NCBI GenBank assembly: GCA_001717025.1
Contig: MAGU01000068.1
Location: forward strand, 307-64,306
Direction: 5' to 3'
Source: Candidatus Methanomethylicus oleisabuli
GTDB lineage: Archaea > Thermoproteota > Methanomethylicia > Methanomethylicales > Methanomethylicaceae
DNA: 64,000 bases
Of this stretch, positions 1-64,000 are shown in pieces (within the stretch, counting starts at the first letter, position 1; each line of letters opens with the position of its first letter). Under the pieces are notes generated by a model that had not been told where the DNA came from, did not search any database, and was given only the letters and a program-made list of their open reading frames with translations. The position numbers were made by a program, and so were the translations under genes.

Positions 1-281
1 CCTGCGATACGCTATTCGCCAGCCATCCATTTAATCGCTAACATAAAAATAATTTTTATCACATATAAAATGTTTTAATATTATTAGTAATATTTTAGAT
101 AACCTCCCCCGTCACCATTTTTCTACCATCAGAGGCGGATAATCTGTAAACCCGCCATGAAACACCATCCTAAAGCATTTTTCAAAAACCTTTAGTATAT
201 ATCTTCTACGCTTTGCACCATCTATATATGCATATTATTATAAATACCAACGCATGAGCAATGAAAATTAGGTGAAATAAA

Positions 282-2537
282 TTGGATTCACGAAAAAGTT
301 ATGCATTCTTGATAGTGACTTTGCTCGCTCTTCCTTTGCTGACATTCGCAGCCCCTGTCAATGCCTCAACCGGCGCGCCATACCTAGGTGCAATCGATGC
401 CTCCAACAACATCTATATCGGGGTGTCTGACATCTCGATTCAAGCAGGACAGGCTATAGTCAGCCTCGTTGACGACACCAACATGGCTGGGAACAATGCC
501 AGCTTCACAATAATCTTCAACTACAACGGCACGAACCTCGTTGACTTCTCGGGTGTGCAATTTGATCTTTACATGAGCAAGAACGGCTATTCAAACATCA
601 CTTCCGATGATATACTATACGCCTCAAGCTTCAGCACGTCAATGCTGGACCTACCATACGGGCAGACCGTTGTTAAGGCCAATTCAAGGCTGCTTGGTGG
701 TAACGCTACATTCACCCTTGGGACCGGCACCTTCTACGACGTCAACCAAGGCCATGCCACAATCACTGCCAAGGTTTTGACCGGACCTATCCCGTTCGAC
801 ATAACGCCTGAGTACAAGTTCATAAAGGTCTGGGACGGTTCCAACACCCTTGTTGCCGTCAGCATACAACGCGTAATAGTGCTGCCATACCTTGCATTCG
901 TACCGTCGATGGGTCCGGGTTGCCAGTCAGTCGTGCTGAGCGGAACGGCTCTCGCGCCTAATGCAGTCATCAACCTTTCATACACCCAGCCGGCAGAGAT
1001 CTCCGGCCTCATCGCTCAGGTAACTACCGACGAGAACGGCCAGTTTACTTATATTTGGAACATCGCAGACCTAGGCTATGGCTATGAACCCACCCCAATG
1101 GAGATGATATACATACGAGCGGTATACAACGCAACCGGCGACCCTGTGGGTCCTGATATCCAGTATTTGGAGATCAGCCGGTTCTTCACTTACTTCCAAG
1201 GCATAATCCCATCTGGATACGGTTTCTGGGGGAACAATTCTGCCTCTATTTCCGTCTATGTCCACGGTGACCTGATAGTAGAGGGTGCATACTTCAGCCC
1301 CTGCGATGTAGTGACCTTCATTGTAGAAGGCATCACCATCGGATCTGCGACGGTACTTCCTCTGACCGGCATCTTCAATGCCTCGATGATTGTTCCAGAA
1401 CTATCGAGTGGTCCTCACACCGTCTGCGCGATAAACAACGGCATAGTATACTGCTTTGAGATAAACGTGTTGCCGACGCTGGAGGTTACCCCATCGAGCG
1501 GATCGTGCGGCACAGAAGTTGAGTTCTTAGCTTACGGATTTCCCGCCGAATCGCAAATCTACATCTACTGGTTCAACTTCGATAACTCGCTTAACTTGTG
1601 GCACAACGTCGTAAACGGCACGACCGGCACAGATGGCAAGTTCAACGTAACCGTCACTTATGATGTCGAACACATGTACGGCGGCCTACACCCTATAGTA
1701 GCGACAGACTTCTACTACGGGCCAAGCGTACCTGATGCCATATTCTCGAACCTGTCTGCTGTCATCGCACCGGCGCTCTTCACGATGCTGCCGAGCATCT
1801 GGATAGAACCTGACGTTATCGACAACGACTGCACGATCTTCAACGTCTATGGATGCGGCTTCGTTCCATACACTGCCTACTATGTCGATATCGACAACCA
1901 GGAATTCAACGCGCCAACAATAAACTGCGACCTCATGGGTAACATCGAGATCGGGCTAGTCTCTGCAGGATTCAGACCTGGCACACACTCTGTTTCCATA
2001 TACGGCCTGCCTAACTCGACAATGGGCGACTATCAGCCTGTTGCATACGACTGTTTCACGGTATCCACCGTCGGCGACCCGGTCTTCGGGATGCTCCTCT
2101 CTATCGACAACTCAATGGTGACGATCCAAAATGGTATTGAGACGCTGCAGTTATCGATTGACGAGCTCAATGCGAGGCTTGTTTCCTTCAATAACACGCT
2201 TGTAACGATCCAGAGCACGCTGGGCATCATCCAGACGAACATCCAGACGATAAACGGTAAGGTCGACATAATCAGCGGGGACCTAGCAACGGTGAAGACC
2301 AGCCTCGGCTCAGTCAATGGCACTGTGACCTCAATAGCCGGCGATGTAGCGACCGTTGAGACGCAGCTCGGGACGGTCAAGACGACGCTGGATGCTGTCA
2401 AGACTACGACTGACCAGACCAAGAGCTTCCTGCCAGTCGATATGACCCCTGTTTGGATTACCCTGATTCTTGCGCTAATCGCTGCAATTACAGGGATAAT
2501 CGCGGTCGTCTCAGTGCGCGGCAAAGTTGCGGCTTGA
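282..2537 (+). CDS. Secreted cell-surface (S-layer-like) glycoprotein with N-terminal signal peptide, many N-X-S/T sequons, a C-terminal heptad-repeat stalk and a single C-terminal TM anchor followed by basic residues
   Basis: TTG start with AGGTGA SD 7 nt upstream. Signal peptide MDSRKSYAFLIVTLLALPLLTFAAPVNA. Dozens of NxS/T sequons. C-terminal hydrophobic helix ITLILALIAAITGIIAVVSV followed by RGK. AT-rich upstream region with TATA-like boxes. Confidence 0.6.
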   Translation: MDSRKSYAFLIVTLLALPLLTFAAPVNASTGAPYLGAIDASNNIYIGVSDISIQAGQAIVSLVDDTNMAGNNASFTIIFNYNGTNLVDFSGVQFDLYMSKNGYSNITSDDILYASSFSTSMLDLPYGQTVVKANSRLLGGNATFTLGTGTFYDVNQGHATITAKVLTGPIPFDITPEYKFIKVWDGSNTLVAVSIQRVIVLPYLAFVPSMGPGCQSVVLSGTALAPNAVINLSYTQPAEISGLIAQVTTDENGQFTYIWNIADLGYGYEPTPMEMIYIRAVYNATGDPVGPDIQYLEISRFFTYFQGIIPSGYGFWGNNSASISVYVHGDLIVEGAYFSPCDVVTFIVEGITIGSATVLPLTGIFNASMIVPELSSGPHTVCAINNGIVYCFEINVLPTLEVTPSSGSCGTEVEFLAYGFPAESQIYIYWFNFDNSLNLWHNVVNGTTGTDGKFNVTVTYDVEHMYGGLHPIVATDFYYGPSVPDAIFSNLSAVIAPALFTMLPSIWIEPDVIDNDCTIFNVYGCGFVPYTAYYVDIDNQEFNAPTINCDLMGNIEIGLVSAGFRPGTHSVSIYGLPNSTMGDYQPVAYDCFTVSTVGDPVFGMLLSIDNSMVTIQNGIETLQLSIDELNARLVSFNNTLVTIQSTLGIIQTNIQTINGKVDIISGDLATVKTSLGSVNGTVTSIAGDVATVETQLGTVKTTLDAVKTTTDQTKSFLPVDMTPVWITLILALIAAITGIIAVVSVRGKVAA
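2284..2409 (+). repeat. 21-nt (7-aa) imperfect tandem repeats encoding the heptad stalk of the surface protein (LATVKTS/LGSVNGT/VTSIAGD/VATVETQ/LGTVKTT/LDAVKTT)
   Basis: Visible periodicity in the translated ORF and the DNA. An extended heptad-like region starts near 2110. Confidence 0.5.
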
Positions 2538-2587
2538 GCCGCAATTTCCCCTTTTTTTATTCCATTTCCTACCTCTTACTCTTTCTT

Positions 2588-3520
2588 TCATTCGGACATT
2601 TGCCGGCCTTCATTGCTGGTGCTGACTCGTTCATGATGTCTTAAGAACTCTCTCAACTGCACCTCTGTCGCAAGGCCATTCCTGGCTCCCTTGCTCTGTA
2701 TCTTAACTGCCGCAGAGGCAAGCCCCCACCTCAGACACTCCTCCTCAGCAAGCCCTCTGCAGCATGCCGAGATGAATCCAGCGTCAAAGGCATCGCCTGC
2801 CCCGGTCGTGTCCTGGACATCTACCTTGTAAGCCGGGAGCGTATACTCCCTCCCTGCCGATATCATATGCGCTCCATCCGCCCCCCTCTTGACAACGACT
2901 CTTTTCACACTCTCGGAGAGCATGCGGGCCCCGTCGCTCCAGCCCTCGCCAGTCAGGGTCTCACACTCGCTCTCGTTTAACAAGACTATGCTCGCCCCAT
3001 CCAAATCCTCCACCTCCAGCTCTCCAACAGAGCCGCCGGGGTCGACACTCACCTTCCACCTCCCGCCGTGTCTCATCACCCTCTTCAGGACGTTTCTGCT
3101 TACGTTGCAGAGCTGAACCATCCTTGATGACGACGATGCCCTTTCCATCCCTTCCCCGGCAATCCTCTCCAACAAGGCATTAGCCCCTCTGTAGGCAACC
3201 ATCCTCCTGCTGCCATCTCCTTCAACGATGACGCAGACCGTTCCAGTTACGGCGTCATCAACCCTTCTTATGAACTCGGTGATAACACCCTCGCCTCGTA
3301 GTGCATCGATGGCTTCTTCACCGTCCAAGTCGTTGCCCACGCATGCAAGTATGCCGCTCCTCAAACCGAGCTTCGCCACGCCTGCCGAAAAGTTCGCAGC
3401 AGATCCCCCATGAAACCTTGTAAACCCATGTGCAAAAACCTCTGCATCATGTGCTGGTGCCGCATCGACATAAAACGAAAGGTCTATGTTGATGTTTCCC
3501 AGCGCAATAACGTCAAGCAT
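2588..3520 (-). CDS. PfkB-family carbohydrate/nucleoside kinase (ribokinase-like)
   Basis: C-terminal DTTGAGDAFDAGF anion-hole/ATP motif and N-terminal MLDVIALGNINIDL glycine-rich fold. The ORF extends to 3574 but an internal Met start is more plausible. Confidence 0.7.
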   Translation of the reverse strand: MLDVIALGNINIDLSFYVDAAPAHDAEVFAHGFTRFHGGSAANFSAGVAKLGLRSGILACVGNDLDGEEAIDALRGEGVITEFIRRVDDAVTGTVCVIVEGDGSRRMVAYRGANALLERIAGEGMERASSSSRMVQLCNVSRNVLKRVMRHGGRWKVSVDPGGSVGELEVEDLDGASIVLLNESECETLTGEGWSDGARMLSESVKRVVVKRGADGAHMISAGREYTLPAYKVDVQDTTGAGDAFDAGFISACCRGLAEEECLRWGLASAAVKIQSKGARNGLATEVQLREFLRHHERVSTSNEGRQMSE

Positions 3521-3531
3521 TGCTGCCAACC

Positions 3532-4224
3532 CTATGCCCTTTCCAGTATTATGCGCGCATCGACCACCTTGCATCCGTCTTCATACCCCAGCGTAGGGTT
3601 GAGGTCAACCTCCGACACGCCTCCATTCTCAATCATCAGCCTCGACACTCTGATTAGAGCATCCGCCAAGCTCTCGAGGTCTACTGGCTTGCGCCCCCTT
3701 GCCCCCCTCAGTAGCGGAAGTGCCTTGAGTTCACTGATCATCTCCATCGCGTCACCCCCATCTATGGGTGCGACCCTGAATGAGACATCCTCAAAGATCT
3801 CCACGAAGATTCCGCCAACTCCAAACATTACGACTGGTCCGAACTGAGGGTCCCTCTTGGCGCCGATTATTGTCTCAATGCCGGGCTTTGCCATCCTTTC
3901 CATGATTACCCCTTCAAATCTGCTTCCCGTCCTATCCGCCACGGCCTTTAAGCTCGCAAAGGCATCCATGACCTTCTCGGGGCAGTCGATGCCCAGAAGG
4001 ACCCCCCCCACATCAGACTTGTGAATGATGTCCGATGATACTATCTTCATCGCCAAGGGAAATCCGAGGTCTGCTGAGTAGCCCAACGCCTCAGCCTCGT
4101 ATCTGGCAACCCTCCAATCGCCAACAGGCAAGCCATACGCCTTGCACAGCTCCTTTGCCTCCGGCTCGAGTAGCCATCCCCTTTGCCTGCCCCCCTCCAC
4201 TATCTCCTGAGCCATATGAACCAT
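3532..4224 (-). CDS. ATP-grasp domain protein resembling the ADP-forming acetyl-CoA synthetase beta subunit
   Basis: 230 aa with an ATP-grasp fold (KIVSSDIIHKSDVGGV, EVDLNP). No alpha subunit lies adjacent. Confidence 0.55.
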   Translation of the reverse strand: MVHMAQEIVEGGRQRGWLLEPEAKELCKAYGLPVGDWRVARYEAEALGYSADLGFPLAMKIVSSDIIHKSDVGGVLLGIDCPEKVMDAFASLKAVADRTGSRFEGVIMERMAKPGIETIIGAKRDPQFGPVVMFGVGGIFVEIFEDVSFRVAPIDGGDAMEMISELKALPLLRGARGRKPVDLESLADALIRVSRLMIENGGVSEVDLNPTLGYEDGCKVVDARIILERA

Positions 4225-4344
4225 CGATTAATTGATAGACGACGCCCCATAAAACACTTTCACAGCGCACTGAACCGTTTTGGCATGGCGTTCCAGCAAA
4301 CTTTAATATCGAAATGTGCATCTCTTCTTCGATATGATGTCCAT

Positions 4345-6279
4345 ATGTCCCATCCCATTTCATCACAGCCGGCCGGTTCACGACTTCTCCTGCTGGGAAA
4401 CGAGGCTGTAGCCCGAGGCATAGTTGAAGCAAACGTCGAGATTGCCGCCTCATACCCAGGAACGCCCGCCTCTGAGATCGTGGACACCCTAGCCCTCGTT
4501 GCAGACGAAGTAGGTATGCACGTTCAATGGTCAACAAACGAGATGGTCGCATTCGAGGTTGCCATCGGTGGGGCTCTCTGCGGAAAGAGAAGCACCGCCT
4601 CGATGAAACACATAGGTGCAAACTGGATAGTCGACCCCTTGACGCACTCAACATACCATGGCTTCAAGGCAGGTCTGCTCGTTATCTCTGCCGACGACCC
4701 ATCCGGACACAGCTCCTCAAACGAACAGGATAGCCGCTATCTGGCTCAACTCGCCGAGCTACCCGTAGTCGAGCCATCCGACATCCAAGAGGCAAAGGAC
4801 TTTGTGAGACTCGCATTGGAGATCTCTGAGGAGGTCAAGCTTCCTGTAATGTACAGGCTTGTTACGCGCATCTGCCACTCGAGGGGTGACTGCGTAATGG
4901 GCGAGATACGGCGGAATCCCACATCGCCAAAATTTGAGGACACCTATTATAGTAACTTCGTTCTTGGCGATGGCATAGTGGGTCCAAGAGTGATCCCCGT
5001 CATGCACTCCATACTTCACTCGAAGCTTTTGCGTGTTGAGGACGCTGCAGTAAGAAGGGGGCTCTTAAAGGTTGAGCATCCTGATGCTGGGTCACCAAGG
5101 CGCCTATGCATAATCACCGCCTCGGCTCCGGTTAACTACGTCTTCGATTACCTTAACTATCGCAAGTTAAGGGGCAAGATAGGCGTCATGAAGCTCGGCC
5201 TCACAATGCCGTTCCCAAAGGGGGCGGTATCAGAGTTCATTAAGAGTTACGATGAGGTGCTTGTTGTCGAGGAGGGGGAGCCGTACTGCGAGCGCAGCAT
5301 AAATGCCCTCGCAAAGGACATCAAGCCATCGTTGATGGTGCACGGAAAGGAGGATGGCTATCTGCCGCGTGAGGGGGAGCTCAACTATGGGCTGGTCGAT
5401 GTAGCGATCTCAACCCTATTGGGGATAAGTCCAGAGGCGGTGCCGCCGATAAAGTCTGAGGTGATGGCCGATGCCGCTAGGCTGCTCACTCCGAGGACCC
5501 TCACAATGTGCGCCGGCTGCCCCCACCGATCGGCCTTCTATGCCGCTAAGAAGGCGACCCGAAACGTCGCGAATGCGAGGTACATCGCGATCGGCGACAT
5601 CGGTTGCTACACTCTAGGCATATATCCTCCTCTGAAGTTCATGCAGGATGTCTTCTGCATGGGTGGCAGCGTTGGCATCGCCAACGGCGTTGCGAAGGCC
5701 GGAGTATCCGATCCGGTGCTGGCCACCATAGGTGATTCTACGTTCTTCCATGCTGGCATACCCGCACTCATCAACGCAACGTTCAACCAAGCCGACATCA
5801 AGGTCATGGTCCTCGACAACGAGGTGACTGCAATGACCGGCTACCAGCCGCACCCTGGGTGTGGCGAGACTGCAACGATGAAGCCGACCAAGAAGCTCTC
5901 GATCGAAGCCATATGCAGGGCATGCGGGATAGAGTTCGTGAGGACCGCCGACTCATATGACTTGGATGCATGCGTGAAGGCGATGGAGGATGCGTTGAGG
6001 TTCAAAGGGCCGGCCGTAGTCATATTCAAGCGCGTCTGTAGCCAAGAATACCTGAAGCGGGCTAGGCGCAACAACATTGCCATTCAGCATTATCTTGTGG
6101 ACGACTCTGCATGCGTTGGTTGCAGGACATGCGTGGCTGCTTACGGGTGTCCTGCCATAGGCTTCGACCTGGAGCGCAAGAAAGCCTGCATCGATGCGTC
6201 TTCCTGTATGGGTTGCGGCGTCTGCGGCGCCGTCTGTCCTAATGGAGCAATAAAGATCTCGGGAGGGGGCTCGCAATGA
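4345..6279 (+). CDS. iorA: Indolepyruvate:ferredoxin oxidoreductase alpha subunit (TPP-binding, 2x[4Fe-4S])
   Basis: C-terminal CVGCRTCVAAYGCP...CMGCGVCGAVCPNGAI ferredoxin motifs and a TPP-binding GDxxxxHAG-like region. In-frame ATG at 4345 avoids overlap with the upstream convergent gene. Confidence 0.8.
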   Translation: MSHPISSQPAGSRLLLLGNEAVARGIVEANVEIAASYPGTPASEIVDTLALVADEVGMHVQWSTNEMVAFEVAIGGALCGKRSTASMKHIGANWIVDPLTHSTYHGFKAGLLVISADDPSGHSSSNEQDSRYLAQLAELPVVEPSDIQEAKDFVRLALEISEEVKLPVMYRLVTRICHSRGDCVMGEIRRNPTSPKFEDTYYSNFVLGDGIVGPRVIPVMHSILHSKLLRVEDAAVRRGLLKVEHPDAGSPRRLCIITASAPVNYVFDYLNYRKLRGKIGVMKLGLTMPFPKGAVSEFIKSYDEVLVVEEGEPYCERSINALAKDIKPSLMVHGKEDGYLPREGELNYGLVDVAISTLLGISPEAVPPIKSEVMADAARLLTPRTLTMCAGCPHRSAFYAAKKATRNVANARYIAIGDIGCYTLGIYPPLKFMQDVFCMGGSVGIANGVAKAGVSDPVLATIGDSTFFHAGIPALINATFNQADIKVMVLDNEVTAMTGYQPHPGCGETATMKPTKKLSIEAICRACGIEFVRTADSYDLDACVKAMEDALRFKGPAVVIFKRVCSQEYLKRARRNNIAIQHYLVDDSACVGCRTCVAAYGCPAIGFDLERKKACIDASSCMGCGVCGAVCPNGAIKISGGGSQ

Positions 6280-6905
6280 GTATTTGCAAAGACGATGAAG
6301 AGGGGCAGGTCAACATAATCATCTCGGGCATCGGGGGCCAGGGTAACGTAAGGTCGGCGCAGATCTTGGGGGCCGCCGCTGTGAAGGCAGGGCTAAGGGC
6401 AAGGATATCGGACGTTTTCGGCATAGCCCAGAGGGGCGGTCCGGTGCTCAGTCATGTGCGGATCGGGAGCGGCATATGCGGGAGCATGGTCAACAGCCAC
6501 AGTGCTGACATCGTGATGGGGCTGGAGCCAATGGAAGCGCTCCGTGGTGTCGCGCAATTCCTGAGACCGGGCGGAACGGCGATTATCAGCATGCGTCCAG
6601 TCCCTCCCGTTGAGGTCAACATAGGCAAGGCAAGATATCCTGATATGGGGGCGCTATTGCATACGATTCGAAAGGTAGCATTCCGCGTAATCACACTTGA
6701 TGCCTCAAAGGTCGCCGAGGATGTCGGGATTCCCATTGCCGCCAATATCGTCATGCTAGGCGTCCTGGCGGGATCCGGTCTACTGCCATTCGACAGGGGA
6801 TTTCTTGTAGAATCGATAAAGGAAAATATTCCGCGCTCGCTCGAGCAGAACCTCAGGGCATTCGAGGCGGGATTCGCCATAGGTAAGGGCGGGCATACGA
6901 GTTGA
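6276..6905 (+). CDS. iorB: Indolepyruvate oxidoreductase beta subunit (Por gamma-like)
   Basis: ATGA overlap with iorA. Carries the IISGIGGQG motif typical of the 2-oxoacid oxidoreductase gamma/IorB family. Confidence 0.75.
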   Translation: MSICKDDEEGQVNIIISGIGGQGNVRSAQILGAAAVKAGLRARISDVFGIAQRGGPVLSHVRIGSGICGSMVNSHSADIVMGLEPMEALRGVAQFLRPGGTAIISMRPVPPVEVNIGKARYPDMGALLHTIRKVAFRVITLDASKVAEDVGIPIAANIVMLGVLAGSGLLPFDRGFLVESIKENIPRSLEQNLRAFEAGFAIGKGGHTS

Positions 6906-6924
6906 TCTATTGCCGTGAGTTGAG

Positions 6925-8391
6925 CTATGGTCGACCAGCGGCATTCTCTGCCCTTAGCCTCCTCACTCTATCCCAAACGACCTCATTGACAACCGTTGGG
7001 TCCGCTTTGCCGCTAGTCTTCTTCATCAACTGGCCAATCAGGTAATGGACCGCGTTGTCGTCGTGCATAGCATCGCCAACGGCCTTCAAGTTCTCTCTGA
7101 AGACCTCATCCGCCACGCTGCCGAGCACTGCCCTGTCCGCTACCTTCCTCATCCCGCGCTCCTCGACTATCTGCACCGCATCCTTGCCGCTGGTGATGAG
7201 CTCAGGCAGTATTATCTTGCCTATCTTTCCGCTGATTATGCTCTCCTTTATCATATTCAGCATATTGACGAACGTTGAAGGAGTGATCTTGGCCTCATCC
7301 AGCTCTAGCCCCTTGCTGTGGAGTTCGCCTAGTACGTCTCCCATCAGCCAGTTGCTAACCGTCTTGGCATCGCCGTAGAGTCCAACGCTCTCCTCGTAGA
7401 AGTCGGCAAGCCTCTTATCGGCCGTCAGGACTTGCGCATCATATTTGGGTATGGCGTAGACCTTGATGAACCGCGCCGCCCTTGCGTCAGGCAGCTCAGG
7501 CATCCGCTTTCTTATGCCCTCCACATACTCCCGCCTCAAAATTAGGGGGGCAATGTCCGGCTCCGGGAAGTACCGATAGTCGTGCTCCTCCTCCTTCTCC
7601 CTGAGCGATATTGTCACCTTCCTTATCTCATCCCAGTGCCTCGTCTCCCTAGTTACCCTGCCGCCCTTCTGTATCACGTTGCGCTGCCTTGAGATTTCGA
7701 AGTTTAATGCCTTCTCAACCTCTTTGAACGAGGATATGTTCTTGATCTCGACGCGTTCGCTACCTTTTATCGATATGTTGGCGTCGCAGCGCATCGCCCC
7801 CTCCAGACCGCCATCGCACGCTCCTATGTGCTCCATTATCGACCTCAGCTTCTGCAGTAAGAGCCTCGCCTCCTTGGGGGACGACATGTCCGGCTCGGTC
7901 ACTATCTCGAGCAGCGCCATGCCTGCCCTGTTGTAATCGACGAGAGTGTATGGCGAGAGGTCTATCGGTCCTATGTGCACCAGCCTTGCAGGGTCCTCCT
8001 CGAGCTGGATCCTTGTGATCCTCACGACTTTTGCTTGGGGTCCCACGTTGATCTCTATGTGCCCCCCCTTGCAGATGGTCGTCATTCCTGCAGTCTCATA
8101 CATCGAGATCTGGAAGTTTTTGCTCATGTCGACATAGAAGTAATTCTTCCTGTAGAACGACGTCTTCTCACTTATGGTGCTGTTGAGCGCGATTCCTGCC
8201 ATAACAGCAAACTCGACCGCCTTTCTGTTCGGCTTGGGCAGCGATCCTGGATGTCCTAGGCAAATCTCGCATACGTTAGAGTTCGGCTCTTTGTCGCGGT
8301 AATCCGAGCTACAGCCGCAGAAGAGCTTGGTCCTAAGCTTCGTAAGCTGGCAGTGTATCTCAAGCCCTATAACGACATCATTCTCCAACAT
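6925..8391 (-). CDS. gatB: Asp/Glu-tRNA amidotransferase subunit B
   Basis: N-terminal VIGLEIHCQL...CGC motif and C-terminal GatB/YqeY domain. Confidence 0.85.
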   Translation of the reverse strand: MLENDVVIGLEIHCQLTKLRTKLFCGCSSDYRDKEPNSNVCEICLGHPGSLPKPNRKAVEFAVMAGIALNSTISEKTSFYRKNYFYVDMSKNFQISMYETAGMTTICKGGHIEINVGPQAKVVRITRIQLEEDPARLVHIGPIDLSPYTLVDYNRAGMALLEIVTEPDMSSPKEARLLLQKLRSIMEHIGACDGGLEGAMRCDANISIKGSERVEIKNISSFKEVEKALNFEISRQRNVIQKGGRVTRETRHWDEIRKVTISLREKEEEHDYRYFPEPDIAPLILRREYVEGIRKRMPELPDARAARFIKVYAIPKYDAQVLTADKRLADFYEESVGLYGDAKTVSNWLMGDVLGELHSKGLELDEAKITPSTFVNMLNMIKESIISGKIGKIILPELITSGKDAVQIVEERGMRKVADRAVLGSVADEVFRENLKAVGDAMHDDNAVHYLIGQLMKKTSGKADPTVVNEVVWDRVRRLRAENAAGRP

Positions 8392-8393
8392 GG

Positions 8394-9824
8394 CTATCCA
8401 CTCACAAGCGGCGGTCTAAGGTCAAGCCGTAGCTCCTCCTCCAAGCGTTTAGCAACCGTTAATATCCGTCCCTCGCACAGTGGCGGAGCCATTATCTGGA
8501 GTCCAACGGGGAGCCCTTCAACAAACCCACATGGCAGCGACAATGCCGGTATCCCCGCTAGGTTTATTGATACGGTGTCGATGTCGGTCATGTACATCGA
8601 AAGCGGATCGTCGACCTTCTCGCCCAGCCTGAAAGCTGTTGACGGCACGGTCGGTCCAAGAAGCGCATCATATCTCTTGAAGAGACGGTCGAAGTCGTTC
8701 TTTATCAGCGTCCGTACCTTCTGCGCCTTGACATAATAGGCATCGTAGTACCCTGATGATAGGGCAAACGTTCCAAGGATTATCCTCCTCTTTACCTCCT
8801 TCCCGAAACCTCTGCCCCTAGTCTTTGAGTATGATGACGACCAGTCGAGCCCCTCGTCCTCCTCCCTCATGCCGTATCGTATCCCGTCATACCTCGCGAG
8901 ATTTGAACTGGCCTCAGACATCGCTATCATGTAGTATGCCGGCAGCGCATACCTGACGGATGGCAAGCTTACCTCCTCCCACTGCGCACCCATCGATTCG
9001 ATCATATGAACACACCTCCATACCGCCTTGCCTACCCCCTCGTCCGTCCCTTCGCCTAGGAACTCACGAGGGACTCCAAACTTCATCCCCTTGATGCCCT
9101 TTCCCAAGTAGCTTAGGTAGTCCTCACCCTTCACATTCAACGTCGTACCGTCCCTCTCGTCGTACCCGCTCACCGCATTCATGATCAGCGCGCAGTCCCT
9201 GACGTCCCTCGTCATAGGTCCGATCTGCTCTATACTATTAGAGAAAGCTACCAAGCCGTACCTGCTCATCAATCCGTAAGTGGTCTTCAACCCAACTACG
9301 CCGCAGAAGCTTGCAGGACACCTTACCGACCCCCCGGTGTCAGAGCCTATTGCCGCTACCGCCTCCCTTGCTGCCACTGCCACCCCGCTACCCCCAGAGG
9401 ATCCGCCTGGTACCATCTCTGTGTTCCATGGATTCCTGCTAGGGAAGAACGCGCTATACTCGGTCGACGATCCCATTGCGAACTCGTCCATGTTGGTCTT
9501 ACCAATCACGTGCCCGCCTGCCCTTTTGATCCTCTCCACAACCGTAGCATCATACGGTGGGACATATCCCTCTAGCATCCTCGATGCGCACGTCGTCCTC
9601 GTGCCCTTAGTGCAGATGTTGTCCTTGACTGCAATCGGCGCCCCCCCCAGGATTCCGCTGGACTCCCCGTCCATGCGGTCAATAAGCGTTATGTATGCCT
9701 TGAGCCTGCAGTCATTCCTTAGAATGCTGCCTTTATACTCCTCAAAAACCTCCTCTGCTTCAAGGCTGCCGTTTTTTATCGCCTCAACGAGTTCGTATAG
9801 CGTGAGGTCTAACGTTCTGCCCAC
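8394..9824 (-). CDS. gatA: Asp/Glu-tRNA amidotransferase subunit A (amidase)
   Basis: Amidase signature GGSSGGS. Adjacent to gatB and gatC. Confidence 0.85.
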   Translation of the reverse strand: MGRTLDLTLYELVEAIKNGSLEAEEVFEEYKGSILRNDCRLKAYITLIDRMDGESSGILGGAPIAVKDNICTKGTRTTCASRMLEGYVPPYDATVVERIKRAGGHVIGKTNMDEFAMGSSTEYSAFFPSRNPWNTEMVPGGSSGGSGVAVAAREAVAAIGSDTGGSVRCPASFCGVVGLKTTYGLMSRYGLVAFSNSIEQIGPMTRDVRDCALIMNAVSGYDERDGTTLNVKGEDYLSYLGKGIKGMKFGVPREFLGEGTDEGVGKAVWRCVHMIESMGAQWEEVSLPSVRYALPAYYMIAMSEASSNLARYDGIRYGMREEDEGLDWSSSYSKTRGRGFGKEVKRRIILGTFALSSGYYDAYYVKAQKVRTLIKNDFDRLFKRYDALLGPTVPSTAFRLGEKVDDPLSMYMTDIDTVSINLAGIPALSLPCGFVEGLPVGLQIMAPPLCEGRILTVAKRLEEELRLDLRPPLVSG

Positions 9825-9840
9825 TATCCGCCACCGCTTT

Positions 9841-10137
9841 TTATACTATCTTAGGCGCGACGAAGAACCCTTCCTTCGTCTTCTTCGCACTGGCTATCGC
9901 TTCATCTCTCTTCATGCCCGGTCTTTCGATGTCATCCCTGAGGCTCTCAGTCTCTTCGAACGCATGGAACGTCGGCTCCAATGCCGAGAGGTCCAGCACC
10001 TCCAAATCATTCGCAAACTCGAGTATTCTGCTCAGCTGCATGGAAAATTCCTCCCTCTCCTTCTCCGTGAGCTCGATCCTCGCTAGCCATGCCAGCCTCT
10101 CTATCCTCTCTTTGGAGACTATCTTTAGACTCTCCAT
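9841..10137 (-). CDS. gatC: Asp/Glu-tRNA amidotransferase subunit C
   Basis: About 98 aa from the internal Met (MESLKIVSKERIERLAWLARIELTEKE), matching GatC size and motif. The longer ORF to 10224 is probably not used. Confidence 0.7.
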   Translation of the reverse strand: MESLKIVSKERIERLAWLARIELTEKEREEFSMQLSRILEFANDLEVLDLSALEPTFHAFEETESLRDDIERPGMKRDEAIASAKKTKEGFFVAPKIV

Positions 10138-10341
10138 GATGGGTGCACCTGTAAATTCTAACGATGGTGATAATTGAATGATGTACTTAAAAAATCCTGT
10201 GTATGGGGCATCCCATGCGGTCATTCTCTTGCATCATCAGTAGATCATCCCCTCCTTGCTTGATGTGCCCATGCCGACAGCGCCGCCCATACATATATCG
10301 CAGTAAAATATATATCTACGCATAATATCTGTATTCTCAAG

Positions 10342-13053
10342 GTGTTTCAAATGTCAAACAGAACAATATCGCTAGAGGTTGCTGAACTCAACCCCTATTA
10401 TGCCCATAGGGGGCTCGCGTTCATCAACCCGCGGGTCATGCAGAGGCTTGGTCTATCTCCTGGCGATTTCATCAAGATCACAGGCAAGCGGCAGACTGTT
10501 GCAAAGGTCTGGTCAATGGACGACGACTATGAAAATGAGGATATGATAGGGATAGACGGTGTCATACGCTACAACGCGCAGACATCTATACAAGACACGG
10601 TTACCGTCTCAAAGGTAGACCCTAAACCCGCGTCGAAGATCGTGCTCTCGCCAGCAGAGCCTATGGCAATAAGCCCTGCAATGGCATCATATATCGGAGA
10701 AAAGATCGTGGACTATGCCTTCTGTTCCAACGACCTCGTATCCGTGCCGCAGCTCACCAGCGTGCTGCTCTTCAGGGTGGCTTCTGTTAGCCCCTCGTCT
10801 CCAGCCTTGGTGGTTGAGGAAACTAAGGTAGAAGTTAAGGAGGTGGAGGAAAAGGCGCCAGAAGCCAAGACCGCCGGTAGGGCCACTGGTGTAACCTACG
10901 AGGATATCGGTGGCTTGGGCGACGCCAAGGAGAAGATCCGCGAGATGATAGAGCTTCCGATGAAGCATCCTGAGCTCTTCAAGCGTCTTGGAATCGAGCC
11001 TCCGAAGGGAGTTCTGCTTCACGGTCCGCCAGGCACCGGCAAGACCCTCCTAGCAAAGGCTGTAGCAAATGAGTCTGGCGCAAACTTCGTCACGATCAAC
11101 GGGCCCGAGGTGATAAGCAAGTACTACGGCGAGTCCGAGGGCAAGCTGAGAGAGATCTTCGAGCAGGCGGAGAAGAACGCCCCTACTATAATATTCATAG
11201 ACGAGATCGACTCGCTAGCACCCAAACGCGAGGACATATCCGGCGAGGTGGAGCGCCGCGTTGTGGCGCAGCTCCTCACTCTTATGGACGGTCTTAAGGC
11301 ACGCGGGCAGGTTATCGTCATAGCGGCTACCAACCGTCCAGACGATGTGGACCTGGCGCTGCGCAGGCCAGGTCGCTTCGACCGCGAGATCCAGATTGCG
11401 ATACCTGATAAAAAGGGCAGGCTGGAGATCCTGCAGATACACACGCGCAATATGCCACTTACCCGCAACATCAACATAAGGCGGCTCATCGAGTCTGCAA
11501 AGAGCAGTGGCGGCAAGGCAAGCCAAACCATTGAAGGAGCAATGGACGGCGCCCTCCTCAGGGAACTATCCGATTACCTTGAACTGATCACCTCCTACGA
11601 CGTTAAACAGCTCGATACCTATGAGAAGATCATCCAGCTGGCCAAGCAGGACGCGATGCACAAGATCGACTTCGCAGGAGGCGTCGATAAGAGCAGGATC
11701 GCGAGCATAGCCAAGGAGATACCCCCCTCATCAATCTCCGATTTGAGGTATGCCTTAGAAAAGGCAAGTGGCGTAAGGCACCTGGTAGGGGTTACGGACG
11801 TTGCATCCTTCTCAAGGCGCTTGGACCAGGAATCCGCATCCACGATCGAGCTTGCGCTGGGCATAGGCAGGATCCCCTGCATAGACCGGATCGTCGACCT
11901 CGAGGCTGCATACTTGTCGGAGGGTGATGCCGAAGCCGATAACTCGAAGCTGCCGCTGTCGCAGATCGTGATGATGTCAAAGAACCTGGACCCCGAAAAG
12001 AGCGTGGACCTCGGGGAGTTGGCATCGCTTACTAATGGCTTCAGCGGCGCCGACCTTGCAGCGCTGTGCCGTGAGGCCGCAATGAAAGCCCTCAGGCGAT
12101 TTGTGCCAGGCATGAACCTCAACGAGGAGATCCCTGCCACTCTGCTTGCGTCGCTCAAGGTCTCTAAGAACGACTTCATGGACGCCCTCAAAGAGATAAC
12201 CCCCTCTGCGCTGAGGGAGGTCTACGTCGAGGTCCCGGAGGTGCACTGGAACGACATCGGTGGGCTGGACGACGTCAAGAGGCAGCTGAAAGAGATGGTT
12301 GAGTGGCCGATGAAGCAGCCCGAGCTCTTCGAACAGATGGGGATTCTCCCTCCAAAAGGAATCCTCCTCTACGGTCCGCCAGGCACCGGCAAGACCCTCC
12401 TAGCAAAGGCAGTGGCCACCGAGAGCTCTGCCAACTTCATAAGCGTCAAGGGTCCTGAGGTGCTAAGCAAATGGGTTGGGGAGTCTGAGAAGGCTGTGAG
12501 AGAGATCTTCAAGAAAGCAAGGCAGACCGCTCCGTGCATCGTCTTCTTCGATGAGATAGATTCGATAGCGCCACAGCGCGGAAACAGCAGCAGCGACTCC
12601 GGCGTCACAGAGCGCATGGTAAACCAGCTCCTCTCTGAGATGGACGGTCTAGTCTCTCTGAAGAGTGTAGTCGTTATTGCCGCTACCAACAGGCCAGACA
12701 TAGTTGACACAGCCCTGTTGCGCCCAGGCAGGTTCGACAGGAGCGTTTACATACCGTTGCCTGACAAAGCTGCTCGGCGGGAGATCTTCAGGGTTCACAC
12801 GCGCAAAATGCCAATTGCAAAGGACGTCGACTTTGGTCTGCTAGCAGAGAAGACCGAAGGCTACACCGGCGCCGACATAGAAGCCATATGCCGCGAGGCA
12901 GCGCTGGTAGCGCTGCGTGAGGAGATGCGCAAAAAGGACGTGACGATGAAGCACTTCGAAGCAGCCATGAAGTCCATAACTCCGAGCGTATCCGATGCTG
13001 ATCTGCGGCAGTATGACGTCATGAAGAAGACCCTCGGCAAGATGATCTCCTGA
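10342..13053 (+). CDS. cdc48: CDC48/VAT AAA+ ATPase (two AAA domains) with an atypical insertion of about 175 aa in the D1 lid
   Basis: Two Walker A sites [14 protein letters not shown], second-region homology, and an N-domain. Insert lies between IHTRNMPL and [18 protein letters not shown], about nt 11464-12003. Confidence 0.85.
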
Positions 13054-13061
13054 GACGCGTG

Positions 13062-13090
13062 TGAGGGGATGGCCCCGTGAGGGGCCTTCA
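13062..13090. terminator. Bidirectional hairpin plus T7 tract between convergent cdc48 and cimA
   Basis: GGCCCC-GTGA-GGGGCC stem-loop followed by TTCATTTTTTT. Confidence 0.45.
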
Positions 13091-13095
13091 TTTTT

Positions 13096-14640
13096 TTAAT
13101 CCCTGCGCCTCTTAGCGTAGATTCTGTTTATGCTCTCCATTATGGCGTTCACTGATGCCATTACTATGTCCCCACCGACTGCCATTCCTGATGCCGTTTT
13201 GCCGTCGTCGTCCTCGACCTCGACCTCGACCGTGCAGAGCGAATCCGTCCCTCCCGATATCGCCTCGAGCTTGTAGTTGAGGAGCTTGATCTCCTCGCCA
13301 AGCGCAGACTGTATTGCCTTGGAAAGCGCGTCCACTGGTCCAGTCCCAACGCCCGCGGCTACCTTCCTCGCACTGTTCGCCATCAACTGAACGGACGCCG
13401 TCGGTGTTATCTTGTCTCCTGTAACTACGAGGATCTCGTTCAGCTTGACGAGCCTCTCCGCGTCGGGCATGCTGCCCAGAACGCTCTCGACAATAGTCGT
13501 TACGTCGTCTTCAGTTATCTTCTTCTTGTTGATCGTGTGGCTCCTTACTTTCTCCACGACCTCTGCTATCTGTTCATCGCTCATGTTGTACTTCTCTTTA
13601 ATGAAATTCGATACTGCGTGCTTGCCTGTATGCTTGCCCATCACGATCCTTCTCTTCTGACCGACCATCTCAGGGGTTAACGGCTCATAACTCTCTGCCT
13701 TGGCAAGAACTCCATGGACATGGATCCCCGCCTCGTGGGCAAAGGCATTGTCGCCTACTATCGGGTAGTTCGGCGTAAGCCTGATCATGCTCGCCCTCTC
13801 GACGAGTTTCGACGCTTCTTTGAGCATGTTCAGCTTTATGCCCGTCTTTACTCCATACATCGCCTCCATGGCAGTCACTGCCTGCTCAAGGCTCGCATTG
13901 CCCGCCCTCTCTCCCAGCCCGTTAACCGTGACGTGTATCTGGGATGCCCCTGCTTTGATGCCTGCCAGTGTGTTGGCCACCGCCATTCCGAAGTCGTTAT
14001 GACAATGTATCGAGACCGGTTTCTTGAGACTGATGCAGAGCTCGCTTATGAATGACTGCATCGCTTCCGGCTCCATTACGCCGACCGTGTCAGGCACGTT
14101 GTTAATATCCGCGCCATGCGCATCAACGCTGCTGTAAAACTTGACGAGCCTCTCCAATGGGGTCCTTGTCGCGTCTTCGCATGAGAACTCACACTCGAGT
14201 CCATGCGCCTTGACGTAGTCCGTCGCTGCGACCGCCTGCCTCAATGCATGCTCCTCATCCATCCTGAGCTTGTATTTGAGGTGCACGTCTGATGTTGCAA
14301 TAAATATGTGCACCCTGTCGACATCTGCCTTGATGCACGCATCCACATCTCCGGTTACGCACCTGGCGAGACCGCATATCTTAGCCCGGAGTCCCAACCC
14401 CTTGATCATCCTTATGGTATCTATCTCCTCTTCCGAATTCACGGGGAATCCTGCCTCGATGACATCTACGCCAATGTCATCCAGCTTCCTTGCTATCTCG
14501 AGCTTCTCATCGAGCGTAAAGCAGACTCCTGGAGTCTGTTCCCCGTCCCGTAGCGTGGTGTCAAAAACGCGCACTCTGTCGCTGAATTTAGCTCTCTTAC
14601 GGACAGGCTCTATCATGTCGCTCACGAACACACCTTCCAT
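13096..14640 (-). CDS. 2-isopropylmalate synthase / (R)-citramalate synthase family
   Basis: VRVFDTTLRDGEQ motif, HMGL-like TIM barrel, and C-terminal LeuA dimerisation/regulatory domain. Confidence 0.8.
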   Translation of the reverse strand: MEGVFVSDMIEPVRKRAKFSDRVRVFDTTLRDGEQTPGVCFTLDEKLEIARKLDDIGVDVIEAGFPVNSEEEIDTIRMIKGLGLRAKICGLARCVTGDVDACIKADVDRVHIFIATSDVHLKYKLRMDEEHALRQAVAATDYVKAHGLECEFSCEDATRTPLERLVKFYSSVDAHGADINNVPDTVGVMEPEAMQSFISELCISLKKPVSIHCHNDFGMAVANTLAGIKAGASQIHVTVNGLGERAGNASLEQAVTAMEAMYGVKTGIKLNMLKEASKLVERASMIRLTPNYPIVGDNAFAHEAGIHVHGVLAKAESYEPLTPEMVGQKRRIVMGKHTGKHAVSNFIKEKYNMSDEQIAEVVEKVRSHTINKKKITEDDVTTIVESVLGSMPDAERLVKLNEILVVTGDKITPTASVQLMANSARKVAAGVGTGPVDALSKAIQSALGEEIKLLNYKLEAISGGTDSLCTVEVEVEDDDGKTASGMAVGGDIVMASVNAIMESINRIYAKRRRD

Positions 14641-14788
14641 GCTATAACACCATCGCACTAGATAGAAGAATGCGTTTTTGTATATAAACTATGGGCTAAC
14701 GTCGGCTCGGTCTATAATTCTTTAGATGCGAAGTCTTTCTTTATCGGCAGAGGCTCCTCCGTTAAGATTAAATGTTTAGACGTGCATA

Positions 14789-15196
14789 ATGATATGGTGT
14801 TTCTTCTTGTCCAAGGAGACAAATGAACTTACAGGCAAATTCAGCAAGAAGATGGGCTTTGCGCCCGAGATTATGCACGTCGCGGTACAACTTGATCCAA
14901 AGATGGCAGAGTTCTACAACTTCTGCGACTCTACCATTCAAAATGACGGGGCACTCCCTTCTAAGACAAAGATGCTGATCATAATGGCTATGGGCGCGCA
15001 GCGTCACTGCAAGGAGTGCGTCGTCTCAGCAATGCGCGGTGCTTATAACAAGGGGGCGTCAGAGCAGGAGATACTCGAGGCAATCAGGGCTGTGGCGGTG
15101 GCCGGTGGCGCCCCAGCGATTACTGCCTGCAAGGACGCTCTCGTAATGCTCAGGGATAAGGACTTCGCCAAAGCCGGCTGCGGTCACAAAGGCTAA
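14789..15196 (+). CDS. Carboxymuconolactone decarboxylase (AhpD-like) family protein
   Basis: CxxC-containing CMD core (HCKECVVSA). The start may be the internal Met at 14852. Confidence 0.6.
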   Translation: MIWCFFLSKETNELTGKFSKKMGFAPEIMHVAVQLDPKMAEFYNFCDSTIQNDGALPSKTKMLIIMAMGAQRHCKECVVSAMRGAYNKGASEQEILEAIRAVAVAGGAPAITACKDALVMLRDKDFAKAGCGHKG

Positions 15197-15267
15197 CTAA
15201 TTAATATAGCCCATATCGCGGCTTGAAGTTTGGCGCCGACTCTGATGGGCACATCAACCTTTTTACC

Positions 15268-15822
15268 TCACTCCTCGTACAGCACTCCCAAATCTTTAAG
15301 CTTCAGATGAATCTTATCGACGGCAACCTTAACCTCGTCCTCATGTTTTGCTCCCGTGCATACCATCTTCCCTGACGAGAATATCAGCAGTACTACTTTA
15401 GGCTCGGCCATCCTGTATATGAGCCCCGGGAACTGCTCCGGCTCGTACATGACGTTCTCCAACAGGAACGCCGCCTTCTCGAGGTTCACCTCTGCGTTAA
15501 GGTTTGCAGAAGCGACGATGTTCTGGATCTTGATCTCGGGCGTTCCGATTATGACTATGTTCCTGTCCTTCAGGTTCTTGATGATCTTCCTAACCGCGTT
15601 ATGTACTTCCTTCTCCGACTTGGCTCCCGTGCATACCATCTTCCCTGACGAGAATATCAATGTTGCCGTGCGTGGCTTAGCCAGCCTGTAGACAAGCCCG
15701 GGGAACTGCTCGGGGTTATATTCAACCCCCGGCACGTTGCCCGAGATGGCGTCAAGATCGATGCTCTGATTCATAGTCACGGAAGCAACAACATTTTCAA
15801 TTCTAACTGACGGCTTAGCCAT
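15268..15822 (-). CDS. tbp: TATA-box binding protein
   Basis: Two TBP repeats ([10 protein letters not shown]...[14 protein letters not shown] / [10 protein letters not shown]...[14 protein letters not shown]) and an acidic C-terminal tail. Start [11 protein letters not shown]. Confidence 0.9.
15339..15376. repeat. 38-nt segment identical to 15618-15655 (the two TBP repeats are near-identical at nucleotide level)
   Basis: ggctcccgtgcataccatcttccctgacgagaatatca occurs twice inside tbp. Confidence 0.6.
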
Positions 15823-15874
15823 ATCATATGCGCCCCAAGAAAACTGCATCCAGAATAAACGGTTTTAAGGGTCT

Positions 15875-16507
15875 TTATAAAGCTTTTTTGTTTTCTGAAT
15901 ATTTTTCCTCAATTTTGTTATTTTCATTTTTTCCTCCAATCGGAATAATTATCAAAACTATAAGTATTAAAACAACTCCCGCGATAACGATTGGGTTCTT
16001 GAACCACAGGAATGGCCATCCCGCATATGGTATGAAGAAGGCTACCTTCCCGATTATCCTCGTCTCCGGGACCCACGAGCCTGGAACCTTTGGGTCTTGG
16101 TCGGGGAAGGGATTGTTATCCCCCTTTGTGAGAAAATAATATGTTCCATTTATTTCGGTCTTCATTATTGCTCTGTGGATGATTGGTGTTGGGTAGTATA
16201 CCGTAAAGAAGAAGTAGTCTGATACCGACTCATCCTCATGGTATGGCCTGTAGATGACAACGTCCCCTGCCGGCTCGGCGCCTGCGATTATGTCTTCCCC
16301 ACTCGCATATTGGACGAAGATCAGCGAACCTGTCGGTATGTTGGGCTCCATGCTCCCTGACTGGACGGCTGCAAAGGGGAAGTTGGTGCCTGAGGCCGCC
16401 CTGCTTATGGCAGTCGAGCATACGATGACTGCCATTACCGCGACCAGTGCGATGATTGTCCCCTTCGCCTTCATCAGCTTTTGTAGTGTTGCCATTGAGC
16501 AGCTCAC
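15875..16507 (-). CDS. Signal peptidase I (archaeal Sec11-type)
   Basis: Catalytic SGSMEP motif, N-terminal TM segment and C-terminal TM segment. 4-nt overlap with porB. Confidence 0.75.
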   Translation of the reverse strand: MSCSMATLQKLMKAKGTIIALVAVMAVIVCSTAISRAASGTNFPFAAVQSGSMEPNIPTGSLIFVQYASGEDIIAGAEPAGDVVIYRPYHEDESVSDYFFFTVYYPTPIIHRAIMKTEINGTYYFLTKGDNNPFPDQDPKVPGSWVPETRIIGKVAFFIPYAGWPFLWFKNPIVIAGVVLILIVLIIIPIGGKNENNKIEEKYSENKKAL

Positions 16508-17421
16508 TGCCTGAGCGGGCCAAAGCCGAATTTCGCCGCCGTCGCGTCCACCTTTTCCTGCATCTTTGCAACGTCCTCATCCTTCAAATGCCTGAACCTG
16601 CCCTGCGTCTGCAGGTACTTCTTAACGGGCTCCCTCCGGGGCACCTGAACCGTAAGCCTCATCTTGCCATCTACTACCTCATATAACGGCCAGAGCCCCG
16701 TCAGAACTGCTAGCTTTCCCATCTCGATGCCAGCATTGACGTCAAAACGCCACCCCGTTGGGCACGGCGTAAGGACGTGCAGAAACGCCGGCCCATTCAC
16801 ATCAAGCGCCCTTCTTGTCTTATTCATTAGGTCGTACGGGTATGACGGACAGGCAGTCGCTGCGTACTGTATGCCGTGGGCAACTGCTATTGCCATCATA
16901 TCCTTCTTCTCTCTATTCTGACCAGGTGACAGCTTGCCAGGCGGCGTCGTCGTCGTGGCTGCGGCGTAAGGCGTTGCCGAGCTCCTCTGAACCCCTGTAT
17001 TCATATACGCTTCGTTGTCATAGCAGACATAAACGAAGTCCTCTCCCCTCTCAAAGGCGCCACTCAATGCCTGGATGCCTATGTCGAAGGTGCCTCCATC
17101 GCCTCCAAGCGCAATTATGTTGACCTTCTCGTCAGTCTTCTTCTTCCGGAAGAGCGCCGCCATCCCGTGCTGTATTCCGGACGCGACCGATGCGGCGTTC
17201 TCGAAAGCTACATGTGTCCATGGGACCCTCCAAGCACTCTGCGGGAAGTATGATGTAGCAACCTCGACGCAGCCTGTCGACGAAACCACCACCGTGTTCT
17301 TCCCCGCGGCCTTGAGGATCTGCCTTATCGTCGTGCCTACCGTGCAGCCAGCGCAGAGCCTGTGTCCCGGAGCCAGCAACTCCTCCTTCGGTAAGTCCTT
17401 TAAGGTCCTAAAAGCAACGCT
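16504..17421 (-). CDS. porB: 2-oxoacid (pyruvate):ferredoxin oxidoreductase beta subunit (TPP-binding)
   Basis: CAGCTVGT and GDGG TPP motifs. Start probably the internal Met giving an ATGA overlap with porA. Confidence 0.85.
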   Translation of the reverse strand, partial: SVAFRTLKDLPKEELLAPGHRLCAGCTVGTTIRQILKAAGKNTVVVSSTGCVEVATSYFPQSAWRVPWTHVAFENAASVASGIQHGMAALFRKKKTDEKVNIIALGGDGGTFDIGIQALSGAFERGEDFVYVCYDNEAYMNTGVQRSSATPYAAATTTTPPGKLSPGQNREKKDMMAIAVAHGIQYAATACPSYPYDLMNKTRRALDVNGPAFLHVLTPCPTGWRFDVNAGIEMGKLAVLTGLWPLYEVVDGKMRLTVQVPRREPVKKYLQTQGRFRHLKDEDVAKMQEKVDATAAKFGFGPLRQ

Positions 17422-18587
17422 CATTCTCTCAACCCCACATACATGCATGGCTTTGGCGACTTCGTGTCTGCGGCATCCATAGTCGCCTTAAACATCGTCC
17501 TGAAGTTCTCGAGCGAGATGTCCCTCCCTCCAAGTCCGCTAACAAAACCCTGCAGAACCGGTCTCTCCTTAAGCCCATAAAGGCATGTTGCGACGTCGCA
17601 GAACAGAGGATTCGATGGACCGCCAGGAGTGCTTGACCTGTCCATTACCCCGAGCCCCTTGAGCCCACTTACCTTCTGCCTAAAAATCTCTACCGGGAAT
17701 GGCCTGAACGTCCTTATCGATATCACCCCTGCCTTGATCCCTTTCCTCCTCCACTCCTCTGCTACAACTCTAGCAGAGCCTGTCATTGATCCCATGGTGA
17801 GCAGAGCATACTCTGCGTCGTCCATCCCATATGTACCGATGTCATCATAGCTTCTCTCGAAGCTGCGATTGAATTCGGTAGTGATTTTGCTTATGGTGCT
17901 GCGGCTCCTCTCGATCGCATCTATGGCTTGGTACTTCATCTCAAAGTAGTACTCCGGAGGACCTACGACTCCGACGCTGAATGACGTCTTCGGCGAGAGC
18001 CTGTTCACGAGCGGCTTGGATGGTATATACTTCCTTACGGTCTCTTCCTCTATCAACTCGACCGGCTCGTAGGTATGGCTCAGAATATACCCGTCAAGAT
18101 TAACCATCACTGGTAATCGTGTCTCTTCTGTCATCTTGAATGCCATTAACGTCGTATCGTAAGCCTCTTGTGCAGACGATACCCAGAGCTGAATCCACCC
18201 CGAATCCCTCTCTGCCATCGCGTCGGCATGGTCGTTCCATATGTTTAGTGGTGCCGATAGCGCACGGTTAACGTTGGCCATGACCATTGGGGTCCTCAGG
18301 GCAGCGGCTATGAACAGCACCTCGTGCATGAATGCTAGCCCCTGCGACGAAGTCGCCGTGAAGACCCTTGCACCGGTCATCGAGGCACCTATGCACGCGC
18401 TCATTGCAGAGTGCTCCGATTCTACGTTTATGTAATCAGCATCAAGCTCGCCGTTCGCAACGAACTCCGAGAGCTTCTCCACTATGGTCGTCTGTGGTGT
18501 TATAGGATACGCAGCCACCACATCGACGTCCGCCATCTTGACGGCATGCGCGACAGCGTAGTTGCCGCTCAATCCAATCTTCTTCAT
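17421..18587 (-). CDS. porA: Pyruvate:ferredoxin oxidoreductase alpha subunit
   Basis: PorA domain architecture. Start MKKIGLSGNYAVAHA abuts the porD stop. Confidence 0.85.
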   Translation of the reverse strand: MKKIGLSGNYAVAHAVKMADVDVVAAYPITPQTTIVEKLSEFVANGELDADYINVESEHSAMSACIGASMTGARVFTATSSQGLAFMHEVLFIAAALRTPMVMANVNRALSAPLNIWNDHADAMAERDSGWIQLWVSSAQEAYDTTLMAFKMTEETRLPVMVNLDGYILSHTYEPVELIEEETVRKYIPSKPLVNRLSPKTSFSVGVVGPPEYYFEMKYQAIDAIERSRSTISKITTEFNRSFERSYDDIGTYGMDDAEYALLTMGSMTGSARVVAEEWRRKGIKAGVISIRTFRPFPVEIFRQKVSGLKGLGVMDRSSTPGGPSNPLFCDVATCLYGLKERPVLQGFVSGLGGRDISLENFRTMFKATMDAADTKSPKPCMYVGLRE

Positions 18588-18889
18588 TTTTCCTCCTCCT
18601 CCATCCTGATCGCCCTGACTGCGCATGCCTTATCACAGATGCCACATCCTTTGCAGTACATGAATTCTACCTCGTATCTGCCGTCAGGATTTACCTTTAT
18701 CGCGCCCTCTGGGCAGAATATCCAACATAGGCCGCACTTAGTACACTTGTTTTGGTCAATAATTGGCTTCGAAGTCCTCCAGGCGCTGGCGTCGAAGAGC
18801 ACTGAGCTGCCTGGCTCTGTTATGGTCCCTCCTTCAGGCAACTCCCTCCAGCCCTTCAGAGGAACCTTTTCGCACTTCATCTTACACAC
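18584..18889 (-). CDS. porD: Pyruvate:ferredoxin oxidoreductase delta subunit (2x[4Fe-4S] ferredoxin)
   Basis: CTKCGLCWIFCP...CKGCGICDKACAV motifs. Confidence 0.8.
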   Translation of the reverse strand: MCKMKCEKVPLKGWRELPEGGTITEPGSSVLFDASAWRTSKPIIDQNKCTKCGLCWIFCPEGAIKVNPDGRYEVEFMYCKGCGICDKACAVRAIRMEEEEK

Positions 18890-19439
18890 CCCTCTCCATA
18901 ATCGTTACCTCTTTGTACGCCCTTCTTGCCATATTCACGTTCTTATCCGCGTAAATCTTGAACCTCTCTTTGAATATATCGTCTAGCGTATCGATCTTTA
19001 CGATGCCAGTAACCTTCACCAGTGCACCAAGGATAGCCGTGTTTGTGATAGGCGACCCCAGCGTTTCAAGTGCTATCTTTGTGGCATTGACGGTTGCGAT
19101 CTTGCCTGCCTGTGGAAAAGTATCCACGAAGTTTGCTGGTGGATGGCTGGTGTTTAGAACGACCGTACCTCTACCCTTGAGACCATCGCCTACCCCTTCC
19201 ATTGTGCAGAGGTTCTTGTCCAGCACAACAATCACGTCAGGCTCGTAAATTTGTGAGCGAAGCAGTATCTCCGAATCGCTGATCCTGGTAAAAGCAAGGA
19301 CGGGGGCACCTCGCCTCTCAGGACCGAAAGCCGCAAAAGCCTGCGCATATCTGTTCTCCTTGATAACAGCAGTTGCAAGTATTTCGGCAGCCGTGACTGC
19401 ACCCTGACCGCCACGGCCATGCCATCGAATTTCTAGCAT
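18882..19439 (-). CDS. porG: Pyruvate:ferredoxin oxidoreductase gamma subunit
   Basis: Por gamma family (GRGGQG motif). First gene of the porGDAB operon. Confidence 0.8.
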   Translation of the reverse strand: MLEIRWHGRGGQGAVTAAEILATAVIKENRYAQAFAAFGPERRGAPVLAFTRISDSEILLRSQIYEPDVIVVLDKNLCTMEGVGDGLKGRGTVVLNTSHPPANFVDTFPQAGKIATVNATKIALETLGSPITNTAILGALVKVTGIVKIDTLDDIFKERFKIYADKNVNMARRAYKEVTIMERGV

Positions 19440-19454
19440 CCGATAACACCTTTT

Positions 19455-19500
19455 TTTGATATAGGGCTAAATGACCCTTATTATATAAAAACTTTAACCA
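19455..19500 (-). promoter_or_regulatory. Putative archaeal promoter (TATA/BRE) for the porGDAB-sipW-tbp transcription unit
   Basis: Minus-strand TTTTATATAATAAGG box about 25-40 nt upstream of the porG start. AT-rich intergenic region. Confidence 0.35.
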
Positions 19501-19612
19501 TTAGTTTCAAACCAAACATGATAAATCATCGAATTTAATGGGTCTGCAAAATGAGTTCGCTATGTCGGCATCTGCGTCATTATTAAATAGTGTTAGCCGC
19601 AATTAGCATCCA

Positions 19613-20047
19613 GTGGGTTCTATGGAAAATGCCGCTATGGTCGAGGTCAGCAATTGGCTAAACGAAGGTCGACCCTTCGAGGTAATGTTTGAATGTGGCG
19701 TAGCCGTAGTTGGAGAGGTTAAGAACATCGTTAAGATTGAACTGAAGAAGGGCGAGACTAAAGGTCTTGGGGTTGGTAGGAAGAAGGCCGGCAGGAAGGT
19801 TCCTAAGGAGCAGAAGGCTTTTATTCTGAGTGCTGCTGAGCGCCTACTCGCAGCAAAAGTTCCATTTAAGGTCACCTTCGGTCCAAAAGATAGTACCCTG
19901 AGGTTTGACCTAGATCGATACGTCCACATTTACCCGGACAGATGCTCTGTTGTCGGCTTCACTGATCTTGATGAACCCCCCATCGCCCTTATAAAGGAGC
20001 AACTTGCATCCATTCAAAACGTAAGATTGCTAACACCGCAGAGATGA
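19613..20047 (+). CDS. Hypothetical protein (basic K/R-rich central region)
   Basis: 144-aa ORF with coding-like composition and no recognisable domain. Confidence 0.4.
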   Translation: MGSMENAAMVEVSNWLNEGRPFEVMFECGVAVVGEVKNIVKIELKKGETKGLGVGRKKAGRKVPKEQKAFILSAAERLLAAKVPFKVTFGPKDSTLRFDLDRYVHIYPDRCSVVGFTDLDEPPIALIKEQLASIQNVRLLTPQR

Positions 20048-20235
20048 TTCGCATGAAACCCGTATCCGTTATCCTCTATTCGCTAGCGCTAATTCTCACC
20101 TTCTCCCCTGCATTCTGCTATTTGATCCTAAGCTCTTTCCTCTCCGTAGCGCAATTCACCGCTCAGGTAGCGAGCGTAGTCCCCATGATTGTCGGCATCG
20201 CTTTGCTGGTGTTTATAAAATATAAAAAACTCTGA
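20044..20235 (+). CDS. Small hydrophobic membrane protein (2 TM)
   Basis: ATGA coupling to the upstream ORF. Two predicted TM helices. Confidence 0.35.
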   Translation: MIRMKPVSVILYSLALILTFSPAFCYLILSSFLSVAQFTAQVASVVPMIVGIALLVFIKYKKL

Positions 20236-20244
20236 GCCGCTAAA

Positions 20245-20748
20245 CTAACGCCTGTATCCCTTCATAAGCCTGAGGTAAGCCGCCGAAGTCTCTTCAATTC
20301 TCATGATGTCGCTCGCATTAGCCATTCTGACTACCTTTGCTGGAACGCCCATTGCTACTGACCTGTCGGGTATATTCTTGCCTTCAAGAACGAGCGCCGA
20401 GGCACCAACCATCGAATTGCTGCCGACCACAGCGCCGGTGAGAACCACCGCTCCCATGGCAACGAGCGAGCAGTCTCCTATCCTGCAACCATGTATGATG
20501 CAGCCATGTGCTATCGTCGTGCCTCGGCCAATCACTGTTGGAAAACCGGGATCTGTATGAACGAGTGCCCCGTCCTGCACGCTTGCCCCATCTTTGATTG
20601 TAATCCTCTCGATGTCTCCTCTGAGCACTGCACCTGGCCAAATGTTGGCATTATCGCCGATTATGACGTCTCCAATAATCACTGCAGCCTCGTGGACAAA
20701 CGCCTCTCTGCTTATTGATGGTACTTTGCCATCAATCTCCTGTATCAC
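20245..20748 (-). CDS. Gamma-class carbonic anhydrase / hexapeptide-repeat (LbH) protein
   Basis: Left-handed beta-helix hexapeptide repeats and His ligands typical of the gamma-CA/PaaY family. Confidence 0.75.
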   Translation of the reverse strand: MIQEIDGKVPSISREAFVHEAAVIIGDVIIGDNANIWPGAVLRGDIERITIKDGASVQDGALVHTDPGFPTVIGRGTTIAHGCIIHGCRIGDCSLVAMGAVVLTGAVVGSNSMVGASALVLEGKNIPDRSVAMGVPAKVVRMANASDIMRIEETSAAYLRLMKGYRR

Positions 20749-21218
20749 GTCATATCCTCCAGCACTACCCTGTCTATCTCCGCATCTATGATATACTTAA
20801 ATCCGAACTCCTCTGCCCATTCTGGTCGGCGCATGACTCCTTGGAAGAAGAATGCGACCACGAACTCGAGGTCACTTACCTTCAGCAACGCACCCCTCAA
20901 TATTTTTGGGTTTACAGCGGTCTTTGCCATTGCCAGCCCTCCTAGAAGGACGACGATTTCAAACTTTTCTGCAGCGATTGCGCCTCCAAGCTGGTAGCCA
21001 AAGCCCTCTAACATTGATATCTTCCTTATTTTACTCGTGTCTCCTCCAGCCATGAAGTATGGTTCCAAAGGAAGGTCCTTTATTGAATTGCACAAGAACT
21101 CTGCAAATGGCAGGCAGGTTGCGGGTGAGCCAACGAAGAGCAGCTTGGCAGGCTTGCCATAGTTTATCATTGCGCCTTTGAAGCACCTGCTCAACCCAAC
21201 GAGACCCTTCTCTAACAT
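20745..21218 (-). CDS. Conserved archaeal protein of unknown function
   Basis: The ORF runs to 21374 but the N-terminal start is uncertain. Candidates are 21374, 21263 and 21218; the ORF-track start at 21374 would overlap the divergent regulator ORF by 12 nt, so 21218 is reported. 4-nt overlap with the gamma-CA gene. Confidence 0.45.
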   Translation of the reverse strand: MLEKGLVGLSRCFKGAMINYGKPAKLLFVGSPATCLPFAEFLCNSIKDLPLEPYFMAGGDTSKIRKISMLEGFGYQLGGAIAAEKFEIVVLLGGLAMAKTAVNPKILRGALLKVSDLEFVVAFFFQGVMRRPEWAEEFGFKYIIDAEIDRVVLEDMT

Positions 21219-21374
21219 CTTCTCCACTGTTGGTCTTCTCCATACACGACTCCCTCCTGGCATTAATGAAACTTGTGCATTTCCCGTCGCCTCCGCACCA
21301 CTTAGTTTATGCCGTTCATGAAGTGACCGAAAAGGTGAAAATACCACGGCTCCATAGGTAAGATGAAAGTTCAA

Positions 21375-22004
21375 ATGACGCCATTAAAGCAATTCTTGGA
21401 GTATATAAATAAAAGCTCACAGCCAAGGGGGCCTATCCCTGCGTTTACCCCTGTGCACATCGTTACTGCAATTCTGATAATCGCCTCTGAGGGATCTATC
21501 GGGCGGATTGCCCTCTCTAAGCGTTTGAAGATTGGTGAGGGGTCTGTCAGGACGATAATCAAGAAACTGCTCGAAAAGGACGTGATAGCAGTAGACTCGA
21601 TTGGAGGCTGCAATCTGACAGTTACAGGCGCAGGCATTGCAACCGAGCTGAAACGATTGTTGGTGAAACGCGTCCCGTTTGATCTTACCGAGATGGGCAT
21701 CACTCTGCCTTCATACGCAATTCATGTCAGATCGGACGTGGCTAAAATGCCCCTGACCAAACTTAGGGATATGGCAGTTAAGAACGGCACTGACGGTCTT
21801 GTCGTCTTTTCTTACCGCAGTGGTCGGCTTACCCTGCCCCTGTTGACCGACGACGTCTATAAAGTATACCCAAAACTAGCAGCTTCTTTTGACGAGTCGT
21901 TCAGACTGATAGAGGGGGATTCTGTCATTGTTGGCTTCTCAAGCGAAGCAATTCGTGCCGAAGAGGGCACACTTGCGGCAGCCTTGGCCGTGATTGATGC
22001 CTAA
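21375..22004 (+). CDS. Putative transcriptional regulator with an N-terminal winged-HTH domain
   Basis: HTH-like N-terminus (SIGRIALSKRLKIGEGSVRTIIKKLLEKDVI) plus a C-terminal domain of unknown function. The start could be 21363. Confidence 0.45.
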   Translation: MTPLKQFLEYINKSSQPRGPIPAFTPVHIVTAILIIASEGSIGRIALSKRLKIGEGSVRTIIKKLLEKDVIAVDSIGGCNLTVTGAGIATELKRLLVKRVPFDLTEMGITLPSYAIHVRSDVAKMPLTKLRDMAVKNGTDGLVVFSYRSGRLTLPLLTDDVYKVYPKLAASFDESFRLIEGDSVIVGFSSEAIRAEEGTLAAALAVIDA

Positions 22005-22062
22005 TTGTATGCATAAATCATATATTTACGGCACCATAATTGGAGTAGGGCGCATTTAATCT

Positions 22063-23034
22063 ATGAAAAAATCCCTTGTCGTGTTCGGAATTTTCCTTAT
22101 TGTAATCGTGGGCGTAGCAGGTCTTTACGTGTCTGGCTTCTTCAATAAATCGTCAGCGATCGAGATCAGGATGGGGTGCTTGGATAATGACTTGCACCAG
22201 CTAGCTCTGCACGTCGCTATAGCCAATGATTACTTTGAGCAGAATGGGATCAATATCAAACTTTTAAGCTACGACAGCGGTCCACGCCTTATGCAGAGCT
22301 TCGTGGCTGGAGACTTGGATTTTGCTTACGTGGGCGCACCTCCAGCAATCAATGGTCGTGCGGCAGCTCTTTCTGGCACGAATTCGAACGTCCCAGTGAT
22401 TGTCGCCTCGGTCAACCTGGAGGGCTCGTCTCTGGTGACCCGTAGCGGGATCTCTTCGATTAGCGACCTTAACAACACCATAATAGGAACGCCGGGCACC
22501 GGGACCATTCAAGACATACTTTTATCCAATTTCATACGGAACAACAGCCTGACCGTCACAAAAAGTCCAGCCTCCATCTCGACCCTCCCCATACTCCTCA
22601 GTAATGGTGAGATAGATGGGTTCATCGCATGGGAACCCGTGCCATCTGTTGCAGTCAACCGGTCCGCTGCGCAAGTTCTTTTGACCTCACACGACCTTAT
22701 GCCAAACCATCAATGCTGCGTTCTAGTCGCCTCAAGCAAAATCATAGCCGCCGATCCTGATACCGTTACTAAGATCGTTCAGATACACAAGAATGCCACT
22801 GACTACATCAATTCGAATGCCGCCTCAGCCAAGGTCATTGCAGCTGACTATACTGCGCTCTCGCAGCCCGTTATCGATATAGCCTTTAGCCACGTGGAAT
22901 ACAACTACACACTCAATGTTGACAGCATAAAAACATTCCTTTTACAGATGATACAGCTAGGAACTGTCACCTCAATCAACGCATCCCAAGTAGACTCCTT
23001 CATAGACGCTTTTATTGACACGAGCTACGGCTAG
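22063..23034 (+). CDS. ABC transporter substrate-binding protein, NitT/TauT (SsuA/NMT1-like) family, membrane-anchored
   Basis: N-terminal TM/signal anchor and periplasmic binding fold similar to sulfonate/nitrate/bicarbonate SBPs. Confidence 0.65.
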   Translation: MKKSLVVFGIFLIVIVGVAGLYVSGFFNKSSAIEIRMGCLDNDLHQLALHVAIANDYFEQNGINIKLLSYDSGPRLMQSFVAGDLDFAYVGAPPAINGRAAALSGTNSNVPVIVASVNLEGSSLVTRSGISSISDLNNTIIGTPGTGTIQDILLSNFIRNNSLTVTKSPASISTLPILLSNGEIDGFIAWEPVPSVAVNRSAAQVLLTSHDLMPNHQCCVLVASSKIIAADPDTVTKIVQIHKNATDYINSNAASAKVIAADYTALSQPVIDIAFSHVEYNYTLNVDSIKTFLLQMIQLGTVTSINASQVDSFIDAFIDTSYG

Positions 23035-23054
23035 GACTATTGTGAAGTGATCAA

Positions 23055-23837
23055 ATGCCCAAGCTGGACCGGTTCCGGAGCACGCTTATAGGCGTCGCGT
23101 CTTTGGCGACATTCGTCATCATCTGGCAAGTGGTGACAATGGTAGCGAACTCGCCGTTTCTGCCAACACCCGTTCAGGTATTTGAGGCATTCATAAAGAT
23201 CAGCACAATTGGGGATATTGATGGCTATACCCTGTGGTGGCACATTGGATTTAGCCTTTACCGTGTTCTGCTAGGCTTTGCCGTCGCAATCGTAACCGCT
23301 GTCCCTCTCGGGATCTTGATGGGGGTCAAGCCCGTGGTGAAGAGCGTCGCATCACCAGTAACCGAGATCGTCCGTTTCATACCTCCTATCGCATGGATCC
23401 CCCTATCGATCATCTTGTTCAGTGGCATCAACAGATACATCTTCCTTCTTTGGATTGGCATCTTCTTCCCCATCCTCCTCGACACAATAGCAGGCGTCAA
23501 ACGCACATCCGAAACACAGGTCAATATGGCAAAAACCTTCGGCGCCGACAACAAAGCAATCATAAAGAAGATCATCTTTCCTAGCGCACTACCCGAGATT
23601 ATGAACGGTCTAAGGGTTGGCCTAGGTGTTGGGTGGATGTGCATTGTGGCAGCAGAGATGATGGGAGGGGAGCCAGTCGGGCTAGGGCGCCTAATCCTGA
23701 AATATGCAAACCTCCTCCAGATCGACGTTGTAGTTCTTGGGATGGTTGTAATAGGTTTGGTAGGGCTCGCTATGAATTACCTGATACTATCCGTCGAGCG
23801 CAGGCTCTTCAAATGGCGCGTGGAGATTAAAGCGTAG
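23055..23837 (+). CDS. ABC transporter permease (NitT/TauT family)
   Basis: 6-TM permease with EAA-like loop. Confidence 0.8.
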
Positions 23838-24601
23838 TGACCATTATGCCACCCTTGATAATTGCAAAAGGATTAAGTAAAAGCTTCTTCGCTGGTAAAG
23901 AGACGATAAGCGTTATTGACAATCTCGATCTCTCAATCGATGAGGGGCGATTCGCATGCATAGTCGGTCCATCTGGTTGCGGAAAGACGACCCTTCTAAA
24001 GATCCTTTGTGGGCTCGAAAAACCGACGGCTGGTAGCATGCTTATTCACGGTCAACCCCCAGACCCAAAGAAGCAGCGATTTGGGGTGATCTTCCAGGAG
24101 GACTCTTTGCTTCCTTGGCTCAACTTACTGAATAATGTAAAACTGGGGCTTGAGCTCTGCCATATCGACAATGCAGAGGAGATCGCGATCAAATACATAG
24201 ACCTTGTAGGTTTGGAAGGTTTTGAGAAGTACTTCCCCCATCAGATCTCTGGCGGGATGAAGAAACGTGTCGCTATCGCTAGGGCTCTGGCTGTAGACCC
24301 TGAGATAATACTCATGGACGAGCCATTTGCCGATTTAGACGCGCAGACTCGATCTATGATGCAGAAGGAGCTCCTCTCGATTTGGTCTAAACTTAACAAA
24401 ACCATCGCATTCATAACGCACAACGTAGATGAGGCCGTCTTCATCGGTCAGTCCGTATATGTACTGACTAAGCGCCCCACAAAGGTGAAGGCTACCGTAT
24501 CTATCGATATCGACCATCCGCGTTCTAGGCTAAGCCCACCATTCATATCATACCGGGAGAAGATCCTCGGCATGCTTCAGGAGGAGATAACTAGTCTGTG
24601 A
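23837..24601 (+). CDS. ABC transporter ATP-binding protein (NitT/TauT family)
   Basis: Walker [10 protein letters not shown], signature [12 protein letters not shown], Walker B ILMDEP. Confidence 0.85.
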
Positions 24602-24611
24602 GCTGACCCAA

Positions 24612-25157
24612 ATGCAAGAAGAACATGATGTGTGTGCCGACCTCATAGCCTCAGCCTTAACATCTAACCAGGCATTCATAGGCTCTTTAAAGAGCATAAT
24701 GCGACAGAGGGGCTTGTCTATGAAAGACCTGAGTGATGGCTCAGGAATCCCCTTGAGCACCTTGAACAAGGCTATCTCTGAGGAGCGGGACCTTCGCCTC
24801 TCAACTCTGCGCCAGATCATTAATTACTTCAGGCCAAAATCAAATGTCCGCGAGAGCGATATTGTTGTGGGGCTGATCGCAGCAAGGTCATCGCTGGACA
24901 AGTTCTCCAAGCGAAACATCGAGTTCAACGGTAGGAGGGTGTCCGTCAAAGAGTATCCTGCGCCCGACATCGAAGGCGCAATAATAAGCGCTATCAGGGC
25001 CGAACGCGAAGTTGACGGCATCGTGTGCGCCTCAATTGTGGCTAGCATAATTGAGAAGTTCGTCACCTTGCCCATAATGGCCATCAATATTGATGAATCA
25101 AACATAATGGCTTCAATTTCTACATTAATCGAAAAAATTACGTCAAAATGCAAATGA
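24612..25157 (+). CDS. XRE-like HTH DNA-binding protein with a C-terminal uncharacterised domain (candidate mcr-proximal regulator)
   Basis: HTH segment GLSMKDLSDGSGIPLSTLNKAISEERDLRLSTLRQIINYF. Lies immediately upstream of mcrB on the same strand. Confidence 0.5.
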   Translation: MQEEHDVCADLIASALTSNQAFIGSLKSIMRQRGLSMKDLSDGSGIPLSTLNKAISEERDLRLSTLRQIINYFRPKSNVRESDIVVGLIAARSSLDKFSKRNIEFNGRRVSVKEYPAPDIEGAIISAIRAEREVDGIVCASIVASIIEKFVTLPIMAINIDESNIMASISTLIEKITSKCK

Positions 25158-25204
25158 CCCTTCATTTTATTAATCAGATTGCCATTCTTTTTACCGCTCA
25201 GTCA

Positions 25205-25224
25205 ATTGTTTCATATGAAACAAT
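25205..25224. promoter_or_regulatory. 20-bp perfect palindrome ATTGTTTCATATGAAACAAT in the mcrB upstream region (candidate operator)
   Basis: Perfect dyad symmetry, about 110 nt upstream of the mcrB ATG and just upstream of TATA-like boxes. Confidence 0.4.
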
Positions 25225-25234
25225 AACTACGTCC

Positions 25235-25295
25235 CACTCCTTTATTTTTTAATGCACCTTCTTGTATTTGTAAGCAATGTTTTAATATTTCCGCT
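25235..25295 (+). promoter_or_regulatory. Putative mcr promoter region (TATA-like TTTATTTTTTAA and TTTTAATATTT)
   Basis: AT-rich boxes 40-100 nt upstream of mcrB. The mcrB RBS GAGAGGAG sits 7 nt before the ATG. Confidence 0.35.
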
Positions 25296-25335
25296 AGGTT
25301 ATTTAGACCGCAACAAAACTCTAGAGAGGAGTCCT

Positions 25336-26670
25336 ATGGCGAAATATTCAGATAAAGTAGATCTATACGACGATCGAGGACGTGTTTTCGCCTCTAAGGT
25401 TCCTTTAGAGGCTTTGAGTCCATTGCAAAACCCAGCAATACAAAAAATTGTCTCTTTCGTGAAACAGTGCGTCTCCGTCAATCTAGAGGGCGTTGAGAAG
25501 TCTCTTGCGACTGGAGCAGTCGGTGGCAAGTCATGCATTATTAACGGAAGGTCTCTTAAATTGGACCTTGTTAAGAATGCAGGAAGCATTGCCGATACGA
25601 TTAAAAAGACTCTCCAGGTCTCGGCCGACGATGATACCGATGTAAAGGTCCTCAAGGGTGGGAAGCACCTTCTAGTGAGAGTCCCAGCCAAGAGGATGAA
25701 TGCCGGTGTCGAATATACCACAGGAGCAACCTCAACCGCAGCGGCCCTCTGTTGTGCTATTGTCGACAACTTCAATGTTGGCATCTGGGATGCGGACTTA
25801 GTTCATGCCTCTGTTTGGGGTAGATACCCTCAGACAATGGAAATGCTAGGCGGAAACGTGTCTTCGTTACTATCCGTTCCACAGCAGAATGAAGGTATGG
25901 GATACGCTCTTAGGAACGTTCCTTGCGCACACATTGCCTTGATTACAAGGAAGAATGCCATGAACGCTGCAGCCCTTTCCTCAATAATGGAACAGGCTGC
26001 GATGTTTGAGATGGGCGATGCTATTGGCGACTTCGAGAGGCTCCATATTCTGGGCCTTGCCTACCAGGGGTTGAACGCAAACAACTTGGTATATGATATC
26101 GTCAAAGCGAATTCAAAGACCGGCACTCTGGGCGATGTAGTTATATCCACTGTGAAGAGGGCAATTGACGATGGCGTAATCAAGCCACTTGCAAAGGCGC
26201 CATCTGGCTACATAAACTACACGACTGACGACCTCAACAAATGGAACGCATATGCCTCAGCGGGTCTTCTTGCCGGAACAATGGTGACTTGTGGTGCAGC
26301 AAGATCAATGCAGCATACACCATCTGTATTCATCTACTTCAACGACCTAATCGAAAGGGAGACGAGCCTGCCAGGTGTGGACTTTGGCAGAGTTGAAGGT
26401 ACAGGTGTTGAGATGGCCTTCTTCAGCCATTCTATATATGGCGGAGGCAACCCTGCCGTATTTGCCGGCAACCATATCGTGACAAGGCACAGCAAGGGCT
26501 TCACGATACCGTGCGTCGCGGCAGCAGTAGCTCTTGACGCTGGAACAACCATCTACACACCAGAGAAGATCTCTGGCACGATTGGTGAGGTGCTGAGTGA
26601 AGTAGCCGAGCTAAGGGAGCCTCTGAAGTATGTCAATGAGGCCGCAGTAGCAATCAAGGGAGGAGTCTAA
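25336..26670 (+). CDS. mcrB: Methyl-coenzyme M reductase beta subunit
   Basis: Full-length McrB-like sequence of about 445 aa from [15 protein letters not shown] with a strong SD. The longer track ORF from 25252 is unlikely. Confidence 0.93.
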
Positions 26671-26671
26671 A

Positions 26672-27448
26672 ATGGCAACTTACAAACCACAATTATATCC
26701 TGGAAACTCAAAGGTTGCCGCTAACCGAAAGAAGTACATGGATCCATCCTATAAGCTCGAGAAGCTAAGGACCGTCAGCGATGACGATATTGTGAGACTC
26801 ATGGGCCATAGAGTCCCAGGAGAGGCTTACAAGAGCGTCCACCCGCCTCTTGAGGAGATGGGTGAGCCGTCTTGCCCTATCCGAGAGCTTGTAGAAGCGA
26901 CACCCGGCGCTAAGGCTGGTGACAGGATAAGGTACATACAAATGACCGACTCCGTCTACTTCACGCCGTTGACCCCATACATGAGGGCATGGTCAGGGCA
27001 TACAAGGTACCGTGGCGTAGACATCGGCGTACTCTCAGGAAGAGTTCCACTTGAAGCGAGGGAAAGGGATCTTGAGAAGGTTGCCAAGGAGCTTGTAGAA
27101 ACTGAAATCTTCGATCCTGCAAGGTGTGGGATTAGGGGCGCGACCGTCCACGGCCACTCTCTGAGGCTCGACGAGAACGGTCTGATGTTCGATGCACTCC
27201 GCAGGTTCCAGTTTGACAAGAAGACTGGCGAAGTAGTCTATGTCAAGGACCAGATCGGCGTTCCTCTGGACAAGCCAATCTCAGTTGGTAAGCCAATAAA
27301 GGAAGAAGAGCTCAGAAAGAGGACAAGCGAGTATAGAGTCGAAGATGTAGCCTTCAGGACCGACAAGGAAGTCATTAACTTCATCGAGCGGCTCCATATG
27401 CTCAGGACGGAGGCAGGCTTTGATCCGAACAGGGTCAAGGGTATCTAA
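26672..27448 (+). CDS. mcrG: Methyl-coenzyme M reductase gamma subunit
   Basis: 258-aa McrG-like sequence. SD GGGAGGAG is embedded in the mcrB 3' end. Confidence 0.93.
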
Positions 27449-27462
27449 GGAGGTAGCATGAA

Positions 27463-29133
27463 ATGAGCTCAGAGAATAAAATGTTCATAGAAGCGCTTCG
27501 CAAGAAATTCAAAGAAGCGCCAGAGGACAAGAACACGAAATACTACATCTACGATGGCTGGAAGCAGTCGAAGAGGAAGAGAGAGTTTGTAGAAGCTGCC
27601 AAGAAGGTTGCAAAGGAGAGGTCGATCCCATTCTACAACCCTGATATGCACCTCGGTGGAATACCGATGGGGCAGAGGGTACTGATGCCCTACAGAATTT
27701 CCAACACCGACGTATACGTGGAGGGCGATGACCTGCACTTTGTCAACAACGCTGCTATGCAGCAGATGTGGCACGACATCAGGAGGACCGTAATCGTCGG
27801 TCTAGACTCTGCCCACACCGTGTTGCAGAAGCGTCTTGGCAAGGAAGTGACTCCGGAGACAGTCAATCACTACCTAGAAGTGCTGAACCACGCACTCCCG
27901 GGCGCCGCAGTCATCCAAGAGCATATGGTTGAAACCAACCCAGGTCTAGTGTCTGATAGCTACGTCAAGGTCTTCACCGGCGACGACGAACTGGCCGATG
28001 AGATTGACCCGCGCATGCTGATCAACATCAACAAGGAATTCCCTGCAGACCAAGCGGCATCCCTCAAGAAGGCTATCGGCAATAAGATCTACCAAGTGCT
28101 GCACATGCCAACAATTGTCTCAATGACCTGCGATGGTGGGACCATGTCAAGGTGGGCCGCTATGCAGATCTCCATGTCCATGGTGAACACCTACAAGCTG
28201 ATGGCAGGTGAAGCCGCTATCGGCGAGTTCGCGTTCGCGGCAAAGCACGCTGAAGTCATCGAGATGGGAACACTCATGCCATGGCGGCGCGCTAGGGGTC
28301 CAAACGAGCCTGGCGGCATACCTCTTGGATACATGGCGGATATATGCCAAGGATCGAGGGTAAAGCCAGAAGACCCTGTTTGGGTTGCGCTTGAGTCAAT
28401 CTCAATGGCAGCGTTGCTGTATGACCAGATCTACTTCGGCAGCTATATGTCAGGCGGCGTAGGATTCACGCAGTATGCAACATGCACATACACCGACAAC
28501 GTCCTAGACGACTTCTGCTACTACGGCGCAGACTACGTCAAGAAGAAATACGGCGGCTTTGCAAAGACCAAGCCAAGCTGGGACCTGATCAAGGACGTGG
28601 GAACTGAAGTAACGCTGTACGGCCTTGAGCAATATGAGAAGTACCCGGCGCTCATGGAGACCCACTTCGGCGGCTCACAGAGGGCAGCGGTGGTGTCTGC
28701 GGGCGCAGGTGTTGCGGTGTCTCTGGCTACAGGGCACTCGACCGCTGGCATCAACGCTTGGTATCTGAGCCAACTGCTCCACAAGGAGGCGATGGGAAGG
28801 CTTGGATTCTATGGCTATGACCAGCAGGACCAGTGCGGTTCAGTCAACAGCTTCTCATACAGGAGCGATGAGGGTCTGCCGTTCAACCTGAGGGGCGTCA
28901 ACTACCCCAACTATGCGCTCAACGTAGGTCACCAGTCTGCATACTGTGGCATCGTTTCTGCTGCGCATGGCGGAAGGAATGACGCTTGGACGACCAGCCC
29001 GCTCATCAAGGTGGCATTTGCCGACAAGGACCTGAAGTTCGACTTCACACACCCGAGGCTATGCTTCGCAAAAGGTGCGCTGAGGGAGTTCGTCCCAGCC
29101 GGCGAGAGGGACTTGATAATCCCGTCGCACTAA
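27463..29133 (+). CDS. mcrA: Methyl-coenzyme M reductase alpha subunit
   Basis: Canonical McrA motifs: AKHAEV (methyl-His site), [13 protein letters not shown] (methyl-Arg site), GFTQYA (methyl-Gln site), [12 protein letters not shown] (thio-Gly, didehydro-Asp and methyl-Cys positions at nt 28813-28836), and YxxxxGGSQR. Confidence 0.95.
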
Positions 29134-29137
29134 ACAC

Positions 29138-29162
29138 ACCTTTTTCTTTTTTTATTCATCTC
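29138..29162 (+). terminator. Oligo-T archaeal terminator after mcrA
   Basis: CCTTTTTCTTTTTTTATT immediately after the mcrA stop. Confidence 0.5.
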
Positions 29163-29175
29163 CAGCTGATTTCTA

Positions 29176-29789
29176 TGCCTCCAAGCAATGGTTTTGAGTC
29201 GCTATCAAGAATCTTGAACATTCTGAACGCTCTATCGTCACTTGAATCCGCCGCAGACGCAAGAGAGACTTACCCCGAGTTTCCAAATCTCGCTGAGCAC
29301 ATCGCTCAGCTCTTCCTAGAAGATCGCCTATTCGACATACTTCCAAGGCTAGAGACTCAGCGGGAGTTGGTGATGAAATGGCAACCCGCCGTTCGACCCG
29401 CTCTGGATCCCTACATATCCACCCAGATCGGCGTTCTATCAAAGAACTTCGATGACTACGAGACGGGGCACTTCTTAGATTATCCGGACTGTTGCATACG
29501 ATCCTTCAGCGAACGCATAAGATATGCGCTAGACGAATTGCATGAGAGAGAGCTGGCAGAACTTGGCAAAAGAGGCGGTTCAAAGCCTTACTTCGTCACG
29601 ACTTTCGGATTCGTCCCATGCAGCGTCTTATGCGAGGAGTCCCACAGCAGACACCTGATAGCCTTCGCCGAAGATAGTGAGGTGGATGCGATGAGGTCGC
29701 TCGAGGTCGAGATTGCACGCGCCCTTCCCCACTCTCATCCTGTATATCAGGGAAGTTACTACGAGATTAGGTCGACCCTATTGAGTTGA
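29176..29789 (+). CDS. Cys-containing hypothetical protein directly downstream of mcrA
   Basis: About 204 aa from MPPSNGFESL. Cys motifs DYPDCCIRSF and VPCSVLCEESH. The track ORF from 28986 overlaps mcrA in another frame. Confidence 0.45.
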
Positions 29790-30540
29790 CTATGTCCTCC
29801 ACATCATTAAGGGAAGTTACGACATGGTCCAAGTCTCCGCATCCGATGAACCTATCGTCTGGAATCGCTCCCTGTCGTCTCACGATTACGGAGATGTCCG
29901 CCTCCCTCAGGGCCGTAAGGTCGTTTATATCGTTCCCAACCATGACTACTATGCCGTAATATCCTCTGAGCTTCTTCACAAGGTCTCTCTTGTCCTCAGG
30001 CGAGGCATCGAAGAGGACAAATTCCTTTGGTATACCTAATATGTCTGCGCATCTCATCGTCATGTCCATGCAATTTCCTGTCGCAAGAAAGACGTCTGAT
30101 CCGCCACGTTGCATTCTGCCGACCGCGTCCCTTACCTCTCCATAAAGCCTCCCGCCCAAGCCGACTATGCCTGTTACCTCTCCTCCTTTGTTCACTATGA
30201 CTGCCATGCATATGCCGAGCTCTGAATTGCAGTGAGACTTGGCCAACTCCGATACTAGCCTAATACCGTCGGCTACATCCTTCTCCAGCAGTACGCAGCG
30301 CCTGATCTCAGGGATAGGCACGAATGAGGCGCAACTTGCCTTGAAGCTCACTCCTTTCAGGTCACCCTTAATTAGCGAGTCTACGGCGCCGCGTATATTG
30401 ACGAGTGCCTCTCCCCTTCTTACAACATAACTGAGCGTATTCTCGTGAAAAATACACTTCTTAGAGCCGAGGTCGTAGATGACTCTGCACGGATCAAAGA
30501 TTGTCCCTGATTTGTCCAGCACCACCGCTTTTCGCATCAA
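29767..30540 (-). CDS. HAD-superfamily hydrolase resembling the soluble P-type ATPase P-domain (DKSGT / GNDIND motifs)
   Basis: Motif I LDKSGT (cf. DKTGT) and motif IV VGNDINDLTAL (cf. GDGINDAPAL). Confidence 0.55.
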   Translation of the reverse strand: MMRKAVVLDKSGTIFDPCRVIYDLGSKKCIFHENTLSYVVRRGEALVNIRGAVDSLIKGDLKGVSFKASCASFVPIPEIRRCVLLEKDVADGIRLVSELAKSHCNSELGICMAVIVNKGGEVTGIVGLGGRLYGEVRDAVGRMQRGGSDVFLATGNCMDMTMRCADILGIPKEFVLFDASPEDKRDLVKKLRGYYGIVVMVGNDINDLTALREADISVIVRRQGAIPDDRFIGCGDLDHVVTSLNDVEDIVNSIGST

Positions 30541-30567
30541 TCCGTCCCCATTATGCCTTATATGCAG

Positions 30568-30840
30568 TTATCCACCACCGCTTACCGTGCCGCTGCCGTC
30601 GGGCCTGCCCTCATCCCTTATCTCCGTAAGAGCGTTGCCATCTTCGCCGCCCGCCTCCTTTTTGGGGCCTTTCGCGCTCCCCTCCCTCTCTACTTTCGGC
30701 TCCAAAGAGCCGATCTCATAGAGAAGCCCTGTCGTGTCCAGCTCGGCCCAGATCTTGCCATCTAGCTCATGGAGCCTGATAACCTTGCCTTCGGTCCCTG
30801 TCTTGGTATAGATCACTCTTTGACCCTCTGTGACCTTCAA
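30568..30840 (-). CDS. Small hypothetical protein (90 aa, Gly/acidic C-terminal tail)
   Basis: Lies 27 nt upstream of the HAD gene on the same strand. No recognisable domain. Confidence 0.35.
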   Translation of the reverse strand: MKVTEGQRVIYTKTGTEGKVIRLHELDGKIWAELDTTGLLYEIGSLEPKVEREGSAKGPKKEAGGEDGNALTEIRDEGRPDGSGTVSGGG

Positions 30841-31099
30841 GAAGATCCCTCATTTCTCGTTATTCTCCGCATCCTATATTTTTTTCCGAAGCTCATCCCT
30901 TCCAAAGAACTGATGCCATACAACGATGTACGCACGGCGGATCGGTAGGCGCATCATGCAGCAATTTATCTACGTTGCCTCAAAACCTATGGGATGGGTA
31001 TGGAAATGCGTCTTGATAAGCGACAACTTCCATATTAAAAGGGTCGCATATCATAACGCTTATTATTCTGACATTCATTTTCTTTTTTTATCGTGAGGG

Positions 31100-32035
31100 T
31101 TGCATTTGGAATCTCTTGCTCAGGTGATCTCGGCGGCTAAGAACTATAAAGGTCTTAAAAGGAAACTCGAGATCGGTGAGATCATCCAAATCCTGGGGGA
31201 GTCTGATTACGATGACGCCGGCGTTCTTGATATGGGTGACCTTAAGATCGTTGTATCCGCTGATGGGATCACAGAAGACCTCGTAAAATCAGACCCGTGG
31301 TTTGCAGGCTACTACTCGGTACTGGTGAACGTCAACGATGTCGTTGTCAAGGGGGCAAAGCCGATGGGGTATGTCGACGTTATCTCCGGGTCCCCAGAAA
31401 CTAGGCGAAAGATGGCTGAGGGAATTAAGACAGGTCTGGAAAAATATGGTCTCAAGCTCCTCAAGGGTCACACGCATCCTGATTCTTCATACGAGGCGAT
31501 CGATGCCGCGGTCGTCGGTATCGCAAAGAGGGTTGCCAAAGGAACCGATGCAAGACCTGGCGATAAGCTGATAATGGCGATAGACCTCGAAGGGTCCTTC
31601 GGAACAAAGGGCTGGGTGAGGTGCTTCGACAGCACACTTCACCGCACCCGGGATGACCTGCAGCTAATGGTCTCGACAATAGTGGCTGCCATAGATAATG
31701 GGTACATCTCCTCATCGAGAGACATCAGCGCCCCTGGGATACTCGGCAGTTTAGCTATGCTCTGCGAGGCCAGCGGCGTCGGTGCCACAGTGGATTTGGA
31801 AACGATCCCCAAACCCCCTATGATATCGCTCTCTGACTGGCTCATCTCTTACCCTGCGATGGGCTTCATATTTGCCTCTAAAGACGTTGCCATCCTCGAG
31901 ACTCTGCGAGGCGTTGGCTTCTCTGCAGAAGTTGTGGGCAACTTCACCGAGTCGAAGCAGATTACAGTCTCGATGGGAAACGAAAAGGGCGTCTTTATGG
32001 ACCTAGCACTGGAGTCCGTTTTTGGACTGCGCTAG
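31100..32035 (+). CDS. AIR-synthase-related (PurM-like) protein, candidate methanogenesis marker protein 2
   Basis: PurM-like N-terminal DDAGVLDMGD motif. About 311 aa, matching Mmp2 size. TTG start. Sits between the mcr operon and the ycaO-tfuA-A2 operon. Confidence 0.5.
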   Translation: MHLESLAQVISAAKNYKGLKRKLEIGEIIQILGESDYDDAGVLDMGDLKIVVSADGITEDLVKSDPWFAGYYSVLVNVNDVVVKGAKPMGYVDVISGSPETRRKMAEGIKTGLEKYGLKLLKGHTHPDSSYEAIDAAVVGIAKRVAKGTDARPGDKLIMAIDLEGSFGTKGWVRCFDSTLHRTRDDLQLMVSTIVAAIDNGYISSSRDISAPGILGSLAMLCEASGVGATVDLETIPKPPMISLSDWLISYPAMGFIFASKDVAILETLRGVGFSAEVVGNFTESKQITVSMGNEKGVFMDLALESVFGLR

Positions 32036-33625
32036 CTCCTCCCTCTCCTCTGGCGTGAAGAACTTGATCACCTCTGCGGGGCTGCCCATCTTGGCTATCT
32101 TTCCTTCTCGCATGAGTATTGCCTCCTCACAGGTGTTCAACACGAATCCAAGATCATGAGAGACTATGATGAATGTCTGACCGAGTTCGTTTCTTGCGGT
32201 CTTTATAGAACGCGAAACGTCCTGTTGCGTTATCGGGTCCATTGTACCCGACGGCTCGTCTAAGATCACTATTATCGGCTCACGTATGAGCACCTGCGAC
32301 AGAGCAACGCGGTGCCTCTCCCCTTCGCTGAGCTCGTCCGGATACTTCTTGAGAGTTTCCTCTATTCCGCCCTCTTCAAAACCTGCTGCTGCGAGAACGT
32401 TGTGCGCTTTGAACTTGGCAAACTCGTCCGGCAACTCCAGACCTATCGCGTCGGTGAGGTTCTCAAGCACAGTCCTATAAGGGTAGAGCGTATACTCTTG
32501 GTGTAGCAACCCCATGTAAGGCGTGGCCCTGCCTCTGCCTAGCGGTCCGGGCTCAAGCATGTTGATCCACTCGTCTCCGATCTTCATCTCGATCCTTCCC
32601 GAGGTCGGCGCAGTCACCCCGCATATGGCTCTTGAGAGTGTTGTCTTCCCAGCGCCGCTCATACCAATTATTCCGAATATCTGCTTCTCCTTCACCTCGA
32701 AGCTCACGCCATCTAGCGCTTTAACAACGCCCTTGTCTATCGAGAAGTAATGCTTCTTAAGGTCAGATACTTTAAGAATCGCCTTTCCAGGCTCTTTAGG
32801 CGCCGGGATCTCCTCCGGATTTAGCCTGCTCATAAATTTTGCAACAACGCTCTTCGTGTCGCCCTCGGCATCTATCCTGCCATCTTCGAGCAGAACCGCT
32901 CTCTCGGAGATCGCCTCAATTGCCTCGGGGACATGCGATGTGACAAGAAGCGTTGTGCCCTTCTTCTTCACCTCATCTATCAAGATGCCGTATATCGCCT
33001 TCGCGTTTATTGGATCCAACGTCCCTGTTGGCGCGTCTGCGAGGAGCAAGACTGGGTTAACCGCTAGCTGCCTGCCGAGCACCACCCTCTGCTTCTCCCC
33101 GCCGCTAAGGTCCCGAGCCGTGTGGATAAGCCGGTTCGAAAGCCCCATGCTCTTGGCTATCTCTATTGCCCTCTTGTTTATGTCACTCTCCGGCACCCCG
33201 CTCTTGCTCAGCGCCTCTATGAGATTCTCATAAACAGTCATGCTTCCGTAAAGAGCAAAAGTCCTCTGGAACATTATTGATATTCTGTTCCTTAGTGCCT
33301 TAGCGTATGAATCGTTCCTCCAAAGGTCTACCTCCAGCAGCTCCATCTTACTATAACATCTTGGGCAGACCTTCCCCGCCTTGCTGGGCCCATCTATATG
33401 CTCACATTCCTTGCAAATCGCAATCCTATATGTGATCCTTCCAGACGAAGGGGCATAATCGGATATGCCCTTTAGCATCGACAAAAGTACGGTCTTGCCC
33501 GAGCCGCTCCTACCAATTATTCCAAGCCTCTCCCCCTCTCCTATGGTCAATGAGATGTTGCTGAGGACTTCCTTTGTGCCGAACTTCTTTGATACTCCGT
33601 CAATGATGATGAATGGCTCGCTCAT
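32003..33625 (-). CDS. atwA: MCR component A2-like ABC ATPase (two nucleotide-binding domains, no TMD) with a Cys4 zinc-ribbon insert in NBD1
   Basis: Two Walker A sites (GRSGSGKT, GMSGAGKT), two signatures (LSGGEKQR, LSEGERHR), and a CKEC...CPRC insert. Start MSEPFIIIDG. Confidence 0.65.
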   Translation of the reverse strand: MSEPFIIIDGVSKKFGTKEVLSNISLTIGEGERLGIIGRSGSGKTVLLSMLKGISDYAPSSGRITYRIAICKECEHIDGPSKAGKVCPRCYSKMELLEVDLWRNDSYAKALRNRISIMFQRTFALYGSMTVYENLIEALSKSGVPESDINKRAIEIAKSMGLSNRLIHTARDLSGGEKQRVVLGRQLAVNPVLLLADAPTGTLDPINAKAIYGILIDEVKKKGTTLLVTSHVPEAIEAISERAVLLEDGRIDAEGDTKSVVAKFMSRLNPEEIPAPKEPGKAILKVSDLKKHYFSIDKGVVKALDGVSFEVKEKQIFGIIGMSGAGKTTLSRAICGVTAPTSGRIEMKIGDEWINMLEPGPLGRGRATPYMGLLHQEYTLYPYRTVLENLTDAIGLELPDEFAKFKAHNVLAAAGFEEGGIEETLKKYPDELSEGERHRVALSQVLIREPIIVILDEPSGTMDPITQQDVSRSIKTARNELGQTFIIVSHDLGFVLNTCEEAILMREGKIAKMGSPAEVIKFFTPEEREELAQSKNGLQC

Positions 33626-33709
33626 ACGCACACCGCAGAACACTTTATCTTGAAAATCGTGATATATAAACAAACTGAATTGCTGTTGTTGGGGGGCAAT
33701 AAAGACGCA

Positions 33710-34399
33710 TTATCTTGTTTCATACACTTTATTCTTTAGACGCGCGCTAACATCCTTCAGCACCTCCATCGCATCGATGCGTTTTTGGTCGACATGCTTC
33801 TCAATCATTAGTGAAGCGATCGTTCGGCAACGATCAGGCGGCATTCCCGTGTGTAGCGCTCTCTGGCATATCCTCATGGGATTCCTGAACTGGAACGGCG
33901 TCTCGCTTGCTGCCTTCAAGAAAGATTCCTCCTCCTCCGGCGTTATCTCTCCTGAATTTGCGAGCCCTTCAAGCGTAGCCCTTATATTGACCATCGGCTC
34001 TGAGATCGGCGCTAGCGTCTCTGGGTGGAAGACCAGCGCAACCTCATCATCCGATGATATCTTTCCATCTTTATACCATCTGTATATCTTGCCAACGCCT
34101 ACCATTCCGTATGCGTCCATCTCTGCTGCCCTCAGTGCTCCCATGCTTGATCCGCCCACCACTACGACGCCTCTTTCGATAGCGTATTTTATCTCCCTGT
34201 GTGCCACCGCATTCCGCTGGTAGAAGACCCCATCAATTAGCCCTATTATCTCGAAACCTTCGTCTGTAGCCGAAACTATGTCTCCCCTGCCGGCTGGCGG
34301 ACGGAAGGTTGCAGATGGGAGTACCCTGATCGCCTCGGCTATGGGCGCGCTCGGCCCCAAGAAAATTACTGCCCTTCGACGGCGCTTAAGCAACCCCAC
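33710..34399 (-). CDS. tfuA: TfuA-like protein (partner of YcaO for McrA thioglycine formation)
   Basis: TfuA-domain sequence of about 229 aa immediately downstream of ycaO. Confidence 0.75.
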   Translation of the reverse strand: MGLLKRRRRAVIFLGPSAPIAEAIRVLPSATFRPPAGRGDIVSATDEGFEIIGLIDGVFYQRNAVAHREIKYAIERGVVVVGGSSMGALRAAEMDAYGMVGVGKIYRWYKDGKISSDDEVALVFHPETLAPISEPMVNIRATLEGLANSGEITPEEEESFLKAASETPFQFRNPMRICQRALHTGMPPDRCRTIASLMIEKHVDQKRIDAMEVLKDVSARLKNKVYETR

Positions 34400-34408
34400 T
34401 CACCTTAG

Positions 34409-35644
34409 CTACTGGCTATGCCCCCTCAGCCTCTTGCCGGCTCTTTCTTTATCCATGGCATATACCTCTAAACCCGGAACTATTACCCTCACTGCGGGCA
34501 CCTCTGTCTCGGTCCGAGTTAAGTCTGCAACAACCACCTCGTCCAGTCCAACGGATGATAGCCTCCGAAGCGTGTATCTTATGTCGTTCAGGAAATCGCT
34601 GCTGTCGAATGTCGGCATCTCGTCTAACGATGCCTCCACTCCAGTCCCTTCAAACCACTTGCGATTGATGCGCTTCATCCTCTCGTAGCCCGCCCTTCTT
34701 GCGAAATCCGCCTTGTACGTGTCCTCTCTTGTGCCGTGTATTGTGGTTAGTCTGCTCTGGACGGCTTCCGTGAACGCCCGCAATGCCGCAATCTTGGGAT
34801 CTGGGTGCGTTCCAACTCCCAATGAAAGGAGGGCAGGGTCTCTTGTAGCTTCATCATCGAGTGCTACTGCGATGGTGGCTATTCCAATGTCGGATGTTAT
34901 GTCCTTCGCGTATGCCTTTACGCTTGCCCTACTCAGCCTGCCGACGATCTCGCCTATGGGGCCGTTCATTTCTGATCCTATGTTGAGGTCTCTGCCCTTT
35001 AGCGTGCCGTGCTCGAAGAGCGACCACGAATCCCTTTCTATGACTTCCATCAAGCCGTGGAGTATCGCCTCCTCGAAAAGATTGCCGACAGCAAGCCCGT
35101 TCGTGTTCGTCCTGAAGAGCTGGTTTTTGCGGCTGTAAGGATGAAAAACCGCCTCCGCTGGTACCAGTATCCAATGATCTTTACTGATCGAGAATCCCCT
35201 GAACCATTCTATCCTGTCAGAACTCTGGTAACTTACAGTCGCCGGCAATACGAGCCTCGTGGGATCGAGGACCGCGTCGCCCCCATTCTCGCATGCCCTC
35301 TGGAGCTCATCGTAGCTTCCGACCACGCACATGCCGCTCCTGGGCTCGGCGGAGAACCTCTCGATGCCCTCCATTATGGCTGAAACCTGCGCCTCCTCCT
35401 TCGTGAACCCCTTCCCAGCATAGACCGTTACTGCACCATCCGCGGCGCCGGGTCTTACCGATGTGAATACAGGTACGCCTATCCTGTCAAGCCCGGTGAT
35501 CTCCGCAACCCTGGTTATGCCTGCGTTAAGAAGGGCTCCCTGAACGTGCTCGAGTGTGGTCGCCGGTGAGGATGCGCGATGGGTATCCAGCAGGTAGCCC
35601 TTTGGGGCAGGTTTAAGAATCATTCGTAGTCCCACTGCAGCCAA
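34409..35644 (-). CDS. ycaO: YcaO-domain protein (methanogenesis marker protein 1; McrA Gly thioamidation)
   Basis: YcaO ATP-binding region (EGIERF... motif family). 411 aa. Paired with tfuA. Confidence 0.8.
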   Translation of the reverse strand: MAAVGLRMILKPAPKGYLLDTHRASSPATTLEHVQGALLNAGITRVAEITGLDRIGVPVFTSVRPGAADGAVTVYAGKGFTKEEAQVSAIMEGIERFSAEPRSGMCVVGSYDELQRACENGGDAVLDPTRLVLPATVSYQSSDRIEWFRGFSISKDHWILVPAEAVFHPYSRKNQLFRTNTNGLAVGNLFEEAILHGLMEVIERDSWSLFEHGTLKGRDLNIGSEMNGPIGEIVGRLSRASVKAYAKDITSDIGIATIAVALDDEATRDPALLSLGVGTHPDPKIAALRAFTEAVQSRLTTIHGTREDTYKADFARRAGYERMKRINRKWFEGTGVEASLDEMPTFDSSDFLNDIRYTLRRLSSVGLDEVVVADLTRTETEVPAVRVIVPGLEVYAMDKERAGKRLRGHSQ

Positions 35645-36883
35645 TCACTTTGACTCTTCGAGGTCTTTCATACCTGAGACCATTACCGCCGCCCCAACGC
35701 ATCCTATGAGGTTAGGCCTCTTGGGGACGATCATCTCAACGCTCAGGATCTCTGATAGCGCCTTTACAAGACCCTTGATCATCGCAGTTGAACCGACCTC
35801 AATGATGGGGTATCTTATGTCGATCTCCTGCAGTTGCTGCTCAAATACCTGCTCGGCAACGCTGTGGCACGCCGCGGCTGCCGCATCCTCCGTCTTGGCC
35901 CCCCCTGCGAGCCCTGCGACTAGGTCCTGCAGCCCGAAGACGATGCAGTACGCATTCATTGGCACTGCCTTATACTCCCCCTTCGCAGAAAGTTCGCTGA
36001 ACTCCTCCATAGATAGCCCCAGCCGCTTGGCGGTCGTCTCTAGGAACCTCCCAGAGGCGCCTGCACATGCTCCCCCAACCGTAAAGCTGTCCGGTATGCT
36101 ATCATAGAGCGTTACAGCCTTGTTGTCCATACCACCTATGTCTATGACCGTCGCGTCTCCCTTCTGCTTGTCCGTGAGGAAGAGCGCGCCCTTGGAGCAT
36201 GTCGATACCTCCTCCATTGCAAGCTGAGCCTTATACTTCTCCTTTAGTATGGTTCTCCCGTACCCAGTGACGCCCACCGCCTCCACCGCTTCCTCGCTCA
36301 GCCCCGCCTCCTTCAATGCTTGGTTCAATGCTGCGATGCCCGACTCAAGAACACCTGTTGTTGGAAACCAGCCCGAACCTAATATCTCGTTGTTCTTCAT
36401 CACAACCGCCTTCGTTGTCGTCGAGCCTGAGTCGATGCCGGCGGTTATCCCCTCCTGCTTAGTCCTTGCAAAGAGAGGTTTTTTGCCTATTATGTTTACA
36501 AGAGCCTCCATCCTCAGCAGGAGCGCACCTGCCTTAGACCTCTCAGTGAATGAGTATGATACGACCGGTATCTTCGACTGGCTTTGGATATATCTCCGGA
36601 TCACGCTCCTCACTAGCGCCCCCTCTGCGCATCTGAAGCAGCTCGCAATAAATACCCCATCAGCGTCAACCCTGCCCTCTACTATCGCCTTGGCCCTTGC
36701 CATCATCACCCTTAGCCCTGGGCTAGCCACGTGGAATCCTATCTCCTCCTCGGCGGCTCTTATCTCTGAAGCCTCGATCTCCGGCGTGAAGATGTTGCCA
36801 CCAACGATATGCGCTGCCTTCTCGATTTCGTTTTGAACACCGCTGTATTCTGAGCCGCATGAGATCTGCGCTATCCTGACCAT
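35645..36883 (-). CDS. BadF/BadG/BcrA/BcrD-type ATPase (ASKHA), candidate methanogenesis marker protein 15
   Basis: 412 aa. ASKHA motifs (GIDSGSTTTK, DIGGMD). First gene of the mmp15-ycaO-tfuA-A2 operon. Confidence 0.55.
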   Translation of the reverse strand: MVRIAQISCGSEYSGVQNEIEKAAHIVGGNIFTPEIEASEIRAAEEEIGFHVASPGLRVMMARAKAIVEGRVDADGVFIASCFRCAEGALVRSVIRRYIQSQSKIPVVSYSFTERSKAGALLLRMEALVNIIGKKPLFARTKQEGITAGIDSGSTTTKAVVMKNNEILGSGWFPTTGVLESGIAALNQALKEAGLSEEAVEAVGVTGYGRTILKEKYKAQLAMEEVSTCSKGALFLTDKQKGDATVIDIGGMDNKAVTLYDSIPDSFTVGGACAGASGRFLETTAKRLGLSMEEFSELSAKGEYKAVPMNAYCIVFGLQDLVAGLAGGAKTEDAAAAACHSVAEQVFEQQLQEIDIRYPIIEVGSTAMIKGLVKALSEILSVEMIVPKRPNLIGCVGAAVMVSGMKDLEESK

Positions 36884-36984
36884 CTAGAACACCTGTGATG
36901 TATCAAATTTGTTAATCTCAATGAGAGCAGCAATTTCAAATAAACTTTCCTGACATGCCGCCGTCCCTTTCTCAACGTTGCATC

Positions 36985-38151
36985 TCATTTTATTCTTATC
37001 TCAACCACGTCCTTGTCTTCGAGGATATGCTCCGAGCCGACCCTCTCCCCTCCATAGTTGACTGATTTGCCCCAGATCCTTGCTAGCTTGAACTGCTTGA
37101 AGAACTGCGAATGGACGATCTTTGCAATATCGCTTACAGTAGCCCCTGCTTTGACTATGATCGGCTTCTTTGCAGGCTCCCCTCCCACCTCCTTAGTGTA
37201 TATCCTCAATATCCCTAGCGAGTCGAAGAGCCTCTTGTTGATGTCCGAAAGCCCCTGATTCAAACTCGCCGATGCGCCTATTGCGCCCTTATTGGCGGAG
37301 ATCTCGAACTCTGCAACCGCTTGCGGTTCGAGGTCTACCTTGTTTATGAGTATCAGCGACGGTTTGTACATCTTCGTCTGCTCAAGTGACTCCACTATGT
37401 CTTCTTTGGTTACATCGCCCCAGATCCTTACCACGGCGTTCCTGATTCCTGCCTCCTTAAAGGTCTTTTCAATCTCTTCCACTCCGCAAAGTACCCTTCC
37501 AGTGCAGGCTACTTGGAGACCGCCGCCGTTCGACCTCTCAATTTCGATCTTTCTAGTTTTCTTGTCTAGGGTTATGCCTGCATGTGTAAGCTCCTTCGTT
37601 ATGATGCTGAACTGGCCAATCGCGTCTGTAGCGTCAAGCACTATCAGCAGCCCATCTGCATTCCTCGCCAAGCTCAGTAGCTGCGCCCCCCATGCTCCCC
37701 CCCTATGCGCTCCATTGAACATGGCAGGGGTGTCTATGAGCTGGAACTGAATGTCCTCGAACCTCAGCATTCCTGGAATCGGCTCCTTAGTTGCGAAGAG
37801 GTGGTCGCCGACCTCCACCCTCGCGTTGGTTAATGCTCTGAGGAGCGAGCTCTTGCCGGCGCCTGTCATCCCTAGCATCACTATCTGCGCAGCGCCCTCC
37901 TTCTTTATTGAGAACCCTCCTCCGCCGCTCCCGGTCGCCTTCCTCCTTCTTTGGAGGTCCTGCTCCTCCTTCAGTTTTGAGAGCCTCCTCCGGAGGTACC
38001 CTCTCATCTTCTCGTTTCCCTTATGCTCTGGTATGGTCGATATGAACTCCTCAAGATATTTGATCTTCTCAGGGAGCGTTTTGGCGTTTATGTACCTCTG
38101 CTCAGCTGCCTTAGCCTGAGGAGGTAAGTTTGCTGGCAAGCGCCGCACCAT
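36985..38151 (-). CDS. DRG/OBG-family GTP-binding protein with C-terminal TGS domain
   Basis: G1 GMTGAGKSSLL and G3 DTPA motifs. TGS-like C-terminus. Confidence 0.7.
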   Translation of the reverse strand: MVRRLPANLPPQAKAAEQRYINAKTLPEKIKYLEEFISTIPEHKGNEKMRGYLRRRLSKLKEEQDLQRRRKATGSGGGGFSIKKEGAAQIVMLGMTGAGKSSLLRALTNARVEVGDHLFATKEPIPGMLRFEDIQFQLIDTPAMFNGAHRGGAWGAQLLSLARNADGLLIVLDATDAIGQFSIITKELTHAGITLDKKTRKIEIERSNGGGLQVACTGRVLCGVEEIEKTFKEAGIRNAVVRIWGDVTKEDIVESLEQTKMYKPSLILINKVDLEPQAVAEFEISANKGAIGASASLNQGLSDINKRLFDSLGILRIYTKEVGGEPAKKPIIVKAGATVSDIAKIVHSQFFKQFKLARIWGKSVNYGGERVGSEHILEDKDVVEIRIK

Positions 38152-38178
38152 GATTAGAATGCATTCTTGATATAATAA

Positions 38179-39159
38179 TCATTCCGTCGTCGCTTTGCCG
38201 CTTAATCTTCCCTTGGCGTAGAGTCTAGACACCCTTATTATCCGGTCCGCAAGCTTTGTCGCGCTCTCCTCAAAGAAGTAAGCATTCGGCTCGATTGCAA
38301 AGCCGCCCTCATCTATTACTACGTCGACCCATCCTCCCATATCCCTTATGGCGCATTTAGCGAATTCGATGAGCTCATCTTCGTCTCTTCGACTCTTCTG
38401 CGACCTCTTCAGAACCGCATAGCTTAGGTTGAGCTTTTTAATCGCATCAAGCACCATCTCGTCATACTTGACATTGATCACTGCCCTTGCCTTGACATCG
38501 GCGCTCTTTACCGCAAGCAGTAGCTTCGCAAGGTGGCTCGAGACGCCAAACTCGGGATCCATGAGTGCCTTGGCTTTCCCTCTAACTCTTACCATCCTGC
38601 CCGGGATCCCTGCGACGTCAGCAATCCCCTGTGCATCCTTCAGCGCCATGACTATGTTGCTGCATACCTCTGGCACCAACTCCGTGAATTCGGGGGCGCT
38701 CTCTAGGAGTGAAACCGCAGCCCTAAGATCGCCGAGTATCACTCTTCTGACGTCAGATATGTCCGCCAAACTCATGTGGAGCTGCATGCAGATGATGCAT
38801 CTCTCTTCCTCGAGCTCAGGGACTTTGATCTTATGCGCATGGCAGATCGCCCCACCCCGGCGTAAGCTGAGGCAAATTTCGCATATGTTGTTAACCAAAT
38901 CAACATAGTTGAGCCTCTTCGTCGCAATCTCCGCGGTGAGCCCCTTCGATATGCTCCTGAGCTCCTCGATATTGAATGGCGGAGGCGCTATAGTCTCCAA
39001 ATCCTGGGTGAGATAGCCACTCACTGCCGCTTGGGTCACTCCTAGTCTCCTCGCTATCCTCGTTTGCGTCCAACCATAGCTCTGTGCCAGCTCCTTCGCA
39101 ACCATCGTCCTGAGTGTCGGCAATAATGATCTAACGGTCAGTTCGCATGGAGGATTCAT
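38179..39159 (-). CDS. ThiR-like transcriptional regulator (N-terminal HTH + Cys4 + ThiN-like domain)
   Basis: HTH AQSYGWTQTRIARRLGVTQAAVSGY, CxxC...CxxC motif, and a C-terminal ThiN-type thiamine-phosphate synthase-like domain. Divergent from thiDN. Confidence 0.55.
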   Translation of the reverse strand: MNPPCELTVRSLLPTLRTMVAKELAQSYGWTQTRIARRLGVTQAAVSGYLTQDLETIAPPPFNIEELRSISKGLTAEIATKRLNYVDLVNNICEICLSLRRGGAICHAHKIKVPELEEERCIICMQLHMSLADISDVRRVILGDLRAAVSLLESAPEFTELVPEVCSNIVMALKDAQGIADVAGIPGRMVRVRGKAKALMDPEFGVSSHLAKLLLAVKSADVKARAVINVKYDEMVLDAIKKLNLSYAVLKRSQKSRRDEDELIEFAKCAIRDMGGWVDVVIDEGGFAIEPNAYFFEESATKLADRIIRVSRLYAKGRLSGKATTE

Positions 39160-39318
39160 GTAGCTTCACCATAACTGGTTTATTTGAAATATTATATCAC
39201 AGGCTTATAAGATTATTATAAGCATGTTCCACTCTTAATGCAACACGCCCCTGCTTCGGACACATGTTGCGTTCAAAGTTTAAATAAATAGGATGCTTAA
39301 ACCTCATGAGGGGTATCC

Positions 39319-40728
39319 TTGGGTAATCCTCCTGTCGCACTGACCATCGCTGGGTCTGACTCAGGCGGGGGCGCCGGCATACAGGCTGATCTGAAGACCT
39401 TTGCTGCCTTAGGAGTTCACGGTGTAGTCGCAATCACTGCAGTAACCGCTCAAAATACCTTGGGGGTCAATGCCGTGAGCGAGATCCCTCCAGAAGTCGT
39501 CCGCCGTCAAATAGACGCTGTCGTGGATGACTTTGGCGTTAGGTATGCGAAGACCGGCATGCTCTTCTCGTCCCCTATAGTTTCAGCCGTGTCCAAAGCA
39601 GCATCCGCACACAAACTTCACCTCGTTTTGGATCCAGTAATGCTGGCAAAGTCAGGGGCGCCACTGTTGAAGTCTGATGCACTCAAAACCCTCAAGGAGC
39701 AGTTGCTTCCTCTTGCAGACGTCGTCACCCCTAACATCGACGAGGCCGAGGCGCTGTCGGGGATGGTCATCCGTGATATAAAAGATGCTGCCGTTGCTGG
39801 CAACGCTATCTTGAGGCTGGGTCCCAGGGCGGTTGTGATCAAGGGTGGCCACCTAAAAGGCTCACCCATCGATATGCTGGTTACCGGCGATGGTGCGATA
39901 AGGCAGTATGGGGGCTCCAGAATCAGTTCAGGCTCTACCCATGGTACCGGCTGCACCTTTTCTGCGGCGATAACGGCCCTGTTGTCCAAAGGTTGCTCCT
40001 TAGAGGACTCTGTGCTCGGCGCAAAGGAGTTCGTATCAAACGCCATCCTCTATGGATTGAGAATCGGGAAAGGGGTGGGTCCCGCCAATCCAATGAGCAA
40101 CGTTGAGATCGACGCAGAGAAGTACAGAGTGATCTCTAATATTACTGACGCAGTAACCATACTAGAGTCTGCGGAGGGCCTTTCGATGCTCTGCCCCGAG
40201 TGCCAAATAAACATAGGCATGGCCCTTCCTTCTCCGTATGCCCTCACCCCAGACGATGTGTGTGCGATACCTGGCAGGATCGTCAAGGTAGGCTCGCGCC
40301 TTAGAGCGAGTGCGTGCCCCCATTTCGGTGCATCTAGCCATGTTGCAAAAGTAATCTTGGCAGCAATGTCCTTTGATCATAATATCCGATCAGCCATGAA
40401 CATTAAGTATTCTGAATCGATACTGGAGGCCTGCTCCAAGACAGGCTTCACCGTCTCCTCTTACAATCGAGCTAATGAACCGGACGAGATCAAGCGCACC
40501 GAGGGCGCCTCTATACCATGGGGCGTGAATGTCGCAATAAATGCGGCTAAGAGGATGCCTGATGTGATATTCCATAAGGGCGATATGGGAAAAGAGCCCA
40601 TGCTCAACATACTTGGCAGAGACTCCGTTGAGGTAGTGGTGAAAGCCACCTCTATATTCAAACAATTAATGAAGCCTAGCTCCGCGAGCCATTTCGATAC
40701 TGCCACGCGTCAATGCGGGGCACCTTGA
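39319..40728 (+). CDS. thiDN: Bifunctional ThiD (HMP/HMP-P kinase) - ThiN (thiamine-phosphate synthase) fusion
   Basis: N-terminal [20 protein letters not shown] ThiD motif and C-terminal ThiN domain. TTG start. Confidence 0.8.
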
Positions 40729-41224
40729 CTTTATTCTCATCGCACATGCCGCTCCTCACGTCCTCTATGTAGGAGTTCAACTTGAAGACTGGTATCACGA
40801 ACGTGCCCCTGTTCTCAATAACCGATTCTTGATAAAGGGTGATAATGATGGGTACTATGGTCACCTCTCCCCACCTCTCCATCCCCAAACAAGCAAATTC
40901 CTGCATCTTCAAGGCAAACTCTTCCGCCCTACGGCTTTGAGCCACGGCTGCCGCCCTCAGACTTGATGCTTTTCCCTGCCTTATGCACCAGTGCTTGCAG
41001 TCCGTTAGGATCACCCTGGGTAGTGCCAACGCTACCACGTCTATCTCATATCTCTTCTTCTTCGACGAGAACCTAAAGTTGCGAAATGTTCTGAAGCCGT
41101 TAGCCGAGAAGATCTCTGAGACTATGCCCTCGAAATCCTGCCAAGTCATCTCCATGGCGATGCTTTCTAGACCTTTTCCCTCTCTCAGCATCAACTCTAT
41201 GCCGTCCAATGATAAGCATGGCAT
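40676..41224 (-). CDS. Restriction-endonuclease-like (Mrr-cat/PD-(D/E)xK) domain protein, orphan
   Basis: YEIDVVAL...DCKHW core resembling PD-(D/E)xK. The start may be internal, as the ORF overlaps the thiDN 3' end. Confidence 0.45.
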   Translation of the reverse strand: MPCLSLDGIELMLREGKGLESIAMEMTWQDFEGIVSEIFSANGFRTFRNFRFSSKKKRYEIDVVALALPRVILTDCKHWCIRQGKASSLRAAAVAQSRRAEEFALKMQEFACLGMERWGEVTIVPIIITLYQESVIENRGTFVIPVFKLNSYIEDVRSGMCDENKVKVPRIDAWQYRNGSRS

Positions 41225-41240
41225 TCTGCCTCATGCCCCC

Positions 41241-42032
41241 TCAAATCTTTAGTATTGGAGGGAATCTTAACTTATGCGCGTTATTATGCACCCTCTCTAC
41301 AACCTTATCCACCAGCGCATCCCCCCCCTCACCGAGAAGCCTGGCTATCTCCTCCTTTTTCATCCTCATATCCACCATCATAGTCAGTATGCCATCTATC
41401 TGCTCGTAGCTTATTCCGAGCTCCCCCTCCGCAGTCTGACCATCCCACAAGCAGGGGCTACTCCTCTTGGATATTATCCTGCTCGGAATCCCGATGCTCT
41501 CGGCAAGCTGCCTCACTTGAGTCTTATAGAGCCCACCGATCGGCAGAATGTCTGCTCCGCCGTCTCCATATTTAGTGAAATAACCTATCAGCAGTTCACT
41601 TCTATCGCTGCTGCCAACGACGATCCTGCCCTCAGAGTTGGCAAAATAGTACAGCATCAACATTCTGATCCTGGACTTGACGTTACCTTCTGCAACCTTG
41701 TTCCCCTTGCTCGCCACCGATGACAATATGCACCTAGTGGCATCCGTTATGTTCAATATCCTGTAATTGATACCCTTCGACTCTGCAAAGCTTACGGCAT
41801 CCTCAATATCCACGGGGGGGGTTGAGCCGTCTTCTGGCATTATCAGCGCAAGGACCTTGGACTTGCCTAGTGCTTCGATCGAAAGCGCTGCAACTGTTGT
41901 GGAATCTATGCCTCCACTTAGCCCAAGCACGACCCCTTTCTTTCCTACTTTCTGCCTCAAGAACTTGACGATCTTTCTCACAACCTCGTCGCTGTTGATG
42001 GAAGGTGCAACTGCAAAGCTCAACATAACCAT
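41241..42032 (-). CDS. nadE: NH3-dependent NAD+ synthetase
   Basis: PP-loop SGGIDST motif. About 260 aa. Confidence 0.8.
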   Translation of the reverse strand: MVMLSFAVAPSINSDEVVRKIVKFLRQKVGKKGVVLGLSGGIDSTTVAALSIEALGKSKVLALIMPEDGSTPPVDIEDAVSFAESKGINYRILNITDATRCILSSVASKGNKVAEGNVKSRIRMLMLYYFANSEGRIVVGSSDRSELLIGYFTKYGDGGADILPIGGLYKTQVRQLAESIGIPSRIISKRSSPCLWDGQTAEGELGISYEQIDGILTMMVDMRMKKEEIARLLGEGGDALVDKVVERVHNNAHKLRFPPILKI

Positions 42033-42112
42033 CCTAGGGGTACCATATCGATGAGTATATAAAAGCTTAAATCACTAAATAACTTCAACTGATAGGAAAG
42101 GGAGTATGATTT

Positions 42113-42442
42113 ATGGCGTCAAAAGATCAAGCAATGGGTGCTGGAATTCTAGGTGTTGCAATCATCCTTATAGTCGTCTATATCTGGGCGCTGTTCTTCT
42201 CGCCTGTAGATATGATTATTGGCGGCTATCCACTTCGTTATTGGATGGTGATCATTCCCGTTACAATTGTAGTACTTGGCGTGCTAGCCATAGCTGGTTG
42301 GATAGGCTACACAATGGCAACAACGCCGCCTCCAAAGCCCCTTGAGGACATACCCGAGTTGTCGGAGAATTCAGAGAACAAAGCAGCGCCCACTCCACCT
42401 AATACAGAGGCCACTCCACCGCCGCCACCAGAGAAGAAGTAA
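42113..42442 (+). CDS. Small membrane protein (2 TM) with Pro-rich C-terminal tail
   Basis: Two TM helices followed by TPPPKP...TPPPPPEKK. Followed by an oligo-T tract. Confidence 0.4.
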   Translation: MASKDQAMGAGILGVAIILIVVYIWALFFSPVDMIIGGYPLRYWMVIIPVTIVVLGVLAIAGWIGYTMATTPPPKPLEDIPELSENSENKAAPTPPNTEATPPPPPEKK

Positions 42443-42580
42443 TGCCAATTTCTTGGGCAATCTGCCCTTTTTTTAATAAAACGAATATCGTTAAATCGTA
42501 GGCATTCCATACTGCTTAATGCCAGAAGGCACGGTTTGGTGATGAAACGTGTCACTCTGGTGCTGAATCGTTATGGGTGA

Positions 42581-43267
42581 ATGGAAATGGGCATCCAATA
42601 CCCTCTGATAATAATCAATTTCAAGACATACTCTGAATCAACGGGTGCAAATGCCTTGTTAATAGCAAGGTGCGCAGAGAGGGTAAGCAAAGAATATGGT
42701 GCTTGCATAGCGGTTGCGCCTCAGCCTGCCGACATTCTAAGAGTAGCATCTGTTGTAGAGATACCCGTGTTTGCGCAACACGTCGACACAGAAAAGCCTG
42801 GACCGCATACCGGCTATATCACGCCCGAATCGGTGAAGGAAGCAGGCGCCTGTGGAACGCTCATCAATCACTCTGAGCACAGGCTTCGCATAGACCTGAT
42901 TGAAGAGTCCATCAATAGATGTCGATCTTTGGGCATTATAACGTGCGCATGCGCAAACTCATCGCTGGTGGGGAAATCACTTGCGGCGTTCGAGCCTGAC
43001 ATGATAGCCGTGGAGCCGCCGGAACTGATTGGCGGCGGCGTCTCCGTCTCAAAAGCCAAGCCAGGGATCATATCGGAGTCGGTCAGTGCAATACGTAGCG
43101 TAAGTATTGCCGTCCGGCCACTGTGTGGGGCAGGCATAACTGATGGAGAAGATGTCTCCGCCTCCATGAAGCTTGGCGCAGAAGGAGTCTTGGTAGCATC
43201 AGGAGTTGTCAAGGCAAAAGATCCCGGAGCCGTGCTAGTCGAATTTGCGAAGGCAATTCGTCAATGA
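42581..43267 (+). CDS. tpiA: Triosephosphate isomerase (archaeal short form)
   Basis: About 228 aa. PLIIINFKTY N-terminus and catalytic-loop conservation. Confidence 0.8.
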   Translation: MEMGIQYPLIIINFKTYSESTGANALLIARCAERVSKEYGACIAVAPQPADILRVASVVEIPVFAQHVDTEKPGPHTGYITPESVKEAGACGTLINHSEHRLRIDLIEESINRCRSLGIITCACANSSLVGKSLAAFEPDMIAVEPPELIGGGVSVSKAKPGIISESVSAIRSVSIAVRPLCGAGITDGEDVSASMKLGAEGVLVASGVVKAKDPGAVLVEFAKAIRQ

Positions 43268-43342
43268 TATTTGTACACTTTTATACATAAATGCTTAAAT
43301 ATGTAGACTTAGTGCTATCTTAGTCTAAGGTGTAACTTATGG

Positions 43343-44707
43343 GTGACTGTCTTTGGCACCAATGCCGTAAGGATCGACCTGCCGGTCGATGACATTCCGA
43401 AATACTGGTATAATATTCTGCCTGATCTGCCTGAACCGTGCCCCCCGCCGCTGGATCCGAAAACCAGGGCTCCAGCAGGGCCAGAGTCTCTCAGCAAGAT
43501 CTTCTCAAAGAGCTTGCTGGCTCAGGAGATGTCGACTGAGCGGTTCATAAAGATTCCTGAAGAGATCAGGTCAGTGTATGTCAACCTATCCAGGCCCACG
43601 CCGATATTTCGGGCAAGGCGCCTGGAGAAGTATCTTAAGACCCCTGCTGAGATATACTTCAAGTATGAGGGTATCTCGCCTCTTGGGAGCCATAAAGGAA
43701 ATACTGCTGTTGCCCAGGCCTACTACAACATGATCGATGGCACACAGCGCCTTGTAACAGAAACGGGCGCCGGGCAGTGGGGAACCGCCCTCGCCCTCTC
43801 TTGCAGCCTCTTCGATATGAAGTGCAGGGTCTTCATGACGCGAGCCTCACATGATCAGAAGCCTTACAGGCGCCTGTTAATGGAGATGTATGGTGCAGAG
43901 GTCTTCGCGTCGCCAAGTAATGTAACCGAATTCGGGCGAAAGACCCTGAATGAGCGCCCTGATCATCCTGGCAGCCTTGGCGTTGCAATAAGCGAGGCTA
44001 TCGAGGTCGTTCTGGAAGACCCCCTCTCTAAGTACTGCTTGGGGTCTGTGCTGAACCATGTTCTGCTTCATCAGACCGTTATTGGGCAGGAGGCAAAGAT
44101 GCAGATGGACCTTATCGACCGCAAGCCTGATTTCGTTATAGCCTGCGTCGGCGGTGGTAGTAACTTTGGAGGCATAGCCTATCCGTTCATTCAGGATAAG
44201 CTAAAGGGTGCCTCGGAGGCCGAGTTCATAGCGGTTGAACCTACCGCCGTCCCCTCGTTAACCAAGGGGGTATATACATACGACTTCGGAGATACTGCCG
44301 GTCTGACTCCTCTGTTGCCCATGTATACGGTTGGTCACGAATTCGTGTCCCCTCCCATACACGCCGGAGGTCTCAGATACCATGGAAAGGCGCCATCGCT
44401 GAGCTCGCTAGTCAAGAGCAAGGTCGTGAAGCCGGCAGCTCTAAACCAGTGCGAGGTATTCGAGGCAGGAAAGGTCTTCTGCAGGCTAGAAGGTGTATTG
44501 CCCGCTCCGGAGAGCGCCCATGCCCTATGCATGGCAATGAATGTTGCTGAAGAGTGCCGAAAGAAGAATGAGAAGAAGGTCATACTCTTCAACATGAGCG
44601 GGCACGGCCTGCTTGACCTAGGCGGTTACGGCGAGTACCTTGCAGGAAAGCTGAACGACTGCCCTCCAGGCAAGATAGACTTCAATGGAGTATTGAAGTG
44701 CGCATAA
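43343..44707 (+). CDS. trpB: Tryptophan synthase beta-like PLP enzyme, TrpB2 type
   Basis: N-terminal [15 protein letters not shown] extension typical of TrpB2. PLP-lysine region [11 protein letters not shown] start. Confidence 0.8.
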
Positions 44708-44785
44708 TGCGCACCTTTTTTTAAACCTTTAAAAGGCAGTTGCACCTTATTAATCCCCGATACTTTGCTTTCGGAGGTGAACAAT

Positions 44786-45094
44786 GTGGCTGAAGAAGTA
44801 AAAGCTCCTATAAACACTGCAATGCCTAGGGACGTTATCCTGGTCGGCAAGAAACCAATTATGAGCTATGCGACAGCTGCACTTATGCAGCTTAAGGAGA
44901 GCAACGCCATCACCATCAAGGCCAGGGGTATGTCTATCTCTTCTGCAGTCGACGTTGCTGAAGTGCTGACTAAGAAACTAATGAGAGACGAGGCATTCGT
45001 TGAATCAGTAACGATCGGTACAGTAAAGCTAGGCGAACCAGAAAGGAACGTTTCTACAATCGAGATCAAAGTGGCAAACAAGGCAAAGAAGTGA
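44786..45094 (+). CDS. albA: Chromatin protein Alba
   Basis: VILVGKKPIMSYATAAL...ITIKARGMSISSAVDVAEVL. GTG start 6 nt after GGAGGTGA. A TTG at 44765 is an alternative. Confidence 0.8.
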   Translation: MAEEVKAPINTAMPRDVILVGKKPIMSYATAALMQLKESNAITIKARGMSISSAVDVAEVLTKKLMRDEAFVESVTIGTVKLGEPERNVSTIEIKVANKAKK

Positions 45095-45099
45095 TCTCA

Positions 45100-45125
45100 G
45101 AAACGCCTTTTTTTCCATTTTTTAC
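45100..45125 (+). terminator. Oligo-T terminator after alba
   Basis: CGCCTTTTTTTCCATTTTTTAC. Confidence 0.4.
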
Positions 45126-45173
45126 AGCACCGCTCATTTTAACTGGTCTAGGTCCAGCCGCTTATGTCTTAAT

Positions 45174-45677
45174 TCAACTCAACGAGACCTTCGTGACTGT
45201 AGGCACCTTCAAGAGCTCGGAAACCACGTTCCCTGGCACTTGCCTATCTGTAATTATGAGCAACTTTGGGTCTGGGTTCACATCCGGGTCTTCCGCGAGT
45301 ATCTGCCTGATGCCCACGTTAGCATTTGCTATTATCTCCGTCGCTTTCGAGATCACCCCTACCGCATCAGGTCGCGCCCTGATTTCGACTACGCCAAAGC
45401 CGAACATCGGCGCAACATCCTTCAGGAAGCTTCCAGCCGGCTTAAGACCCGTGAATATCTTCTTCATCTTGGGATCATGAAGGATGTCTTCTACAGTCTC
45501 CCTGACGACCCTTCTGTCCACCTTGGCAGCTCTAGCTATGCTGGAATCTGTTATCTCGACCTCGCCGCAAGCTATCTTAGTATCCTCATTTATCCTAAAT
45601 CCTAATTCTACCATCAGCCTTGCGACCTTGAGCTTTGCGGGGGCGCATCCAAAGAAAGCCGTGATCTCCTTCCACAT
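45174..45677 (-). CDS. Predicted regulator of amino-acid metabolism with ACT domain (COG2150-like)
   Basis: About 167 aa from MWKEITAFFG. ACT-like C-terminal domain. Confidence 0.55.
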   Translation of the reverse strand: MWKEITAFFGCAPAKLKVARLMVELGFRINEDTKIACGEVEITDSSIARAAKVDRRVVRETVEDILHDPKMKKIFTGLKPAGSFLKDVAPMFGFGVVEIRARPDAVGVISKATEIIANANVGIRQILAEDPDVNPDPKLLIITDRQVPGNVVSELLKVPTVTKVSLS

Positions 45678-45788
45678 GTATCCCACTATGTATGTTTTTG
45701 TTCGTGAATGGCTATATATGACTATTGGATGCACCACTCGTATTTTCCCATCATCATGCACTTTGGAGGCATCGTAACGAAGTCGATC

Positions 45789-46343
45789 CTAATCGAAACC
45801 AACAAGTATGGTGCCTAGCTTCGGGTCTTTCGTATCGAGCCCCATCCTCTTCTTTATGTAGCTGTCTACGGGGGGCGATGGGCTTCCGACTACCGCATAA
45901 GGCCCTAGCCTATCTGGCATCTCTAGCGGCAATATCTGAACCCGCATCTCATCCCGCTCCTCCTTCATTTTTCCCATCTTGTCCTTATAGAAGACTATCT
46001 CCCCGACAACTATGTCGCCCCTCTGTTTGCACTCTTCTATCTTTGCAGGGTCTATGACCTCCTCTCCAATCAGCTCAGATCCACAGGTCAACTTTATCAA
46101 TGAGCAACGCGGCCACTGCATAGTTCCATCTGTTAGTCCGCCTACCAAGTTCTTCCTCTTTAGCGCCTCCCGCACGCCGACATTGATGCCTTTGCATAAC
46201 CCCATCAGGACGCTATTCTCCGCCTCACTCTCGAGCCTCTCAATCTCCGCGCGGTCCTTATCATTCAACTCAATTGTCCGTATGATTCCTTGCATCGTGG
46301 AGAGCTCTTTCAGGACATCGATTTTGTAGTTATCTGCTGACAT
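45789..46343 (-). CDS. Hypothetical protein, last gene of the Mmp/A2/RACo operon
   Basis: 14-nt overlap with the upstream RACo-like gene. 184 aa with no recognised domain. Confidence 0.4.
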   Translation of the reverse strand: MSADNYKIDVLKELSTMQGIIRTIELNDKDRAEIERLESEAENSVLMGLCKGINVGVREALKRKNLVGGLTDGTMQWPRCSLIKLTCGSELIGEEVIDPAKIEECKQRGDIVVGEIVFYKDKMGKMKEERDEMRVQILPLEMPDRLGPYAVVGSPSPPVDSYIKKRMGLDTKDPKLGTILVGFD

Positions 46344-48222
46344 ATACTCTGACCACCTTGGGCGCCTTTATCGACCCTGCCGTTTCAGGGAACATATTTA
46401 GCCTGCTATTGGGCATATACATCGCATTGATGTACTCCTCAGTAAATATCGGCTCGGCCGCCAACTCAATGTACTTCATCCTATCTGCGACCTCTATAGC
46501 CTCGCGTCTAAGATCGAGCGACTTCAAGCATATCCGTGCGCCGGACCCTGCTGTATTCCCCGTAAATGATATCCTATCCAGTGGAACTTCAGGTATCATA
46601 CCGAGCACTCTAGCGCTGGCAGGGTCTATATAATTCCCAAACGCGCCGGCGATGATTATCTCATTCAATTCTGCCGTTGTATGTCCGCTCTTCCTCATAA
46701 GCGTCATATACCCGCCAAACATTGCTGCCTTAGCCTTTTGGATCTCCCTTACGTCATCCTGGGATACGACGATGTCCTCCTTTCCAGACGCTGTCTCCTC
46801 CTTCGGCACAAGCACAAACTCCTTTCCCATCGGCGTGACCCTGACTCCCTTGTGCCCTTCCACTAGTTTCCCGGACGTGTCTAGTGCTCCGCACTTGAGC
46901 ATCTCCGCTATGGCATCAATTATCCCTGAGCCGCAGATACCCCTTGCCTTTTCATCGTCTATGGTCTTGTATATTACCTCATCTTCTATGATTCTTACCT
47001 TCTCAACCGCCCCGTTCGCAGCACGCATGCCATTCTTTATATGCGCCCCCTCAAAGGCAGGCCCTGAAGCTGTCGAGCATGACCATATGCCTTCCCTGCC
47101 TCCAAGCATGACCTCCGTGTTCGTTCCGACATCCATCAGCAATGTCAGCTTCTCCTTCTCATGCAGCCTACATGCGAGGGCGTCCGCTATCGCATCCGCC
47201 CCGACGAACCCCGCAACGTTAGGGAGCACATGGACGTTTCCTGATGCGTTGATTGATATTCCAAGGTCCCTAGCCTTGATGTCATACGCCCTGCCCAATC
47301 CTGCCGGGTATGGCGCCAGTCCTAGGCTCTTAGTGTTGACCCCCACAAAGAGGTGGTGCATAGCCGTATTGCCAACCGCGACCATTTCGTATAGCTCCCG
47401 CCTTTCAATGCCTGTTTCTGTGAGCCCTTTCTCTATGAGCTCATTTATGCCATCGACTATTGCCTTCTGCACCTCGCCGAGCTCTCTTTCACCTTGGGCG
47501 GCGTAGTTGATGCGCGATATGACGTCCTCGCCGAACCTTATCTGGGGATTCATCATACCATCTGCGAATGCTATCCCGCCATCCATGAGGTCAACAATGA
47601 AGACCGCGAGTTTCGTAGTTCCGATATCAACCGCAACGCCAAAGGACCTCTTTCTAGTATCGCCCTCCTCGACCCCTATGACCTCTTTCCCTCCGAGGAT
47701 CACTGCCGTGACCTTCCAGTCGGCCCTTCTCAATATCGTCGCAATCTTCGTGGCAATTCTGTAGTCAAGCCTGACATCCAAGACCCCTTTTGAGCCAAGT
47801 GAAGAGTACAGTCTGATGTCATCCGCAACAGTATCGTGGAGCGTGGGCGGCGCGAGCTCAAGGTAAACCTTCTCCACGTTGCTCCTGATCTTGACGGGTG
47901 GCTCCTTACCCATTATCACTAGCCGTTGCCTGCCAACTCTGCTCTGGTCTGGAACCCTTATTGTAACGTTTCCCTTGACCTTAGCTAAGCAAGCAAATCT
48001 GTAGCCCTTCTCGGCCTTCTCCTTTGGGATCCTCTTCAGTTCAACATCTGTGATGGGAGAGACTTCCCCCTCTATGACCTCGACAAGACATTTGCCACAT
48101 AGCGACTTGCCGCCGCATATTGAAGCTATATCGACCTCGCCTTTGACTGCAGCACTCATGAGTGTCGTTCCTTCAGGCACCAAAACCCTCTTGCCCTCTG
48201 GCAAAAATTTCACTTCAAACAT
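46330..48222 (-). CDS. RACo-like ATP-dependent reductive activase: N-terminal plant-type [2Fe-2S] ferredoxin domain + C-terminal ASKHA ATPase (COG3894/DUF4445)
   Basis: CGGKSLCGKC...C ferredoxin motif. Long ASKHA domain (VDIGTTK, DVGTNTE, GICGSG). Start MFEVKFLPEG, 8-nt overlap with the upstream A2 paralog. Confidence 0.7.
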   Translation of the reverse strand: MFEVKFLPEGKRVLVPEGTTLMSAAVKGEVDIASICGGKSLCGKCLVEVIEGEVSPITDVELKRIPKEKAEKGYRFACLAKVKGNVTIRVPDQSRVGRQRLVIMGKEPPVKIRSNVEKVYLELAPPTLHDTVADDIRLYSSLGSKGVLDVRLDYRIATKIATILRRADWKVTAVILGGKEVIGVEEGDTRKRSFGVAVDIGTTKLAVFIVDLMDGGIAFADGMMNPQIRFGEDVISRINYAAQGERELGEVQKAIVDGINELIEKGLTETGIERRELYEMVAVGNTAMHHLFVGVNTKSLGLAPYPAGLGRAYDIKARDLGISINASGNVHVLPNVAGFVGADAIADALACRLHEKEKLTLLMDVGTNTEVMLGGREGIWSCSTASGPAFEGAHIKNGMRAANGAVEKVRIIEDEVIYKTIDDEKARGICGSGIIDAIAEMLKCGALDTSGKLVEGHKGVRVTPMGKEFVLVPKEETASGKEDIVVSQDDVREIQKAKAAMFGGYMTLMRKSGHTTAELNEIIIAGAFGNYIDPASARVLGMIPEVPLDRISFTGNTAGSGARICLKSLDLRREAIEVADRMKYIELAAEPIFTEEYINAMYMPNSRLNMFPETAGSIKAPKVVRVYVSR

Positions 48223-49891
48223 TGTCACATGTCTCCATGAATCTACCAACAACTTCTTTCGGCTGCCCATCCGATATTACTTTCCCATTTTTTATCAAAA
48301 TACATCGATCCGAGACCTCCTCGACGAAATCAAGCTGGTGGCTCACAAGCACTATTGCTGGCTTTAGCGTCTGCTTTATGCGTTTTAATGAGTTTGATAC
48401 TATCCTGAGCGTCCGTGGGTCCAGATCCCCGAATGGCTCATCGAGTATAATGATACGTGGCTTTGCAATTACGGCCAATGCAAGTGCTACCCTTACCTTC
48501 TCTCCTCCTGAGAGTTCGTACACATGTCTATCGAGAATCTCGCTGCCAAGACCCATCAGCCCCAAGGCTGAAAGCGCAACCTCCTTCGCTATCTCGGGGT
48601 CCTTGCTTCTGAAGAGCGATTTAAGGACCTCTCGATCTATTCCTATCTCCCTCAACTTTGCTTGGACCTCTGCATCAGGCATATCTGCGACCCTGTGGAG
48701 GGCATCGACTGTTTCATCACTGATTCCGGCCTTCTTTGCCCTTTTGAGCGCATCCTCTACCATTTTATAATCTTTGATTCCTACCTTCGCCGCGAAGAGC
48801 TCCAAGACTCTTGACCAGTATGAGAGGTCAAACTCTTGGTGAAGTATGCCAATCTGCCTCCTTGCGTGCATGCTGCTCCTCCCTAGTTTCTGTAGTTTGA
48901 CCCACTCGTCCTTGTAAATGACATTGACCTCGCCCGAGTCGGGCATCTCAAGACCTGCCAACATCCTCAATAAAACCGTCTTTCCAGCGCCAGAAGGACC
49001 GATGATGCCTGTTATCTCTCCTCGCCTGAACTCGAGGTTCGTATTATACAGCTCAAATACCTTGCCATATGGTACGAGTTTGTAGACTCTTGTAACATCC
49101 TTAAACGCCATTGCTACAGGCCCCTTCAGAACCGATTTTGGCAATGGCGGCTCCATCTTTGAGAGATATCTATTCAAAACGCCCTCTACGTCGCCGCTGT
49201 CCGCAATCCTGCCCCCCTCAATCAGGATCATCCTCTTGGCAAGAGCTCTGTGAAAATTTGGGTTATGGGAGGCAAATATTATCGCCATGTCGAGCTCCTT
49301 GTTTGCCCTCCTGAGTGCATCTATCAGGTCAATCCTAGTCTCTGGGCAGGTCATAGTGCCAGGCTCGTCCAACAGAAGCAACTTCGGTCTCCTTGCAATC
49401 TGCCTCGCTACTATCAGCCTCTGCTTCTCCCCGCCGCTCAGAACCTCCGACCACAAATCTGCCCTGCTGTCCAATCGCACTATCCTGAGTAGCTCCATCG
49501 CCTCCTCCCTGTGCTCCTCATATTCACCCTCGTCCTGAGGCATTGACTCCTCTCCCATTTCGACATACCTCATAGCCCTGATCACGTTATCCACTGCCGA
49601 GTCAGGCCATAGCCCAAAGTTCCTCTGTAGCTGTATTGCTGTCTTTTCTTGGAGCTGGATGTAGGTGCTCTTGGGCGAATCCGGTCTTACTTCAACGTCC
49701 CCAATCTTTATCGAACCACTATCAAAAGGCTCGACCCCCCTCAATATTCGCAACAAGCTGCTCTTTCCGGCGCCGCTGCCTCCCATGATTCCCAACATCT
49801 CTCCCTCGCCCAAGGAGAATGAGACGTCGTTCAAAGCCGTTATTTTGCCGTCAAGGTATGTCTTCTTTAGCCCGTTAACCTCAAGTAACAT
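48215..49891 (-). CDS. Second MCR component A2-like double-NBD ABC ATPase (paralog)
   Basis: Walker A GGSGAGKS / GPSGAGKT, signatures LSGGEKQR / LSGGEKVR. No TMD. Embedded in the Mmp cluster. Confidence 0.65.
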   Translation of the reverse strand: MLLEVNGLKKTYLDGKITALNDVSFSLGEGEMLGIMGGSGAGKSSLLRILRGVEPFDSGSIKIGDVEVRPDSPKSTYIQLQEKTAIQLQRNFGLWPDSAVDNVIRAMRYVEMGEESMPQDEGEYEEHREEAMELLRIVRLDSRADLWSEVLSGGEKQRLIVARQIARRPKLLLLDEPGTMTCPETRIDLIDALRRANKELDMAIIFASHNPNFHRALAKRMILIEGGRIADSGDVEGVLNRYLSKMEPPLPKSVLKGPVAMAFKDVTRVYKLVPYGKVFELYNTNLEFRRGEITGIIGPSGAGKTVLLRMLAGLEMPDSGEVNVIYKDEWVKLQKLGRSSMHARRQIGILHQEFDLSYWSRVLELFAAKVGIKDYKMVEDALKRAKKAGISDETVDALHRVADMPDAEVQAKLREIGIDREVLKSLFRSKDPEIAKEVALSALGLMGLGSEILDRHVYELSGGEKVRVALALAVIAKPRIIILDEPFGDLDPRTLRIVSNSLKRIKQTLKPAIVLVSHQLDFVEEVSDRCILIKNGKVISDGQPKEVVGRFMETCDNV

Positions 49892-49900
49892 TTTTAGACC

Positions 49901-50809
49901 TCACTGGAACATCGATGCGGGAAGAACCTTCACTAATATGTAGTCCCTCATCTGTGATCTCTTAATCATCGCGAACCCTCCTAGGCGCTTGCCATTAATC
50001 ACAATATTGCTTACTCTGTCCTTGTACTCATCATAGTTGAGCTTGATCCTGACGCCATCTATTTTTAACGTGACCGGGTTCGGCGAGAGTGCCTCCTTTG
50101 CCTCGGGGATCTGCCTCTCCACCTCGTCCTTGACGACCGTCGGCTCCAATACAAGCGGGTCTAGATCAAGCTCCCTGCGCCTCTCCTCTACGACCTTCCC
50201 GGCCATCTCAGAGACCGACTTGAGCTTGTTTATCATGTCCCCCGTCCTAGCGCGTTCCGGATACCTTCCGATCCCGCCGACATATCCATGCGCCCCCTCT
50301 ATGCTTCCAATCTCAGGTCCTCCAGTCACTATGACCGGGATGGCTAAGTCCTTGTAGAGCTGGGGTTTATACTTGACTAAGCAATGCTCAAAATTGCCTA
50401 GCGTGAAGACTGCAATGTCGTGCTCTTCTATCAGTTCCCTCTCCTTAGGGGAGCTGTGCACTATCTTCTGCCCCACCCCCCTAGAGAGCCCAATGATGTT
50501 TGTCTTTGCCCCGTGCCTCCTTAGGTTCTCCGCAACATCACATGCTGGATGGGGCAGATGGTGCCTCGACAGGGTCGGCGCGACAACTGCAACCTCGACT
50601 CCAATAAGTGGCGCCGGCGTGATCTTCCCCCTAACCTCGGCCGCCAACTTATTTAACTTTTCCAGCTCCTCCTCAGGAACTGCGAGATTCATTATGAGGT
50701 CAAGCCCAGCAACATTCTTCTGGACTACGAACCCGCCGACATCCTCAATGAATTCCGTGATCATCTCGTGCCTGTAGAGGCCGCCCTCGAAGAGGAGATA
50801 CTTCAGCAT
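49901..50809 (-). CDS. Candidate methanogenesis marker protein 7
   Basis: About 302 aa. Position between the Mmp17-like and A2 genes, as in canonical Mcr-associated clusters. Assignment by size and context only. Confidence 0.45.
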   Translation of the reverse strand: MLKYLLFEGGLYRHEMITEFIEDVGGFVVQKNVAGLDLIMNLAVPEEELEKLNKLAAEVRGKITPAPLIGVEVAVVAPTLSRHHLPHPACDVAENLRRHGAKTNIIGLSRGVGQKIVHSSPKERELIEEHDIAVFTLGNFEHCLVKYKPQLYKDLAIPVIVTGGPEIGSIEGAHGYVGGIGRYPERARTGDMINKLKSVSEMAGKVVEERRRELDLDPLVLEPTVVKDEVERQIPEAKEALSPNPVTLKIDGVRIKLNYDEYKDRVSNIVINGKRLGGFAMIKRSQMRDYILVKVLPASMFQ

Positions 50810-50810
50810 A

Positions 50811-51359
50811 TCACAGCCTCCATGCCGCCTCTGCTTGCCTCTTCCACTCTTCCTTTATGGGATCCTCTGCAGCAACTATTGTGATCTCGCCATCTTTCTT
50901 TATGACATGACGCACGCGGAACCCTTCGGGTATTATGCGCAATGCTAGCTCATTCACCTTTGATCCAACGTCGATTGGCTTATCGCGTATCTTTAGCCTC
51001 TTTACATCCTCTGCCTCAACACCATCGACCCTTATCTCCAACCTGCTGCCCTGCTCAACCCTGTCTCTCCCGTATGTTGTCCATAGCGTCTTGAGTGCGT
51101 CCCCAACGTCAACCTCGCTGTAGAGGGTTATCTTCACCCCGTCCATGCGCGACTCTATGCTCCCTAGATCTGCTATACTGTTCTTACCTGCGAACTCTTT
51201 GTACCTTATGCTTATTATGAAAAATGGTTCTTCTGGTCTTATGCACATCCAAATGCCTTCGACAGTGCCTGTAAGTCCCAAGTCCTCAACGGTCTTCTCT
51301 GCGATGTACTTGTACTGCTCCCCTCCGGTTCTATCAGTGGAATCGACGGTTGTCTGCAT
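50811..51359 (-). CDS. Candidate methanogenesis marker protein 17
   Basis: 182 aa, by size and context. Confidence 0.35.
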   Translation of the reverse strand: MQTTVDSTDRTGGEQYKYIAEKTVEDLGLTGTVEGIWMCIRPEEPFFIISIRYKEFAGKNSIADLGSIESRMDGVKITLYSEVDVGDALKTLWTTYGRDRVEQGSRLEIRVDGVEAEDVKRLKIRDKPIDVGSKVNELALRIIPEGFRVRHVIKKDGEITIVAAEDPIKEEWKRQAEAAWRL

Positions 51360-51773
51360 TCAGCTCTCACCGCCCTCCATGATCTTCTTAAGCTTGTCGA
51401 CCTCGATCTTGCGCTTCCCCTCATCCTCTTTCCCCTCAATCGCTGGGCTTTCCAGCGCCTTCGATACATTCTTCAAGACCTCCCTCTCCATAGAAAGCAT
51501 GTGATAGCCTGGCCTTGGTCCACCGCCCCTCTTAGCACGGCAGATGCGATTGTCGCCAATCTTGTAGCCCCTCTGCTTGTAAAATACCCTATTCGGATCT
51601 ATGGCCTTGAGCTCATTTATTGTTGCCATCACCTTCTCCTCCTCGCCCTCAAGAAGGAGTCCATAGCAAGTCTCTTTGTAGTCCACGTCCCCTCTACTTG
51701 CTACCTTCTCCGCGAGCATCGACGGCGTCAGGTTGGAATCTGAAGAGAGCACCACAAGGTAAGTCTTTATCAT
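51360..51773 (-). CDS. Candidate methanogenesis marker protein 6
   Basis: 137 aa, by size and context. ATGA overlap with the upstream gene. Confidence 0.35.
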   Translation of the reverse strand: MIKTYLVVLSSDSNLTPSMLAEKVASRGDVDYKETCYGLLLEGEEEKVMATINELKAIDPNRVFYKQRGYKIGDNRICRAKRGGGPRPGYHMLSMEREVLKNVSKALESPAIEGKEDEGKRKIEVDKLKKIMEGGES

Positions 51774-53332
51774 CGTTGCCCCTCCATTATGTATATCTCC
51801 TCGCCCTCCTTGAGCCCCCTCAAAGGCTCCATATTGCTGACGACCTCGCCGATAATGTTCGTTCCATCGAATGCCTCAGCAGTAGGTCCGAATCTGTCGC
51901 TCTCTGTGAATCTAATCCCAATCATTCCCGTGAACTTCTTAACGCTGTTGGTAACGCCTATCTGACCCCCTTTGACCAACGAGGTTGGTATGTTCTCGGG
52001 CATTAGCCCCTTGGCTAGAGACTCGTTGCCCTTGAATAATATCAGATCCATCTTAGGGGCAGAGAAGTATGTCTCGAGTTTCCCAAACCGCCGGAGTTCG
52101 AGGCCGGTGACTACCCTGAAGTACCTTGCAGATACCGGGGCATCCTCATTGTAGAGGCGGATCTTTACGATCTTATCCTGCCCTACGCCGATCGTCTTGA
52201 CCGCCTTCTTAGCAACGATCTCCAATGAGTTGCTAGGCAAATGCTCTACAACAATTGCAGAATCTGATTTGTCGCCCAGCCTCTCGACACTTATTCCCTG
52301 CTTTGCTAGAAACGCCTCAGCCTCGGCCTGCGTCTTTCCAAGAATGTCAATGCGCTCTTGGGAGGCTGAGACCGCGATCCTGTCCCCCTCCTCAGAGACA
52401 TCCGCAAGTTCCATCCCGCTTATTATTTGCCCCGCTATCGAATGGCTTGCGCTTAAAGGCGCCTCTGCCGTATATACGTATATCGCGCCTGCATTGCTGC
52501 CCGTGTTTCTAACGGTTAGTGTACCGCGGTGCCTCTCGCCCAGACCTTCGGCTGCCAGTGAAGCTAGTCCAACCCTGTTGTCAGATATGAACCTGCTTGT
52601 TTTGGATCTGACCTCCATCCATCCCTTTCCAAACACGTTATAAACATGTTCACTCGATGCCGGCGAGGCGCCGTCCAACTCTATGGTCATCTTGGTGATT
52701 AAGCTGTCTCCTTCTTCAAGCACATAATCGCCGTCGATCTTAATGACTGATTTGGAAGCCTCCTTCATTTCTATGACCGGTTCGATCTTGATTATTCTGT
52801 CGCCCATCTTCATGCTCTCTACGAGGTGCCTTCCATAAACCACTCTGCCTATAACGCCGCAGCCCTTTGGGGGGGAGTAGTTGCCTATATGCGTCTTCTT
52901 ACCGAAGACTATATGCGTGTTCTCGCTACTGAATCCAGATAGGCTTAATGCCACTTCGTTCTTCTTCATCTCAAACTGCTCATTTGAAGGTTCAAAATCA
53001 GTTGAGATCTGACCGAATACGGTCGCATCTCTGGTAGACCATCTTACGCTCGTTCCTTCAAACGATCTGAAATGCCTCCTCCACCCGTCGAGCACTCCCT
53101 GGCAATCTATCTTTATTATGAGCCTGCCCTTTGTAGTCTCTATGCTGAATAGGTCTGTAACCACCCTCTCAATGGCGACCTTCTTCCTCAAGGCAAGGAT
53201 GCACCCCCTGTCAGATTCACAAATCTTCTTCAATACTTGATTGACGGTAGTTCCGGTCGCAATATCGATGGTCTGCCCGTTTATACTTGCCTTCAATGGA
53301 TGCCATCCCAACCTGTAGTGTAGTTTATCCAA
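51770..53332 (-). CDS. Candidate methanogenesis marker protein 3
   Basis: 520 aa. First gene of the operon, divergent from mcrDC. Confidence 0.45.
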   Translation of the reverse strand: MDKLHYRLGWHPLKASINGQTIDIATGTTVNQVLKKICESDRGCILALRKKVAIERVVTDLFSIETTKGRLIIKIDCQGVLDGWRRHFRSFEGTSVRWSTRDATVFGQISTDFEPSNEQFEMKKNEVALSLSGFSSENTHIVFGKKTHIGNYSPPKGCGVIGRVVYGRHLVESMKMGDRIIKIEPVIEMKEASKSVIKIDGDYVLEEGDSLITKMTIELDGASPASSEHVYNVFGKGWMEVRSKTSRFISDNRVGLASLAAEGLGERHRGTLTVRNTGSNAGAIYVYTAEAPLSASHSIAGQIISGMELADVSEEGDRIAVSASQERIDILGKTQAEAEAFLAKQGISVERLGDKSDSAIVVEHLPSNSLEIVAKKAVKTIGVGQDKIVKIRLYNEDAPVSARYFRVVTGLELRRFGKLETYFSAPKMDLILFKGNESLAKGLMPENIPTSLVKGGQIGVTNSVKKFTGMIGIRFTESDRFGPTAEAFDGTNIIGEVVSNMEPLRGLKEGEEIYIMEGQR

Positions 53333-53417
53333 GGGAACAATAAAAACTGCTCGTTCGCGCGGTATGAAGCCAATCTTTTTATTTATCCGCTTGGGCTATT
53401 TAGCTAAGGTGCCTGCA

Positions 53418-53747
53418 TTGTCCGATTCTTCTGAGATATGTGAAATAGAGGTCATGCCTAGGCGATTAATGAGCACCGAGAAAGGCGAATCTCTGGTTTC
53501 AGCGCTCAATGGAGATGATAGGGTCGTAGAGGTCCTTATTCATGGTCCAAAATATCGTGATGGCAAACAAATTATAGGGCGTTTCATAATCAGGCTTGTG
53601 CCAGGTACTGCGCCGGAAGTTATTCTATCCTCCTTCAAGCCTACATTCGAGTCCACAATGCCCTTCGGGTACGATGTCAGGATAGGGCGATTTACAAAGC
53701 CAAAGCCGACTGTAAAGGATTACCTGTCAGGCAGAGTTAGCAGGTGA
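53418..53747 (+). CDS. mcrD: Methyl-coenzyme M reductase operon protein D
   Basis: TTG start giving MSDSSEICEIEVMPRRLMSTEKG... C-terminal FGYDVRIGRFTKPKPTVKDY resembles the McrD C-terminus. ATGA overlap with mcrC. Confidence 0.55.
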   Translation: MSDSSEICEIEVMPRRLMSTEKGESLVSALNGDDRVVEVLIHGPKYRDGKQIIGRFIIRLVPGTAPEVILSSFKPTFESTMPFGYDVRIGRFTKPKPTVKDYLSGRVSR

Positions 53748-54436
53748 TGCGGTTGAAGGAGTCGATAGGGCGGGAGGCGCAGATCGTAGATTGCAGAGAA
53801 TCGATGGGCATTGGGGAGGGCGGCGGGCTGGCACAGAGGGGAACGATATCTGAATCAGAGGCGTTCGAGGTGGTAGCCGTAGCAATGTCCCCCTCCAAAA
53901 GGCACATCACCAAGCCCGTGTGTGAGATCACTTACGGATTAAGGGAACAAGGGATCCGGACGAGCGTTCTCGTGCTTGAGTCTGGCTCCGGCGTGCCGCC
54001 AGAATCCCCGTACGGCGGCGCTCCTGGTGGATCCATGGCGGGGATCAACGAAAAAGAGATATTGCAGGTGCGGCGCTTCAAGATAGCCCTCTTCCATCTG
54101 GGCGGCATCACGGGTCACGTCGTGCACAAGGCAAAGTCTTTCTTACGTTATGCCGACATCCCTACCATCATAGTCTGTGAGGCACCAGTGGACTATGAAG
54201 ATTTTGCCAAGGTAGGCATAGTCACGCGGCTAGTAAGGCCACCGCCTGGAAAGGTGGAGGTCGCAGGAGTCATAGTGGACCTGATCACCGGCGTTGTGAG
54301 GGGAGTTAGTTGCCCTCGCGACAAGCTAAATGAGATAGTTATAAAAGTGAAGTATTGGTTGAGCAAGGCGAGTAGTGGCGAAATCACCTTAGGGGGCGGA
54401 TCGTTTGGCAAAGATCTTCATATTCCCGCCGAATAG
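53744..54436 (+). CDS. mcrC: Methyl-coenzyme M reductase operon protein C
   Basis: VDCRESMGIGEGGG, RHITKPVCEITYGLRE, VCEAPVDYEDFAKVG and GVSCPRDKLNEIV motifs match the McrC family. Confidence 0.75.
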   Translation: MMRLKESIGREAQIVDCRESMGIGEGGGLAQRGTISESEAFEVVAVAMSPSKRHITKPVCEITYGLREQGIRTSVLVLESGSGVPPESPYGGAPGGSMAGINEKEILQVRRFKIALFHLGGITGHVVHKAKSFLRYADIPTIIVCEAPVDYEDFAKVGIVTRLVRPPPGKVEVAGVIVDLITGVVRGVSCPRDKLNEIVIKVKYWLSKASSGEITLGGGSFGKDLHIPAE

Positions 54437-54869
54437 CCTCATACTTTACGATCTGGTTGTTCGAGAAGGCCACACCCCTCTGGGTCTTGGCGAAGAGGTT
54501 TCCAAGAATTTGGGCAAGCCTGAGATCGACTCGCCTCCTATGAACATAACCCCCGATTTCCCGAGAAGGGGGCTCAAATACGCTGCAATCGAAGTGCCCG
54601 CCGGCGTCAGAGGGCGCCTGGCATTGATGGGCCCTCTGATCGAGGATGCCGATGGCGCAATCATCGTGGACGAGTCCGAGGCACTGTTTGGATGCGCAAG
54701 TTGCGCACGAACAAACGAATTTCTGCTCTATCTGATCAAAAGGAGGGGCATTCCAAGCATTCATGTTCCATATCCTAAGGATGAAGCAGACGCCAAAATA
54801 ATGGTATACAAAATCAAGTCTTTCCTGAAGAATATGGGTGAAAAAGATGGTAAGCCTAACAATAGCTGA
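54405..54869 (+). CDS. Hypothetical 154-aa protein co-operonic with mcrDC (possible methanogenesis marker, e.g. Mmp5-sized)
   Basis: 32-nt overlap with the mcrC 3' end. CASCAR motif. Confidence 0.4.
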   Translation: MAKIFIFPPNSLILYDLVVREGHTPLGLGEEVSKNLGKPEIDSPPMNITPDFPRRGLKYAAIEVPAGVRGRLALMGPLIEDADGAIIVDESEALFGCASCARTNEFLLYLIKRRGIPSIHVPYPKDEADAKIMVYKIKSFLKNMGEKDGKPNNS

Positions 54870-55353
54870 TGATAAACTGCCTGCTTTCTGCAGCTCAATA
54901 ATGGATGAGGCGCTACGCGAGATCATACTGTTGCTGAGCGATGGGCCACTCAACGCCGAAAAGATTGCCGAGATTATGGGCATAACTCAGCAGGACTCTG
55001 AAGGCAGGCTCGAGAGGCTCTATTCGGCAGGGCTGGTCAGAAAGACCCGAGTGCCGGAGGGCGTTCTACTCTTCTCTTTGGACTTTTCAATGGAGCGGCT
55101 GGGTAGCCCTTATGACAAAAAGATCGCGGAGCCGCTTGCGTCAGACCTTTCCAAGACCATTCAATCTTTTCTAGAGTCACACGCCTCCGAGGTATCGTCC
55201 TCATGCAGCAATATCGGCATGTCCCTAGGGCGAGCGGTTGAGCAGCTCTTCCTCACCTCATTCTCGTCGATAATGGGGCGTCTACAAGCCGAGATCGTTG
55301 AGGAGGACAAGGGGCTCAGTAAAGCCCTCGCTGAAGAGGAACAAAAACAATGA
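54838..55353 (+). CDS. Winged-HTH (ArsR-like) transcriptional regulator
   Basis: HTH EKIAEIMGITQQDSEGRLERLYSAGLV. Confidence 0.5.
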   Translation: MKKMVSLTIADDKLPAFCSSIMDEALREIILLLSDGPLNAEKIAEIMGITQQDSEGRLERLYSAGLVRKTRVPEGVLLFSLDFSMERLGSPYDKKIAEPLASDLSKTIQSFLESHASEVSSSCSNIGMSLGRAVEQLFLTSFSSIMGRLQAEIVEEDKGLSKALAEEEQKQ

Positions 55354-55357
55354 TGCA

Positions 55358-55612
55358 CTACTTGAATTTTTCAAGCATCTCTTCCATCTTCTTTACTATA
55401 TACTCTCGCGCCCTGATGAGTTGATCCTTCTCACCCTTTATGACCCATGATTTTGGCATCATAGGGCTATCCGCCATCTCCGGAATGTTTACTTCCTTAT
55501 CTGTAAGCTCTACGCCGAATTTGTTAACCGCCTCAGCTATGATCGAGTAAGGCGTCCCAGCCGGTATCGGAAAATAGAATGTCTCGCTCTCTCGAGTTAC
55601 TTTATCTACCAT
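55358..55612 (-). CDS. Small hypothetical protein (84 aa)
   Basis: Coding-like composition. Adjacent to the HD hydrolase gene. Confidence 0.3.
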   Translation of the reverse strand: MVDKVTRESETFYFPIPAGTPYSIIAEAVNKFGVELTDKEVNIPEMADSPMMPKSWVIKGEKDQLIRAREYIVKKMEEMLEKFK

Positions 55613-55652
55613 ACAATCCTCGCCTGACCTTCATCTATCTTCCATCTCAATC

Positions 55653-56195
55653 CTATAAAAGTGCTCGAAGTTGCCCTCTCAACCCTTCATCAAACCGCTC
55701 AAGCATCTCCTCCAACTCCACCTTACAGCTAGACGCGATGTCTTCTGTATGGAACCCCCTATCTGCATAAACAATGGCCTGCCTCAATGTCGAGAGTATG
55801 TCCGCAAATTTGACAAGTTTGGCCTCCTTGGTCCTCCTCTCCTCGTATTCGCGGAAGACGCACTCCAGCTCTTCAAGGTCGCTCTCATCAGCCATATCCT
55901 TGATGATCTCGATCTCCGTTCTGCTCTTCATGTCATTACCGATCCTCATGGTTAGGCTCCTCGGCATATCTCCCGAAACCGCCTCCCCCCAGTCATGCAC
56001 CACGCCCATAAACAGCAGCCTGTCCTTATTCAGATCATGAACCCTCATGCCTATGACCGTTAATATAGAGGTGACCTCGAATGTATGCTCCGCAATAGTC
56101 TCGGCCTCGGATGGCGGTACCCCCCTCTGGAGCCATCCTGTTCTAGGCATATTCTTAAGCACCGCTGCCTTCTCCAAGAGCTTCTTGTGATCCAT
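55653..56195 (-). CDS. HD-domain phosphohydrolase
   Basis: H...HD...D metal-binding motif (VHDWGEAVSGD). Confidence 0.65.
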   Translation of the reverse strand: MDHKKLLEKAAVLKNMPRTGWLQRGVPPSEAETIAEHTFEVTSILTVIGMRVHDLNKDRLLFMGVVHDWGEAVSGDMPRSLTMRIGNDMKSRTEIEIIKDMADESDLEELECVFREYEERRTKEAKLVKFADILSTLRQAIVYADRGFHTEDIASSCKVELEEMLERFDEGLRGQLRALL

Positions 56196-56258
56196 GCTTA
56201 TGCACTGCCTTATGTTTGATATAAACGCTTAAAAATCTAATTCGTCCCTCTTACCTAT

Positions 56259-56453
56259 GTGTTTACTTTGAGGATACCTATTATCAATCAAGATCTATGC
56301 ATTGGGTGCGGAACGTGCGTTGCACTCTGTCCTGATGTATTCGATCTGCTGCCTGAAGGCAAATCCCATGTAGTCAAGGCAGATGGTAACTGCGAACTAG
56401 AGAGCGTAGCCTCCTCGTGCCCAGTTCAAGCGATCTCGATCATCGAAAATTAA
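56259..56453 (+). CDS. Small [4Fe-4S] ferredoxin
   Basis: CIGCGTCVALCP plus C...C...CP. About 64 aa. GTG start. Confidence 0.55.
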   Translation: MFTLRIPIINQDLCIGCGTCVALCPDVFDLLPEGKSHVVKADGNCELESVASSCPVQAISIIEN

Positions 56454-56458
56454 CATGG

Positions 56459-57703
56459 CTATCTGCCAAGCAACTCCTTTGCCCTTGCCACGCTGAAATT
56501 GCCCTCTCTCGCAAGGATCTCGGCTACCCTCTCCGCCTCCACTCCTGTTGCCCCTGCCATTGCCGCCACATTTCGCGCATGCAGCTTCATGTGCCCTTTC
56601 TGGATGCCCTCTGTCACAAGCGCCCTCAGTGCTGCAAAGTTCTGCGCCAGCCCCAGCGCTGCAGTGACCTCAGCGAGCTCCCTCGCACTCTTGATTCCCA
56701 TCAGCTTGAGGGCAAATTGTGCAGTAGGGTGCGTCTTCGTTGCACCGCCAACTGTGCCAACGGCCATAGGAAGTTCAAGCTCACCATGAAGGTTTCCGTT
56801 CGAATCTCTGCTCCATTTGGAGAGGGATGTGTATCTACCGCCGATCGCTGCGTATGCGTGAGCCCCTGCCTCGACCGCCCTTGTATCATTAGCTGTGGCG
56901 AGGACCAACGCCGTTATCCCATTCATTATGCCCTTGTTGTTGGTTGCGGCGCGGTAAGGATCGGCAGCCGCAAATTTGTATGCGCGGACTATCCCGTCAA
57001 CAACACCTTCGCCGCCGATGCTTTCCTTGTCATATGTTACTGCCGCCTTGGCTAGCCGCTCTGTCGCTAGGTTGGATAGAATGCGAAGAAGCGCCCTTCC
57101 CTTGGCTAGTGCTTCTATCTCGGCGGTCATGCCCTCGACTACCGTGTCAATCGTGTTTGCTCCCATCGCATCTCTGCAATCGATAAAGAATTCTACAATC
57201 AGCATCTCTTCCCCTGCATGCAGAATCCTTGCTTCGATGCCAACCACGCCCCCTCCAAGTGCAGGAAGCAGACCTGCGTGCTTATTCGCTTCAACGATCA
57301 GCCTGTCCTTCTCAGCCTCAATTCGTGCTTTTCCAGTGGCAGCGTCTTCGACATCGACCAGCTGTATCTGTCCCCTCATGACCGGTCTCGTGCTCGTTGC
57401 CGTGAATCCGGCAGGGAGCGCAAGTTTTGCAGCATAACTTGCAGCCGCTATGACCGACGCCTCTTCCGTAGCCATGGGTATCAGTATTTCTTTTCCATTT
57501 ATCTTGAAGTTGGTGGCTACTCCCAAGGGAATCTGCATTGTGCCTATTGCATTCTCAACCATCAGGTTTGCCGATTCCAACGTCAGCCCATCAGCAAGCG
57601 CCTTGAGGTCTTCATCAGAGACGCCTGCCACCTCCTTGAGTAGCTTGCGGCGCTCTTCTAATTCTCTCTTATAGAATCCTTTCAGTTGAGAACCCATGGT
57701 CAT
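56459..57703 (-). CDS. hmgA: HMG-CoA reductase (class I, archaeal)
   Basis: ENAIGTMQIPLGVA and DAMGAN catalytic motifs. Confidence 0.85.
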   Translation of the reverse strand: MTMGSQLKGFYKRELEERRKLLKEVAGVSDEDLKALADGLTLESANLMVENAIGTMQIPLGVATNFKINGKEILIPMATEEASVIAAASYAAKLALPAGFTATSTRPVMRGQIQLVDVEDAATGKARIEAEKDRLIVEANKHAGLLPALGGGVVGIEARILHAGEEMLIVEFFIDCRDAMGANTIDTVVEGMTAEIEALAKGRALLRILSNLATERLAKAAVTYDKESIGGEGVVDGIVRAYKFAAADPYRAATNNKGIMNGITALVLATANDTRAVEAGAHAYAAIGGRYTSLSKWSRDSNGNLHGELELPMAVGTVGGATKTHPTAQFALKLMGIKSARELAEVTAALGLAQNFAALRALVTEGIQKGHMKLHARNVAAMAGATGVEAERVAEILAREGNFSVARAKELLGR

Positions 57704-58400
57704 TTGTATGCCCTTCTATGAGTCTTAATACCTCTATTACACCGTACCCATCCTCATACTCACATATTATGTCCGCAATAGCCTTGAGCTCAGGAACGGC
57801 GTTCTTCACCGCGACGCCTACGTCGGATGCCCTGAGAAGCGACAGATCATTGAGGTCATCACCGATTCCAAGGAGCCTGGTGCATCCCATCCTCTTCATG
57901 ACTTCTCTGACCCCCCTGCCCTTGTTCCATCCCTTTGGCATTATTAATAGCCCTTCTTTATTGAACTCCATCTCGACCTCATCGCCAAGGCCCGCCTCCC
58001 CAATCTTGGTTGCTAGCTCAAGTGCATCGTCCTTGTAACCGGCGAGCACAACATCGCCTGTGTAGACCCTCATACCGCTCTTGTTCATTATGCCCGTGAT
58101 CTCGGACCTTATCTTGCCCCATCTTTCGCTCTTAACTAAGATCTCTTTACTTCTTCCACCATCCGTATTCATTATTGTGCCGTTCTCGGTTACTATGACA
58201 TCAAATACCCTCAACACATCCCTGTCCGGGATATCATCAAACCTCCTGCCGGTAGCAAGCATGCGCTTGAAATGAACGAACCGCATTAGCTCCTCCTTGA
58301 CGTCATCGCTGATCATGAAGCCTTTTCTCTCGTCAGCTATGGTCCTATCATAATCCATTGCTACGGCATCCACGTTTATTTTCAAGTAAGCAAACCCCAC
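57669..58400 (-). CDS. HAD-IIB sugar-phosphate phosphatase (MPGP/SPP-like)
   Basis: Motif I AMDYDRT and motif IV GIGDDLNDLSLL. Cap-2 architecture. Confidence 0.6.
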   Translation of the reverse strand: MGFAYLKINVDAVAMDYDRTIADERKGFMISDDVKEELMRFVHFKRMLATGRRFDDIPDRDVLRVFDVIVTENGTIMNTDGGRSKEILVKSERWGKIRSEITGIMNKSGMRVYTGDVVLAGYKDDALELATKIGEAGLGDEVEMEFNKEGLLIMPKGWNKGRGVREVMKRMGCTRLLGIGDDLNDLSLLRASDVGVAVKNAVPELKAIADIICEYEDGYGVIEVLRLIEGHTNDHGFSTERIL

Positions 58401-58409
58401 TCCCTAAGC

Positions 58410-59657
58410 CTATGTCAGCAGTTCTCGATAGAGTGCCAGGTGGTCCTGGACTCCCCTCTCTGTTGAAAAGTTAGTCTGATATATCTTCTTGCCGTTATCT
58501 CCCATCTCTCGCGCCCTTCCAAAATTAGTTAGGACGTAATCTATGGCCTCTGCCAGCGCCGTAGCGTCATTCGGCTTGACGATGTAGCCGTTGACGCCTG
58601 GCCAAATCTGCGTGGGTATTCCTCCCACAGCGCTTCCGATTACGGGCCTCCCAAAAGCCATCCCCTCAGTTATAGCCAGACCGAAACCCTCTTGGTGCGA
58701 TGGAAGGACAACCAGATCGCATTCCTTGTATGCGCTCATTAGCGAATCCCTGTCGATTGCTCCTGTGAACAGTACCTTGTCCTTAAGGTTGTATTCATCG
58801 ACCTTCTCCTTCAGCTCCTTCTCGTAATCTTCCTTCTCCTTGATCTTCAGGAACTCCTTCGTTACTGAACCATTTCCTATGAAGATGATCTTGCAGTCTG
58901 ATTTCATCCTCGAGGCGGCATCAAGCAATACGCTCTGCCCTTTCAGCTTATCAATCCTGGCCACGCACAGTATAATCTTGGCGTTTTTGGATATGCCGTA
59001 GCTTTTTCTGAACGACCGCTTCGGCTCCTCCACATCAATGAAGGGCGGTATGCAGCAGGGTTTTTTCCAAACAAGGCCCGATTTTAATGCCGCATTTATG
59101 TACGGCTTCGTTGAAAATACTACCTTTGAATACTCGTTCAGCTCCTTTACTATCTGCTCTCTCCAACTCTGGTGTACCTCCTCCGTAAATGGTATGTGCC
59201 AAGTGAAGGGCATAGGCAATCCGAGCCTCTTTAGGATCCCTCCGAGGGGCAGGAGCTGGAAGTCATGGACATGGATGATGTCTGGCTTCGAGATGTCCGC
59301 CACCTCTCTTATCCTTTCAGCAAATATCTCGTTGACCTTGATGTATCCCTCATACCCATAGAGGTGTTTGTTATACAGCTTGTCTAGAGCGGACTCTTTC
59401 CCATGGAATATCTTCAGAATCAACTCCTTATAAGTCGAGTACCCAGCCATCGTAGCGCCGTCAATGGAGCCATCTTTAGGTACTCGATAAACACTCATCC
59501 CCTCGATAGCGGTGTCCGAACTCCCCTTTGGGGTCTTTAAATTTATGAACACTACCGTGTGGCCTAGCTGCCTCAACCTGCGGCCTAGCCAGAAGAGGTA
59601 ATATGAAACTCCGCCCGTGCTGGGATAAAACGATTGACTTACATAGAGGATCTTCAA
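58410..59657 (-). CDS. GT4-family glycosyltransferase (sugar-phosphate synthase-like)
   Basis: GT-B fold with EGFGLAITEGMAFGRPVIGS motif. 415 aa. Confidence 0.75.
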   Translation of the reverse strand: MKILYVSQSFYPSTGGVSYYLFWLGRRLRQLGHTVVFINLKTPKGSSDTAIEGMSVYRVPKDGSIDGATMAGYSTYKELILKIFHGKESALDKLYNKHLYGYEGYIKVNEIFAERIREVADISKPDIIHVHDFQLLPLGGILKRLGLPMPFTWHIPFTEEVHQSWREQIVKELNEYSKVVFSTKPYINAALKSGLVWKKPCCIPPFIDVEEPKRSFRKSYGISKNAKIILCVARIDKLKGQSVLLDAASRMKSDCKIIFIGNGSVTKEFLKIKEKEDYEKELKEKVDEYNLKDKVLFTGAIDRDSLMSAYKECDLVVLPSHQEGFGLAITEGMAFGRPVIGSAVGGIPTQIWPGVNGYIVKPNDATALAEAIDYVLTNFGRAREMGDNGKKIYQTNFSTERGVQDHLALYRELLT

Positions 59658-61300
59658 ATCAGCCCACCATTCATTATTATCGAAAGCTGAACCTTGTTGA
59701 TCGCCCCTTGGTTTCTCAGAACAGTGATTCCATTTTTGAGCCTGTCCCTATTCTTTGCATTTAGTATGTCGAACAGTTCTCTGGAATCAAATAGAATCAC
59801 TGCGATGTTGTCCCAATTCCCTTCGAGGTAGCTCACCACTTTTTCTGACACTTTGATTTTTTCATACGGCTCCTCCTTTCCATTCTCCTTAATTATTATT
59901 GGAGGCTCGATGATGCTCATGTTCTGATCCTTGGAGACGAGGTAGAACGGCACGTAGATGACCTCGAGGTCTCTCTGGACGGTGTCCGCTTTCATGAATA
60001 TATCCTTATATTTGTCCAGCTCCTCCTCCGCCTTCTTATGGACGTCCTCAAGTAGTTCCTTCTGCCTTACGTAAGCCATCCTCTTCTCATTCATCTTAGT
60101 TTTTATCTTGAGTAGAGCCCGCTCCTTTTTCGATATTAGGTCATCGAGCTCTTTGATCACGAACTCCCTCCTCTTAAGGAAACACTCCTCGATCTTCTTC
60201 CGTTCAAGGTCCTCGTTAGATGGCAGTAGCTTCTCCTTCTCCATTATTTTGTTAAGGTCTGCCTCAAGCAACCTTAATTTTTTGTTGATCTTCGATTGCT
60301 TCTCCTTCAGTTCTGCTATCTCCTCCGTGAGGGCGAAGATTCGATTTGTCAGCCTCTCTTTCTCCTTCTTCATCGCCTCTTTTTCTAAAACGACGTCCTT
60401 GATCTCAAGAAGCTTTACCGTATCGTTCTCAATCTTCTCCTTCTTCAAACTCAATGCCGAGATATTGTCCTCTAGCCTTGTTATCTCGTTCTTGGCATGC
60501 TCCCTCTCCTCATAAGCCTTATTGATGGTCTTCTCTATCTCTGCTGCATTCGACCTTGTGTCTTTGAGAGTCCGTTCAATGAAGTCGCACTCATTTTTGA
60601 GGCTGTCCATCTTCTTCTCCAATTCTGTTCTGAACTCCTTGATGACCGACCTCTCAACATTATCAACGAGGTTCTCAATCTCTTGGTTCTTCTGCGCAAT
60701 CTTCTCCTCATACTCTTTCTGTAGTTGCTCGTATTCACTGGTAAGGGGGTCCATGTCTTCCTTATACTTCCTCTCCATCTCATCTATCGTCTTTCTGATG
60801 CCCAATGCCGAATTTTTCGTCTTCAGGTAAATGCTGTACAACCCGTCTGCCACGTTCTTGGTCTTGCTCTCATCCAGCGCAGGCCACAGCGCCAACCCAT
60901 CATTTATCTCTATATCGTAAGCGGCAGCGTTCCACTCAGATAGGCTTATGCCTTTGCCGTTCTCAATGAGTGGCAGCTCATAGGTCTTTAGTGTGTAAAG
61001 CTGGTAGTCCTCGCTTCCACCTAAATATTCGCTTACCCTGCAACTATGCAGCGCCATACCATCTACCGCTACTGCCGCATCCCCCTCTTTTATAAGATAT
61101 ATCGGATAATACATTTTATAAACGAAGTCAATTTTACTTTTATCCTCTTGAAACAGCCTGAAGATGCTCCTCCACTTCTTGCCCATTACATTGAATACTT
61201 TTAGAAGGACCAGCGCATCCCCAGCTTCAGGTGGCAACGCTTTCTTTGTTCCATCCTTTCTTTGGACAAATGCGAAATTAATCACGCGCATCTCTCTCAA
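59654..61300 (-). CDS. Large coiled-coil protein (N-terminal globular domain, E/K-rich coil of about 280 aa, C-terminal globular domain)
   Basis: 548 aa. AT-rich codon usage distinct from the flanking genes. 4-nt overlap with the GT4 gene. No NTPase motifs. Confidence 0.55.
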   Translation of the reverse strand: MREMRVINFAFVQRKDGTKKALPPEAGDALVLLKVFNVMGKKWRSIFRLFQEDKSKIDFVYKMYYPIYLIKEGDAAVAVDGMALHSCRVSEYLGGSEDYQLYTLKTYELPLIENGKGISLSEWNAAAYDIEINDGLALWPALDESKTKNVADGLYSIYLKTKNSALGIRKTIDEMERKYKEDMDPLTSEYEQLQKEYEEKIAQKNQEIENLVDNVERSVIKEFRTELEKKMDSLKNECDFIERTLKDTRSNAAEIEKTINKAYEEREHAKNEITRLEDNISALSLKKEKIENDTVKLLEIKDVVLEKEAMKKEKERLTNRIFALTEEIAELKEKQSKINKKLRLLEADLNKIMEKEKLLPSNEDLERKKIEECFLKRREFVIKELDDLISKKERALLKIKTKMNEKRMAYVRQKELLEDVHKKAEEELDKYKDIFMKADTVQRDLEVIYVPFYLVSKDQNMSIIEPPIIIKENGKEEPYEKIKVSEKVVSYLEGNWDNIAVILFDSRELFDILNAKNRDRLKNGITVLRNQGAINKVQLSIIMNGGLI

Positions 61301-61799
61301 ACCTTCACTCTATCTTTGACAATTTATCCGAGCGTCTGAACTTTGGCAGGCAATGCGTGCCTAGCCTTTCTATATGTTCTATTGGATTATTCTCCGTCTT
61401 AGCTATTTGCATGCATATTTAGCTTATCCCTTTTTGCTTGCGCCATCCTTCCATTTGCCACACAATCGTCGCAGACCTCAAGCAGTTTAATTTAAACGCC
61501 CGAATCTTGGCTCTCTATGCTCCGGCTACAGCAAGGGCATAATCAACTCTTTTTACAAGCGGTTGATTGTATCGGCCCTCAGGCTTGCTTGTTAGTTGCT
61601 GGCGAGGCATCATTCTTTGGCTCGCCGGCAGGGTGCCATTAATATTCGATGCCCAAGCACAACCGCGCCTCTTCCTGTATTGTTTATATAGCGGTTTTCG
61701 TTACATCTTCACTCGCCTTTGCTTACATAAGCGCTGGCGGCATGGCTGCTGATGCTGTGGCTTGGGATCAGCATATTTTAGTAAATTTGGTGCTTCATC

Positions 61800-62669
61800 A
61801 TGGTCGACATGATCTCTGAGATGCTAGCCATCCTCGAAACGTCCTTCTGGCAGATAGTGGCCCTCTCCATAGGTCTTGGAGCAACCTTCATCTTTGTATA
61901 TGTCTTGAACAAACTATTGAACCGCCGGCTGAAGCAGATCTCAAAGTCCCCTTCATTGCAGACCATATATGTAGTGCTGCGCCGCCTAATTCTGGCTACG
62001 GTTTCACTTATAGGCGTCACAATCACTATTTTCTCAGTTTTTCCAAGCCTTGGCACCATGGTTGCATCAATGTTTGTGGCTGCCGGGTTCGCTTCGATAG
62101 TGGTGGGCATGGCTGCACAAACAACCCTCTCGAACATAATCTCGGGGATAATGATATCGCTGTCGCAGCCCTTCAAGATTAATGACGCCGTGACGTACAG
62201 AAATGAATTCTGTTTTGTTGAGGACATAAGGCTAACATACATCGTTTTACGGACGTGGGATAACCGCCGGCTGATGGTGCCAAACTCGTTGATACAATCC
62301 GAGGTCATCATTAATTACACGGCAGTAGATCCGACCGTTTTAGTCCCCGTCATAATAACAATCTCATACAAGTCTGATGCTGACAAGGCAATGAGAATAT
62401 TGGTCGATATAGCGAAGAAACATCCCGACTGTCTGCCTATCGGGGATCTACCGAACGCCGTCATAATGGACTTCGATACTACCGGCGTCAAGATACGTCT
62501 GCTCAGCCGGGCTAAGGACCAGCCTACTGCCTTCGCGATGGCTCGCGCTATCATGGCTGATGCTAAGAGAGAGTTCGATAAGAACGGCATCGAGTTCCCA
62601 TCGATTCGAAACTACCTGATACTGGATCAAGGCACCTTCGCCTCCTTGCGTGAGTCTAAGGAGGCATGA
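61800..62669 (+). CDS. mscS: Small-conductance mechanosensitive channel (MscS family)
   Basis: 3 TM helices plus the MscS beta-domain. Confidence 0.75.
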   Translation: MVDMISEMLAILETSFWQIVALSIGLGATFIFVYVLNKLLNRRLKQISKSPSLQTIYVVLRRLILATVSLIGVTITIFSVFPSLGTMVASMFVAAGFASIVVGMAAQTTLSNIISGIMISLSQPFKINDAVTYRNEFCFVEDIRLTYIVLRTWDNRRLMVPNSLIQSEVIINYTAVDPTVLVPVIITISYKSDADKAMRILVDIAKKHPDCLPIGDLPNAVIMDFDTTGVKIRLLSRAKDQPTAFAMARAIMADAKREFDKNGIEFPSIRNYLILDQGTFASLRESKEA

Positions 62670-62757
62670 AGAATGCGCGGAGACCGTTGTACCGCGGCAC
62701 TCCTCGCCATACAAAGACTTTTAAAGCTGTATCCGGTTTAGGCTATCGGTGGCAATT

Positions 62758-62904
62758 TTGACGCAGTACCTATGTGAAAAATGCGGGAAGGTCATCGAGA
62801 GTAGCGACCTTAGCGGGCTGCCTGGGATTCGCTGCCCCGCATGCGGGCACAGGATCCTCTACAAGGCGCGATCCCAAATTGTGAGGGTCATCCAGTCCAA
62901 ATGA
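62758..62904 (+). CDS. rpoP: DNA-directed RNA polymerase subunit P (Rpo12/RpoP), not present in the ORF track
   Basis: TTG start 6 nt after GGTGG. 48 aa: MTQYLCEKCGKVIESSDLSGLPGIRCPACGHRILYKARSQIVRVIQSK, with the CxxC...CxxC zinc ribbon and RCPxCGxRIL signature. Confidence 0.6.
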   Translation: MTQYLCEKCGKVIESSDLSGLPGIRCPACGHRILYKARSQIVRVIQSK

Positions 62905-62928
62905 TGCCCTTTTGGTAGCCCTACTTTT

Positions 62929-63831
62929 CTATCTCCTAGCCAGCTTTATCATTGAACACAGCTCAAATATTATCTTCGATGCTACAGCCGCAGTATTCCC
63001 GTTGTCGTAGGGAGGGGATACTTCCACAAGATCGAATCCGACTATCCTGTCATCCACTGCATCGTTAAGCATATCCAGCAGATAGGTAGGCGAGATCCCC
63101 TCAGGCTCTGGGTTGCCGATCCCTGGGGCATAAGCTGGATCGAGGACATCTATGTCGATCGATACGTATATCTTCCGGGCGCCCTCAAGCCTCTGCTTTA
63201 GCCATCTAGCCGAGGTATTGGCGTCTGATCTGAGCATCTCGCGGGCGCTGATATAATCTATGCCCTTCTTCCTGACCGCCTCGATCTCTTCGCTATATGT
63301 GGCGCGCACCCCCGCAAGTACGATCTTTCCGGAAGCGATCTCTTCAAGCGATCTTCTCATCACACATGCATGCGACATCCTGTTGGACAGATACTCATCG
63401 CGCATATCGAAGTGGGCATCAAACGAAACGACCGTTACGTCCTTTATCGCCTTCACGGCACCAAGCGTTACGGAGTGCTCTCCACCAATCATTACCGGTA
63501 CCTTCCTCGTCGCAATGATGTCCTCCACAGTCTCGCTGACCCTCCTTATTGTCTCAGCGGAATCTCCGTGGACTACCGCAATGTCGCCTAGATCGTGAAT
63601 CTTTATGTCCTCAAAATCCATTCCTGTCCTCCAGGACCAGGTCTCAAGATTCGCCGAGAGCTGCCTCAATGCGTTGGGTGCAAACCTGGAGCCCGGTCTG
63701 AAACTGGATGTGCTGTCGAATGGGACCCCGAAGAGAACGAAGTCTGCCTCAGAGAATTCTGTCTGGAACCCGGCAAATGATTTTGACGCATCGTCCACAT
63801 AAAACGCTTCTTTCAATGCAAGACACCCCAT
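62929..63831 (-). CDS. speB: Agmatinase / arginase-family ureohydrolase
   Basis: Mn-binding motifs GGEHS, DAHFD and SIDIDVLDP. Confidence 0.8.
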   Translation of the reverse strand: MGCLALKEAFYVDDASKSFAGFQTEFSEADFVLFGVPFDSTSSFRPGSRFAPNALRQLSANLETWSWRTGMDFEDIKIHDLGDIAVVHGDSAETIRRVSETVEDIIATRKVPVMIGGEHSVTLGAVKAIKDVTVVSFDAHFDMRDEYLSNRMSHACVMRRSLEEIASGKIVLAGVRATYSEEIEAVRKKGIDYISAREMLRSDANTSARWLKQRLEGARKIYVSIDIDVLDPAYAPGIGNPEPEGISPTYLLDMLNDAVDDRIVGFDLVEVSPPYDNGNTAAVASKIIFELCSMIKLARR

Positions 63832-63896
63832 AAGTTATATTTGGGTCAATGTACCTCTACTTGAACTTACCTCATTGGTGTACAGACATGGATAAG

Positions 63897-64000
63897 TATG
63901 ATAAGGTTATCGACCTGTGCAAGAGACGAGGATTCTTCTGGCCCGCATCGGAGATCTACGGCGGCGTGGCAGGCTTCCTTGACTTTGGTCCATTGGGCAC
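63897..64000 (+). CDS. glyS: Glycyl-tRNA synthetase (archaeal/eukaryal type), 5' fragment continuing beyond the window
   Basis: [37 protein letters not shown] matches the conserved GlyRS N-terminus. Confidence 0.7.

Follow-up and report, generated by a model that had tools for sequence, protein, structure and literature searches.

The activation of MCR has been assigned to a complex of McrC, Mmp3, Mmp7, Mmp17 and component A2 (PMC12176620; bioRxiv 2026.03.18.712670). Which donor supplies the electrons in the cell and which additional proteins assist is still open, and the process has been likened to ATP-driven corrinoid reduction (PMC12176620). The M. acetivorans operon comprises Mmp5, 6, 17, 7, 3, 15 and A2, and nifB comes after the M. 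marburgensis cluster. A2 homologs lacking the zinc-binding motif (ZBM; MA_3967 type) have been used only as an outgroup (bioRxiv 2026.03.18.712670). In Culexarchaeia, the MCR-lacking sister class of the Methanomethylicia, RamA-like COG3894 genes adjoin mttB/mttC or CODH genes (bioRxiv 2022.04.06.487207).

Methylotrophic methanogenesis reportedly needs a corrinoid activase, as exemplified by RamA. The DNA analysed here, a stretch of 64 kb referred to as the window, stems from a Methanomethylicus-like archaeon of the class Methanomethylicia, whose members are H2-dependent methyl-reducing methanogens and, according to the literature, are devoid of the Wood-Ljungdahl pathway. Cultured relatives grow only by reduction of methanol or monomethylamine with H2 (PMC12244365), and metagenome-assembled genomes encode mtaA, mtmB, mtbC and mttC (PMC10033731); organisms with this growth mode and these methyltransferase genes therefore require a corrinoid activase.

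Organisation of the operon and its surroundings

A minus-strand operon (45789-53332) encodes Mmp3, Mmp6, Mmp17, Mmp7, an A2 homolog, a RACo-type activase and a small protein named here u184, with all open reading frames where the first-pass annotation had placed them. Mmp3 (methanogenesis marker 3; 51770-53332), the first gene, which is kept in all related loci, scored 501.5 bits with TIGR03268 (cut-off 234) and overlaps by 4 nt with Mmp6 (DUF2102; 51360-51773; PF09875, 5.8e-33; TIGR03272, 132 bits, cut-off 126). The junction of Mmp6 with Mmp17 (DUF2113; 50811-51359; PF09886, 9.8e-42; TIGR03291, 117 bits, cut-off 67) measures 0 nt, and that of Mmp17 with the McrC-like Mmp7 (49901-50809; PF04609, 1.6e-108; TIGR03274, 395.6 bits, cut-off 349) 1 nt. 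Each of the four proposed Mmp assignments was thus confirmed above its TIGR cut-off. Mmp7 and the A2 homolog are separated by a 9-nt gap, while the A2 homolog and the activase overlap by 8 nt, in agreement with the proposed translational coupling, and the activase and u184 by 14 nt. In view of these junctions, the earlier description of overlaps of 1-14 nt is approximately right.

The 48215-49891 product is a double-NBD ABC ATPase that scored 315.5 bits with the A2 profile TIGR03269, below the cut-off of 517. Canonical component A2 (AtwA; 32003-33673, minus strand; 733.8 bits with the same profile) lies elsewhere in the window as the final gene of an Mmp15-YcaO-TfuA-A2 string (32003-36883), in which TfuA, YcaO/Mmp1 and Mmp15 all exceed their cut-offs. 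The operon protein is 29% identical to this A2, has no CxxC...CxxC motif, shows an NBD2 enlarged by an insertion of about 55 aa and matches the family of A2 homologs lacking the ZBM (bioRxiv 2026.03.18.712670). Judged by these features it is a component-A2 paralog, in agreement with the first-pass annotation. Nezhaarchaeota and Methanobacterium possess relatives of 44-51% identity, which are linked to MCR and not to corrinoid genes: in Nezhaarchaeota they adjoin mcrD/mcrAGB, and the same kind of linkage was found in non-methylotrophic Methanobacterium. At another locus, L063, the A2 homolog is located immediately upstream of mcrBDC.

Divergently from Mmp3, the plus strand carries an McrD-like gene (53364-53747; TIGR03260, weak at 39.7 bits), whose L001/L003 orthologs contain PF02505 (MCR_D), followed by McrC (53744-54436; TIGR03264, 284.6 bits, cut-off 213.5) and Mmp5 (DUF2112; 54405-54869; PF09885, 9.8e-58). 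Also on the plus strand, mcrB-mcrG-mcrA (25252-29133) scored far above the cut-offs of TIGR03257, TIGR03259 and TIGR03256. A TrpY-family regulator (45174-45761, minus strand; NF053754, 190 bits, cut-off 180) lies downstream of u184. The same order was found in most loci, among them L005 with its lack of Mmp genes, but the regulator probably does not belong to the functional unit. Neither a corrinoid protein, nor a methyltransferase, nor a second COG3894 gene was found within the 64 kb.

The RACo-type activase and u184

The 630-aa product of 46330-48222 is a genuine ATP-dependent reductive activase of the RACo type (COG3894). The ferredoxin-ASKHA architecture proposed for it was borne out by the profile search, which gave four Pfam RACo domains in the order N-terminal [2Fe-2S] ferredoxin (Fer2), RACo_linker, Raco_middle and C-terminal ASKHA ATPase (RACo_C_ter), and the match with RACo (PDB 3ZYY) is collinear over the full length (residues 2-613, E = 6.5e-111). 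Alignment recovered all four ferredoxin cysteines (Cys36/42/45/78), which are invariant in 122 aligned homologs, as are the ASKHA motifs DxGTT(199), DxGTN(364) and AGAFG(525). Since the ATG at 48222 overlaps the stop of the A2 homolog by 8 nt (ATGTTTGA) and homologs begin at the same position, the annotated start is correct. With 485.6 bits for AcsV (NF040756, cut-off 800) and 139 bits for RamA (TIGR04270, cut-off 500), the protein remains below the cut-offs of both characterised subfamilies. Its 184-aa partner u184 (45789-46343), a small conserved companion of RACo-type activases, has no family match in Pfam or NCBIfam, consistent with its first description as an unknown, and shows a weak nitroreductase-like fold. 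Coupled translationally, the two genes would act as one module.

Conservation of the linkage and corrinoid contexts elsewhere

The operon gene order is kept in 19 of 19 species-level Methanomethylicia genomes retrieved, in metagenome contigs and in one deeper relative (L066). It is still found in a lineage with only 56% identity. Where both genes are present, the A2 homolog and the activase overlap by 8 or 11 nt in 26 of 29 loci, and this length, like the 14 nt between activase and u184, is retained at protein identities of about 63-89%. The linkage of the RACo-type gene to the MCR-activation operon is therefore real and conserved in Methanomethylicia; the possibility that it is a chance arrangement of one contig, raised with the original proposal, does not hold against this class-wide synteny. 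Translational coupling of the activase to the A2 homolog was seen only in Methanomethylicia, not at the Nezhaarchaeota and Methanobacterium loci compared.

Outside the main clade, the nearest relatives of the module that include u184 have a corrinoid/methyltransferase context. In L006/L064, RACo-u184-MtmB occurs with PylS/B/C/D, an MtbA-like gene and MtmC, and MtaA-u184-RACo in L060/L061 lies near a RamA-type gene and MtaC-MtaB-MtaA. L063 contains mtaA-mtaC-mtaA, u184, RACo and MtaC-MtaB, L068 contains MtmC-MtmB-RACo, and in L067 the activase gene adjoins an mtaA-like gene; the RACo-type genes of L063 and L067 lie in islands where mta genes, mcr genes and the A2 homolog occur together. Homologs from Alkanophaga and proteobacteria are encoded directly 3' of a gene for a B12-binding protein. 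The activase of the Mmp operon in L066 and the mtmB-adjacent one in L006 are 81% identical with 0 gaps, and their u184 partners 66%. In L005/L058, no Mmp or A2-like genes lie upstream of RACo-u184, which is followed by TrpY-...-TIM-NAD synthase in the same synteny as in the window. The alignment revealed no diagnostic substitutions, clade-specific insertions or rate acceleration in the Mmp-linked clade; clade-specific deletions occur in three alignment columns. This clade is as distant from the outgroups as the other groups are (38.5% vs 39.0/38.9%).

Functional interpretation

We consider it most probable (roughly 60%) that the MCR-activation operon has captured a module for the reductive activation of corrinoid proteins. 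By analogy with the family, the [2Fe-2S] domain would take an electron from a cellular donor, and the ASKHA domain would bind the oxidised Co(II) corrinoid protein and use ATP to permit the uphill reduction to Co(I). The most likely clients would be MtaC/MtmC-type corrinoid proteins, which feed methyl groups to coenzyme M. In the ancestor of the Methanomethylicia, RACo and u184 would have come to form the permanent 3' end of the Mmp3-Mmp6-Mmp17-Mmp7-A2-homolog operon, so that the repair systems for two oxygen-sensitive, super-reduced tetrapyrrole metals, Co(I) for methyl transfer and Ni(I)-F430 for methyl reduction, would be produced together; co-expression may thus be the reason for the linkage. 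However, the only direct genomic link in the window is to MCR-activation genes, the overlap with the MCR-linked A2 homolog is conserved, and the activase falls into neither characterised subfamily by score. Genes that overlap in this way often encode functional partners.

The first-pass annotation had gone further and seen the protein as a strong candidate for an ATP-driven electron injector for MCR and not for a corrinoid protein. Its [2Fe-2S] cluster would then pass electrons to the Fe-S (L-type) clusters of McrC/Mmp7/Mmp3/Mmp17 or work with the A2 homolog, in keeping with the conserved position and 8/11-nt overlap in all 19 species and L066, the open question of the MCR donor, the published corrinoid analogy and the lack of corrinoid genes in the window. 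This exclusive role is very unlikely, as the nearest outside relatives with u184 sit in methylamine/methanol methyltransferase clusters, the gap-free ortholog adjoins mtmB/pyl/mtmC, L005/L058 keep the module without Mmp genes, and no residue signature or insertion separates the Mmp-linked clade. F430 is buried and reached via the L-cluster chain, whereas the target of RACo is a B12-binding domain in the Co(II) state (4C1N, the RACo:CoFeSP complex). A RACo-like subunit is also missing from the M. maripaludis activation complex, the canonical operons and the Nezhaarchaeota island. Moreover, the hosts are obligate methyl-reducing methanogens, and if the operon copy is their sole COG3894 gene, they would be left without a corrinoid activase; if they hold another, RamA-type activase beside mta/mtm genes, the operon copy would be free for a different task.

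The operon linkage and the corrinoid-associated orthologs would both be accommodated if RACo and u184 were a general low-potential, ATP-coupled reductant for corrinoid proteins and for the MCR activation complex or A2 homolog, with the operon fusion reflecting shared use, as the mixed islands L063 and L067 might suggest. We regard this dual use as quite improbable, since direct evidence for a non-corrinoid client is lacking for any COG3894 protein, other MCR-encoding lineages do without such a link and co-regulation is the simpler explanation. Taken together, an action on MCR, exclusive or shared, is possible but unlikely, and the evidence favours an ordinary B12-protein function. The module might also simply have come to lie beside the Mmp operon, the genome being small and compact, with overlaps that are a by-product of streamlining and carry no functional or regulatory meaning. 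Genes in the window stand close together, and short overlaps between them are frequent; the downstream block (TrpY-like, TIM, NAD synthase, ThiN) is syntenic across the class without an obvious functional tie; yet the exact overlap lengths (8/11, 14 nt), the gene order persisting in the divergent lineage and the clear functional grouping of methanogenesis genes in the region make such hitch-hiking highly doubtful.

Comparison with known systems

With the MCR activation system the operon shares Mmp3/6/17/7, the divergent McrD/McrC/Mmp5 genes and a canonical A2 encoded elsewhere in the window. It differs in carrying in place of A2 a ZBM-less homolog, which resembles the MA_3967 type in its two NBDs, the lack of CxxC...CxxC and about 30% identity to canonical A2, and in ending with the activase and u184. 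The latter two are absent from the described activation complex and, as the first-pass annotation had supposed for canonical Mmp clusters, no such gene occurs in the M. acetivorans operon or the M. marburgensis cluster. The Nezhaarchaeota island L043 has no RACo either. The RACo of Carboxydothermus hydrogenoformans (3ZYY) has the four-domain architecture, Fe-S cysteines and nucleotide motifs in common with the window activase. Unlike RACo/AcsV, no CODH/ACS or CoFeSP genes lie nearby, and opposite RACo Ser398 the alignment as read shows Ala, followed by Ser at the next position; nearly all members of the subfamily have this AS, inside and outside the Mmp-linked clade. RamA-type proteins, such as the 557-aa example in L060 (about 25-30% identical to the window activase), lack an N-terminal Fer2 and carry a 2x[4Fe-4S] domain at the C-terminus. 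RamA of Methanosarcina (TIGR04270) shares the COG3894 middle and ASKHA core, and the physiological need is the same: in methylotrophic methanogenesis, methyltransferase corrinoid proteins must be brought back from Co(II) to Co(I) with the help of ATP. Orthologs of the window activase adjoin mtmB/mtmC and mtaBC. On the reading preferred here, the RACo-type activase would be the functional counterpart of RamA.

Domain architecture of the RACo-type protein

The 630-aa RACo-type protein (46330-48222, minus strand) had been described in the first-pass annotation as a fusion of a ferredoxin and an ASKHA ATPase in the manner of RACo/COG3894, and the Pfam search bore this out by returning all four RACo domains. 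The N-terminal plant-type [2Fe-2S] ferredoxin domain (Fer2, PF00111, 1.5e-10) is followed by the linker (RACo_linker, PF17650, 1.1e-18), the middle domain (Raco_middle, PF17651, 9.3e-53) and the C-terminal ASKHA ATPase (RACo_C_ter, PF14574, 9.5e-88). The ferredoxin cysteines are really there: Cys36, 42, 45 and 78 all align with the cysteines of RACo and are invariant in an alignment of 122 sequences, as are the ASKHA phosphate-1, phosphate-2 and adenosine motifs DIGTT(199), DVGTN(364) and AGAFG(525). The protein is collinear with crystallised RACo (3ZYY_X, E = 6.5e-111, query 2-613 versus chain 4-629) and also aligns over its full length with RACo as it occurs in complex with CoFeSP (4C1N). 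The best homologs assign the window to the class Methanomethylicia; they include a metagenomic protein with 99% identity and the copy of Ca. Methanomethylicus mesodigestus V1 with 89%. The start was placed at the ATG at 48222, which gives an 8-nt overlap with the stop of the A2 homolog; an upstream start at 48270 (646 aa) was dropped, since the alignments with the homologs and with RACo begin at 48222.

Operon content and genomic neighbourhood

The RACo-type gene is part of a minus-strand string (45789-53332) with seven products, in a window whose GC content is even throughout at about 50%. Mmp3 (51770-53332), Mmp6 (51360-51773), Mmp17 (50811-51359) and Mmp7 (49901-50809) passed the cut-offs of their TIGRFAM equivalogs, with 501.5 bits against 234, 132.2 against 126, 117.4 against 67 and 395.6 against 349, respectively. 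They are followed by a 558-aa double-NBD ABC ATPase (48215-49891), termed here the A2 homolog, which reached 315.5 bits with TIGR03269 and remained below the cut-off of 517, by the RACo-type gene and by u184 (45789-46343), a 184-aa protein that has no match in Pfam and NCBIfam. A McrD-like gene, McrC, Mmp5 and an HTH regulator diverge from Mmp3 (53364-55353, plus strand), and the intergenic stretch before mmp3 is only about 30 nt long if Mmp3 starts with the TTG at 53332. A 199-aa ORF on the opposite strand (54384-54983, minus) is probably no gene, as it has no family match and Mmp5 (PF09885, 9.8e-58) overlaps it on the plus strand.

The canonical A2 of the window (32003-33673, minus strand, 733.8 bits) lies behind Mmp15, YcaO and TfuA. 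This Mmp15-YcaO(Mmp1)-TfuA-A2 string (32003-36883, minus strand), with canonical A2 in last position, is convergent with a Mmp2-like AIR-synthase-related gene (31100-32035, plus strand), so that canonical A2 is grouped in the window with the genes for thioglycine modification of McrA and not with Mmp3/6/7/17, a distribution that differs from that in M. acetivorans. The mcr operon (25252-29133, plus strand) consists of mcrB-mcrG-mcrA only, with the McrD-like gene and mcrC 24 kb away. Behind u184, a TrpY-family regulator (45174-45761, minus strand) is present in most related loci, including L005, a locus without Mmp genes. It is convergent, past two plus-strand ORFs, one of them Alba-like (44765-45094), with the gene of a TrpB-like PALP enzyme (43343-44707, plus strand), which may be its target rather than the Mmp operon. 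Two further ORFs have no Pfam match: a 751-aa product (282-2537, plus strand) looks by eye secreted or surface-exposed, with a membrane anchor at its C-terminus, and a 548-aa product (59654-61300, minus strand) shows by eye many coiled-coil-like Lys/Glu repeats.

Conservation of the linkage

Scanning one genome for each GTDB species gave 19 Methanomethylicia loci, and their gene order was checked by tblastn. Within the extent of each contig, the order Mmp3-Mmp6-Mmp17-Mmp7-A2 homolog-RACo was found in 19/19 of them, and the identical operon order recurs in M. verstraetei LCB70, on a 650-kb contig and on metagenome contigs. The identity of the RACo-type protein to the window copy ranges from 63 to 89% over the Methanomethylicia and metagenome loci with conserved order. 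Among the 29 loci with both genes, 26 show an overlap of 8 or 11 nt between the stop of the A2 homolog and the start of RACo, and a 14-nt overlap joins RACo and u184 in 20 of the 23 loci that carry u184. In a deeper lineage (L066, 56% identity) the order is kept and a short gap replaces the overlap. The linkage of the RACo-type gene to the Mmp operon is thus real and not confined by chance to one contig, a possibility that had been left open.

RACo-type genes and u184 in other contexts

The small protein u184 served as a useful marker and has 206 clusters among 1.84 billion representatives. The family also follows RACo-type genes outside the Mmp context and is a conserved, uncharacterised partner family of RACo-type activases. 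In L006/L064 the pair stands in the order RACo-u184-MtmB, and its neighbours include an MtbA-like gene, PylD/C/B/S and the gene of a B12-binding protein. In L060/L061 an MtaA-like gene, u184 and a RACo-type gene (661 aa) are followed by a RamA-type activase with 2x[4Fe-4S], MtaC, MtaB and MtaA. L068 has the gene order MtmC-MtmB-RACo. Two MCR-encoding loci are also included here. In L063, which is not from Methanomethylicia, the minus-strand string mtaA-mtaC-mtaA...FMN reductase-DUF2099-A2 homolog-mcrB-mcrD-mcrC is adjoined by u184 and RACo; farther on come MtaC-MtaB, another u184 paralog and another COG3894 gene. This stretch (L063:384-20540, Ga0078972_1001766) is a compact 'methyl-reducing island' with two RACo/RamA-type activases and an Isf-like FMN reductase; judging by the sample alone, the host could at a guess be a Korarchaeia-type methanogen. 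In L067 (10001-15674) a RACo-type gene with 53% identity is followed by a convergent mtaA-like URO-D gene and then by mcrG-mcrA; a Mmp2-like AIRS gene is found upstream, and mcrB is not visible immediately upstream.

More distant homologs show comparable neighbours. In Ca. Alkanophaga and several proteobacteria the gene of a B12-binding protein lies directly upstream of the RACo homolog. The bacterial homologs of L030, L035, L038-L040 and L042 (36-38% identity), which stem from Gammaproteobacteria, Rhodospirillales and sponge-associated MAGs, share the conserved gene of a B12-binding protein, which lies a few kb upstream, a neighbourhood that fits corrinoid-dependent methyl transfer, e.g. quaternary-amine demethylation. 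A Bathyarchaeia ortholog is surrounded by housekeeping genes. In Culexarchaeia, the MCR-lacking sister class, RamA-like COG3894 genes were reported beside mtrH-mttB-mttC or CODH (bioRxiv 2022.04.06.487207). Neither the window nor any retrieved 20-kb locus of Methanomethylicia genomes contains a second COG3894 paralog.

Close relatives with and without Mmp genes

The neighbour-joining tree groups three RACo-type proteins, P0062, P0063 and P0064, as sister to the main Methanomethylicia clade. P0063 sits in the Mmp operon of L066 and P0064 beside mtmB/pyl/mtmC in L006, and both are 81% identical over 636 residues with 0 gaps, their u184 partners being 66% identical; judged by this likeness, they almost certainly share one job. 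The RACo-u184 module therefore moves between contexts or persists without Mmp genes. P0062 (L005, also L058/L059) stands in the string RACo-u184-TrpY-like-...-TIM-NAD synthase, with downstream synteny as in the window, and no Mmp, A2-like or McrC genes were found 3-8 kb upstream of it. Three alignment columns are clade-specific deletions of the Mmp-linked clade, and the alignment search gave neither an insertion specific to this clade nor a position whose fixed state sets it apart from every other homolog. Its distance to the bacterial outgroups equals that of the other groups, so there is no rate sign of neofunctionalisation.

The A2 homolog

The A2 homolog is 29% identical to the canonical A2 of the window, lacks the CxxC...CxxC zinc motif and has about 55 aa inserted in NBD2. 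Relatives with 44-51% identity occur in two settings, Nezhaarchaeota and Methanobacterium-type genomes; members of the family were located at L043:10001-11752, L044:10001-11734, L045:8089-9807 and L063:2860-4542, the last directly upstream of mcrBDC. The Nezhaarchaeota gene adjoins mcrD and mcrAGB in an island that also holds canonical A2, Mmp7, Mmp15, Mmp5, Mmp3-6-17 and McrC, and the Methanobacterium-type gene adjoins flavin reductase, Usp, rubredoxins, ferritin, peroxiredoxin and SOD. The A2 homolog seems to be tied to MCR or to stress and is not methylotroph-specific, with hints that the family helps to recover methanogenesis enzymes after oxidative stress. It gains a consistent tie to mcr/Mmp genes in three thermoproteotal lineages. 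None of the Nezhaarchaeota or Methanobacterium-type loci has a RACo-type neighbour; the tight coupling of A2 homolog and RACo-type gene is confined to Methanomethylicia, which is the main reason why the hypothesis of a role in MCR activation keeps some probability.

Putative function of the RACo-type activase

The most probable function of the RACo-type protein is an ordinary one, that of a predicted corrinoid-protein activase, which would bring Co(II) corrinoid proteins of methyltransferase systems back to the active state. In RACo and related activating enzymes, electron transfer by the [2Fe-2S] domain and ATP coupling by the ASKHA domain are established, and the protein described here would likewise carry the electron in its [2Fe-2S] domain and couple ATP to the uphill reduction in its ASKHA domain. 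For the redox shift the cited reference is PMC6739815. The hosts live solely by H2 reduction of methanol and monomethylamine (PMC12244365), and their MAGs contain mtaA, mtmB, mtbC and mttC, but neither the Wood-Ljungdahl pathway nor a complete Mtr complex (PMC10033731). These features imply that a corrinoid activase is needed and that CoFeSP is not the client of the RACo-type protein. With the module in last position, the Mmp operon would express Co(I) repair together with Ni(I) repair, for two consecutive steps of methyl-reducing methanogenesis.

The first-pass annotation had proposed instead an ATP-driven electron injector for MCR and not for a corrinoid protein. The conserved overlap of the RACo gene with the A2 homolog speaks for such an injector, as does the fact that no corrinoid protein or methyltransferase gene is located within the 64-kb window; in addition, the in-vivo reduction of MCR to Ni(I) is known only in part, above all as to the electron source and the function of the accessory ATPases (PMC12176620; bioRxiv 2026.03.18.712670), which leaves room for a candidate physiological electron donor and for extra factors of MCR activation. 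However, the 81%-identical copy beside mtmB, the lack of a sequence signature in the Mmp-linked clade and the methyltransferase contexts of orthologs disfavour a function exclusive to MCR, and the RACo-type protein is no component of the published MCR-McrC-Mmp3-Mmp7-Mmp17-A2 complex of M. maripaludis. A dual role in the reactivation of corrinoid proteins and in MCR activation is equally conceivable. Neutral hitch-hiking of the module, by comparison, is unlikely because the overlap lengths are preserved over deep divergence. For Methanomethylicia, we consider it improbable, with a chance of roughly one in five, that the RACo-type activase, produced in constant proportion to the ZBM-less A2 homolog (i.e. 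the one without zinc-binding motif) and to u184, is the physiological ATP-coupled electron donor of MCR activation, alone or alongside corrinoid reactivation.

If the electron-donor reading were true, it would provide the first non-corrinoid client of any COG3894 protein and reveal, for one archaeal class at least, how electrons enter the activation pathway that leads from Ni(II) to Ni(I). On the reading as a corrinoid activase, the likely activase of thermoproteotal methyl-reducing methanogens would be identified, Co(I) repair and Ni(I) repair would be shown to be co-organised, and u184 would be defined as an uncharacterised partner family of RACo-type activases. For researchers of MCR activation the RACo linkage is a good testable lead, since A2 homolog, RACo and u184, which form a translationally coupled string in the Mmp operon throughout the class, offer a concrete candidate, and the lineage now has isolates (Methanosuratincola petrocarbonis, PMC12244365).

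Comparison with known systems

In the literature searched, no description was found of RACo, RamA, COG3894 or DUF4445 in linkage to Mmp, McrC or A2, or in Methanomethylicia. As far as the searchable literature goes, three features are undescribed: the fixed operon fusion of RACo with MCR-activation genes, the way in which RACo is translationally coupled to the ZBM-less A2 homolog, and u184 as a conserved partner. The A2 homolog itself corresponds to the MA_3967-type family, named 'component A2 homolog lacking the zinc-binding motif', which served as outgroup in a 2026 preprint and was given no function there (bioRxiv 2026.03.18.712670). The RACo-type protein adds a new member to a known family. 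It scored 485.6 bits with AcsV (NF040756), where the cut-off of 800 is not reached and cdh/acs genes are absent from the window, and 139.1 bits with RamA (TIGR04270), where the cut-off is 500; since both cut-offs are missed, it is a RACo-type member of the COG3894 family that belongs to neither characterised equivalog. RamA carries a C-terminal 2x[4Fe-4S] domain, an architecture genuinely found in L060:8806-10479, whereas the RACo-type protein has no Fer4 and an N-terminal Fer2 instead.

Follow-up and report, generated by a model that had tools for sequence, protein, structure and literature searches.

What is the lowest-GC region of a 64,000-nt stretch from the genome of a Methanomethylicus-type, methane-producing archaeon (the window, in which both mcrA and mcrB lie), and what would its glycosyltransferase, phosphatase and long coiled-coil protein do together? 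In the present study, we see about an even chance that this locus encodes a stress-solute module of vertical descent, in which a GT4 glycosyltransferase and an HAD-IIB phosphatase would form a trehalose pair and the coiled-coil protein would be the partner of the GT4 enzyme. The four ORFs (HAD, GT4, the 548-aa ORF and MscS) lie where the initial annotation had placed them (Table 1). The coupling of the coiled-coil gene to GT4 by an ATGA overlap had also been claimed; the 4-nt overlap is present, but its letters are TTGA, in which a TTG start overlaps a TGA stop, ATGA occurring in the relative L017. Translation of the coiled-coil gene likely starts at the ATG at 61291, which yields a protein of 545 aa, because this is where the copies in databases and all homologues start.

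Table 1. Positions of the genes and protein regions of the locus, counted from the first letter of the window
Feature	Position	Strand	Basis
HAD-IIB (Cof/SPP-type) phosphatase, 243 aa	57669..58400	-	Pfam/NCBIfam matches, motifs
GT4-family retaining GT-B glycosyltransferase, 415 aa, TreT/OtsA-like N-terminal domain	58410..59657	-	Pfam, PDB, BLASTP
Coiled-coil protein, ORF 548 aa (probable 545 aa)	59654..61300	-	Unannotated family, no Pfam match
Coiled-coil protein, C-terminal half of head, residues 433-548, beta-hairpin region and four helices	59657..60004	-	AlphaFold model
Antiparallel coiled-coil hairpin: arm 1, 144-291; turn, 292-296; arm 2, 297-432	60005..60871	-	AlphaFold model
Mid-arm motif LLPSNED, residues 358-364	60209..60229	-	Conservation
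Coiled-coil protein, N-terminal half of head, residues 1-143, mixed beta/alpha	60872..61300	-	AlphaFold model
Divergent intergenic region, 499 bp, between the coiled-coil gene and MscS	61301..61799	.	
MscS-type mechanosensitive channel, 289 aa	61800..62669	+	Pfam matches

The 3.3-kb stretch at 58.4-61.7 kb has a GC content of 0.465, compared with 0.515 +/- 0.022 for all such stretches, the lowest of the whole window. A drop in both GC content and codon usage had been claimed here, and only the former was observed. GC3 is 0.574 for HAD, 0.613 for GT4, 0.601 for the coiled-coil gene and 0.600 for MscS, compared with 0.606 +/- 0.049 for the 53 ORFs; ranked by how far their synonymous codon usage departs from that of the remaining window, these genes are 38th, 41st, 51st and 25th of 52, which places the first three among the least codon-deviant genes in the window. 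The dip is confined to codon position 2 of a single gene, the coiled-coil gene (GC2 0.255, z about -3.6), and is an amino-acid composition effect: the stretch is low in GC because the encoded protein is rich in K, E, I and L. An AT-rich genomic island gained by horizontal transfer, as was first proposed from the low GC, is thus extremely improbable, since gene order is moreover shared by at least seven Methanomethylicia lineages, no plasmid match was found, and informal inspection showed neither an integrase nor a tRNA or repeat boundary. Instead of the atypical codon usage or GC3, mobility genes and patchy presence that define islands and horizontal transfer, typical GC3 and synonymous codon usage and synteny in all fetched Methanomethylicia loci were found. 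Because codon usage is normal and synteny is kept, we conclude that the locus is vertically inherited in Methanomethylicia.

The glycosyltransferase carries the Glycos_transf_1 (PF00534, 148.6 bits) and Glyco_transf_4 (PF13439, 51 bits) domains, the E-x7-E motif and the R/K donor-phosphate pair of the GT4 family, with RIDKLKG at residue 234 and EGFGLAITE at residue 323. Homology to both TreT and OtsA/TPS, the hallmark of Saci_1249-like GT4-type synthases, was observed in Pfam, PDB and BLASTP comparisons. A partial Glyco_transf_20 match (PF00982) covers residues 53-189 (56.8 bits, gathering cutoff 32.5) and TreT_GT1 is matched too; TreT (2x6q) matches residues 118-409 with E 5.7e-18; and E. coli OtsA is aligned with E 8e-9, DIIHVHDFQLLP...HIPF being set against DIIWIHDYHLLP...HIPF. 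In our reading of this BLAST alignment, the acceptor-phosphate arginine R300 of OtsA is not matched in GT4. The TreT motifs HDPQP and WRCHID, found in the TreT-like ORF of locus L012, are HDFQLLP and TWHIPF in the enzyme of the window. No NCBIfam equivalog model for TPS, TreT or SPS is passed (OtsA TIGR02400, 53.6 vs 564.85; TreT NF041139, 71.2 vs 775; SPS TIGR02472, 43 vs 576), and no Sulfolobales protein is named among the 110 closest homologues. Taken as a prediction, GT4 is most likely a GT4-type trehalose-6-phosphate synthase.

The phosphatase matches Hydrolase_3 (PF08282, 70.6 bits vs a cutoff of 20.9) and passes TIGR01484 HAD-SF-IIB marginally (41.9 vs 41.8), and its catalytic motifs DYDRT at residue 16, TGR at 50 and GDDLND at 180 agree with motif I DxDx(T/V), motif II (S/T) and motif IV GDxxND of subfamily IIB of the HAD superfamily. 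It falls below the cutoffs of the TIGR01482 SPP-subfamily (79.6 vs 107) and phosphoglycolate-phosphatase models, and does not match the canonical T6PP models PF02358 and TIGR00685. We propose that it is a predicted trehalose-6-phosphate (sugar-phosphate) phosphatase. About 30 homologue clusters at 36-40% identity to GT4 are single-chain GT4-HAD fusion proteins, found in DPANN and CPR relatives, and the HAD of the window is 28-31% identical to their HAD domain (E 5e-21), consistent with the synthase/phosphatase pair that the initial annotation had recognized. Furthermore, trehalose enzymes neighbour the GT4 orthologues: in Hecatella, a T6PP that, alone among these phosphatases, passes the equivalog cutoff of TIGR00685 (187 bits vs 68); in L012 and L016, TreT-like genes next to the cluster; and in Methanocella, a TreH1-like archaeal trehalase, an HAD and an MscS gene. 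Because of the TreT/OtsA likeness, the HAD fusions and these neighbours, we infer that GT4 and HAD are a trehalose-6-phosphate synthase/phosphatase pair that would make the stress protectant trehalose. The two-step logic proposed earlier is thereby retained, whereas trehalose was absent from the solutes then listed (sucrose-, mannosyl- or glucosyl-type). The suggested role in osmoadaptation is plausible in view of the trehalose neighbours and the archaeal precedents described below.

The order agmatinase - coiled-coil gene - GT4 - HAD - HMG-CoA reductase is kept across Methanomethylicia, even where the coiled-coil protein has diverged to 33% identity. Long-range synteny is seen in this group, so some of the adjacency there reflects shared ancestry, not selection. 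Of the 10 lineages (delimited at 50% identity) whose gene context is known, 7 have the coiled-coil gene beside the orthologous GT4, in Methanomethylicia, Bathyarchaeia and Hecatella; in the Bathyarchaeia/Hecatella loci the coiled-coil protein is less than 20% identical and 100 aa longer, and the orientation is once convergent, while GT4 is still about 50% identical. Adjacency that persists across class-level divergence and a change of orientation is therefore more than plain synteny. Start and stop of the two genes overlap or nearly abut in most Methanomethylicia loci, with wider gaps in L016, L019 and L021. Three family members (P0016, P0022 and P0037) have no GT4 alongside on their short contigs, and the GT4 orthologues of Methanocella and the GT4-HAD fusion proteins function without a coiled-coil gene nearby. 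HAD is missing next to GT4 in Methanosuratincola-type loci and in L017-L019, and MscS, which had been described as lying next to the enzyme pair, is indeed present there but is not a stable member: it holds its present position only in the clade of the window, L009 and L010, and is missing from L001-L004, L012 and L016-L021. The coiled-coil gene and GT4 make up the conserved core; MscS and HAD are variable neighbours. Because adjacency to GT4 is kept in most of the lineages, even at such low identity, the coiled-coil protein is probably an accessory or regulatory subunit of GT4.

The coiled-coil family is unannotated, tiny and archaeal. A profile search of 1.84 billion representatives returned 13 proteins at E<1e-30 plus the remote P0030 and P0037; the family amounts to 12 clusters at 90% identity and about ten at 50% identity, from Methanomethylicia and Bathyarchaeia. 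No Pfam match was obtained for the protein, NCBIfam and PADLOC matches lie only in the coil and far below cutoffs, and neither the N-head nor the C-head has a Pfam or PDB sequence match. In the AlphaFold model (m4874858def5a, pLDDT 84), both termini form a head on an antiparallel coiled-coil hairpin of about 140 residues, the helices 144-291 and 297-432 being folded back on each other, and the coil stretch is 47% charged (E 17.6%, K 17.3%). The N-head is modelled with strands at 4-6, 10-13, 19-21, 57-72, 75-80, 87-95 and 102-109 and helices at 24-35, 46-52 and 120-126. Conserved residues are K62, Y64, Y65, P66, D80, D134 and G135 in the N-head and Y449, P451, Y453, P466, F510, L513, N517, R520, G524 and L528 in the C-head. 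Conservation is concentrated in the head and the part of the stalk next to it, a pattern in keeping with a partner of GT4, whereas the tip is a variable spacer with an unconserved 5-residue turn. The LLPSNED motif, which faces the conserved arm-1 residues 224-235, contains L358, P360, E363 and D364, invariant in a ten-sequence alignment of close members, and P360 is more than 90% conserved over 14 full-length short-form members; long-form members carry a related motif (IPLQIED / LPREMED), and the site might be a docking site or an elbow. A regex scan of 24 family members found no Walker A, ABC signature or CxxC motif. The E/K-rich coiled coil, the absence of these motifs and the absence of a named family agree with the initial annotation, which had described a globular N-domain, the coiled coil and a C-domain with no NTPase motifs.

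Several other readings of the product and of the partner have to be weighed. The same enzymes might make another solute, of the sucrose, mannosylfructose or glucosyl-glycerate type, with the coiled-coil protein still an accessory subunit. The top PDB sequence match of GT4 is the sucrose-phosphate synthase Tll1590 (6kih, E 1.3e-26), HAD scores better with the archaeal phosphoglycolate-phosphatase and SPP-subfamily models and has a weak S6PP match in Pfam, the fusion proteins carry PF05116 S6PP, and the TPS equivalog cutoffs are missed. However, the match to Tll1590 is limited to the nucleotide-sugar (C-terminal) domain, while the acceptor (N-terminal) domain matches OtsA/TreT; the SPS score falls far short of its cutoff; and the neighbours of the orthologues are trehalose-specific, so that a different solute appears unlikely. 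It is very unlikely that GT4 glycosylates a macromolecule or lipid (S-layer protein, glycolipid or polysaccharide) with the coiled-coil protein as a membrane scaffold or molecular ruler. Some homologues are labelled by their sources as 'glycosyltransferase involved in cell wall biosynthesis', the genes in the vicinity of the remote P0037 include a UDP-glucose dehydrogenase and a polysaccharide flippase, HMG-CoA reductase directly after the cluster hints at lipid metabolism, and the coil weakly matches the Wzc co-polymerase; yet the HMG-CoA reductase link is restricted to Methanomethylicia, the Wzc matches are coiled-coil noise (E about 0.004), and no transmembrane or signal segment is visible by eye in GT4 or the coiled-coil protein. 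The fusion of homologues to a sugar-phosphate phosphatase and the trehalose-enzyme neighbours point instead to a soluble small-molecule product.

The architecture of the partner, with a head formed by both termini under a long antiparallel coil, recalls SMC, Rad50 and RecN (553 aa, a similar size), and it might be a degenerate structural protein of this kind, devoid of ATPase and acting in the chromosome or cytoskeleton, with its place beside GT4 a meaningless inherited order. Foldseek ranks Rad50 best (E 5.9e-5) and SMC arms next, and weak SMC, JetC and LmuB matches appear in HMM scans. The N-terminal part of SMC and ABC heads is built of short strands, a helix and a hairpin, and in our reading the three short strands, helix and long hairpin of the N-domain recall it; the three family members apart from GT4 are also in keeping with this view. 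We nevertheless consider it quite unlikely. All sequence matches lie in the coil, far below cutoffs (SMC_prok_A, 24.8 bits vs 729), the head domains show no profile similarity, and the AlphaFold model of the C-domain has helix at the place of the Walker B strand of ABC folds, no Walker B motif being seen. The intramolecular hairpin is present; its unconserved tip suggests the lack of a hinge and contains no CxxC motif of a zinc hook, and the gene is linked to sugar-metabolism rather than DNA-metabolism genes, an adjacency that survives class-level divergence. An SMC/Rad50/RecN ATPase identity was itself rejected on the absent Walker A and signature motifs, the SMC_prok_A score and an hhalign probability of 0.2% against E. 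coli RecN. EnvC (of FtsEX-EnvC) and the CT398/HP0958 hairpin adaptors share only a generic hairpin (identity 8-14%), and their LytM and zinc ribbon domains are unrelated.

Precedents for a trehalose pair exist in related archaea. In Sulfolobus acidocaldarius, the GT4-type TPS Saci_1249 and the HAD TPP Saci_0016, a non-canonical HAD that dephosphorylates trehalose-6-phosphate, are needed under salt stress (Stracke et al. 2020, PMC7688234). The resemblance, judged by description, comprises a GT4 of about 415-444 aa resembling TreT and OtsA and a ~27-kDa HAD that is not a canonical OtsB, in TACK archaea and in connection with salt stress; unlike the present locus, S. acidocaldarius carries the two genes apart from each other, and a coiled-coil partner has not been described for them, whereas here they are adjacent, and fused in DPANN/CPR relatives. 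In the msc-gt-tpsp operon of Thermoproteus tenax, synthase activity depends on a non-catalytic partner via complex formation (Zaparty et al. 2013, PMC3634074), a precedent for a Thermoproteota trehalose locus with a mechanosensitive channel and an accessory partner. There, however, a GT20-TPP fusion acts as the synthase, with a PimA-like GT4 as its activator, while here GT4 is the presumed synthase and the candidate partner a coiled-coil protein; moreover, the MscS gene here is divergently oriented and not conserved. The SPS/SPP system also couples a GT4 synthase to an HAD-IIB phosphatase, often fused, and differs in the points given above.

For the module as a trehalose pair with a coiled-coil partner, the following mechanism is proposed. 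GT4 would use NDP-glucose as donor and a sugar phosphate, most probably glucose-6-phosphate, as acceptor, giving trehalose-6-phosphate, and HAD-IIB would remove the phosphate to release the free disaccharide. The coiled-coil protein, presumably co-produced with GT4 through the TTGA overlap, would be a non-enzymatic partner whose two ends make one head at the base of a hairpin of about 20 nm, and it may bind GT4, and possibly the phosphatase too, acting in a trehalose-synthase complex as the scaffold or as a regulatory subunit. Speculatively, its highly charged, charge-complementary arms might make activity responsive to ionic strength or temperature. A bolder and rather unlikely idea is that the protein founds a new class of non-ATPase, SMC-shaped regulatory scaffolds: it would assemble GT4, and the phosphatase if present, into an archaeal trehalose-synthase complex and, through these arms, switch the complex on in response to cytoplasmic ionic strength or temperature. 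If true, the protein would be a physical sensor of stress with a direct link to the synthesis of compatible solutes.

The channel gene belongs to the MscS family (MS_channel_2nd, PF00924, 62 bits; MS_channel_3rd, PF21082, 32 bits), and three hydrophobic N-terminal segments are visible by eye in its translation. As a facultative neighbour, it could release the solute on hypo-osmotic shock; the MscS of Methanocella, two genes away from the GT4 orthologue, is unrelated. In the window, the region between MscS and the coiled-coil gene has no Rfam match, and tblastn (E<=10) found no remnant of an HTH gene, whereas in L001-L004, L009 and L010 an ArsR-type HTH gene (PF01022/PF12840) lies directly upstream of the coiled-coil gene.

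The coiled-coil gene and the gene for the GT4 glycosyltransferase, the proposed trehalose-6-phosphate synthase of the locus, form a conserved pair. In every Methanomethylicia locus with enough sequence, GT4 is situated directly 3' of the coiled-coil gene, and the two mostly overlap or adjoin. Methanosuratincola-type loci without HAD, the HAD-IIB phosphatase gene, have the order coiled-coil gene, GT4 and HMG-CoA reductase, and in the metagenomic locus of the homologue P0030 the pair is followed by VIT1. The two genes share a strand, 68 nt apart, in Bathyarchaeia and are convergent in Hecatella; for these two and the P0030 locus, GT4 is about 50% identical and the coiled-coil proteins less than 20%. 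No adjacent GT4 was found for the family members P0016, P0022 and P0037, which are on short contigs, and the adjacency was observed in seven of ten lineages defined at the 50%-identity level. The coiled-coil protein is 33-36% identical to its relatives where GT4 is 62-64%, HAD 49-51% and agmatinase 64-73% identical; it diverges much faster than its neighbours, as structural or adaptor proteins typically do. We infer that the coiled-coil protein binds GT4 as a scaffold or regulator.

The window derives from a Methanomethylicus-type archaeon, and mcrA (27463-29133) and mcrB (25252-26670) are located inside it. The coiled-coil protein is 100% identical to a copy on a 130-kb contig of JGI metagenome 3300002821 and approximately 84% identical to its counterpart in Ca. 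Methanomethylicus mesodigestus V1. The gene coordinates in the initial annotation agree with the ORF calls; the overlap between the coiled-coil gene and GT4, described there as ATGA, is actually TTGA with a TTG start. Translation of the coiled-coil gene probably begins at the ATG at 61291 (545 aa), because homologues and database entries start there. The HMG-CoA reductase ORF, which scores 424 bits on the class II/NAD-type model TIGR00532, shares 35 nt (57669-57703) with the end of the HAD gene. In all Methanomethylicia loci this gene directly follows the cluster, or follows GT4 where HAD is missing, and co-transcription of the cluster with this isoprenoid pathway gene is possible.

Coordinates of the features in the window and in homologous loci
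Feature	Sequence	Position	Strand	Length
HMG-CoA reductase (flanks block)	window	56459-57703		
HAD	window	57669-58400	-	243 aa
GT4	window	58410-59657	-	415 aa
Coiled-coil ORF	window	59654-61300	-	548 aa
Intergenic region	window	61301-61799	.	499 bp
MscS	window	61800-62669	+	289 aa
Agmatinase (flanks block)	window	62929-63831		
ArsR/HTH_5-type regulator gene	L001	7395-7970		
ArsR/HTH_5-type regulator gene	L009	7426-7953		
ArsR/HTH_5-type regulator gene	L010	7345-7842		
P0030 (N-terminus truncated by contig end)	L019	2-1612		
Long-form coiled-coil gene	L020	7254-9230	-	
Long-form coiled-coil gene	L021	3989-5932	+	

The region had been described as an AT-rich island with a drop in GC content and codon usage, and only the drop in GC content held. 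The GC content over 58.4-61.7 kb is 0.465 compared with a mean of 0.515 +/- 0.022 for all 3.3-kb windows, the lowest region in the window. However, GC3 of HAD, GT4, the coiled-coil gene and MscS (0.574-0.613 vs 0.606 +/- 0.049 for 53 window ORFs) and synonymous codons are typical; when genes are ranked by how far their synonymous codons depart from those elsewhere in the window, HAD, GT4 and the coiled-coil gene come 38th, 41st and 51st of 52, among the least deviant genes. GC2 of the coiled-coil gene is 0.255, approximately 3.6 SD low, so that the low GC reflects an amino-acid composition rich in K, E, I, L and N. The order agmatinase, MscS and/or HTH, coiled-coil gene, GT4, HAD and HMG-CoA reductase, continuing through HD and MJ0093 and, further on, to DUF2112, McrC-like and McrD genes, is conserved across Methanomethylicia, even where the coiled-coil protein is merely 33-36% identical. 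Because of this conserved gene order, the locus reflects vertical inheritance; a horizontally acquired island is contradicted by GC3, synonymous codon usage and synteny, and a tblastn search for a plasmid origin gave no match. Synonymous codon usage deviates most, and GC3 is lowest (0.50-0.57), in genes outside the flagged region, at 18882-25157 and 50811-51359. These are an NMT1-type ABC transporter cluster with an HTH_3 gene (22063-25157), nearby POR-gamma, hexapeptide-transferase, DUF2124 and DUF4443 genes, and elsewhere a DUF2113 gene. The McrC-like, DUF2112 and small MJ0093-like genes (53744-54869, 55358-55612) form a strongly conserved block adjoining the locus; between lineages whose coiled-coil proteins share 33-84% identity, the McrC-like proteins share 87-96%. 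A 473-512-aa gene situated beyond the McrD-like gene in the relatives' syntenic loci matches PF26548 (DUF8179). Two large ORFs of the window, 282-2537 (+, 751 aa) and 51770-53332 (-, 520 aa), have no Pfam match at E<=1e-5.

HAD retains the DYDRT, TGR and GDDLND motifs and is above the cutoffs for Hydrolase_3 and HAD-IIB; in GT4, both the R/K pair and the E-x7-E motif are present. The acceptor-side N-domain of GT4 resembles those of trehalose enzymes in sequence: a partial Glyco_transf_20 match is above the gathering score (56.8 vs 32.5 bits), TreT N-domain and OtsA models are also matched, and alignments were obtained with TreT 2x6q (E 5.7e-18, residues 118-409) and, by BLASTP, with E. coli OtsA (E 8e-9), in which DIIHVHDFQLLP...HIPF is aligned with DIIWIHDYHLLP...HIPF. 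Among 110 close GT4 homologues, approximately 30 clusters are single 645-655-aa GT4-HAD proteins (36-40% identity) from Woesearchaeota and CPR bacteria, which are probably bifunctional disaccharide-phosphate synthase/phosphatases; the window HAD is 28-31% identical to their HAD domain (E 5e-21). These fusions (P0118-P0147, roughly 650 aa) carry Hydrolase_3/S6PP matches, their CPR hosts include Chisholmbacteria, and one is annotated just as 'phosphoglycolate phosphatase'.

Such fusions and the neighbours of orthologues connect the two enzymes and suggest trehalose as the product. In the Ca. Hecatella locus, where GT4 is 54% identical, a trehalose-phosphatase exceeds the equivalog cutoff (TIGR00685, 187 vs 68 bits). 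A TreT-like synthase (approximately 450 bits on NF041139) adjoins the cluster in two Methanomethylicia lineages, L012 and L016, with HDPQP and WRCHID motifs in the L012 ORF, and the Methanocella orthologue (41% identical) abuts an archaeal TreH1-like trehalase and a HAD-family gene, with an MscS-type gene two genes away. We infer that GT4 would make trehalose-6-phosphate, from which HAD would remove the phosphate. The GT4-type TPS/TPP route has been thought essentially confined to Sulfolobales, and the published route in S. acidocaldarius has a non-canonical HAD phosphatase partner (PMC7688234); in T. tenax, the synthase of an msc-gt-tpsp operon requires a partner protein (PMC3634074). The trehalose-type reading of the window's locus agrees with this published archaeal biology; a literature search for trehalose or compatible solutes in Methanomethylicia returned nothing relevant. 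Two rival readings concern the product: GT4 and HAD might make another solute, or GT4 might serve envelope glycosylation. The GT4 C-domain is of the generic GT4 type, and among PDB sequences GT4 comes closest to the sucrose-phosphate synthase Tll1590; GT4 is below every equivalog cutoff for TPS, TreT and SPS. Weighed against these readings, the trehalose-like acceptor side and the trehalose genes beside orthologues argue for trehalose-6-phosphate.

The coiled-coil protein, initially reported to match no nameable family, gave coiled-coil noise alone at full length against Pfam, NCBIfam and PADLOC, and against PDB sequences with full-length, N-domain and C-domain profiles; a Pfam search with 11 N-domains and 12 C-domains (E<=10) likewise gave nothing beyond such noise. 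The family is very small: 5.8 billion proteins contain 12 clusters of it at 90% identity, a profile search through 1.84 billion representatives gave 13 proteins at E<1e-30, and it occurs in six GTDB species, all Methanomethylicia. The remote matches P0030 (E 9e-8) and P0037 (E 6e-5) have the N-domain motif K-h-[FY]-Y-P-h-[WY]-L ... DG and the C-domain motif Y-x-P-[FC]-Y ... PP ... F-[DN]-h-L ... G-h-x-x-L, and led to a long form (647-658 aa) in Bathyarchaeia and Hecatella, with approximately 100 extra aa inserted after the N-domain. A metagenome scan with the long-form alignment returned the Hecatella locus alone, and a word-indexed search with an N- and C-domain-only profile two fragments alone.

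A 10-sequence structure prediction with unreliable heads (pLDDT 40-60) was replaced by a 22-sequence AlphaFold model (pLDDT 84), in which a beta/alpha N-domain (residues 1-143) is followed by an antiparallel hairpin of helices 144-291 and 297-432 and a C-domain (433-548) with a beta-hairpin region and four helices. Such a hairpin would also suit an unrelated role as a degenerate SMC-like protein. However, a motif scan found Walker A, signature motif and zinc hook in no family member, and SMC/RecN homology was rejected (hhalign vs E. coli RecN, 0.2% probability); the conserved pairing favours a scaffold or regulator of GT4. The head and head-proximal stalk contain 23 columns conserved at >=80%, compared with 0 in residues 236-352, and the hairpin tip is unconserved; the conserved stalk includes a proline-containing LLPSxED motif (358-364) opposite conserved residues 224-235. 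The hairpin arms are 47% charged with complementary net charges of -6 and +5, and, speculatively, the modelled hairpin might sense ionic strength or temperature. Archaeal trehalose synthesis has been mapped just in part, and sequence comparison suggests a wide distribution for related GT4 synthase/phosphatase pairs, which would occur in Methanomethylicia, Bathyarchaeia, some Nitrososphaerales, Methanocella and Asgard MAGs; the fusion form also occurs in DPANN archaea and CPR bacteria. The locus, read as a variant of the known archaeal trehalose-synthesis module, has one unannotated, consistently associated component and ties a function-linked context to a family without any annotation. Therefore, we hypothesize that the coiled-coil family might serve a solute-synthesis complex as its accessory or regulatory subunit; if the protein is a sensor or scaffold, this would reveal post-translational control of archaeal stress-solute synthesis.

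The remaining neighbours are variable. MscS, which could vent solute, was found just in the window's clade, L009 and L010. L001-L004, L009 and L010 carry, immediately 5' of the coiled-coil gene and on its strand, an ArsR-type HTH gene that encodes a regulator of approximately 190-205 aa with a C-terminal helical extension. This gene is missing in the window's clade, leaving the intergenic gap, in which no remnant was found; no Rfam families were found at 57-64 kb. A distant ArsR/HTH paralogue (22% identity, E 1e-4) is located at 54838-55353 of the window. CBS domains are ionic-strength and nucleotide sensors in osmoregulatory transporters. A four-CBS-domain protein is encoded between the TreT-like and coiled-coil genes of L012, from one Methanomethylicaceae MAG (6889-7749, -), and three CBS-domain genes are situated upstream of the MscS/GT4 region in the Methanocella locus (L022, 1-2317).
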